Source of the DNA: a virus
Lineage: Duplodnaviria > Caudoviricetes
Length of the DNA stretch: 35,178 nucleotides
Reading direction: 5' to 3' (one strand)
Virus record (IMG/VR): IMGVR_UViG_3300046028_005878
Coordinates: 1-35,178 of that record
Shown here: one piece after another, positions 1 through 35,178 of the stretch
Position numbering within the stretch: the first letter of the stretch is position 1
How the letters are laid out: the number at the start of each line of letters is the position of its first letter
Program-made: the position numbers and the translations under genes
The notes under the pieces: generated by a model
The model's database searches: none
Told to the model about the DNA's origin: nothing
What the model saw: only the letters and a program-made list of their open reading frames with translations

Positions 1-9
1 AGACCGCTG

Positions 10-594
10 ATGCAACAAGCGGCAGCACGTGCCAATCAAGCAGCCAATGGGCGTGGTTTGTTGAATAGCTCAATGGCAGTACAAGCCGGACAGGCGGCAG
101 TAATGGATCGCGCCATGCCGATAGCTCAGTACGATGCTGGTGTAAACACCAATGTATCTAACAACAACCAGGCTAATACGCAGCAAACTAATACGTTTAA
201 TGCTGGACAGACGCAAGATATTAATAAATACAATGCAACGACTAATACACAAACCAGCCAGTTTAATGCTGGTGAAGCCAATAAAGCTTCGATTGTAAAT
301 GCGTCAGAGACTAATAAGATTCTTGCGCAAATTATGGACCAAGATACACGTAAGCAGCTTTCAGATATTGAAGCGAGCTATAAAGTGTTGATGCAGTCAG
401 AAGCCAGTGCAATGACGATGTACCAGCAATCAGTGAAGAATATCAGTGAGATTTTAATGAACCCAGATTTAACGGCTGAGGCTAAAACAGCGGCGGTGGA
501 CAATCAGAATAAGTTGCTTAAAACGGGGATGAATATCATTGGCAAAATGAGTGGTCTGAATTTGGATGCGTTACTCACGTTCCCAACTGCATGA
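10..594 (+). CDS. putative virion ejection/DNA-transfer protein (probably 5'-truncated by the window)
   Basis: Q/N/A-rich helical protein with ~11-aa FNAG/YNA repeats; RGLLNSSMA motif seen in podophage internal virion proteins; frame open to window start. Confidence 0.55.
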   Translation: MQQAAARANQAANGRGLLNSSMAVQAGQAAVMDRAMPIAQYDAGVNTNVSNNNQANTQQTNTFNAGQTQDINKYNATTNTQTSQFNAGEANKASIVNASETNKILAQIMDQDTRKQLSDIEASYKVLMQSEASAMTMYQQSVKNISEILMNPDLTAEAKTAAVDNQNKLLKTGMNIIGKMSGLNLDALLTFPTA

Positions 595-959
595 GCGTTA
601 TTATCGAACACTTAATTAAGGATCATGGCTTCACACTGGAAGAGGCTAAGTTTAGTTTAATTGGATGGGAGATACGTCCAATGATGCGCGATGAGACTCA
701 GGTGGGTGAGATTATGATTCAGAACAATGAAATGCACTTTGCACTTGATAAGTCGTTTAGAAAGCGCATGGGGCGCGGTAAATATTTTAATCGGTTGCTG
801 GATGAGTTGCTCAAAGAAAAAGGTTTTATTGTGACCAAGCTTTGGGTAAACGACAAAATGACCAAGCTCATTGAGTTAATGGGATTTAAGAAAATAAGGA
901 CAGACGGGGAGTTTAATTACTTCTGGCTAGACGAGGAAACAAGACATGCTCGCAATTAA
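591..959 (+). CDS. GNAT-like (acetyltransferase-fold) phage protein
   Basis: ATGA-coupled; EMHFALDKSFRKR...LIELMGFKK pattern resembles GNAT; such genes often lie among podophage tail/ejection genes. Confidence 0.5.
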   Translation: MSVIIEHLIKDHGFTLEEAKFSLIGWEIRPMMRDETQVGEIMIQNNEMHFALDKSFRKRMGRGKYFNRLLDELLKEKGFIVTKLWVNDKMTKLIELMGFKKIRTDGEFNYFWLDEETRHARN

Positions 960-1956
960 AAAACCAAGTGTCACATTTCTGCCCATTGCGACTTCTAAGC
1001 GCATATCAGGATATATTGACGTTCCATACGGATCACACTATACAAACGCTAAATTCCAGCCTAAACGCGGCCCTGCAATTGCTGTTTTTGCGGCGGCAGG
1101 CACTATCGGTGCGGGCGTTTCGCTTGGAATTGGTACATTTGCTGGCGCAATGATGGTTGCTGGTGGTGTTGCTTCTGCGCTTGGTGCAATTACAGGTAAT
1201 AAATTTCTTTCTACATTTGGCACAGTCGCTAGCTTAGCTGGTGGTGTGACAGGTGCATTTTCAGCGGCAGAAGGCGGTTTATTTAATTACAACCCATTTA
1301 CAGAAGGTTTAGGTGGTAGTCAATTAGGCGCCGCGGCTGGTAAAGCTAAAAGTTTTTTTAGTGATGTTTTTGGGTCAGGTTCATCTGAGGCGGTAGATGC
1401 AATGGGCGTATCAGGTGATGCAATGGTTGCCAACGTGGTAGATGATGCAGTACCTAGTATAACTGCGGAATCGTTTGCTAAAGATGCAGCAGGTAGTTTT
1501 GGCGGTGGTACCTCAATGGGGGTAGATTTAGCTTCTAATGCAGGCAGCTTCGTGGCAAAGACCGCGCCTAAAGGCGGCATGTTTGCTGAACTATTAGGCA
1601 ATAAAGATGTAATGAATGCTGTGGGTGGCGCAGCAGATGCATACGGCGATTATGCAGACCGTGAGCAAAACCAACCATTAATTGATGCCAACGTAGATTT
1701 ACGCAATGCGCAAACTGGTCAAGTTAATTATGAAACACAACTTGCACAGAACCGTTACAACAATATGCAATCACAACCTAATGTAGATATTGGTGTGAAT
1801 CAAAATGCACAAGTCTATGGTGCAAATCCAGTACAGGGATCACCGCGCATAGCGGTGGCTATGAATGGTGAAGTAAAGTATATGACCACGGATGAATACG
1901 CAGCATATAAATCACAGCAAAGCGGTGGCGGCTTACTACAACAAGGGGCAGCATAA
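946..1956 (+). CDS. putative ejection/pilot protein with Gly/Ala-rich hydrophobic N-terminal segments
   Basis: GAGGA RBS at ~933; GA-rich membrane-like helices; position in virion module. Confidence 0.6.
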   Translation: MLAIKKPSVTFLPIATSKRISGYIDVPYGSHYTNAKFQPKRGPAIAVFAAAGTIGAGVSLGIGTFAGAMMVAGGVASALGAITGNKFLSTFGTVASLAGGVTGAFSAAEGGLFNYNPFTEGLGGSQLGAAAGKAKSFFSDVFGSGSSEAVDAMGVSGDAMVANVVDDAVPSITAESFAKDAAGSFGGGTSMGVDLASNAGSFVAKTAPKGGMFAELLGNKDVMNAVGGAADAYGDYADREQNQPLIDANVDLRNAQTGQVNYETQLAQNRYNNMQSQPNVDIGVNQNAQVYGANPVQGSPRIAVAMNGEVKYMTTDEYAAYKSQQSGGGLLQQGAA

Positions 1957-2402
1957 TGGCAGAATTTAACGGCACGCCACAAGAGATTGGCGAACAGATA
2001 GCAAAAGCAGTACCACCAGAAATGCAAGAAGCGTTTGCGCGAGTAGTCAAAGCTGGCATGAAAGTGATGTTCTCGGAAGAGACGCATGACATGATGATGG
2101 AGCAACTTGCCGCCGATGGTGATATGGAGCAAGTGCTAGGCGAAGGCATTGCTGGCTTAATGTTGCTGCTATTTCAAAAAAGCAATAAAACCATGCCGCC
2201 TGAGGTTCTAGTGCCTGCTGGTATTTATTTACTTTCAGAAGCGGCCGACTTTACTGAAAAAATTATGCAGGACAAAGTACCGCCAGATGTAATGGCTGGT
2301 GCTATTCAAGTGATGACGGGCATTATCTTTGAAAAAATGGGTGTGCCTAAAGACAAGCTTGATGCAGCAATGCAAAAAGCTGAGCAAGGCGGTTATCAAT
2401 AA
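1956..2402 (+). CDS. hypothetical virion-module protein
   Basis: TAATG coupling at both ends; protein-like composition. Confidence 0.65.
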   Translation: MAEFNGTPQEIGEQIAKAVPPEMQEAFARVVKAGMKVMFSEETHDMMMEQLAADGDMEQVLGEGIAGLMLLLFQKSNKTMPPEVLVPAGIYLLSEAADFTEKIMQDKVPPDVMAGAIQVMTGIIFEKMGVPKDKLDAAMQKAEQGGYQ

Positions 2403-3337
2403 TGGCTGGTTTATTGGGAAGCGTGTTAGCTGGTGCGGCTGGTAAGGTCGCTGATGGTCGTGTTAAACAGATTGAGCGCCAAGAAGCCTTTAATATGGAA
2501 AACGCTTTGCTGGATGCGCGTATGGATAAAGAAGTTCGTCTAAAGCAAATGGGCTATGAAATGGACGATGCCCGCACTGCTAAACAACAAGAAAAACGTG
2601 CTGGATATTTTAATGAAGTGGAAGATACCACTAAAACACCAGAATCAGTGATGAACAAATACACTGATGCAAACGGTGTTGAGCAAGTTACTAAAGCAGG
2701 TGGTGAATCCGTTACTACTAAACGCGCGGCCACGATGGAAGATGCTACAGCGCGTGCTATTAAAGCTGGTGATTTAGAAACGGCAGAAGGCCTGCTGAAA
2801 ATGTCACCGAAGAAAGACAAGTCATTTGATAGCATTAAGCTTGATGATGGCTCAGTGATGGCGTTTGATAAATCCAATGGCACTGGCAAGATTATTAGCA
2901 AAGGCGGCGGCACGCTTGATGTACCTAAAAATGAAATTGATTTAGCTTGGCGTATGGCTGATGGCGACCCTAAAAAAGCTGCAGAGATATTAGTCAGTCA
3001 AAAAGCTAGAGTAAGTGCGGCAGGTCGCGCACCAGATAAGCTAGACAATGATGACTTATCTTATGCTGATTGGAAGAAAAAGCCTGCCAATAAAGACAAA
3101 GGCCGTGATGATTACACCAAAGAAAAATCATCATGGGGTAAGGAAAATGATTTAGGCATTCAAACTGTGACCGAAGAACCAGTGTTAAATCAATTAAACA
3201 AACCAATTATTGGTAAAGATGGTAAGCCAATGATGACCACCAAGACACAACGTAAAGAGCGCGTGCCAGAGAAAAAAGAAGCGCTTAAAACAGGCCTTGT
3301 TAAAAGCAAAGACGGCAATTATATCTATCAACGCTAA
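2402..3337 (+). CDS. putative ejection protein
   Basis: MAGLLGSVLAGAAG N-terminus then charged coiled-coil, typical of internal virion proteins; TAATG coupling. Confidence 0.6.
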   Translation: MAGLLGSVLAGAAGKVADGRVKQIERQEAFNMENALLDARMDKEVRLKQMGYEMDDARTAKQQEKRAGYFNEVEDTTKTPESVMNKYTDANGVEQVTKAGGESVTTKRAATMEDATARAIKAGDLETAEGLLKMSPKKDKSFDSIKLDDGSVMAFDKSNGTGKIISKGGGTLDVPKNEIDLAWRMADGDPKKAAEILVSQKARVSAAGRAPDKLDNDDLSYADWKKKPANKDKGRDDYTKEKSSWGKENDLGIQTVTEEPVLNQLNKPIIGKDGKPMMTTKTQRKERVPEKKEALKTGLVKSKDGNYIYQR

Positions 3338-3364
3338 TCAACTTTTTTCAAATGCATGACAGAT

Positions 3365-3396
3365 GGGATAGAGCAAAATGCTTTATCCCTTTTTTT
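3365..3396 (+). terminator. Rho-independent terminator/attenuator upstream of the giant gene
   Basis: GGGATAGAGCA-AAA-TGCTTTATCCC stem (one G:U pair) followed by T7. Confidence 0.75.
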
Positions 3397-3414
3397 ATTT
3401 CTAAGAGTTGAACA

Positions 3415-6400
3415 ATGCCAATCGTAGAATATCGCGGTAAGAAGATTACGCTACCAGATGACATGAGTGAGGCAGATATTAATAATGCCATGCCATCAAT
3501 TGCAGATCAGATTGATAGTGATTTTCTGGAAGTAGAGAAACCAAAAGAATCTAGTGCTGGATTTGTTGATAAAGCAAAAGGTTTTGCTAAAGATTTAGCG
3601 TTAAAACCATTCCGTGATGCACTTACCATTGCTCAAATGACTGACAACCGTTCAGTTACAGAAGGTTATGATGGTGCAGAATCCAAAGAAACTGGCTTTG
3701 ATAAAACGGCTGGAAGCCGCGTATTGAGAGAAGTTGCTACTAAGCCACAAAACACGCTTAACAAAGGTGCAAAAATTGTTGATGGCGCCGCTGGTATTGC
3801 TGAGGTCGGCCTCAGAAAAGGCTATGCTGGGCTTGGTAGAATAGAGGCGGGGGCATTGCAGCTTGCTGGTGATACGTTCGGTTCAGACACTTTAAAAAAC
3901 ACGGCTCAAGATCAACTTAAATACGCAAATGAATTAGAGAATGCAGCTGTATTGCGAGGTACAAAATCAAAGACTTTTGAACCTGATGCATTAATGCAAG
4001 ACGCACCTAGAGTAGCGACTAATGCTATCGGTTCAGTAATTACCAGCGCCCCAGCCATAGTAGGCGCAGCGCTTACAGGTGGTAGTGCTATCCCTGCTAT
4101 ATTTGGAACATCAGCACTAAGCGATTACGGTGCCAGTGGCGACGATTTAAATACTGCAGGTAAAGTAGCGCATGCAGTCGGTATGGGGGCAGCCGAAGCA
4201 ATAGGCGAGAAAATCGGCGGTACTGATAAGGTTGCAAAAGCCTTAGAAGAAGCGCTAGGTGGTAAACAAAATCTAATTAAATTAGGCGTAAGTCTTTTAA
4301 CTTCTGGCGCTAAAGAGATCCCGTCAGAAGAGGTCACAACTACCGCACAATTCCTGCTTGATAAAAACAAATACTTTGGCTTAAACCAGAATGCAACACT
4401 TGATGACTACATTGAACAAGTTATTGAAACTGCAAAAACAGCCGCTATGCAGGGCGCTGGTATGGCTGGTGCTGGTGGGGTTATTAAAGCTGCTCTTAAT
4501 GGCGGTCCTGGGAACAAAGAGCCAGAAGCAATAAACAACCAAGGCATTGAACGCATATTGGCTGCAAAGCTAATGGAAGATCAACAAAAATCCGCTGAAT
4601 CACAAGCCGCACTAGAAAATATCACACTGCCAGAAACCAGCGTAGATGAAGCTATTGAACTAGCCAAAATTGCTATTGACGCACCAATTGCCAAACCTAC
4701 AGGATTATTGGCCTCATTACCAATCAATGACCAGGCTATTAACGCTGCAGATATTCTAGGGGATGAACATGTCGTCAGTGCAAATGATGGGCTTGCCAGC
4801 GTGGTTGAGACTGCCGCTGAAGGCGCAAGCGATAACTTACAAGGAAGCTTGGGAGATATACTTAATAAGTCAGCAGGAGGGGTCAATAGTGGACCAGTAT
4901 ATAACCCTGCCGAAACACTTACACAAAGCAGCGGAAGCGGTTTGGATGATGGAATTGGAAGCCAGCCAGACAATGCATTAAGTGAGTTGTCATCACCTAA
5001 CGCGGAAATGCCTTCCAATAGAGTTTCCACTAACTCCGAGCCTTCTCCCAATTTCACTAAAGCTAAATCCTTGCTTAATAAGCTCGTTAGCGATGGACAA
5101 ATCCCACTTGAGTCCATCAGCGTTTCTGACTTTAAACGGAATACCTCTACGCTTGAGAGCGCTGTTAATGGTAGATTCGCTGAAGCCAATAATATTTCCG
5201 ATTTGGTAAGTAGTTTTACCATCAAGCAAAAGGGATTTGACAAGCTCAATATCCCAACTCAGGCTTCGGTGCTCTCTAATGTGATCGGCATGGCTGAGAA
5301 CGACAAGATTGGTGATGGCGTTGTTGGCCCTTCTCTCATCTTTATGATGGACAACCTCAGAGGTAAGCAATTTTCTTCCGAGGAACTTCTCCATAATAAC
5401 GCGGTGCTCTCTCATACGCTTTCCACTCTTGGTGACCCTGCGATACCCGTTGTCAAGATAGGCGGTTCTGTCAAAAACACTTCTACAATAAATACTGCAG
5501 AAAAGATTGGCTCTACCCTTGGAATGGGAGGGGCTGACGGCGTAATGCTTCCCGCAAGAGGTGCAAGTGACGTTGACAATATTTCTTCGGTTAAAAGCTT
5601 GTTGGCAGATGGGGGTGCAAAAGAATCTCTTGCTTTTAACTCTATTAAACCTACTAGCGGTGACAAAAAAATCAACGGAACAGGTGGTACAATTGACATT
5701 AGGCATGACGTTACTCCAAATAGTAATGTTGTGTTAGGGGGGGATGAAGCTACAACTTCATTCACCCCGACAATTTTACCATCAAAACCAGTAGATTTAA
5801 ACAAAGCTACATCATCTGAAAACGTCAAAACGGCAGAGGCCGCACCAATATTGGCTTCTGTATCACCTGTTGAATCTAACGGTTTAATAGAAGTTGCCAA
5901 AATCGGCGGTAAAAACTCTAAAGAATCTATCAGCGTTAAACAGTCTGGTGATAGATTGGCCGTATTGCATAATGGCGAACCGCTGATTGACTTTGATACC
6001 GAGCAAGATGTAACCGTGCCATTGAATGCCACTATTGACGATATTAAAAAGGCTGTGAAAGCTTCTGGTCAGTTTAATAAACAAATACTGTCATTCAACA
6101 AAGAGTATGCAGGCGTTAATCCAACAACAGCAAATACGGTTGATATTGTTAAGCCAATTGAAGCGCCTATTTCAAAACGCACTCAAATCAATGAAAAGTT
6201 TGAGCAGAACAAAGAAGTATTACGTGCATGGATGCCTGATATGGATTGGGCAACCATTGGTGGTCGTATCATCCGTGATGATGATAATCAAGTATCTGGC
6301 AGAACGACATGGGAGACTAAAGATTATGACTTGGACGCGATTCGTAAAGGTAGCGGATTGTCATTTCCTAGCATGCAGAAAGCCGTTCAAAAGGCGCTTG

Positions 6401-9400
6401 ATGGTAAACCATTAAGCAAGGTTGAAAACGCGGCGATTGATGCCATGATTGAGCTTGCTGAAACGATTAAAAATAGCAATCAAACTGAAGCTGAACTAGA
6501 CGACAATCCATTTTTAACCATTGAGGAAGAAGATGCATTAGCGCAGCTTGAAAGCGACATGAACTGGATGGCTTTACTTGAGCAATCCGCTTCTGACGAT
6601 AATATACTTGCATCCATCAGTAGCCAAGCGCAAAATTACCAAGATGCATTTAATAATGACATAGGAGAATATCTTGAACAAATTGCTGAATATGAGCGAC
6701 AAGAGCAAAGAAATGTTAGCGAAACTAACACCAGAGAGCCGCAAGAAAGTGCTGGACGCAATGAGCGTGCGCGTGAAAACGAAAGCAATACAGATACTGA
6801 AAGCCAAAAACAAAGCGAAACTAGCGGCGAGTCAGCTGCCAAAAAGCTAGATTTACTTGGTGATGACACCGCAGGGAAACAGGCTATTGCAACTGAATAC
6901 AAGCCAATTAAATATGCAGAAGCTGAAAGTTTTGTAGATGATAGTATTTCTAACGTTTATGGTGAAGACCATTTAGAAACTTACAAAGCGCAGAATGTTG
7001 AGAATGTTGAAAAAGTAGTAGATTTAGTTAAGTATGCTTTACCTGCCAGCAAAGCTAATGGTTACAACTTAACCTATGAGCCGTCAAGTGGTGGAAGTCA
7101 GTACCTAAAGTTTGAAAAAGCAGATGATAATTTTGAAGTCAGAATTGCAGATCATGCTGCTGGCTATAAGTTTGATGTAGAAAAAGATTTAGAGTACGAC
7201 GATACATTAGAACAGAAATACTGGGTTGATACTGTATTAATACCACATTTAAAAAATAGGAACGCCGCTAATGTTAGTGCTGATGGCGTGAATGTTAAAG
7301 CGAACTTTAACTCAGTAGCCAATTCTGACAAGTCAGACGCAAAAACTAGCGGCGAGGTAAGTAATTTAACACAACAAAAAAATAATGCAAGTGACCTCTT
7401 AGGGCAAGATACATCAAAACAGCAGGCTATTGCAGATGCCGAGCGTACCAAAGATGCTAAACGCAATTCTGGTACCGACAACCAAGATGCATTCACTTTA
7501 ACTGGCTCAAATAGCGAGGCAGATATTGCCGCCGCTGCTGGTGCTCAAGACCTATTTCGTGATGGCACGAAAAAGGTTGATAAACCAGCAGGAGTGACAA
7601 CTGCATCTTGGGTAATCAGAAATAAAGACACAGGCGAAGTCATACAAGAAACATTCCAAAAATCTGTAGCCGATAAAATAAATACGGATAAGTATGAAGC
7701 CGTGCCAGCTATGCAGCACTTGCAGGAAATGAACGACCCTGATAGTAAGGTTCGCAAATATGCAGAACGAGATAATCAAACTCAAGATGAAGTTGCAAAA
7801 GCGACTAAAGCACTAGATGCCGCTGGCGTTACTGGCACTGAAAAGCTCAATACTATTGCACAGGTAAGGCAAGGCAACTTAACGGCTGATGAGGTGGCGA
7901 GTGCGCATAAGAATAAGATTGATGATTTTGGGGAAAAAATTGGTGGCGCTAAGAAAGATACTTACACCAGAAAATTAGAGCAATCAAAAGAAGTTAATGT
8001 TGAATCAGAGCCATTAGCTAAATCATGGCCTGAACCAAACTATCAAGAGCTACTAGACAATGGAGCTGATTCATTTGTTGTAGGTTTCTTACGCGCTGTT
8101 CGTGAAGAAATACCAAGAAAACCGACTAAATCATATCGTGTTGCTGGATGGGTAAAAAATGTTACTAAGTTGCGTGATACTGCTTATGGATTATTAGATG
8201 GTTCAATTGATGCTGAAAAAGCAAAATCAGTATTGGCTTATGCTGCAAGCAACTCGCATAACATGGATGGCGTGCAAAGCCGTATTGAACTATATCAGCG
8301 TGTTGGTCATAGCAAATCACTAAAAGGGGTAAAAGTAAGTTTTGGTGAATATTCTATTCGTGATGGTATTGAATATAAGCCATCATTAAAATTATGGACT
8401 GTTGAAAAACAGCAAGATTCAACTGCATTTTCAAGCTGGCCTAAAGAGCTATCTACTGGAAAAACAAAACAAGAAGCGATTGATAACTTTGTTGCAAAAT
8501 ATGATTCACTAGATATTCAAGATGCGCCTAAGAGTAAAGATGTATCTTTTGATATTTACTCATACCCAAAAAATACAGGTAAAACAGGATTCTTTATCGG
8601 TAAGAAAGTAGGCCGTAATCATATTGATTTAGAAAACTTTGCTACAGTAAAAGAAGCTAGAGAATATAAACGAGATCATCATGCTGAACTTGTAGTAAAA
8701 CTTGAAAAGTTTAAAGAGATACCTAACGTTAGACGCGATACTAATAATCCTCGCGTTGGCGAAGATATGCGTAATGGTCAAGATGTTACACCAGAATTGT
8801 TTGCTAATACATTTGGTTTTAAAGGTGTTGAGTTTGGCAATTGGGTGGAAGGAAGTAAACGACAAAAAGACCTGAACGAATCGTTTGATGCTTTAATGGA
8901 TATGGCAGCAATTTTAGGTATTCCACCTAAATCAATCTCATTAAATGGTGAGCTAAGTTTGGCATTTGGTGCGCGTGGAAGTGGTGGTATAGACCCTGCA
9001 AAAGCGCATTATGAAGCTGATTATGTTGTTATTAACATGACTAAGAAAGATGGCGCAGGTTCTTTAGGCCATGAGTGGTGGCACTCGCTAGATAATTATT
9101 TCTCACGTTTGAGAAATAAAAAATCTGAGTTTATGACGGCACCAGTTTTAGACGTTTCTCTTGCTTCAAGAGGTTCTAACTATCATCATTCTGGCGCAGT
9201 TAGAAAAGAAATGATTGATGCTTTTGGTGAAGTTGTTAAAGCAATTAACATTTCTTCACTTAAAGCACGTTCTAATAAGCTAGACGCAAAACGCTCTAAA
9301 GAATATTGGTCAACTGGCCTTGAAATGTCTGCTAGGGCATTTGAAACATATCTTATTGCAAAGCTACAAGATAACAATGCTTCTAATGACTACTTAGCCA

Positions 9401-12400
9401 ATATTGTAGATGAAGAGACTTGGAAGGTTGCAGAATCACTAGGATGGGAATTAGACGGAAGTTATCCATATCCTACCGCTGCTGAAATACCTGCGGTTCG
9501 TGCGGCATTTGATAACTTCTTTAATGTCATTGAAACCAAAGAGACGGACAAGGGTACTGCACTTTTTAGTCGCAGCAAGTCACAGACCGATACACCAGAG
9601 TTTAAAAAATGGTTTGGTGATAGTAAGGTCATTGATGTTAATGGTAAGCCTATGGTTATGCACCATGGCACATTTGCCACATCTAATTTTGACAGCTTCT
9701 ACAGGTTTAGTCATTTTGGCACCAAGCAGCAGGCTCAAAAGTTGCTGGATGATACTGAGGAAAACTATGAGCCTTACGAAGATTCCGATCCAGATGAACC
9801 GCCTTCAAGAATACTTCCAGTGTTTTTAAGTATAAAAAACCCTGTGCGTATTTCAGACGATGGCTCTCAACACAGCACATATTCCATTGCCGAAGATTTG
9901 CTATCACAAAACATCATCACGCAAAAAGAGTTTGATTATTTGACGGTAGGGTTTGATGCCAACCTAGAGGATAACCTTGCAGAACTTATACAATCCAAAG
10001 GTTTTGATGGACTCGTTTATAACAATAAATTTGAAGGCGATGGGGACAGTTTTGTGATTTTAAACCCAAGTCAAATAAAATCAGCCATAGGCAACAACGG
10101 AAATTTTGACGAATCAAACCCTGATATTCGCTTCTCTAAAGCCGATACATCTGGCGGCATGCCAAAAGCTGATGTTGAAAAATCAGTTAATGCCTTACGC
10201 GCTAACTGGAAAAACGCACCTCAAATAATCGTAGTTGATGATATGAATGACACAGCCATACGTGAAGCTGTGCGTGCCGAGAATGATCGTCAACTATCTC
10301 AAGGCGCTACAGGCCAGCCAGAAGGTTTCTTTGATGCAGGCAAGGTTTATATTGTTGCCAGTGAAATGAATTCTACTGATGATGTTGCACGTGTAGTGAT
10401 GCATGAAACATTAGGGCATTACGGTTTACGTGGTGTATTCGGTAAAGACTTAGCAAAAGTGCTTGAAAGCATTACTATCATGCGCCGTAAAGAGCTGAAT
10501 GCTAAAGCTAAGCAATACGGGCTTGATACCAGTAAAGCCAGTGATCGGTTAATTGCCGCAGAAGAAGTCTTAGCTGAAATGGCACAGACTAATCCGCAAC
10601 TTGGATTTGTTCAACGCGCAATAGCGGCTATTCGCACATGGCTACGCGATAACGGTTTTAAAATGAAATTGACTGACAATGACATTGTTGCCAATTATTT
10701 GATGCCTGCGCGCGCTTATGTGCAACGTGGTGGTAAAGAACAATCAACTGGTGATATGGTTGCGGCATTTAACCGTACCAACCGAACTCCATCAAAAGAA
10801 TCAGGCGATACGCATTTAACTGCATTCATGGAAGCCATAGCGCAGAATAAAGACCTATTTGAATATCAAACAATCAATTCTAAAAATATTAACGACATAG
10901 CTAAAGCTATTGATATTGGTTATGAAGTAAAGCCGCTGGGCGCAAGTCAAACTAAAATCAAGAATGCAACCAAGGCATGGGAGGTTTCTGTTCCAAATGC
11001 TACGCACCGCAGCGGGGTAATCTATGAAAAAGGCAATGATGTTTGGATTGATGTATCGCGTTTAATTTCAGGTAATGACCGTGGCAGTGCAATCTATGCA
11101 ATAGCGGCTGATTACGCACATAATAATGGCAAGGTATTGATTGGTGATCCAGAAGGCCTATCAAGAAAAGCGCTTTATCGCCGTAATGAGAATATGCTGT
11201 CTAGTGCTTTAAAACATGGCACAACTAAACATTTAATGCCGCATATTGCGCAAGAAGTGCCAAGTGAGTATTATCAAGGTCATGAAGCTGAGTTTGGCAA
11301 GAGTGTACGTGCGCTAGACTGGATTGAAGGTAATGATGTGCATAACATTAAAGAAATGCTTTACAATTCATACGATAGCGCAATAAAGAATATCCCAGAG
11401 GTTAAAGATGTTATCTACAACACAGAATCAGGAAAGTTTGAGTACACTGACGGCAGACCCTTTACTACTCAAGATAGTGAAAGAGTTTCTACCAGAATCG
11501 CCAATGAGCCGAATAATCCCTATCGCGCGGGAAGCGGCACGATTAAGAGATCGGCTCTCATCAACACCTTTCTACGCAAAGAGAGCGCAGGAAGAAGGGC
11601 AGAGTTATTGGGTGAGGCGGTCAATCAGCTATCAAGGAACGGACTAAGCCCTGAACTTAAAGGCGTGATGTACTCACGCTATAATCCAAATCAATCAAGC
11701 CTAACCCCTCAATGGGATAGCCCAGAAGCAAGTAAGATAGATTCTCTTATCTATACGCTACAAGACAAGCACATTGACTTAAAGCGCGTCACTCAAGCCA
11801 TTAAGAAAGCTGGCAATGACATTTCAGACAGATGGAATGCCTACCTGCAAGAAGAGCTTTATCATGGACGCACCGCTAAACGCACACAAGACTTTATCAA
11901 AGATGACTTAGAGCCATTGATTGAAGATATGCGCATGCGTGGCGTGAGCATGGCAGACTTTGAGGAATACTTATGGATGCGTCATGCGGAAGAGCGCAAC
12001 GTACAGATTGCTAAGGTCAATGCTGATATGCCTGATGGTGGTTCTGGTGTGAGCACTGCAGAAGCACAAGACTACCTAGAAAATCTACCAGCTTCAAATA
12101 AATCTAAGTATGAATCGCTAGCTAAGCGCATTGATTTAATTAACCGTAAATCACGCCAAGTGCTGATTGATTACGGTATTGAATCGGCTGATACGATTGC
12201 AGCATGGGAAGGTGCGTATAAGAACTATGTGCCGCTCATGCGTGAAGATATGGACGCAGGCTTTGGTAATGGCACTGGTCAAGGGTTTAGTGTCAAAGGT
12301 AACTCATCTAAGCGTGCTACTGGCTCTAAACGTGCCGTGGTGGATATTATTGCCAACATTGCACAGCAGTATGAGAAAAACATTACTCGTGGTGAAAAAA

Positions 12401-14361
12401 ACCGTGTGGCAACTGCACTGATTGGATTAGCAAAATTAAATCCTAATGAAGATGTTTGGCAGGTTGATACGCCACCAACCATTACTGATGTGAACAAAGC
12501 TACTGGCTTAGTTGAAACTCGCACCGACCCTAATTACAAATCACGTAATAACGTGGTAGTGGCGCGCATTCGTAACCGTTTAGGTAAAATTGAAGAGCGC
12601 TCAGTGGTATTTAACCAATTTGATGAACGTGCTATGCGCATGGCTGAAAGCATTAAGAACCTGGACATGGACCAGCTTAATGCAGGTTTAATTTTCATGG
12701 GCAGTATTACGCGCTATTTCTCAAGCATCAACACGCAATACAACCCAATTTTTGGTGTAGTCAACATCACCCGTGATGTGCAAGGTGCCATGCTTAACCT
12801 TACAACAACTGAGATTGCTGGCAAGCAAAAAGAAGTGCTAAAAAACGTAATGCCAGCTATGCGTGGTATTTATCGAGATTTACGTTCAATTAGAAAAGGT
12901 AATCAACCAGCCAATACAGAATGGGCGCAACTTTGGGAAGAGTACCAAAACGAGGGTGGTGCTACTGGATTTAAAGATATGTATGCTAATGCTGGTGAAC
13001 GTACTGAAGCTTTAGCAAAAGCGCTTGATCCAGAATGGTGGACTAAAACACTGGCTGGTAAAGTGGTTTCAATCAATGGTATTTTAACCGTTCCAGAAAC
13101 CGCACTTAAAGATAAAGCCATTAAGCCTGTATTTGATTGGTTATCTGACTACAACCAAACGCTTGAAAATGCAGTTAGATTGGCCGCTTATAAAGTTGCG
13201 CTAGATAATGGCATAAGTAAACAACAAGCAGCTAGCTTGGGTAAAAACTTAACCGTAAACTTTAATCGTAAAGGTTCTATGGGTAGAACCGCAGGTTCAC
13301 TCTATGCGTTTTTTAATGCGGCTGTACAAGGCACTGCGCGTATTGGTGAAACATTGACAGGACCCAAAGGCAAACAGATTATGGTTGGCGGGATTGCATA
13401 CGGAATAATGCAAGCTGTTTTATTAGATGCGTTAGGTTTTGATGAAGAAGAGCCGCCAGAGTTTGAGCGCGCAACTAATTTTATCATTCCCACTGGTGAT
13501 AAAAGCTACGTGACTATCCCAATGCCATTAGGTTTTAATGTATTTCCTAACCTTGGGCGCATTTCAGCCGAGTGGGCAATTAATGGCATGGAGAACACGA
13601 CTGAGCGCGTATTTGATTTATTTGGTGCTTTGATGGACTCATTCAACCCATTAGGCGGTAATGGTAGGATTGATTCAATCATCATGCCTACCGCGTTTGA
13701 TCCGTTTAACGATTTATCAAAAAACAAAGATCATACAGGTCGTTCAATTGCGCAAGAAGATTTCAGCAGCTTAGATCCAACACCAGGCTATACACGCACC
13801 CGTGATAAAGCTACTGCAATTAGTATTGAGTTGGCAAGATGGATTAACAATTTATCTGGCGGTGATGACTATGAACAAGGCCAATTAAGCCCAACTGGCG
13901 ACCAGATTGAATATCTGATAGGCCAAGTGACTGGTGGTGTTGGACGCGAGTTGGTTAAAACAGCGGCAACCATTGAAACCATAGTGACCGGTGAAGATTT
14001 ACCTACTTATAAAATACCATTGGTGGGTAGATTTATTGGTAACAGCAAAGGGCAAGCGCCGCAAGCTGGTAAGTTTTACAATAATTTAACCAGAATCAAT
14101 AAACTTGAAAACGGGTTGATTGGCCGTGATAGAGACGGCAAAGACGTTGATACATTTATCAATGAAAATCCAGAAGTGAATTATATTGATTATGGAAAAA
14201 AAGCTTACAGCGCAATTAGGAAACTAAGACAATATAAACGTGAGCTAGTTGAGCAAGATGCGGATCGCAATGAAGTTAAATTGGTGGATGACGAAATCAC
14301 AATGATTATGACTGAGTTCAACGACACCGTTGCTAATGCAAAAGTCGAACAGTCGCCTTAA
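3415..14361 (+). CDS. large polyvalent protein, probably virion-delivered (zincin-like metallopeptidase x2, LPD1-like, ADP-ribosyltransferase ART-PolyVal-like, GNAT-like, C-terminal LPD38-like)
   Basis: IDDFGEKIGGAKKD (~7918); GVEFGNW...GSLGHEWWHSLDNYF (HExxH 9070-9084); YWST..EMSARAFE; TPEFKKWFGDSK..GKPMVMHHGT...PSQIKSAIGNNGNFD (~9580-10135); MHETLGHYGL..EEVLAE (10402); IPMPLGF..SFNPLG..NKDHTGRSI near the C-terminus. Confidence 0.85.
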   Translation: MPIVEYRGKKITLPDDMSEADINNAMPSIADQIDSDFLEVEKPKESSAGFVDKAKGFAKDLALKPFRDALTIAQMTDNRSVTEGYDGAESKETGFDKTAGSRVLREVATKPQNTLNKGAKIVDGAAGIAEVGLRKGYAGLGRIEAGALQLAGDTFGSDTLKNTAQDQLKYANELENAAVLRGTKSKTFEPDALMQDAPRVATNAIGSVITSAPAIVGAALTGGSAIPAIFGTSALSDYGASGDDLNTAGKVAHAVGMGAAEAIGEKIGGTDKVAKALEEALGGKQNLIKLGVSLLTSGAKEIPSEEVTTTAQFLLDKNKYFGLNQNATLDDYIEQVIETAKTAAMQGAGMAGAGGVIKAALNGGPGNKEPEAINNQGIERILAAKLMEDQQKSAESQAALENITLPETSVDEAIELAKIAIDAPIAKPTGLLASLPINDQAINAADILGDEHVVSANDGLASVVETAAEGASDNLQGSLGDILNKSAGGVNSGPVYNPAETLTQSSGSGLDDGIGSQPDNALSELSSPNAEMPSNRVSTNSEPSPNFTKAKSLLNKLVSDGQIPLESISVSDFKRNTSTLESAVNGRFAEANNISDLVSSFTIKQKGFDKLNIPTQASVLSNVIGMAENDKIGDGVVGPSLIFMMDNLRGKQFSSEELLHNNAVLSHTLSTLGDPAIPVVKIGGSVKNTSTINTAEKIGSTLGMGGADGVMLPARGASDVDNISSVKSLLADGGAKESLAFNSIKPTSGDKKINGTGGTIDIRHDVTPNSNVVLGGDEATTSFTPTILPSKPVDLNKATSSENVKTAEAAPILASVSPVESNGLIEVAKIGGKNSKESISVKQSGDRLAVLHNGEPLIDFDTEQDVTVPLNATIDDIKKAVKASGQFNKQILSFNKEYAGVNPTTANTVDIVKPIEAPISKRTQINEKFEQNKEVLRAWMPDMDWATIGGRIIRDDDNQVSGRTTWETKDYDLDAIRKGSGLSFPSMQKAVQKALDGKPLSKVENAAIDAMIELAETIKNSNQTEAELDDNPFLTIEEEDALAQLESDMNWMALLEQSASDDNILASISSQAQNYQDAFNNDIGEYLEQIAEYERQEQRNVSETNTREPQESAGRNERARENESNTDTESQKQSETSGESAAKKLDLLGDDTAGKQAIATEYKPIKYAEAESFVDDSISNVYGEDHLETYKAQNVENVEKVVDLVKYALPASKANGYNLTYEPSSGGSQYLKFEKADDNFEVRIADHAAGYKFDVEKDLEYDDTLEQKYWVDTVLIPHLKNRNAANVSADGVNVKANFNSVANSDKSDAKTSGEVSNLTQQKNNASDLLGQDTSKQQAIADAERTKDAKRNSGTDNQDAFTLTGSNSEADIAAAAGAQDLFRDGTKKVDKPAGVTTASWVIRNKDTGEVIQETFQKSVADKINTDKYEAVPAMQHLQEMNDPDSKVRKYAERDNQTQDEVAKATKALDAAGVTGTEKLNTIAQVRQGNLTADEVASAHKNKIDDFGEKIGGAKKDTYTRKLEQSKEVNVESEPLAKSWPEPNYQELLDNGADSFVVGFLRAVREEIPRKPTKSYRVAGWVKNVTKLRDTAYGLLDGSIDAEKAKSVLAYAASNSHNMDGVQSRIELYQRVGHSKSLKGVKVSFGEYSIRDGIEYKPSLKLWTVEKQQDSTAFSSWPKELSTGKTKQEAIDNFVAKYDSLDIQDAPKSKDVSFDIYSYPKNTGKTGFFIGKKVGRNHIDLENFATVKEAREYKRDHHAELVVKLEKFKEIPNVRRDTNNPRVGEDMRNGQDVTPELFANTFGFKGVEFGNWVEGSKRQKDLNESFDALMDMAAILGIPPKSISLNGELSLAFGARGSGGIDPAKAHYEADYVVINMTKKDGAGSLGHEWWHSLDNYFSRLRNKKSEFMTAPVLDVSLASRGSNYHHSGAVRKEMIDAFGEVVKAINISSLKARSNKLDAKRSKEYWSTGLEMSARAFETYLIAKLQDNNASNDYLANIVDEETWKVAESLGWELDGSYPYPTAAEIPAVRAAFDNFFNVIETKETDKGTALFSRSKSQTDTPEFKKWFGDSKVIDVNGKPMVMHHGTFATSNFDSFYRFSHFGTKQQAQKLLDDTEENYEPYEDSDPDEPPSRILPVFLSIKNPVRISDDGSQHSTYSIAEDLLSQNIITQKEFDYLTVGFDANLEDNLAELIQSKGFDGLVYNNKFEGDGDSFVILNPSQIKSAIGNNGNFDESNPDIRFSKADTSGGMPKADVEKSVNALRANWKNAPQIIVVDDMNDTAIREAVRAENDRQLSQGATGQPEGFFDAGKVYIVASEMNSTDDVARVVMHETLGHYGLRGVFGKDLAKVLESITIMRRKELNAKAKQYGLDTSKASDRLIAAEEVLAEMAQTNPQLGFVQRAIAAIRTWLRDNGFKMKLTDNDIVANYLMPARAYVQRGGKEQSTGDMVAAFNRTNRTPSKESGDTHLTAFMEAIAQNKDLFEYQTINSKNINDIAKAIDIGYEVKPLGASQTKIKNATKAWEVSVPNATHRSGVIYEKGNDVWIDVSRLISGNDRGSAIYAIAADYAHNNGKVLIGDPEGLSRKALYRRNENMLSSALKHGTTKHLMPHIAQEVPSEYYQGHEAEFGKSVRALDWIEGNDVHNIKEMLYNSYDSAIKNIPEVKDVIYNTESGKFEYTDGRPFTTQDSERVSTRIANEPNNPYRAGSGTIKRSALINTFLRKESAGRRAELLGEAVNQLSRNGLSPELKGVMYSRYNPNQSSLTPQWDSPEASKIDSLIYTLQDKHIDLKRVTQAIKKAGNDISDRWNAYLQEELYHGRTAKRTQDFIKDDLEPLIEDMRMRGVSMADFEEYLWMRHAEERNVQIAKVNADMPDGGSGVSTAEAQDYLENLPASNKSKYESLAKRIDLINRKSRQVLIDYGIESADTIAAWEGAYKNYVPLMREDMDAGFGNGTGQGFSVKGNSSKRATGSKRAVVDIIANIAQQYEKNITRGEKNRVATALIGLAKLNPNEDVWQVDTPPTITDVNKATGLVETRTDPNYKSRNNVVVARIRNRLGKIEERSVVFNQFDERAMRMAESIKNLDMDQLNAGLIFMGSITRYFSSINTQYNPIFGVVNITRDVQGAMLNLTTTEIAGKQKEVLKNVMPAMRGIYRDLRSIRKGNQPANTEWAQLWEEYQNEGGATGFKDMYANAGERTEALAKALDPEWWTKTLAGKVVSINGILTVPETALKDKAIKPVFDWLSDYNQTLENAVRLAAYKVALDNGISKQQAASLGKNLTVNFNRKGSMGRTAGSLYAFFNAAVQGTARIGETLTGPKGKQIMVGGIAYGIMQAVLLDALGFDEEEPPEFERATNFIIPTGDKSYVTIPMPLGFNVFPNLGRISAEWAINGMENTTERVFDLFGALMDSFNPLGGNGRIDSIIMPTAFDPFNDLSKNKDHTGRSIAQEDFSSLDPTPGYTRTRDKATAISIELARWINNLSGGDDYEQGQLSPTGDQIEYLIGQVTGGVGRELVKTAATIETIVTGEDLPTYKIPLVGRFIGNSKGQAPQAGKFYNNLTRINKLENGLIGRDRDGKDVDTFINENPEVNYIDYGKKAYSAIRKLRQYKRELVEQDADRNEVKLVDDEITMIMTEFNDTVANAKVEQSP
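4769..4981 (+). CDS. small overlapping gene in the +1 frame of the giant gene (70 aa)
   Basis: AGGGGA RBS 4758-4763, 5 nt before ATG; globular-looking LPAWLRLPLKAQAITYKEAWEIY...LPKHLHKAAEAVWMME...TMH while the main frame here is low-complexity G/S/D/N. Confidence 0.6.
   Translation: MSSVQMMGLPAWLRLPLKAQAITYKEAWEIYLISQQEGSIVDQYITLPKHLHKAAEAVWMMELEASQTMH
4993..5706 (-). CDS. HNH homing-type endonuclease (two C4 zinc fingers + HNH_3-like domain + two HTH repeats) nested antisense in the giant gene
   Basis: CTTC..FCTPIC and CTSC..FCSIYC; EHRVIMEKFLGRKL..EVVHHKDERRANNAITNL..SHADHIREH; TTYQIGNIIGFSESTI and SFSEIGRRLGVSGNSI HTH-like repeats; GGAG RBS 7 nt upstream. Confidence 0.9.
   Translation of the reverse strand: MPNVNCTTCSVDFFVTASRFNRVKSKRFFCTPICQQAFNRRNIVNVTCTSCGKHYAVSPSHSKGRANLFCSIYCRSVFDRTAYLDNGYRRVTKSGKRMREHRVIMEKFLGRKLLTSEVVHHKDERRANNAITNLVVLSHADHIREHRSLSWDIELVKSLLLDGKTTYQIGNIIGFSESTINSALKRRGIPFKVRNADGLKWDLSIANELIKQGFSFSEIGRRLGVSGNSIGRHFRVR
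5707..5801 (-). promoter_or_regulatory. putative promoter and structured leader of the nested HNH gene
   Basis: TTTAAA-17-TAAAAT with extended -10 TGn (5773-5801); 5' hairpin GGGG..ATGAAGT-TGTA-GCTTCAT-CCCC (5740-5768); second hairpin ACATTACT/AGTAACGT covering part of the GGAG RBS. Confidence 0.6.
6674..6850 (+). CDS. small basic overlapping gene in the +1 frame (58 aa, TTG start)
   Basis: AGGAGA RBS 6663-6668, 5 nt before TTG; MNKLLNMSDKSKEMLAKLTPESRKKVLDAMSVRVKTKAIQILKAKNKAKLAASQLPKS; main frame here is a polar E/R/N/S linker. Confidence 0.5.
   Translation: MNKLLNMSDKSKEMLAKLTPESRKKVLDAMSVRVKTKAIQILKAKNKAKLAASQLPKS
6818..7434 (+). repeat. bipartite direct repeat flanking an internal module of the giant gene
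   Basis: AAACTAGCGGCGAG at 6818-6831 and 7343-7356; CAGGCTATTGCA at 6880-6891 and 7423-7434; peptide TSGE...DLLGxDT..QAIA occurs twice. Confidence 0.8.
11408..11647 (+). CDS. candidate overlapping gene in the +1 frame (79 aa)
   Basis: GAGGT RBS 11398-11402, 5 nt before ATG; main-frame codons shift toward AGA/AGG/GGA/TCG in this stretch. Confidence 0.45.
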   Translation: MLSTTQNQESLSTLTADPLLLKIVKEFLPESPMSRIIPIAREAARLRDRLSSTPFYAKRAQEEGQSYWVRRSISYQGTD

Positions 14362-14425
14362 TGAGTGTATAAAAAACAGCAACTGCCAAGACGCACCAAA
14401 GGCAGAACACAATGACTTTATCCAT
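14333..14425 (-). CDS. 30-aa hydrophobic peptide convergent with the giant gene
   Basis: MDKVIVFCLWCVLAVAVFYTLIKATVRLLH; TTCACC-17-TATTAT ends 6 nt before the ATG (leaderless-type); no RBS. Confidence 0.4.
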   Translation of the reverse strand: MDKVIVFCLWCVLAVAVFYTLIKATVRLLH

Positions 14426-14512
14426 TTATGTATAATACATGATAACTGTATGATGGTGAATCCAATGGTGTTGATCTATTACCATTCGGTAAACTCTAAA
14501 TTCTAGAAAGAA

Positions 14513-14694
14513 TCCTTGTGGCGTCCTTGTGGCTATTTGTAGATAATTTATAACTGCCTATGCATAACAGATATGGTTATAATTGGCTTGTAGACTAGTT
14601 ATAGTTAAGCATGGATTATCTGTTAGCAAGTTCGAATCTTGCTGTCCCGACCAATAAACATAGTATTTACAAGGTATTTGCATTTCCTTGTGGC
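14513..14694. other. attP: attP region: tRNA-derived core flanked by arm-type repeats
   Basis: TCCTTGTGGC direct repeats at 14513-14522, 14524-14533 and 14685-14694 around the core; downstream of the integrase. Confidence 0.8.
14626..14653 (+). other. att core = 3' end of a tRNA-Pro (T-arm + acceptor strand + CCA); not a complete tRNA
   Basis: GCAAG-TTCGAAT-CTTGC-TGTCCCG-A-CCA; CCGACCA end is characteristic of bacterial tRNA-Pro; no 5' half upstream. Confidence 0.8.
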
Positions 14695-15248
14695 AGATTA
14701 GAGGCAGCAATAGCCTCTAGTCGTATCTTTTCACTTAGCTTTTGTAGCTCAATATATCCAGATATTGCTTCATCTTCTGTTTTAAATCCATAAACTCTTT
14801 TTTCTAAATACTTAGTATGTATCCTAGCTTGATAGTGTATTTCCCCATATTTTTTATAAGGGTAAATCCCTTTGGCTTTTTCTCTTAACCCATACTTGTA
14901 ACCGTGATAATTTTGAACCTCACAATTTGCTACGTACGCAAATGCAATTCTTTTAAATATTTCATCACCATACCAACCAAGAGCATTATTCATTGCTGAT
15001 AAGATAAATCTACAGTTATCAACTGAATATCCTTTGTCGCTATCTATTCTATCTAAACTAGCTGCAAATGGTCTTTTTTTGCCATTTGGTGGTGATATAT
15101 CAAATGATATTTTTGTAAGGCAGCATTTACCATTAGCAATATCTAAAAGATGATTAAATTCATCACGTGACAAGTCAAAATCTATACCGCGTTGTTTGGC
15201 ATTTTTATAAACATCACGGTACATTTGTGCGATAATCTTTGAATCCAT
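14667..15248 (-). CDS. HNH-like endonuclease with AP2-like C-terminal domain
   Basis: AKQRGIDFDL..KCCLTK..SLDRIDSDKGYSVDNCRFILSAMN; KGIY..YQARI..FKTEDEA; AGGAG RBS. Confidence 0.75.
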   Translation of the reverse strand: MDSKIIAQMYRDVYKNAKQRGIDFDLSRDEFNHLLDIANGKCCLTKISFDISPPNGKKRPFAASLDRIDSDKGYSVDNCRFILSAMNNALGWYGDEIFKRIAFAYVANCEVQNYHGYKYGLREKAKGIYPYKKYGEIHYQARIHTKYLEKRVYGFKTEDEAISGYIELQKLSEKIRLEAIAASNLPQGNANTL

Positions 15249-15316
15249 TGCAACTCCTTCATAGTTGTGGTGGCTAGGGGCAGCAATGTTGAAGCATTGC
15301 TGTTCCGTTTATTATA
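15249..15316 (-). promoter_or_regulatory. putative promoter and hairpin leader of the HNH gene (may double as int terminator)
   Basis: TATAAT (15311-15316) overlapping the int stop codon; CAGCAATG-CTTCAA-CATTGCTG hairpin; CAACT/AGTTG hairpin over the AGGAG RBS. Confidence 0.55.
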
Positions 15317-16469
15317 CTCTTAGTATCAATGGTTTATTATTTTCATCATCAAATATAGCCTCAATTTTCTGCTTTTCTTTTTGCTTATCTGCGCCATCTA
15401 TCCATTTTGAATAGGTGGTTAAAAGCATCTGCATATTTGCATGGCCCATCATTTTAGATACCCACATCGGATTAGCGCCAGCCATTAGATTTAATGTTGC
15501 ATAGGTATGGCGCATTTGATACGGCACTCTATACCTTATGCCTAACTTCTTGATTGTAGGTCGCCAGTAACGCTTAGCTTGTGCGGCTTCACTATTCCAT
15601 TGCTTATTAGTCACGGGATTATTAAACACGTACTCACTTGATAAGAATGTGAATTGTTTCTGTGAGGTAATAGCTTTTAATGCTCGGCTATTTAACTCAA
15701 TATCACGAATAAGATTAGTCTTAGTTGTTTCACGGTCTGTGCTGGCAGTTCTTACGCGCCTGATACGAGCCATGCCATTATTAAAGTCTATTTCAGTCCA
15801 TTTTAATGCAATGGCTTCTTGAGGGCGCACCCCTGAAAAGAACATAAACTCAAAGTAATTTAATACTTGTGCATTATAGTTATTTGCTATGTGTCTAAGT
15901 ATTGTATTGACTTCAGCTATCGTGAATGGGTCTGGTGGCTCTTTCTGTACTTTGCCGTTATCTATGCCATCACATGGGTTATAGTTTATCTCACGGTCTT
16001 GAATTGCTAATTTGAACACCTGTCTAACAGGGATTAGCATATCGTTTCTATATTTTTCTTTCCATCCGTAAGCGTTCGATATTTTGAGTATTTCTGAATA
16101 TTTAATATCATCTATCTGCGTATCGCCTAAATGCTCACACCAAAAGTTAATCATCTTAGTGTAATTAACAATTGTGCCTTGTGCCTTGCCTTTAAGAGTA
16201 TCTATCCATAAATTAGACTGTACTCTAAATGTTGGGGTTGCTTTCTTTACCTGTACAGACTTGGTTAATTTTGAAGTAGGGAAGTGTTTAGCATATTGCT
16301 CTAGTGTGTATGTACCTAAAGCAATAGCACGCTCAACTTCACCTTTTAACTGCTCTGCATATCGAATATTATTCTTTGTGTAAGGAATGCCTATAGTCGG
16401 GCGGTAGCGCTTGCCATTCCAGTAGAACGTGACTTGGATGCCTTGACCGTGCTGTTTGATTCCACCCAT
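15312..16469 (-). CDS. int: tyrosine integrase with DUF3596/Arm-DNA-binding N-terminus
   Basis: GIQVTFYWNGKRYR N-terminus; SGVRPQE, TTKT, YQMRHTY, MGH, TTYSKW catalytic motifs. Confidence 0.95.
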   Translation of the reverse strand: MGGIKQHGQGIQVTFYWNGKRYRPTIGIPYTKNNIRYAEQLKGEVERAIALGTYTLEQYAKHFPTSKLTKSVQVKKATPTFRVQSNLWIDTLKGKAQGTIVNYTKMINFWCEHLGDTQIDDIKYSEILKISNAYGWKEKYRNDMLIPVRQVFKLAIQDREINYNPCDGIDNGKVQKEPPDPFTIAEVNTILRHIANNYNAQVLNYFEFMFFSGVRPQEAIALKWTEIDFNNGMARIRRVRTASTDRETTKTNLIRDIELNSRALKAITSQKQFTFLSSEYVFNNPVTNKQWNSEAAQAKRYWRPTIKKLGIRYRVPYQMRHTYATLNLMAGANPMWVSKMMGHANMQMLLTTYSKWIDGADKQKEKQKIEAIFDDENNKPLILRV

Positions 16470-16630
16470 TTCAGATATGCCTCTACTTTAAATTGAATAC
16501 GTCCATCAGGTGACTTAATATAATGGATTCCTTCAGCAAAGTCACCTCTGGCGATTTTAGATCGCAGTGCATCTTCTGTATAGCCTGTTTCCTCGGCTAG
16601 TTTTGATATTGTTACTAATGGTAAGATCAT
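16391..16630 (-). CDS. xis: excisionase
   Basis: VTISKLAEETGYTEDALRSKIARG..EGIHYIKSPDGR; overlaps int start; GAGGT RBS. Confidence 0.85.
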   Translation of the reverse strand: MILPLVTISKLAEETGYTEDALRSKIARGDFAEGIHYIKSPDGRIQFKVEAYLKWVESNSTVKASKSRSTGMASATARL

Positions 16631-16710
16631 TTTAAAAATACCTCGAATTTAATTGTCTAAATCTTCTACGCCCTATACACCTAAGTCTAAACATTGATAA
16701 ACGTGAGCGC

Positions 16711-16878
16711 CTAGATGCGCTTGTTAAGTTTTATCGTGCCTACGGCTATCATCTTACGCACTGTAGGCACTGACAAGCCTATCATCTCACTGGCTTGTTT
16801 CTGCGTAACGTGTGAAGGGCGTGGGCGCATTTCTGCATAAGCCCTAACCGCTTCAATGGCTACTTGTAAATTTGTCAT
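16711..16878 (-). CDS. second excisionase-like HTH protein (55 aa, possibly truncated)
   Basis: MTNLQVAIEAVRAYAEMRPRPSHVTQKQASEMIGLSVPTVRKMIAVGTIKLNKRI; AGGTGAG RBS; ATGA-coupled. Confidence 0.6.
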   Translation of the reverse strand: MTNLQVAIEAVRAYAEMRPRPSHVTQKQASEMIGLSVPTVRKMIAVGTIKLNKRI

Positions 16879-17009
16879 TTCTCACCTTTCATATCTTTCA
16901 ATCCTTGCTTATAAGCAGTCCATAGCGCCTTAGTCAGCGCTTCATCAAAGCTATCTGTTTTAATCAGCTTATCTGCGAATACTTTTCTTAGTTCGGTTAG
17001 GTTAATCAT
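16875..17009 (-). CDS. hypothetical protein (44 aa)
   Basis: MINLTELRKVFADKLIKTDSFDEALTKALWTAYKQGLKDMKGEK; ATGA-coupled at both ends. Confidence 0.6.
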   Translation of the reverse strand: MINLTELRKVFADKLIKTDSFDEALTKALWTAYKQGLKDMKGEK

Positions 17010-17167
17010 TGCTTAACCTTTACCCAATATTCAGGACAAGTTCCGTCATCTTTAATCGGTATATCCATAAAGTATGATTGCCTATACTCATTAGGCGTTG
17101 CATTTTTACGATAACAATTAACGCATATTTCTTTAGTAGTGCCTTTGCACATAGTTATATCAGCCAT
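17006..17167 (-). CDS. small Cys-rich phage protein (53 aa)
   Basis: MADITMCKG..ICVNCYR..QSYF..CPEYW; coupled to both neighbours. Confidence 0.7.
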   Translation of the reverse strand: MADITMCKGTTKEICVNCYRKNATPNEYRQSYFMDIPIKDDGTCPEYWVKVKQ

Positions 17168-17637
17168 CATTCACCTTTCACGCGCATGGCTGGTGGTTGT
17201 GGTAGTGGTTGCCAGTGGGTTATGTTTTTAAAAGTTAAAGTGTCGCCGAAATATAAATTATCATCAATCAACCCATCGCTACCTTCGTCCCAATCATTTT
17301 CTTCATAAAAGTTTGCTTTAGTATGTCCAAACCTTGAACCATACCATAGCGTAAAAACAGCATTTGTTTTTTTCCAAAACACCAAAACTCGCAATCTTTT
17401 CTGCGTTACTGATTGATAATCTGGCAATCTATCATCTACGTTAATCCACTTATCAGCCTCATTCTCTTTGATGATTGCGTTTAGTCGGGCGATTTCTGCT
17501 TGTTGTGATTTTTCAACTGCATTAGCAAATTCTAATAACACAGCTTCTCTATCAAATAAGTTACCCATTATCATTACATGCTCAATATTAATATCTAGCT
17601 CATCGCGTATTTTTCTAACAGTTGTAATATCACTCAT
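17167..17637 (-). CDS. DUF551 (Eaa-like) domain protein
   Basis: WINVDDRLP...ITHWQPLPQPP. Confidence 0.8.
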   Translation of the reverse strand: MSDITTVRKIRDELDINIEHVMIMGNLFDREAVLLEFANAVEKSQQAEIARLNAIIKENEADKWINVDDRLPDYQSVTQKRLRVLVFWKKTNAVFTLWYGSRFGHTKANFYEENDWDEGSDGLIDDNLYFGDTLTFKNITHWQPLPQPPAMRVKGE

Positions 17638-18182
17638 TACTCACACTCCTCTAATGCTTCAATAATGTACTTTGGCACAAATGTTTTGTCTGAATATGAG
17701 CTGTATTCTTGTTGCAAAGCCTCTCGCATCTTTTCCACTTTGGCTGTGAGGTCGGCTATCTTAGTTTCCGCCAAGTCACAATAGTCAACATACTTTTGGC
17801 TTGCTACCAGTGCTGTACCTTCACTTTCATTTGCACGTTTAAATTCAAACGCTAAATCGCTTTCACGGTCTTTTATTTGTTCTTCCAACTCTTTACACTT
17901 AGCCTCTAGCTCTGATGTGTTTGGTGATTTTAGATACAATTCAGTTCCAAGATGTGGCAATACATCACACTGCCAACCTTTACCAACTATGTAGATTGGC
18001 TTTTGTGAGCTTGTCTCACTCTCATTAGGTTGTGATAGTGCTTGTTCGCATAAAGTAATGGCATCATCGCGTAGTTTGTAAACTTCGTCTGTATCACATT
18101 TAGCATCATGATAATTGTCGTCTATTGTTATTGCTCGCAATGCTTTAATCGATGTTTGTAATGCTTGTGTAGTCATATTCAT
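17637..18182 (-). CDS. hypothetical coiled-coil phage protein
   Basis: coupled start/stop; GAGGAG RBS. Confidence 0.7.
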   Translation of the reverse strand: MNMTTQALQTSIKALRAITIDDNYHDAKCDTDEVYKLRDDAITLCEQALSQPNESETSSQKPIYIVGKGWQCDVLPHLGTELYLKSPNTSELEAKCKELEEQIKDRESDLAFEFKRANESEGTALVASQKYVDYCDLAETKIADLTAKVEKMREALQQEYSSYSDKTFVPKYIIEALEECE

Positions 18183-18592
18183 TTCTCCTCTATCAGTTTG
18201 CGGATTTCAGACTCAATATCACTATCATCAAGCTCCTTTTCTTCCATAAACAAAAAATCAGCCACATCTCCACCAGTAAAGTATTCATCTCTATGTAATT
18301 CGTATTTTTTACTAATATACAGAATCCCCATGCGGAAAGCATCTTTAACTGACTGTGGCTGTGGTGGGGCTAGGTGAAGTTTCTCACCTAATCTAACTGG
18401 TTTATACCATTCAAACTCTCTAGGATTTCCTGCTATTGACAACCCCGTCACAATACCAACAGCCTCACCACTAACCGCAGGTGCTGAGTTTATTGCATCT
18501 AAAATGTTAGTTATAAACCATTCGCTACCTTGTAAATCTGTTGAATTTTCAGTGAAGTATTTAACCAACAAATCCGCGTCTATTAATCTCAT
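18179..18592 (-). CDS. hypothetical phage protein (MRLIDAD type)
   Basis: MRLIDAD..INSAPAV motif; AAGGA RBS; ATGA-coupled. Confidence 0.7.
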   Translation of the reverse strand: MRLIDADLLVKYFTENSTDLQGSEWFITNILDAINSAPAVSGEAVGIVTGLSIAGNPREFEWYKPVRLGEKLHLAPPQPQSVKDAFRMGILYISKKYELHRDEYFTGGDVADFLFMEEKELDDSDIESEIRKLIEEK

Positions 18593-18834
18593 TTCGTTTC
18601 CTTAAAGAACGTAACGCTTTCAATATTGTGTTGACATAATTCGGCAATAATATTTTCGCCAACAAAAACCCTAAGATATGGAATGTTTGAATACATACCA
18701 CTTTTTTCGCACTGCTCTATTTTTGTAACTCCCATAATTCCATCAACCGTATAGCTAACCTCACTACCATCATTTAGCGTTTTAACGCATATAGATTTAA
18801 CTCTTAAATTTTCAGTTGCTGAGAATTCGCTCAT
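18589..18834 (-). CDS. hypothetical protein (81 aa; start reassigned from 18942)
   Basis: ATGA coupling and AAGGA RBS at 18834; flanked by a 16-bp direct repeat. Confidence 0.65.
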   Translation of the reverse strand: MSEFSATENLRVKSICVKTLNDGSEVSYTVDGIMGVTKIEQCEKSGMYSNIPYLRVFVGENIIAELCQHNIESVTFFKETK

Positions 18835-19106
18835 TTCGTTTCCTTTGGTAAAGTGTAGAGTGGTATGGTATGAGAGCCATATACTGTTGATTTTGTAGAT
18901 ATTTCTGTGTAGTTCAAATCTCTGTTTATCCACGCAACACATTCACACCTACTCACAAAATCAGCCTCGACAGCTAGGCGGAAGGCTTCGAGTTTTTTTC
19001 TAATATCACCATTTGAAATTGAATAATATTGCGATGGAGCTACAGATATAACTTCGCCATCTATATTAAATCCACACTCTTTAGCCAGTTCAATTGTTGT
19101 TTTCAT
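18831..19106 (-). CDS. hypothetical phage protein
   Basis: IELAKECGF..VAWI..PLYTLP pattern; coupled. Confidence 0.7.
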   Translation of the reverse strand: MKTTIELAKECGFNIDGEVISVAPSQYYSISNGDIRKKLEAFRLAVEADFVSRCECVAWINRDLNYTEISTKSTVYGSHTIPLYTLPKETK

Positions 19107-19363
19107 TTATCATCCTGTAAATTATTAGCCCATTTAATAGCTTCTGCTTTGCTGGTAATTTTTAATGCTTTTGATTCACATGAAGCTAAAGTTAGTGAAA
19201 TTATAAAAATAAATATTGATGCTAATGTCCATGCTAGCTCATCTAAAAACCAGCTACTAATCATGAGTAGAAATGCAAGAGCATAAGTAAATAAGTCGCT
19301 AATAATGCTTTGCCACCACTTCTCATGTTTTTCAAATAAAACGTATTGTATTTTTGTCATCAT
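19103..19363 (-). CDS. two-TM membrane protein
   Basis: two hydrophobic segments; AAGGA RBS. Confidence 0.6.
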   Translation of the reverse strand: MMTKIQYVLFEKHEKWWQSIISDLFTYALAFLLMISSWFLDELAWTLASIFIFIISLTLASCESKALKITSKAEAIKWANNLQDDK

Positions 19364-19417
19364 CTTTTCCTTTTGTTAAATATCTACTCTTGCAAGGATT
19401 CCTGCCAGTTATAAGAG

Positions 19418-19630
19418 TTAGTCGCTAACCCATCCATCATCACTATCAAATGCATGATGACTATCGAAAACCAACGAATGACCAACATGAGTAACCAAGA
19501 ATTCTTCAAGCGCCTTGCCTGTTTTCCCATTGTCAAGATAAAGCCATGGGCGTTCAGAGCCAGCACCTTGCTGTCCAATCCACAGACATTTCTTGCAGGC
19601 TTTGCAACCTATGAAATATGTTGTGCTCAT
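19418..19630 (-). CDS. small Cys/His (Zn-binding-like) protein
   Basis: CKACKKCLWIGQ..FLVTHVGH; AAGGA RBS. Confidence 0.6.
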   Translation of the reverse strand: MSTTYFIGCKACKKCLWIGQQGAGSERPWLYLDNGKTGKALEEFLVTHVGHSLVFDSHHAFDSDDGWVSD

Positions 19631-19674
19631 TTTTAATTCATCCTTATGTTACGGTTATACGATATAGTATATTT

Positions 19675-20139
19675 TTATGCTGAAGGTCTGTAGTAATTAC
19701 CGCCAGCAATCGCATTTTGCCTAGCCTTCATGAACTGTAAAACCTCTGCGCCTGTGACTTGATTCAGCATTTCATCATGTATCGCTATAAGCTCTTTAAT
19801 CGCAGTGTAACCAGTGCCATCAAAGCCGAATGTGCCGTACTTGTGGTATCTATCTTTCATGCGAAACATTGCTTCTCTAGCCCAATAGATTTCATCGCCA
19901 TACGCTTTATCAAATAAGTTTTCACTCATTAAATAAACCACATCAACTGTGCTGGCTAGTATGTCAAAGTGTGTCGGTTGCCCTACGCCATTGGTGATAG
20001 CTAGTAATGCGCCATGTATCTGCTCGTTTAACAATACTTTGCTATCTTCGGTTACTGGTTTGGCAAGCCTGATAGTGCGAAAGGCTGAATCAATCACGAT
20101 GTGCTTAGGCTGATACTTCTTTGTACGTTTAGCTTTCAT
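19675..20139 (-). CDS. hypothetical phage protein (start probably 20139)
   Basis: MKAKRTKKYQPK basic N-terminus; ATGA-coupled to the upstream peptide. Confidence 0.7.
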   Translation of the reverse strand: MKAKRTKKYQPKHIVIDSAFRTIRLAKPVTEDSKVLLNEQIHGALLAITNGVGQPTHFDILASTVDVVYLMSENLFDKAYGDEIYWAREAMFRMKDRYHKYGTFGFDGTGYTAIKELIAIHDEMLNQVTGAEVLQFMKARQNAIAGGNYYRPSA

Positions 20140-20213
20140 TTTAGAGCCTGCCATTTGTCGTCATTCTTTTTTCTGCGCTGTTGCTTAACGCTGCGCTTGC
20201 TTGTTTTTGCCAT
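20136..20213 (-). CDS. 25-aa Arg/Lys-rich peptide
   Basis: MAKTSKRSVKQQRRKKNDDKWQALK; AAGG RBS; stop overlaps the next ATG. Confidence 0.45.
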   Translation of the reverse strand: MAKTSKRSVKQQRRKKNDDKWQALK

Positions 20214-20234
20214 ATAAGCCTTTCATTAAATTAA

Positions 20235-20435
20235 GTGGTGGCAGGGTTTGATTCCTGCTTGACTATGCTTGATGTTAGTTGCCACCCTAATTCGGGGATA
20301 GTCGTTAATATTTTCATCAAGTTTATTGGTCGTTATTGGCTTGCCGAGTATTTACGCAACTTTTCTTACAGCCAATCTTCTTCTAACAACCATCCATGCC
20401 GATTAACATTTGTGTGTCCATCCACACCGCACCAC
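20235..20435 (-). ncRNA. tRNA-like structured RNA with ~150 nt replacing the anticodon arm
   Basis: GTGGTG/CACCAC acceptor-like stem, CG linker, GTGT-GGATGG-ACAC D-like arm, GCAGG-AATCAAAC-CCTGC T-like arm directly abutting the 3' acceptor strand. Confidence 0.55.
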
Positions 20436-20556
20436 ACAACTGGCAACTGCTTACTTCGGATTTTCCGTGCGGTTTACCCCACTTGCTACTTGTCCGTTTT
20501 CTAGTTAGCTACCTATTCACAATTGCCAGTTGTGTGGTGACTGGTAACGCCAGTCA
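20430..20556 (-). repeat. 17-bp perfect inverted repeat (RNase III-like stem) plus adjacent small hairpin
   Basis: CACCACACAACTGGCAA 20430-20446 / TTGCCAGTTGTGTGGTG 20523-20539; TGACTGG-TAACG-CCAGTCA 20538-20556. Confidence 0.8.
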
Positions 20557-20567
20557 GCCAGTTAAAA

Positions 20568-21263
20568 CTAATTTGCTTTTAATACTTCTCTTGAGCCATT
20601 TGACTGCATGGATGAAACAACCCCTGCCTCTTCCATTGATTCAATTAACCTTGCTGCGCGGTTATAACCAATCATTAACTGTCGTTGCACGGCGCTAATA
20701 GATGCGCGCTGCGTTGAAACAACTACGAATTTTGCTTGCTCATACAGTGGATCAAAATCACCCGAGCCAGGTGTTAGCTCGCTTAATGAATCAACTAACT
20801 TCTCAGCAGTACTTATTTGCTCAACGCCATCAAAATTAAGCTCCGTATTCTGTGGCGTTAACTCAATTCCAATCATTTCATCTAAGAACTCGGCTAACGT
20901 TGCAACTACTTGGCTAGTAGGTTTGAAGCTGAGCGAGAAGGTTAGGTCTATCAAATTGCCATTCACTGGTGCCAATTTGAATTTCTTAACGGTCACTCCG
21001 TAATAAGTGCGTTCATTTAGTACTAGGCAATAACTTACCAAGTCAATTTCAAAGCTAAGTTGCTCCATGCGTTTAAATCGCGGCGTACCATCTGGCAAGA
21101 ACATAAATTCAGTTAAACCCTCGCCAAAGAAGTTGGCTATTTCTGATGAAATGCGAGTTTTCAATTTAAGGTCTAAGGCAAGCTCTTTGTTATCCTCACT
21201 ACCTTCTTTACGAGTGTTGATGTGTACTAACTCGGCACGCGTATTTAGCTTGAATTTATCCAT
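20568..21263 (-). CDS. phage protein with C-terminal FtsK gamma (winged-helix) domain
   Basis: [50 protein letters not shown]; no ATPase motor. Confidence 0.85.
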
Positions 21264-21265
21264 GA

Positions 21266-22909
21266 TTAAGCAGCTTTCTGCATATCAAAATTCGCTTGAT
21301 GCTTCAAAAACTCGACCAAAATCGCGCGGACTTTGTTTTCTTCACTGCCGAAGTCACGCGATTTTAGGAATGACGAGATAGCATCTTGCTTTTCAACGAC
21401 TACAGCGCGTAGTTCTACTGGACTGATCTTTACGGTTCCAGCTTCATCTACGGTTGTTAATAGTGCGGAACTGCCAGTTTTAACAACCTCACTAAATGCA
21501 ACTTTTTGAGCTTCTTCATTAGCAGCTAAAACTTCGGCTTGTTCGGCTTTCTCTTTGGCTAATCGGTCAGCCTCAATTGACGCAAGTGCTGTGGCCTCGG
21601 CATCCGCTTTAATCTTAGCTTCACGCTCGGCTTCAACTTTTTTATGCGTTTCAATGCGTGATTTAACAAGCAAGTCGAAATCGTCTGTGGCCTTGAAAAT
21701 GATTGATTGCAGGTCTGCAAATAACATTTCATAACCAGCCGCGTACTCTTTAAACCATGTTTGTTTGCTACGAACGTCATTAGCCACCTGATTAGCCGCA
21801 ATAGTTGAATTAGCCACCAATGTACTAATTGCATCTTGCATCTTGTCGTATCTGCTTTTGCCTTTGACAGCTTCACCAAAGTTAGGCATCACTAGATTTA
21901 AGCGAATAGGCGCAGTATCTTTTTCAAGCGCATTGCTCATATTTTTAAATGCCATTTGTGCGCATTCAATCATTGCTTGTTTTTTAACTAAATCCTGCGC
22001 AATAACATCTTTCTCAAGCTTCAAAGCGGTTACGCGCATATCTTCACACCACGTATCAATCATGCGTGCAGCTTCACCCACTGTGACAGTTTGAGATAGC
22101 ATTGCTTCTTTAGCTAACTTTGCTTGTTCGATACCATCACGTAAATGTTTAGCTGCAGATTTAGCATCTGCAAAGTCTTGATCTGTCACCAGTGCAATAC
22201 TTCTAACATCGTTTAAGCGTTTAGCTAGCGCCTCGCCGTACTCTTTCATGTTGTTAGTAGTGATTTCACCTTTTGCCTGAATGAATAAAGCAGGTAGGGC
22301 AATGATTGCTTGCGCCTTGGGCTGTTCAATTGATACGGTTGGAACGTGAGTTTCAAGGTCACGTTCAAATTGCGCCCAGCCCTCTACAAGATGCTGTTCT
22401 TGTACTTTATTTGGGTAAACCCATACGCTAGCCGTGTTTTCTTCTGTACCGTCAGAAATAGTGAATAACAATTTTTCAGCGCCAGTAACATAAATAATTT
22501 GCTGGCATTGCGGCCAGTGAATTTCAGGCAACTCGCCATTTTTAACTTCCTTATAATGAGCGGCATTGAATTGTTTTGTTTCCCATGCAATATCCCCCAT
22601 GAAATTTAATCCATCGCATGATGCAGATAGCTTCCCAAAAGAATAAGTTACTGGTGATAGTTCTTCACCTAACATTTTTTCTACAACAACTCTTGCTAAC
22701 TTCTCAACCTCGTGTCCTTTGTTAAATATTGCTTGAGTAACATGATTAACCTCTGGTACTAATCCAGTTTTCTTTTCATCTAATAATTGAGTACGTGACT
22801 TATAAGGCGATAAACCTAACATTGAGCTAGCTTCACTTGCTCCAAAGTGCTCTAATCTATATGAATGCCAAGAATTTTCACCTTGGATTAAATTGTGTGA
22901 CGTTCTCAT
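21266..22909 (-). CDS. YqaJ/lambda-type recombination exonuclease with coiled-coil extension
   Basis: QG..WHSYR..GASEAS..KGHEVE..SASCDGL..WETK..QCQQ. Confidence 0.9.
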
Positions 22910-23475
22910 GCTGCTATCCTTCCGTGGTTTTCATGAAATGAATAATTTATATTTGCATTTTTTCTAGCGGAAATGGCTTCATCTAAGCTTGTAAATTCTC
23001 CAATATGAATAGATCTTTTATTAACCATTAATTTTGCTATAAACTTTTTTCTTCTATTATCAAAATGAACCCCTGTAAATCCAGTTGTATTAGATTTGCT
23101 TTTTGGTAAATTTTTACTGTTTGTTGACTGGTCTACATTTCTTAAATTTGATAGCTTATTGTTTAATTTATTTCCATCAATGTGATCAATTTGTACAGGC
23201 CATACATTATTAAAATAAGCATATACAACCCTATGCGCATAAAACTTTCTTCCAAATAAAGTGCCTTTTAAATATCCACTTCTTGTTATAAAATTAAATG
23301 CTAGTTTGTTTTTGTAAACCTTATTCCATGCTGATGCATTAGATTTCGCAGACCTTTTTTTACTTTTAAAAAAATGATCAGATCTTTCTTTCCAATATAT
23401 ATTTCCTGTTGATTCATCAATAAAAATCAATGCTTTTAATACATCTATTGGGATTTCTAACATGGCAATTTTCAT
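22906..23475 (-). CDS. HNH-AP2 homing endonuclease inserted between recT and exo
   Basis: YAHRVVYAY..IDHIDGNKLNNKLSNLR..N; NTTGFTGV..IGEFTSLDEAISAR..FHENHG; markedly AT-rich. Confidence 0.9.
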   Translation of the reverse strand: MKIAMLEIPIDVLKALIFIDESTGNIYWKERSDHFFKSKKRSAKSNASAWNKVYKNKLAFNFITRSGYLKGTLFGRKFYAHRVVYAYFNNVWPVQIDHIDGNKLNNKLSNLRNVDQSTNSKNLPKSKSNTTGFTGVHFDNRRKKFIAKLMVNKRSIHIGEFTSLDEAISARKNANINYSFHENHGRIAA

Positions 23476-23477
23476 GA

Positions 23478-24347
23478 CTATTTATCTGCCTTATCGTAAG
23501 CGTCTGTAAAGTCGCTGTTGTCGTTAGATTGAGTAACTTCGTTTTCAACTGTTTGCGGTTCAGTTGCAACTACCCATGATTTAATTTCACTCACTTGTGC
23601 ATCTGTTAAGTCAGCGCCTTTGCTTTGAATCCACACAATCAGATCAGCTACAGTTTTCTTACCGCCTTGTACTGCTGATTTCCATTTTGGCAATTGCGTT
23701 GCAAAAGCTTCATCTGAAACAAATTGTTTAGCTGCTGGCTCGGCTGGCAATGTTTCACCTTGATTTGTTACGTCACGCTCTGCTACAGGCGCATCTTGTA
23801 ATTCTTCTGCTGTGTAAACGCCAAGAATTGCACCTGGGCAATACATACGCGCCCAATTCTTAACTTGCAGATAGGCCATTTGTTGTTTGACGTTAGTTTT
23901 CCATAACGGACTGTTCTTAGTGGTCACGCTGGCGCTTGCTAACCACTCACCCCAAGTAATGTCATTTTGTCCGTTTAATACAGCACCTACACGGCACGAT
24001 ACAAAAGCATTTGGCGCTGTGCCGCCTTCGTCTTTGTACTCGTAGCTGAATGATCCTTTGATTGAATTTGATGATTGCACAACGGCATTAACCAATTGCG
24101 CTTCATAACCAAGTTTCCCGCTAACTATGTGCGTTTTTTGAGCAACTATATATGGATCCATTCCCCAGTTCATAGCTTGCATAATAATTGCCGCGCAATC
24201 ACCTTCATTTTTTTGTAAATGTTCAGGTACGGTAACGCGGCTGCTTGCCATCATTTTTGCTAATGACATCACACGATCCATATAATTATCATTAGTGATA
24301 ATTGATATTGATGATGCTCTTGCTTGTTCTATAATTTCTGTACTCAT
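23478..24347 (-). CDS. recT: RecT/Red-beta family single-strand annealing protein
   Basis: VPEHL..GDCAAIIMQAMNWGMDPY.VAQKTHIVSGKLGYEAQLVNAV..NSPLWKT..QQMAY..WARMYCPGAILGVYTAEE. Confidence 0.9.
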   Translation of the reverse strand: MSTEIIEQARASSISIITNDNYMDRVMSLAKMMASSRVTVPEHLQKNEGDCAAIIMQAMNWGMDPYIVAQKTHIVSGKLGYEAQLVNAVVQSSNSIKGSFSYEYKDEGGTAPNAFVSCRVGAVLNGQNDITWGEWLASASVTTKNSPLWKTNVKQQMAYLQVKNWARMYCPGAILGVYTAEELQDAPVAERDVTNQGETLPAEPAAKQFVSDEAFATQLPKWKSAVQGGKKTVADLIVWIQSKGADLTDAQVSEIKSWVVATEPQTVENEVTQSNDNSDFTDAYDKADK

Positions 24348-24365
24348 AATTTTTCTCTTTTCAAT

Positions 24366-24476
24366 TTAATAAGGGTCGTGCGCGTCTTTTTCTTCAATCG
24401 GCGCTATCATGTGGTCACCGAAAATAGCGAGTAGTAATATTCCAGCGACTATGCCGCCTATAATCCAGTAAATCAT
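24366..24476 (-). CDS. 36-aa single-TM peptide
   Basis: MIYWIIGGIVAGILLLAIFGDHMIAPIEEKDAHDPY; ATGA-coupled; AAGGA RBS. Confidence 0.55.
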   Translation of the reverse strand: MIYWIIGGIVAGILLLAIFGDHMIAPIEEKDAHDPY

Positions 24477-24679
24477 TTGGCAATCCTTCCGCAGAATGTG
24501 TGAAATTCATTAGGGTTACGGCTTACATTAGTCTCAATACAAGCCGTTTCGCTAACAGAGGGCTCTGCCTGAAAGTAATCATTGAGCATCGCACCAGCTA
24601 CGACAGCGACCACAAAAAACAGCACTGGTAGCACGTGGCTGGTAGCCTTCATTAATTTAATTTTGGTTGTTGATAACAT
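24473..24679 (-). CDS. small membrane protein (start 24679 or 24652)
   Basis: one hydrophobic segment followed by a two-Cys tail. Confidence 0.6.
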   Translation of the reverse strand: MLSTTKIKLMKATSHVLPVLFFVVAVVAGAMLNDYFQAEPSVSETACIETNVSRNPNEFHTFCGRIAK

Positions 24680-24836
24680 TTTTATTCTCTTGGTTATATT
24701 TAGCTAAGTAGGCTTGATAATCAGATTCCCAACTTGAATGAAGTCGAACCTGCTCCGTTGTATCGCCGTAGCTATTAACAATTACCGTTTCACGGCTATG
24801 TTTTGAGGCGCGGTTGAAGTCAGCTAGTAAGGACAC
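24657..24836 (-). CDS. hypothetical protein (59 aa, GTG start)
   Basis: GAGG RBS; fills the gap in the operon; MSLLADFNRASKHSRETVIVN... Confidence 0.45.
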   Translation of the reverse strand: MSLLADFNRASKHSRETVIVNSYGDTTEQVRLHSSWESDYQAYLAKYNQENKNVINNQN

Positions 24837-24839
24837 GAT

Positions 24840-25253
24840 CTAAGCCTCGACCTTGGCTATTGCAGCTTCAATTGCCGGCAGTGTTAAAAGTGCTGGATCT
24901 GTTGTATCTGCATCAGGCATCTTTATTGCACCAACTTCAATGCCATTGACGATAAATTCTCGCGCTGACTTTAATGCAACCAGCAACTCATCGCGCTGTT
25001 TCGCAGTTTGTAGAAGTAGGTCAAATATTGGCGCTGGACTATTTTCGACTTGAGTAAGTTTTTCTATAGGTATTCCAGCACATGCATTCACACAGGCAAC
25101 AATTCGCGCTGCATTCGATTTTGTAACTGATTCACAAACCAAATGACCGCCGTAATATTCAATGTCATCGCTGCCGCCAATTTCTTTAATTGGAAAATTT
25201 GCAACTACTGCACCGGCACGGCCAGTACGCCAAGGCTCTTGTGTGTGTGCCAT
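24840..25253 (-). CDS. hypothetical phage protein
   Basis: HTQEPW..NAARIVACVNACAGI..QRDELLVALK..AAIAK motif common in early-left genes. Confidence 0.8.
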   Translation of the reverse strand: MAHTQEPWRTGRAGAVVANFPIKEIGGSDDIEYYGGHLVCESVTKSNAARIVACVNACAGIPIEKLTQVENSPAPIFDLLLQTAKQRDELLVALKSAREFIVNGIEVGAIKMPDADTTDPALLTLPAIEAAIAKVEA

Positions 25254-25255
25254 GA

Positions 25256-25603
25256 TTAAGCCTCGACCTTTGTATTTTCAGCTTCTCTAAGCTTCTTTCG
25301 AAGTTTATATTCTTTATAAATTGAACATCTGCCAGGCACTCTCTCAAGACGACAATTCATAGACGCGCCAGATCCACCAAAATGTTTGCAATGGCTCATG
25401 TAGCAAGAGGGTGGCTCAAGAGTATTTATTACCTCAAAAAATAAACTGTGTATTTTTTGATCTGACATACCTCTGCGCTCTAATGCTTCTCTAAGCTCTC
25501 TCACGGTAAATCTGGTCTCGCGGTTATCATGAATACGTACTTTGACTGAGCGATCAACCGCTTTTTCAAGTCTTGGTGTACTTAATCTTAGAAGCACGCT
25601 CAT
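25256..25603 (-). CDS. hypothetical Cys-containing protein
   Basis: GAGG RBS; in operon orientation. Confidence 0.6.
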   Translation of the reverse strand: MSVLLRLSTPRLEKAVDRSVKVRIHDNRETRFTVRELREALERRGMSDQKIHSLFFEVINTLEPPSCYMSHCKHFGGSGASMNCRLERVPGRCSIYKEYKLRKKLREAENTKVEA

Positions 25604-25605
25604 GA

Positions 25606-25845
25606 CTATGCTGCCTCGGGCGATGTATGCGATTGCATAACACGACGCTCATCAAGCGACACCACGTTACTTTTAACGTCTGGACGATGCACTAAGCGCA
25701 AACCAGCCTTGTGGATATTGGCAACATCTTTATCAGTTAAGCGGTTGGCTTTAACGATTGATGCTTGGATTGCTAAACCTTGTGTAAGTAAACTATTCAT
25801 TTTCACATTCCTAAAAAGAGAGAAGCTACTCACAAACGCTTTCAC
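25606..25845 (-). CDS. first gene of the PL operon, hypothetical (start 25845 or 25800)
   Basis: downstream of PL; AGGA RBS before ATG 25800; ends PEAA. Confidence 0.55.
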   Translation of the reverse strand: MKAFVSSFSLFRNVKMNSLLTQGLAIQASIVKANRLTDKDVANIHKAGLRLVHRPDVKSNVVSLDERRVMQSHTSPEAA

Positions 25846-25895
25846 TTCTCTTAAACTTTGGATTTATCTAAACGGTGTTTTGTGCAGATGTGTTT

Positions 25896-25937
25896 ATAAT
25901 ACGCTAACGTATTTGAATGTCAATACGTTAGCGTATT
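25896..25937 (-). promoter_or_regulatory. PL promoter with two operators (OL1, OL2)
   Basis: TTGACA(25918-25923)-16-TATTAT; AATACGCTAACGTATT 25898-25913 and AATACGTTAGCGTATT 25922-25937. Confidence 0.85.
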
Positions 25938-25996
25938 TTTATCTAAAATATTTTAAATAATTTGATATACTGCAAAAACGCAGAAGTGATAGGCGT

Positions 25997-26019
25997 AAAA
26001 AAACCGCCGAGTGGCGGTT
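25997..26019 (-). terminator. Rho-independent terminator closing the cI/accessory region
   Basis: AACCGCC-ACTC-GGCGGTT followed by a T tract on the minus strand. Confidence 0.85.
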
Positions 26020-26090
26020 GTGAAAGTTATCCGATTCAAGCGGACAGTTGAATAAACTCTGCTTTGCTTTTTGGCTCTAAATAAGAATTC

Positions 26091-26231
26091 TTAATTTTCA
26101 TGTTGTTGATGATTTTCAGAGCGAGGGTTTACAAATTCTTGAACAGCCCTTGGTATCGCAGTAAGAATTACTAGCGCAAGCACAAAGCTACCAATGAAGC
26201 CATCAGCTAAGTCCTTTAAGTATCTATTCAT
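26091..26231 (-). CDS. 46-aa single-TM peptide
   Basis: MNRYLKDLADGFIGSFVLALVILTAIPRAVQEFVNPR...; GAGGAG RBS; TAATG-coupled. Confidence 0.6.
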   Translation of the reverse strand: MNRYLKDLADGFIGSFVLALVILTAIPRAVQEFVNPRSENHQQHEN

Positions 26232-26524
26232 TACATTCTCCTCAATTCTTTAATGAAAGAAGTTCCGCCTGTCACTACTAGGATGGTACAAACTATGGCA
26301 TCTAGCCAAGTAATCACCAGTTCAAACAAATGCACGACTTCTAAAATGTTTTTTGGCATTGGGTGAACAGTGTTCAACAAATGCGCTGCGTATGATATAC
26401 CCCAGCCCAAAATTAGGAAAGCAATAAATAAAAGAGCGGTACCTGCTAGATGCCCTATTAAATTCCTAACGGCTTGCCAATACGTTACTTTACGACCACC
26501 TGAATACCAATATTGTTCATTCAT
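26231..26524 (-). CDS. two-TM membrane protein (accessory)
   Basis: two hydrophobic helices; TTGACA-17-GATAGT upstream (26555-26583). Confidence 0.65.
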   Translation of the reverse strand: MNEQYWYSGGRKVTYWQAVRNLIGHLAGTALLFIAFLILGWGISYAAHLLNTVHPMPKNILEVVHLFELVITWLDAIVCTILVVTGGTSFIKELRRM

Positions 26525-26744
26525 TGTGATTGCTTAATTATTAAAAGGTTCGCGACTATCGTTGCATTATTTAGTAGTGTCAACGACTAACGTTAGTAAT
26601 ATAACCTACTTAAAGTAATCTGTGTTTACTATTTCAGCTTTATTACTAACATCCTACTCGTTCCCATCTATCTTTAGCCTTAGCATCTTTTACAGTTTGC
26701 CAAATCAAAGGCTTTGGCTTTGCCTTAATTCAAAACTTACGCAA

Positions 26745-27020
26745 TTAATATCTACGTTTATTTAATTTACCGCCGCCATGCTGGCCGAGGTCACGCTCTA
26801 TCTCTCTTCGCGGATCTATATCTAATTCATCTCGCATTTGAGCGCGAGTATCAGTCTCATACTTTATTTGATCGGAAGGTTTGCTTAAATCGTATTCATA
26901 TTCATTGCCAAATCTACTTTCATATTTGCCTTCACGATTGTACTTTTTATCAATATCTGGATTATCCCAGGCGAAAGAGTGAGAACTAAATATCATTAAA
27001 AATAAAAATAGTTTTTTCAT
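26745..27020 (-). CDS. secreted protein with signal peptide
   Basis: MKKLFLFLMIFSSHSFA signal peptide; KYESRFGNEYEYDLSKPSDQIKYETD. Confidence 0.75.
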   Translation of the reverse strand: MKKLFLFLMIFSSHSFAWDNPDIDKKYNREGKYESRFGNEYEYDLSKPSDQIKYETDTRAQMRDELDIDPRREIERDLGQHGGGKLNKRRY

Positions 27021-27023
27021 CGA

Positions 27024-27197
27024 TTAATTGTCCTTTTGTTCAATGAGTTCGGATGGGAATATCCACTTACCTGTAAATCTATCATAAGCAACGCATGCGA
27101 TATTGTAGCCGCCACCGCATGTTGTGTCGTAACGAAACCACCAAGCCAACACCAAAAGCCCTGTTATGGTCAGCGCGATTTTTTGTTTATTACTCAT
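27024..27197 (-). CDS. small membrane-anchored protein
   Basis: MSNKQKIALTITGLLVLAWWFRYD..YDRFTGK; start overlaps the upstream stop. Confidence 0.6.
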   Translation of the reverse strand: MSNKQKIALTITGLLVLAWWFRYDTTCGGGYNIACVAYDRFTGKWIFPSELIEQKDN

Positions 27198-27591
27198 ATC
27201 TACCATACCTTGGCTCTGTTTCAATATCATTCATGTCGCCGTTTGTTTCATCGTCATCATCAAACAATAAACCTGTGCATTTTATTTTTAATTGGTTTGT
27301 TGCTGTATTGTTGTATAAAAAGCAGGTGGTGTCATATAGTTCGTTGTAGCCATCACCAAAACTGCTTTTGCCTGGGTATATAATTGTTTTGGCAGTTTCA
27401 AACGCGGAGAGCTTTGACTCGCTAGCAACATACGCGCCTTTTTCGTATCTTTTTTTAAGTTCTGCCTGTTTGGCATCTGCCACTAATGTGGCTTGCGCTT
27501 TATTTTCCTGTTGCTTTTGTTTGGATATAAAAATCACCGACCCAGCAAACATGCATATTAAAAGCCAAATAATGATGGATTTTTTATGCAT
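27190..27591 (-). CDS. membrane-anchored periplasmic protein
   Basis: ATG coupled to the cI stop (TAATG); N-terminal TM; two C-terminal Cys. Confidence 0.65.
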   Translation of the reverse strand: MHKKSIIIWLLICMFAGSVIFISKQKQQENKAQATLVADAKQAELKKRYEKGAYVASESKLSAFETAKTIIYPGKSSFGDGYNELYDTTCFLYNNTATNQLKIKCTGLLFDDDDETNGDMNDIETEPRYGRYE

Positions 27592-28277
27592 TAAACTTTT
27601 CTCCCGTTCCACACCCAAACAACACGACCAAGCACATTAATTGTGTGGTTGCCATTTAAAATATCCACCGTTTTAACACTTGGATTATCACTGCTAATTT
27701 CGATCTCACCATCTAAGCGCTGACGCACGCGCTTAATAAAAAGCCTTTCATAAGCCTCTAGCACATATATTTTATCTGCTGTGATTGATTTGTCGCCTGT
27801 ATCAATCATGAGTATGTCGCCATCATTAAAAGTAGGGTGCATGCTGTCACCAATGGCGTGAATAAAAGCTAAATTTTCCGAATTAGTATATGGCCTTAAC
27901 GTTTTATCTGCCCAAGTTTTGCTTATGGTAAGCATGTCAATGACAGTTTCAACCTCTTGTTGTTGGTTGCCATTACCCATGCTGGCTACTGCATTTAAAA
28001 GTGGTATTTTAATAACATCATCGCTGTAAATTAATGAATTTTGATAAGCGCTGCGCTCTTGCATTTCATAACCAATAGGCATATCACCGCGCAACTGACT
28101 TTCTGTTAAACCGTAGGCTTTAGCCCATTTTTTAACTGTTTCAGCATTCGCGCTTTTATGCACGCCAGACAAAAACCTTTGGGTTGTTGGTTGTGGCACG
28201 CCAGACTTTTCAGCAAGGCTGTAAGCATCATCGCCGTGCTTCTCCATTTCTTTAGCAAGTATCTCTCTCATTTCCAT
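27591..28277 (-). CDS. cI: CI-like repressor (HTH + S24 autopeptidase)
   Basis: LAEKSGVPQPTTQRFLSG HTH; ASMG, GDSMHP, FIKR S24 motifs; start likely 28277. Confidence 0.92.
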   Translation of the reverse strand: MEMREILAKEMEKHGDDAYSLAEKSGVPQPTTQRFLSGVHKSANAETVKKWAKAYGLTESQLRGDMPIGYEMQERSAYQNSLIYSDDVIKIPLLNAVASMGNGNQQQEVETVIDMLTISKTWADKTLRPYTNSENLAFIHAIGDSMHPTFNDGDILMIDTGDKSITADKIYVLEAYERLFIKRVRQRLDGEIEISSDNPSVKTVDILNGNHTINVLGRVVWVWNGRKV

Positions 28278-28283
28278 TTTCAC

Positions 28284-28363
28284 ACAATACGCCAACGTAT
28301 AAAGCAAATCAAAAACGGAAACGTATTAAAACTTCTTGACACGATACGCTAACGTATTATAAT
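28284..28363. promoter_or_regulatory. OR region: divergent PRM and PR with three operators
   Basis: PR TTGACA(28336)-16-TATAAT(28358); PRM TTGATT(28307-28312)-17-TATTGT on minus; ATACG-N4-CGTAT operators at 28286-28301, 28312-28327 (degenerate) and 28343-28358. Confidence 0.85.
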
Positions 28364-28370
28364 CACTGGC

Positions 28371-28565
28371 ATGGATATTCAAAACACATTACAGGCGATT
28401 GCGGACACTGGGCTAACTGACGCTGAAATTGGCGCTGAAATTGATGCGCCACAAGCAACAGTGAATAGGCTGCGCAACGGCACCCACAAAACAACTGATT
28501 TTGAGCGCGGTAAAAAAATATATGAGCTGGCTATTAAAAAAGGAATTTTGAAAAAAGCCGCATAA
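28371..28565 (+). CDS. cro: Cro-like HTH regulator
   Basis: GLTDAEIGAEIDAPQATVNRLRNG; divergent from cI. Confidence 0.88.
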   Translation: MDIQNTLQAIADTGLTDAEIGAEIDAPQATVNRLRNGTHKTTDFERGKKIYELAIKKGILKKAA

Positions 28566-28596
28566 AAATCCGTTAATCAAACAAACCATACTAAAC

Positions 28597-28875
28597 ATGA
28601 AAACTCCAATTCTTACATTAATTAAAGACGACAAGCCAATCGCAATATTTGCGGACGGGACCACAGAAGGTGAAATTAATTTTGGCATTCTCAACGGAGC
28701 AATGCCTTTGTTCGATGCTATTCAGTGCTTGTGTCTGGATAGTAAAGCGGCCAAGCATCAACAGGGTTGCTTGCCAGCTCAAGACCAACAAGGTCGCGTA
28801 CTGGCTGATCGCATTCTTGAACTGCTCCAATGCTATGGGCAAAGGTGGCAAGGGCAGGCGGAAAATAAAAAATGA
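28597..28875 (+). CDS. hypothetical protein, 3' part antisense-overlapping
   Basis: protein-like N-terminus, no clear RBS. Confidence 0.35.
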   Translation: MKTPILTLIKDDKPIAIFADGTTEGEINFGILNGAMPLFDAIQCLCLDSKAAKHQQGCLPAQDQQGRVLADRILELLQCYGQRWQGQAENKK

Positions 28876-29029
28876 CATCACCATTTGTTTTAAGTGGTGA
28901 GCTGGAAAAAACGGCGTATTTGTTGGATGTGCCATGTGCCAACAAGTAACCAAAAAAGCGATCGTGTATTTTCATGCGGGGCGCAAATGCCTCTACGCCG
29001 TCGCCGAGATTTATTTGAAACCATTTCAT
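28718..29029 (-). CDS. antisense-oriented accessory (moron-like) protein between cro and cII
   Basis: AAAGGAG RBS; globular pattern WFQINLGD..FYFPPALATFA..CDQP. Confidence 0.7.
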   Translation of the reverse strand: MKWFQINLGDGVEAFAPRMKIHDRFFGYLLAHGTSNKYAVFSSSPLKTNGDVIFYFPPALATFAHSIGAVQECDQPVRDLVGLELASNPVDAWPLYYPDTSTE

Positions 29030-29143
29030 AGCGCGCTCCTTTTATGAAAACTAATGTGTGGAAACAAAAGTTTATCACGATTGAAGCGCCCAACTTATTA
29101 GCATAACCATTATTGAAAAAGATTTAATTGAAAGGGTTGCTCT

Positions 29144-29422
29144 ATGTCAGACAAAGAAACTCCAAGTTTTTCTCGTTCTGCTACTTCCTGTGTATTTGGT
29201 AAATGCACAGATGAAATAACAAAATTCTTAGTGCCTGAGTCTGTTCGACTTGATTTTGAGCGCTCATTCAATGAGAGCGGATTCAGTTCGCACGGTGAGT
29301 ATTTGCGCATGATGTTACTCGTTAATTTATATGGTAGAGACACAGTTACTAGTTTAATGACGCAACGCATTAATTCAATGGTAGGAATTAGGGGGGAATC
29401 AACCAATGATGCAAAGTCTTGA
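29144..29422 (+). CDS. CII-position regulator
   Basis: FSRS..FGKCT..EYLRMMLLVNLYG; located between cro and replication genes. Confidence 0.55.
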   Translation: MSDKETPSFSRSATSCVFGKCTDEITKFLVPESVRLDFERSFNESGFSSHGEYLRMMLLVNLYGRDTVTSLMTQRINSMVGIRGESTNDAKS

Positions 29423-29744
29423 TTTATTTAGCGGCGCTGAACTTAAAAAAGGCGGCATATCAGTAGCAATAGACCATGCCAATTTAAAACATGATGGTTG
29501 GAGTAATGAGGCTTACAAGGCGCTAAAAAGCTTTTTAAATACGCATAAAAATTCATTCATGTGTGAAGAGGTGCGAAAGTTTGCGCACTTTGATCTTGGT
29601 CTAGTGCAACCTCCAAGTAGCAGGGCATGGGGTGGAATATTTCAGCGTGCCGTACGTGAAAAAATCATTAAGCACGTTGGTTTTGGTCAAGTAACGAATC
29701 CTAAAGCACATAAAGCCAATGCATCTCTTTGGATGGCGGCGTAA
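29406..29744 (+). CDS. hypothetical phage protein
   Basis: FMCEEVR..PPSSRAWGG motif; GGGGGA RBS. Confidence 0.75.
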   Translation: MMQSLDLFSGAELKKGGISVAIDHANLKHDGWSNEAYKALKSFLNTHKNSFMCEEVRKFAHFDLGLVQPPSSRAWGGIFQRAVREKIIKHVGFGQVTNPKAHKANASLWMAA

Positions 29745-30626
29745 ATGAGAGATTACGGAAAAGTTCACACCTCTTTCTGGACAAGCCAAACAACAAGGCT
29801 TATGTCGGAAGATGCTAGATCAATGGCAATGTATCTACTAACAAGCCCTCATGGAACTATTTCAGGTGCGTTTAGATTGCCTGATGGATATGTTTGTGAT
29901 GACTTGCAATGGAGTTCCGAAAGGGTTAGTGCAACCCTTATTGAACTGTTAAACAAAGGTTTTGCTAACCGTTGCGAAACCACTAAATGGGTGTGGATTA
30001 ACAAACATTTTGAGTGGAACAAGCCTGAGAATCCAAATCAATTTAAGAGTGCATCAAAAATAGCATTATCAATACCTGATGAATGTTGCTGGAAGTCAGA
30101 ATACATGCGCCTTAACGCTTATTTTCTTGGTATTGAATATCAACCCTTCGTTAACCCTTCCGAAACCCTTCCTCAACCAGTAACAGTAACAGTAACAGAA
30201 GCAGTAACAGAAGCAGTAACAGTAATTGTTCCATCGGCAGAAGAATCTGCCGAACCAAAATCCGAAACTGAATTGCAAATTGCTTGCAGGCAAACGTGGA
30301 AGTTTTATTCAGATGCTTACTTTGCTCGATACAACACTGAGGCTGTCAGAAATGCAAAGGTTAGCGGTCAAGTTAAAAACTTTGTTAAACGCATTGGTTA
30401 TTCTGAATCGCCCATGGTCGCAGCCTTCTACCTAGGCAACAACACGCAGTATTACGTTCAACGAGGCCACTCGGTAGATTGTTTGCTTGCTGATGCTGAA
30501 AAGCTTCGTATGGAGTGGGCTACTGGCAACGTGATGACAAACACGCGAGCTAATCAAATTGACAAATCACAAGCGAACCAAAGCGCAGTAGGTGAAGCGA
30601 TGAAATTACTAGGGGCTACAGCATGA
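29745..30626 (+). CDS. replication initiator (O-analog)
   Basis: MRDYGKV..FW..YLLTSPH N-terminus; internal iteron-like repeats and VT linker; position. Confidence 0.8.
   Translation: MRDYGKVHTSFWTSQTTRLMSEDARSMAMYLLTSPHGTISGAFRLPDGYVCDDLQWSSERVSATLIELLNKGFANRCETTKWVWINKHFEWNKPENPNQFKSASKIALSIPDECCWKSEYMRLNAYFLGIEYQPFVNPSETLPQPVTVTVTEAVTEAVTVIVPSAEESAEPKSETELQIACRQTWKFYSDAYFARYNTEAVRNAKVSGQVKNFVKRIGYSESPMVAAFYLGNNTQYYVQRGHSVDCLLADAEKLRMEWATGNVMTNTRANQIDKSQANQSAVGEAMKLLGATA
30142..30225 (+). repeat. putative ori: AACCCTTC x3 at 11-bp spacing, then (CAGTAA/CAGAAG) x8
   Basis: 30142, 30153, 30164; hexamer array 30178-30225; inverted pair AAGGGTT/AACCCTT at 29921-29939. Confidence 0.65.
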
Positions 30627-31282
30627 GTTTAGAAAAACTATTAACTGACTTGGCTGGAACTGCCGAGCTAATGGGTAAACAGCTTTCACCAGTCGCTTTG
30701 GCAATGATGGTTAACGACCTGAAAGAATATCCAATTGGTTTGATTAACACTGCTTTGTCAAATGTTAGAAAAGGCACTAAGCCATTTTCACTAGGTTCAA
30801 TCATCTCTGAAATTGAAACACTAAAACCTGATGGCAGATTAGGCGCTGATGAAGCTTGGGCATTATACCCACATGATGAAGCGACTACAGCGGTTATCAC
30901 CAATGAGATTGCAGAGGCTATGCAAATTGCTTATCCAATATTGCAAGAGGGCGACAAAGTTGGTGCGCGAATGGCGTTTAAAGAAGCTTACACGCGAATT
31001 GTAACTAAAAATAAAGCTGACGGATTAAAGCCTAAGTGGTTTCCATCAATCGGTACAGACAAAGAAGGCCGTGAGCATATTTTAAAACAATCTGTTCAGC
31101 TAGGCAGATTAACGCAAGACCATGCAACCTCACTTTTACCAGCGCCAATACATTCAAGCATTGCCAATGCAATCAGCGAAGTTAAATTTCTAACATCGAA
31201 AGACATTGAATTTACCGATGAACAGAAAGCAAAAGCGCGTGACCGTGTAGCTGAAATTAAAGCAATGTTGGCGAAAGGGTAA
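30623..31282 (+). CDS. replication protein (P-position, helicase-loader-like by context)
   Basis: ATGA-coupled to the initiator; DGRLGADEAWA..ARMAFKEAY. Confidence 0.65.
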   Translation: MSLEKLLTDLAGTAELMGKQLSPVALAMMVNDLKEYPIGLINTALSNVRKGTKPFSLGSIISEIETLKPDGRLGADEAWALYPHDEATTAVITNEIAEAMQIAYPILQEGDKVGARMAFKEAYTRIVTKNKADGLKPKWFPSIGTDKEGREHILKQSVQLGRLTQDHATSLLPAPIHSSIANAISEVKFLTSKDIEFTDEQKAKARDRVAEIKAMLAKG

Positions 31283-31464
31283 TGCCTAACGGCACATACG
31301 ACTTTAACCAAGATAGTGAGCGTGTCAGATGGTTGAAAACAGCGTTTCAACCTCACGGACAAGCTCAACTAGAGCGATGGCGTGACGAGAAGCAAAAGCA
31401 GGTAGGTTTTGAAGCAGCAAACGAGTGGATGTTAAATTTAATAAAATTAGCAAAGGAAAATTGA
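31282..31464 (+). CDS. hypothetical protein
   Basis: TAATG-coupled. Confidence 0.55.
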   Translation: MPNGTYDFNQDSERVRWLKTAFQPHGQAQLERWRDEKQKQVGFEAANEWMLNLIKLAKEN

Positions 31465-31465
31465 A

Positions 31466-31945
31466 ATGAACGAGCATAAATTAGAAGCAGAAATTCAAGC
31501 TAAGGGCTTAAACGCCCCACGATTAACACCAGCAGGCATTGATGGCGTTATATGCGGGGCTCAATTCTGGCAGCCAGAAGGTACAACACTCACAGTATGT
31601 GCTATGAAGCTTACTAACGGCACCATGGTTGTTGGTGAAAGCGCGTGTGTAAGTGAAGCTAACTTTGATGCTGAAATTGGTAAGAACGTGGCTTATGACA
31701 ATGCGCGTGAAAAGATATGGCAGCTTGAAGGTTATTTACTTAGAGAAAAGCTAAGTAAAAATGGTGATTTACCTAGCGGCCTAGCCAGCTACGCAATTGG
31801 CGACAAAGTAACTTCAATCACTGGCGCAATGAAAGTAGGTGTTACTGGTGTAGTTGAAGTCATTCATTCTGAAAAATCCGTAGGTGCTCGTTTAGATAAC
31901 GGCGACCTATGGCATGAGCATTCAGCACATTGGGCTAAAGCTTAA
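31466..31945 (+). CDS. Gp49-family (N4 gp49/Sf6 gp66-like) protein
   Basis: APRLTP..LTVC..L.NG..V.GESACVS.ANFDAEIG..KIWQLEGYLL. Confidence 0.85.
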   Translation: MNEHKLEAEIQAKGLNAPRLTPAGIDGVICGAQFWQPEGTTLTVCAMKLTNGTMVVGESACVSEANFDAEIGKNVAYDNAREKIWQLEGYLLREKLSKNGDLPSGLASYAIGDKVTSITGAMKVGVTGVVEVIHSEKSVGARLDNGDLWHEHSAHWAKA

Positions 31946-31947
31946 TC

Positions 31948-32169
31948 ATGCACTCAAACGAAGTAGAAAATCATTCTGATCCGCTAGATATTGGCGCAGA
32001 TATAGCGCAGCGCGAAAGAGATAATCAAGTAGCGCTGATTCAGGCGATGGTTAAGCCCGCGATTAAATCAACAGTATGCCTAGAGTGTACTGGTGACACT
32101 GTTAATGGTGCGCGTTGGTGCTGTGTTGGATGTAGAGATCGTTGGATGATGTGGAATCCTGGCGCATGA
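31948..32169 (+). CDS. TraR/DksA-like C4 zinc-finger protein
   Basis: DPLDIGA acidic motif; CLEC..RWCCVGC. Confidence 0.65.
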   Translation: MHSNEVENHSDPLDIGADIAQRERDNQVALIQAMVKPAIKSTVCLECTGDTVNGARWCCVGCRDRWMMWNPGA

Positions 32170-32750
32170 GAGTTTTAGTCGCATGTGAATATTCAGGCGT
32201 TGTTCGTGATGCTTTCATCAGGGGGGGGCATGACGCTATGAGTTGCGATTTGTTACCTACTGATTCACCTGGACCACATTACCAAGGCGATGTATTCGAT
32301 GTAATTGATTACCCATGGGATATAGCAATATTTCACCCATCATGCACACATTTAAGCGTTAGCGGTGCGCGTCACTTTGCTGAGAAGCAGTTGGATGGAA
32401 GGCAGCAAGCGGCTGTATCTTTTGTGATGAAGCTTGAAAGATATTCACGCCATATCCATAAACGCGCATTTGAAAACCCTATTTCAATATTGTCCAGCGT
32501 ATGGCGCAAGCCAGATCAAATATTACAGCCTTGGCAATTCGGGCATGGTGAAACAAAAGCTACTTGTTTATGGCTTTATGAATTAAATCCGCTTACTCCT
32601 ACAAATATTGTTGAAGGCCGTGAAGCGCGTATTCACAAAATGCCGCCTAGCGCAGACCGTTGGAAAAAACGGAGTGAAACCTATTTAGGTGTTGGTAATG
32701 CCATGGCTGACCAATGGGGCGGTAACCGTCAATTGGAGTTAGCAGCATGA
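32166..32750 (+). CDS. DNA cytosine methyltransferase-like protein
   Basis: RVLVACEYSG, SCDLLP, HPSCTHL, ENP, QPWQFGH..K.TCLW, RSETY.G...AMADQWG; ATGA-coupled start at 32166. Confidence 0.75.
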   Translation: MRVLVACEYSGVVRDAFIRGGHDAMSCDLLPTDSPGPHYQGDVFDVIDYPWDIAIFHPSCTHLSVSGARHFAEKQLDGRQQAAVSFVMKLERYSRHIHKRAFENPISILSSVWRKPDQILQPWQFGHGETKATCLWLYELNPLTPTNIVEGREARIHKMPPSADRWKKRSETYLGVGNAMADQWGGNRQLELAA

Positions 32751-33286
32751 GCAAAATGATGATAGTTAAAACCAATGTACCAATGCCAGTAGATTCTGAC
32801 TTGGCAGCGGTTAGAAACTTCATCTTTGGCGTGTTTGATGGCTTCACTGATCATGATAAAAAAGCTTGGAAAGGCTTTTGGCGCAGGTTGATAAAAATGG
32901 AAGCTGGAGAGATTGCTCAAGCTGAAATGGCTATCCCTAGAAACTATCGCTTTCATAAGAAATTTATGGCGCTAATTAACTTCGCTTTTGACGCATGGGA
33001 ACCTTGCCGAGTAAACAAAACTTACAAAGGCCATCCAGTAGCTAAGAACATAACACGCTTTCGTAAAGACGTAATTGTGCAAGCTGGATTTTATGAACAG
33101 ACGTTTGACCTTAACGGCAACATGAAGCTTGAGGCGCAATCAATCAGCTTCGCCAGTATGGATGATGCTGAGTTTGAGAAAGTTTATAGCGCAGTAGCTG
33201 ATGTAATTCTTGATAAGGTTTTAATCACTTACGCAGATCGTGATGAGCTAGATGAAGTAATGCAAAAGGCAATAGGGTTCCTATGA
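32747..33286 (+). CDS. DUF1367 family protein
   Basis: RNYRFHKKFMAL..FRKDV..AGF..SISFASMDDAEFEKVY. Confidence 0.8.
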   Translation: MSKMMIVKTNVPMPVDSDLAAVRNFIFGVFDGFTDHDKKAWKGFWRRLIKMEAGEIAQAEMAIPRNYRFHKKFMALINFAFDAWEPCRVNKTYKGHPVAKNITRFRKDVIVQAGFYEQTFDLNGNMKLEAQSISFASMDDAEFEKVYSAVADVILDKVLITYADRDELDEVMQKAIGFL

Positions 33287-33723
33287 ACGATAAAATAAAA
33301 TTTAAACAAGATAAGAAAATATTTGAAGGTTTGAATAATGTGCTTAACGCTTGTAAAGGTAAGTCAATTAATGCTTTTACAGCATCAAAGCTCGTTGGTA
33401 TGTCGCCAGCTACGGCAATCAATTACTTTAATTATCTTAGAAACTGCCCAGACCCATACGTTAAAGGTGAGCTAATACAAGTAGGCAACTCAAAGCGTAA
33501 GTCATGGCATTACATTGCAATACGTGAAGCGTATTTGATTGATGATTATGTGCCTTTGCATGATAAACGCATGGAAACCGCGATTAGAAATGGTACTTAT
33601 AAAAACCCATTAGGCGAAGTTGAAGCTCCATCACACATAAGAGTGATTGGAATGCGACATATTGAATTGCCTAAACATAAAACTAAGTTTGCGGGCATAC
33701 CTTCAAGCATGGGGATGTGGTAA
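33283..33723 (+). CDS. hypothetical HTH-like protein
   Basis: ASKLVGMSPATAINY; ATGA-coupled. Confidence 0.55.
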   Translation: MNDKIKFKQDKKIFEGLNNVLNACKGKSINAFTASKLVGMSPATAINYFNYLRNCPDPYVKGELIQVGNSKRKSWHYIAIREAYLIDDYVPLHDKRMETAIRNGTYKNPLGEVEAPSHIRVIGMRHIELPKHKTKFAGIPSSMGMW

Positions 33724-34307
33724 TGATTGTGACGAAACTTAAAACCCGCAAGTGCAAAGTGTGTAAAGAGGTGTTTCAAAAGAAAACACCATTACATTGC
33801 TTATGCTCAGGCGCGTGCGCAACAAAGCACATGTTAGCGCTTAACGAGAAGAAAAAGAAACGAGAGCTAATAAATTCACGTAAAGACACTAAACAGAAGC
33901 TGGAAGCGATTAAACCATTAAGCAAATGGCTGAAAGAAGCAGAGCGTCACTGCAATAGATACGTTCGCATGCGTGACGCACATCTACCTTGCATAAGTTG
34001 CGGTACCACAAACCCAAGCATTCAGTATGCCGCTGGACATTTTAGAACAGTGAAAGCCGCGCCACAGCTTAGATTTAACTTAGATAACATTCATAAGCAA
34101 TGTAATAGCAATTGCAATAACCATCTAAGTGGAAACATTGCCAACTATCGCCCACGATTGATTAAGAGAATCGGAATTGATCGCGTTGAAGCTTTAGAAA
34201 ACAACAATGAGATTCACCGTTACACCATTGATGAAGCAAAAGCAGTATTAGCGGTATTTAGAAAGCTTTGCAGAGAGTTTAATAGTAATGAAAGGTTAGC
34301 CGCATAA
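33717..34307 (+). CDS. ninG: NinG/Rap recombination endonuclease
   Basis: RKCKVC..CS..CA; YVRMRD..PCISCG..AGHF..LRFNLDNIHKQC..CN..SGN..YR..LI.RIG. Confidence 0.9.
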   Translation: MVMIVTKLKTRKCKVCKEVFQKKTPLHCLCSGACATKHMLALNEKKKKRELINSRKDTKQKLEAIKPLSKWLKEAERHCNRYVRMRDAHLPCISCGTTNPSIQYAAGHFRTVKAAPQLRFNLDNIHKQCNSNCNNHLSGNIANYRPRLIKRIGIDRVEALENNNEIHRYTIDEAKAVLAVFRKLCREFNSNERLAA

Positions 34308-34389
34308 ATTCATGGAAGGTAGAAAGTATGCGTTGTAAGGGTGGGATTTACGTCCTATAAAATTAATAAATTTATTAAAAGGAATCAAG

Positions 34390-34545
34390 ATGGCTGAAGC
34401 ACTAATCAAGATTAAAGATTTACCCAATGGTGAAGTGGATGTGGAGGTTAAATTCCACCCAATGATTCAAGATAATTCACCTGCACATCAGTTGATAGCA
34501 GAGTTCGTTAAGTTGCAGAAACTAGAAGAAGTTAAACCAGGTTAA
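34390..34545 (+). CDS. hypothetical protein (51 aa)
   Basis: AAGGA RBS; MAEALIKIKDLPNGEVDVEVKF..SPAHQL. Confidence 0.6.
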   Translation: MAEALIKIKDLPNGEVDVEVKFHPMIQDNSPAHQLIAEFVKLQKLEEVKPG

Positions 34546-34554
34546 GGCTAATAT

Positions 34555-34965
34555 TTGCGCATACATTATGACACGCTAACCCTCCCTTTATGGGATGACT
34601 TAGGAACGCTTGTTGTGCGTTACAGGGGATTATTCCCCCGAAAATCTTTAAGACAGCGCAAGATTGATAATATTGAATTACTTAACAACGCGATAGTGGG
34701 GACGTGGCAAACTGCATCTGAACTCTCTAAGAATACTGGGATAGGCTTTCACCAGTGCGTTAAGTTATTGCAGATTGCGGTATGGCGGTATGACATTGAA
34801 ATGCGGGTTGAGGATTGGATAGATCACCGTCACCGCAACCGCAGTAGAACGCTCTATCGCAGGAAGTTTAAACCGATGGGATTATATGGAATATTTGGGC
34901 ACCAAGTAATAGATGTACCACATTGCGCAGCTAATATGCGTGTACACGTTTGTAAGGATGATTAA
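34555..34965 (+). CDS. hypothetical HTH-like protein
   Basis: WQTASELSKNTGIG; TTG start uncertain. Confidence 0.5.
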   Translation: MRIHYDTLTLPLWDDLGTLVVRYRGLFPRKSLRQRKIDNIELLNNAIVGTWQTASELSKNTGIGFHQCVKLLQIAVWRYDIEMRVEDWIDHRHRNRSRTLYRRKFKPMGLYGIFGHQVIDVPHCAANMRVHVCKDD

Positions 34966-34981
34966 ATGAAAGGAGATTCAA

Positions 34982-35178
34982 ATGAGTAAGGTGAGAGATT
35001 TTTTAATAAACGTTTTTTGCTGTAAAGCAGCTTCTCAGGCTCGAAAAACAGGAGAGAATCTCGGTGAGCGATTTTTAAAAAAGATTTATGCGGGAGAATC
35101 TTTAGTCGATTGTATGACTATATTTACCAGCAATCCAGCATCCGCCCTTTTAAGGGAAACCGCGGTATCTAAATTTCC
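34982..35178 (+). CDS. partial hypothetical protein (runs off the window)
   Basis: AAGGAG RBS; frame open to the window end. Confidence 0.55.
   Translation, partial: MSKVRDFLINVFCCKAASQARKTGENLGERFLKKIYAGESLVDCMTIFTSNPASALLRETAVSKF

Follow-up and report, generated by a model that had tools for sequence, protein, structure and literature searches.

An intact HNH endonuclease gene lies antisense, on the same triplets, within an open phage polyvalent-protein gene and is a likely selfish homing cassette

Layout of the locus

The window, by which we mean the whole 35,178-nucleotide stretch of the Caudoviricetes record IMGVR_UViG_3300046028_005878 that was analysed, contains a gene for a giant protein and, wholly inside it on the opposite strand, a gene for an HNH endonuclease (Table 1). 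The register offset between the two is 0; the HNH gene occupies the same triplets as codons 527–764 of the giant gene. The antisense-open stretch over the HNH gene runs for 247 codons, and the second longest in the giant gene for 88. An ORF and register check confirmed what a sequence-only reading had described, namely a 237-aa minus-strand HNH ORF enclosed by an open 3648-aa ORF. The same reading had listed two C4 zinc fingers, a complete HNH motif, two helix-turn-helix (HTH) repeats, a ribosome-binding site (RBS) and promoter-like elements, all of which can be recognized in the translation, in the Pfam matches HNH_3 and HTH_38, or in the upstream sequence.

With its LPD5, LPD1, ART-PolyVal, LPD37 and LPD38 domains (Pfam), the giant protein combines LPD and effector domains of several unrelated kinds in a single long chain, as polyvalent proteins do. 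It contains no Cys and has one HExxxH motif, at residue 2330. Phage polyvalent proteins have been described as modular and predicted to be packaged and injected, and their processing by HExxxH-type peptidases has been proposed (Iyer et al. 2017, PMC5512222). The host gene belongs to this modular class; nested antisense genes are not described in the available portions of that report, whereas here apparent inter-domain sequence is in part the back of a nuclease gene.

Two other origins of the layout were considered and rejected. An assembly artefact is contradicted by overlapping contigs in sequencing run X1 (possibly the run from which the record derives), which span 3415–8000 with no differing letters, and by a contig from a second study that runs into the HNH gene. 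The giant ORF is not two genes, being stop-free and having relatives (P0003–P0006) that bridge both flanks as a single protein.

Table 1. Positions of the nested gene pair and associated features in the window.
Feature	Position	Strand	Basis and remarks
Giant polyvalent protein gene	3415..14361	plus	3648 aa, stop-free; ORF reading, Pfam
Nested HNH endonuclease gene	4993..5706	minus	237 aa + TGA; ORF reading, Pfam
Sense-frame shadow peptide, host residues 527–764	4993..5706	plus	Composition, structure model
Two C4 zinc-finger-like motifs, C6/C9/C30/C34 and C48/C51/C70/C74	5485..5691	minus	Read from translation
HNH core, residues 100–146	5269..5409	minus	Pfam HNH_3, family alignment, profile match to I-HmuI 1u3e
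Two tandem HTH repeats, residues ~153–186 and ~203–236, predicted DNA-binding	4999..5250	minus	Pfam
RBS-like GGAG, 7 nt before HNH ATG	5714..5717	minus	Sequence inspection
Predicted sigma70-like promoter site, 17-nt spacer, extended -10 TG, 66 nt before ATG	5773..5801	minus	Promoter scoring
Approximate cassette extent (HNH gene and promoter)	4990..5800		Stretch without clear similarity to closest relative L070
Left flank, possible co-conversion tract	4950..4992		Near-exact match to second allele
Right flank, possible co-conversion tract or relaxed linker	5801..6200		Identity to L070 in 50-nt bins

The nested HNH protein and its expression signals

Pfam HNH_3 matches residues 101–142 of the nested protein (E 2.5e-8; 33.8 bits against a cutoff of 24.8), and the core gives a profile match to I-HmuI (PDB 1u3e) at E 7e-4. 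Residues H101, H120, H121, N129, N133, H142 and H146 are invariant across eight aligned family members, and the catalytic His, the Asn and the metal ligands of an HNH_3/I-HmuI-like beta-beta-alpha-metal motif are in place. The cysteines of the zinc-finger-like motifs form two CxxC..CxxxC pairs, and HTH_38 (E 2e-7) is accompanied by weaker HTH matches. The predicted structure reaches pLDDT 66 and pTM 0.30, the HTH repeats being its best-confidence part; Foldseek with this model returned no match at E <= 0.001, and a homologous-protein search gave 207 candidates, none at E <= 0.001. Near the active site the window enzyme departs from its family twice, E124 replacing Gly and K122 replacing Ile; judging from these departures, the window copy could be impaired.

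The sigma70-like site at 5801–5773 scores above all 89 other antisense scanning windows of the giant gene, on ad hoc weights. On the same score, the corresponding site is the top of its gene in six of the eight nested loci described below, and fails in L073 and L074. Predicted folding of the 5' region of the HNH mRNA is no better than that of shuffled sequences (z -0.84). The sequencing runs listed as containing this sequence include no RNA run.

The sense-strand peptide and searches for splicing elements

Read in the host frame, the nested segment yields a "shadow" peptide that is rich in Ser, Gly and Asn, contains no Cys, Trp or Tyr, and matches no Pfam or NCBIfam family. Its structure model has no confident fold (pLDDT 47, pTM 0.18), with two stretches of about 20 residues reaching a mean pLDDT of 68–79.

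No Rfam match was found over 4500–6300 at E <= 1, and thus no group I or group II ribozyme core. Pfam and NCBIfam intein searches gave no match in the window protein or in six nested hosts, and local intein profiles, which detected 3/3 controls, matched 0 of 81 test proteins at E < 0.05. The Hint blocks, the Cys/Ser start and the His-Asn end before C/S/T that define an intein are absent. The absence of intein and intron signals and of a confident sense-peptide fold lends support to the earlier suggestion that the segment may be a non-splicing element tolerated as an in-frame linker.

A family of antisense-nested relatives

Among 91 distinct HNH relatives on viral contigs, 11 have the same antisense register open over at least 250 codons. 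Seven of these 11 loci lie clearly within polyvalent genes; L075, L088 and L103 (unclear) and L096 (intein-hosted) were set aside. The search for other antisense-nested HNH genes in polyvalent genes, a further check on the sequence-only reading, thus produced seven other phage contigs in the same register, and the top six tblastn matches are all nested in this way. In a quick tree a seven-member clade has SH-aLRT support of 81, with L089 falling outside it, and methylase-hosted relatives form a separate clade with support of 98. A further 13 of the 91 relatives are antisense in another register, most of them in intein-bearing hosts.

A phmmer search with the sense peptide retrieved 71 further protein clusters, 58 of them of at least 900 aa. 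Polyvalent-type Pfam domains were present in 41, and an intein domain in none, of the 70 shadow proteins scanned (all except P0048, of 5200 aa). Intact HNH ORFs were verified at the DNA level in eight loci, and the 71 shadow proteins are known as protein sequence. Searches for a cultured phage in which such a gene is antisense without an intein were negative: the only match of the window shadow was the free-standing HNH of Gordonia phages Neville and Trax, and two other shadow peptides searched for cultured-phage members gave no matches. A plasmid search likewise gave no match, and among 361 genomes of the family of G001, G001 was the sole match.

Codon use and selection on the two strands

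The HNH gene encodes 17 Leu and 23 Ser, none of them by TTA, CTA or TCA. These counts agree with the sequence-only reading; its chance figure of 1.5e-5, which assumed uniform codon use, is replaced by about 2e-11 under this phage's codon use, a value that does no more than restate the open host frame, the independent tests being those at the level of the family. The phage's two other HNH-type genes contain the three codons 16 and 14 times, and 1 of 51 free-standing relatives has none.

The shadow alignment carries the imprint of the HNH strand. Opposite H101, H120, H121, H142 and H146, the shadow proteins have Met or Val in 70/71, 71/71, 71/71, 70/70 and 66/70 cases, respectively, and Ile or Leu stands opposite His in only 2 of 353 cells. 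The columns opposite N128, N129 and N133 are Ile or Val in 71/71 each, and that opposite R111 is Ser, Thr, Ala or Pro in 71/71. Such near-exclusive use of antisense-permitted residues shows selection on the HNH strand.

The host frame, too, is under selection, since codons yielding Cys, Trp or Tyr in it are depleted. ACA, GCA, CCA, ATA and GTA account for 12 of 379 codons in the 8 nested genes vs 223 of 776 in 21 free-standing controls, which have a lower GC3 (0.44 vs 0.57 in nested genes); A-ending codons giving host Ser show no difference (104 of 250 nested vs 240 of 612 in controls). In the window HNH gene alone, Cys/Trp/Tyr-giving codons are used at 0 of 62 sites (chance 3.5e-11). This depletion argues for read-through and against RNA splicing, and with the shadow columns it bears out, at the family level, the proposal of selection on both strands.

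Insertion sites and flanks

Alleles lacking about 4985–5800, which the sequence-only reading had suggested looking for in homologous giant genes, did not appear as clean empty alleles: the cassette is missing from all eight of the window gene's closest relatives, and their slot holds an InPase module (as in the closest, L070), a ParB-like or another module. The stretch that is non-homologous to relatives comprises the HNH ORF plus only about 95 nt. Single-protein allele scans yielded none for the N-terminus of the giant protein, and L071 matched only itself; sequencing runs X1–X5 held no contig joining across the cassette, a result uninformative on empty alleles. Because the slot is filled by other modules and lacks a clean empty allele, ordinary module shuffling could have brought the cassette to the window gene.

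To the left, a second allele that enters the same HNH gene is near-identical over 4950–4992 and has diverged beyond that stretch. To the right, identity to L070 in 50-nt bins is 38–84% over 5801–6200 vs 78–98% from 6201 on. A target-site change in the right flank was considered and rejected: 8 of 26 conserved positions differ there vs 19 of 120 further on, and P0005 is similar (6 of 24).

A sharper case is the L022 host, whose insertion is precise and lies inside the ART-PolyVal domain. Compared with the empty allele P0082, 147 of 154 residues match before the site and 38 of 45 after it, and the matched flanks enclose 175 residues in L022 vs 53 in P0082. Just upstream, W-D-K is present in 105 of 106 empty alleles, and Y/A-D-A in 4/4 filled ones; the filled alleles require at least three changes on the tree. 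A near-identical empty allele with a changed flank is the pattern that homing would be expected to leave. Presence and absence are thus disjunct among close alleles at the L022 site, whereas the slot of the window gene holds other modules, and no cassette, in 8/8 relatives. At L072, L073 and L089, three different insertion points surround one conserved ART motif.

Relation to known systems

A close precedent is the ShiLan domain, a non-splicing, stop-free HNH insertion on the same strand of actinophage DNA methylases (Arsenault, Gosselin, Gogarten 2025, PMC11855218). As reported there, and as here, a zinc-finger HNH lies in a different frame of an insertion that leaves the host gene free of new stops, neither intein nor intron is detected, and the host frame is predicted to form a poorly folded loop. 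The distribution is patchy there and, here, at the L022 site; the enzymes are homologous, with tblastn matches to ShiLan gp65 and its kin. The ShiLan insertion lies on the strand of its host, a methylase called non-essential, and has no RBS, leaderless GTG initiation having been proposed; here the gene is antisense on the same triplets with its own ATG, RBS and promoter-like site, has added HTH repeats, and is hosted not by a DNA methylase but by polyvalent proteins (LPD38-bearing in the window) at many sites. PMC11855218 makes no mention of antisense, opposite strand, reverse or orientation, and its available portions contain no test for host-frame selection.

Antisense homing endonucleases (LAGLIDADG, VSR-like) are known inside inteins (Gosselin et al., bioRxiv 10.1101/2025.01.02.630785, citing Gorbalenya 1998 and Gogarten 2002). 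Like the present gene, they occupy the opposite strand of an open host frame and are apparently still mobile, but their junk peptide is removed by protein splicing, whereas here no splicing domain flanks the insert and the enzyme is an HNH. With these two published systems, the suggestion that the strategy lacks precedent does not stand. We found no intein-free antisense case in the literature consulted; antisense HNH inteins could be listed in the supplements of the intein paper.

The mob/seg genes of T-even phages are free-standing homing endonucleases that undergo intronless homing (Edgell et al. 2010, PMC2988022). They and I-HmuI share with the present enzyme an HNH core fused to DNA-binding modules, and cutting at a distance with co-conversion, as described for mob/seg, would explain replacement of a whole module slot; mob/seg genes, however, lie between genes or share a few bases with the adjoining ones, whereas this gene lies entirely within the open 3648-codon frame. 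Long antisense overlapping genes of bacteria (PMC8850804, PMC7457138, PMC9927249) likewise include fully embedded antisense ORFs under purifying selection; in the accounts available they are described as novel ORFs in resident genes, whereas here the nested gene belongs to an old enzyme family and the host-frame peptide is new.

Alternative explanations and proposed mechanism

We consider it probable that this intact antisense, same-triplet HNH gene in an open polyvalent gene is a selfish homing cassette with its own promoter, tolerated as a dispensable unspliced linker. A rival account, which we regard as unlikely, is that the nuclease is expressed and kept because the phage gains from it, either through cleavage of host DNA or of competing phages or through antisense regulation of the giant gene, and that it moves only passively with module shuffling. 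In eight relatives unrelated modules are exchanged at the slot, purifying selection on the nuclease is silent on whom it serves, and mosaic alleles in runs X1 and X2 could be ordinary recombination; yet the precise L022 insertion, with its near-identical empty allele and the near-invariant Trp codon lost in 4/4 filled ones, and the three insertion points around one ART motif all speak against it. There is very little probability, in our estimate, that the segment is removed by an unrecognised self-splicing RNA or by protein-level excision, leaving a mature giant protein without it. Introns that contain ORFs can escape Rfam, inteins are known to carry antisense endonuclease genes, most of the 13 relatives in another register sit in intein-bearing hosts, and the host has an HExxxH motif of the kind for which peptidase processing was proposed, but the searches detected no intron or intein, the giant protein is Cys-free, and selection against host-frame Cys, Trp and Tyr would be senseless if the RNA were spliced.

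Equally improbable is that the window copy is a relic, surviving by luck or already decaying: a once free-standing HNH gene inserted backwards, persisted because it was stop-free and is no longer expressed. Survivor bias would enrich for insertions that do not interrupt the host frame, one free-standing relative also lacks TTA, CTA and TCA, and two residues near the active site depart from consensus. Against this, the catalytic residues, both zinc fingers, both HTH repeats, the RBS and the promoter-like site are all intact; the host frame gives the HNH frame no protection from stops, yet it stays open far beyond any other antisense stretch of the gene; and the nearest relatives share the register, so the HNH gene came pre-adapted. 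Least credible of all is that the conserved item is a folded sense-strand domain of polyvalent proteins, with the HNH reading incidental. Although the sense peptide finds 71 homologues and two short model stretches score better than the rest, the conserved columns obey the antisense code at the positions facing His, Asn and Arg, the model as a whole has no confident fold and no Pfam or NCBIfam family is matched; the shadow-column pattern appears to have largely refuted this reading already.

Returning to a selfish homing cassette, we propose a mechanism that starts from a lineage whose synonymous codons keep the opposite frame stop-free and nearly free of Cys, Trp and Tyr, and whose cassettes, as the loci above show, have settled in polyvalent proteins at a wide variety of domain junctions and loops. 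The cassette's sigma70-like promoter would drive transcription of the minus strand, and this transcript would be translated independently of the giant gene. By analogy with I-HmuI and mob-type enzymes, the protein may nick or cut conserved neighbouring sequence in a cassette-free allele of a co-infecting or resident phage, and repair would copy the cassette plus some flank, displacing the module in the slot. Because its domains are modular, the giant protein, for which packaging and injection are predicted, would then carry about 270 extra residues at little cost. For the window copy, we infer the lack of splicing, expression of the HNH gene and nuclease activity.

The roughly 70 distant phage proteins with the same imprint, and the signs of selection on both strands, make it likely that the nested HNH genes are a family of selfish genes that spare the host gene by reading as harmless filler rather than by splicing. 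Taking the evidence together, we lean, by a narrow preference, towards a third way, next to introns and inteins, in which homing endonucleases can reside in coding sequence. A mobile lineage, by now widespread, would have recoded itself so that its reverse complement is a benign Cys/Trp/Tyr-free linker; it could then enter giant phage proteins at many junctions without being spliced, bringing an antisense promoter of its own. Its sister lineages would do likewise, each in a register inherited with the enzyme: +1 for those in methylases, +2 for those in giant proteins, and a different antisense register for those in inteins. New sequence would have been added to polyvalent proteins during the spread.

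Few cases bear on whether long antisense overlaps in prokaryotes are functional, and the present loci offer a naturally occurring family of completely nested antisense pairs, with at least 70 divergent members, in which selection can be read per strand. They widen the 2023–2025 "hidden HNH" observation from one methylase family to what may be a general strategy, and the codon depletion is the first quantitative sign found that hidden-HNH inserts are translated and retained in the host protein. In practice, gene callers drop the nested genes, and the reverse sides of these nucleases are listed as polyvalent-protein "domains" of unknown kind. Finally, the L022/P0082 pair points to a candidate target site.

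An HNH gene encoded antisense within a giant phage gene

The minus-strand HNH gene occupies codons 527–764 of the giant gene in identical triplets, as ORF comparison confirmed. The sequence-only reading had described an intact HNH gene lying codon-for-codon inside an uninterrupted ORF, and each of its elements was recovered: the encoded protein combines a pair of C4 motifs with an HNH_3 core (E 2.5e-8) and HTH repeats in tandem, and the gene specifies 17 Leu and 23 Ser without using TTA, CTA or TCA. The giant gene is open on its antisense strand for 247 codons at this position, the next longest such stretch being 88 codons, and TTA, CTA or TCA occur 16 and 14 times in the other two HNH-type genes of the phage. 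The arrangement is real, not an artefact, and reaches beyond what could be seen in the window itself. Two further minus-strand ORFs, 4581–5249 (222 aa) and 5412–6032 (206 aa), overlap the cassette without a Pfam match; their codons begin at the middle base of HNH codons, a frame in which neither TAA nor TAG can arise because the HNH gene lacks NTA codons, and both ORFs are a by-product of its codon use. The 35-kb record also encodes an integrase, RecE/RecT-like proteins and NinG.

Positions of the nested HNH genes, their hosts and associated features
Feature	Position or locus	Strand	Basis or remark
Nested HNH gene	5706–4993	minus	ORF, 237 aa
Giant host gene	3415–14361	plus	open ORF, 3648 codons
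RBS-like GGAG	7 nt before HNH ATG	minus	sequence reading
sigma70-like site	66 nt upstream of HNH ATG	minus	pattern match
Other HNH-type gene	22906–23475	minus	between RecT-like and RecE-like genes; ordinary codon use
Other HNH-type gene	14667–15248	minus	between giant gene and integrase; ordinary codon use
Nested in polyvalent-type host	L021		ddrB-ParB domain
Nested in polyvalent-type host	L022, L072, L073, L089		ART-PolyVal domain
Nested in polyvalent-type host	L071		LPD38 domain
Nested in polyvalent-type host	L074		InPase domain
Second-register antisense HNH	L091, L095, L097, L101, L102, L105, L110, L111, L113, L120, L121, L122, L126		intein-bearing terminase/helicase hosts
L095, host	517–2973	minus	example
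L095, HNH frame	1761–2564	plus	example

The RBS and promoter-like elements noticed earlier are likewise present upstream of the HNH ATG. With fixed, ad hoc consensus weights, scoring of the host gene's antisense strand places its best promoter-like site within the 120 nt preceding the HNH start at six of eight loci (combined p 3e-4, with few background windows at L022 and L089), the ranking failing at L073 and L074. As pattern matches, these point to predicted promoter-like sites belonging to the cassettes themselves. By eye, the sites of L022 (~2340–2370) and L021 (~2930–2945) overlap short inverted repeats, possible candidate operators at which the HTH domain might repress its own gene.

The giant protein contains the Pfam domains LPD5, LPD1, ART-PolyVal, LPD37 and LPD38 and is thus a polyvalent protein, a class that the available text of PMC5512222 describes as predicted to be packaged and injected. 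Its 3648 residues include no Cys. Its closest relative was found in a Methylotenera MAG, which hints at Methylotenera as a possible host. Eight relatives (P0003–P0010) align to about residue 520 and four resume from about 795; neither the HNH gene nor its sense-frame imprint was found in any of the eight. The slot holds an InPase domain in P0003, a different module in P0004 and, in six of these relatives, a putative ParB-like module, labelled by its motif. Comparison with L070, the closest relative, gives no clear similarity over ~4990–5800, which spans the HNH gene and promoter-like site; with other modules in the relatives' slots, this indicates that the cassette replaces a module in the window. 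The clean empty allele that the sequence-only reading had proposed to seek is therefore absent among these relatives. In L064, a related giant gene is broken over two frames (~2324–2357) within its ParB-like slot module, through either a mistake in the assembly or a genuine frameshift.

A family of nested HNH genes

Viral contigs yielded 99 loci, reduced to 91 distinct HNH genes; the second of the scans started from two nested members and retained the best 80 of 254, so that the sample is enriched. In this enriched sample, 36 of the 91 have another frame that stays open over the HNH core for at least 250 codons. The window's antisense register accounts for 11 of these and a second antisense register for 13, with eight in +1, three in +2 and one other. 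The six best matches to the window enzyme all share its register. Of the 11, seven are clearly nested in polyvalent-type genes (the other four were set aside). With the sense-frame peptide as query, phmmer retrieved from 1.84 billion representatives 71 other clusters (E ≤ 0.001), of which 58 are at least 900 aa long, and polyvalent-type domains occur in 41 of the 70 proteins scanned; one, P0012, also has an anti-CBASS Acb1 domain (residues 110–251).

In a quick tree, 7/8 window-register enzymes cluster together with modest support (SH-aLRT 81), the +1 and +2 sets form groups of their own (98 and 99), and 12/13 second-antisense-register enzymes fall inside one group of 15 (96). Register thus passes down with the enzyme, whereas the site in the host varies. 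The +2 enzymes, a separate same-strand clade, lie in giant phage proteins (L005/L038, host 4815–12206; L009/L048, 3570–9221; L034, 705–6170), one of which has ART-PolyVal.

Selection in both reading frames

TTA, CTA and TCA are absent from 8/8 nested genes and from 1/51 free-standing homologs, a comparison the earlier reading had proposed. Since the former count follows from how the set was chosen, a non-circular test needs other codons, and we used ACA, GCA, CCA, ATA and GTA, which would put Cys, Trp or Tyr in the host frame. In the eight nested genes they account for 12 of 379 family codons, versus 223 of 776 among the free-standing controls, of which there were 21 (Fisher p 2e-29, codons taken as independent). 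GC3 is 0.57 in nested genes and 0.44 in controls, a gap that does not explain the depletion because A-ending codons that would yield Ser in the host frame show no such difference (104/250 versus 240/612, p 0.54). The window gene has none of the depleted codons at 62 sites (chance 3.5e-11 under phage codon use). An unmade peptide would escape such filtering, and translation of the segment as part of the host frame is thus most likely.

To assess the HNH strand, the 71 sense peptides were aligned to the query as anchor and read column by column against the antisense HNH residues. The reverse of CAY encodes only Met or Val, and columns opposite His hold Met/Val in 70/71, 71/71, 71/71, 70/70 and 66/70 peptides; the three opposite Asn hold Ile/Val in 71/71 each, and that opposite R111 is restricted to S, T, A and P (71/71). 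Similarity to the query does not account for this pattern, because Ile and Leu would score equally with Val or Met. A motif score set 69 of 72 proteins apart from all their own shuffles. Intact HNH frames were verified at eight loci, the 71 clusters being known here from protein alone. The supposition of selection on both strands thus held for each, and a folded sense-strand function, which would have told against a tolerated linker, gained no confident model (pLDDT 47, pTM 0.18).

Mobility and proposed mechanism

The host protein of L022 and its empty allele P0082 are identical at 147/154 residues before the site and 38/45 after it, with 175 and 53 residues, respectively, between the flanks. 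Distant alleles P0084, P0021 and P0031 carry an insert at the same loop, and a FastTree phylogeny (120 rows, inserts left unmasked) needs no fewer than three changes to explain the filled alleles. Directly upstream of the site, 105/106 empty alleles read W-D-K and 4/4 filled ones Y/A-D-A (13 rows without the motif left out), a change that may be the trace expected from co-conversion of a destroyed target site. L072, L073 and L089 have three distinct insertion points around the conserved ART-PolyVal domain start. An InPase domain begins at most ~115 residues past the matched stretch in 9/70 scanned proteins and fills the slot of the window's closest relative, making InPase-coding DNA a candidate HNH target. 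For the window itself there are only hints of mobility: a contig from sequencing run X2 is diverged on the left, matches 4950–5074 with one difference and enters the HNH gene; this junction is also present in run X1 (possibly the source sample); and identity to L070 over 5801–6200 is below that further on.

Around the nested genes no known splicing element was found, though an unfamiliar mechanism is conceivable: Rfam gave no match at E ≤ 1 over 4500–6300, NCBIfam intein domains were absent from the window and six nested hosts while intein-bearing controls were recovered, local profiles found 0/81 test proteins (E < 0.05) and 3/3 controls, and none of 70 scanned sense-peptide proteins has an intein domain. 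Alongside the directly observed dual coding, family membership, both-frame selection, many sites and one near-identical empty allele, we consider it probable that this is a selfish antisense HNH homing cassette, tolerated unspliced by a polyvalent protein. The minus strand would be expressed separately as an enzyme resembling I-HmuI or mob-like HNH nucleases (profile match to 1u3e, E 7e-4; a Foldseek search with the HNH model gave no matches at E ≤ 0.001) and would nick the cassette-free allele; cut-and-repair with co-conversion would then spread the cassette, as described for free-standing T4 endonucleases in the available text of PMC2988022, and the modular, injected giant protein would tolerate the insert. 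The main rival is that the nuclease benefits the phage and moved through module shuffling; set beside the module replacement in the window on one side and the L022 empty allele on the other, it seems improbable. That the homing cassette exemplifies a general splicing-free mode, reached through self-recoding of an endonuclease lineage, is a reading we favour slightly.

Relation to known systems

The window element works like the ShiLan domain, a stop-free, apparently non-splicing HNH insertion in actinophage methylases (PMC11855218, whose available text contains no antisense term), but its HNH gene lies on the opposite rather than the same strand as the host, which is a polyvalent protein instead of a methylase. 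Unlike inteins containing antisense endonuclease genes, it has no intein; the available part of a 2025 survey (bioRxiv 10.1101/2025.01.02.630785) lists LAGLIDADG and VSR-like genes antisense within inteins and HNH in-frame, none antisense. Full-text literature searches, in which subscription journals are thinly covered, turned up no published HNH gene lying antisense inside another gene without an intein. In our set, 13 of the 91 HNH genes lie antisense, in the second register, inside intein-bearing terminase/helicase genes, with intein-type matches in most.

In the Cylindrospermopsis phage Cr-LKS3 (OM373202.1), an unannotated same-strand HNH frame (2234–2986) lies within the gp59 CDS (1980–3830); this DNA methylase of a cultured cyanophage is a ShiLan-like case outside actinophages. 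Eight more same-strand HNH genes occur in metagenomic methylases.
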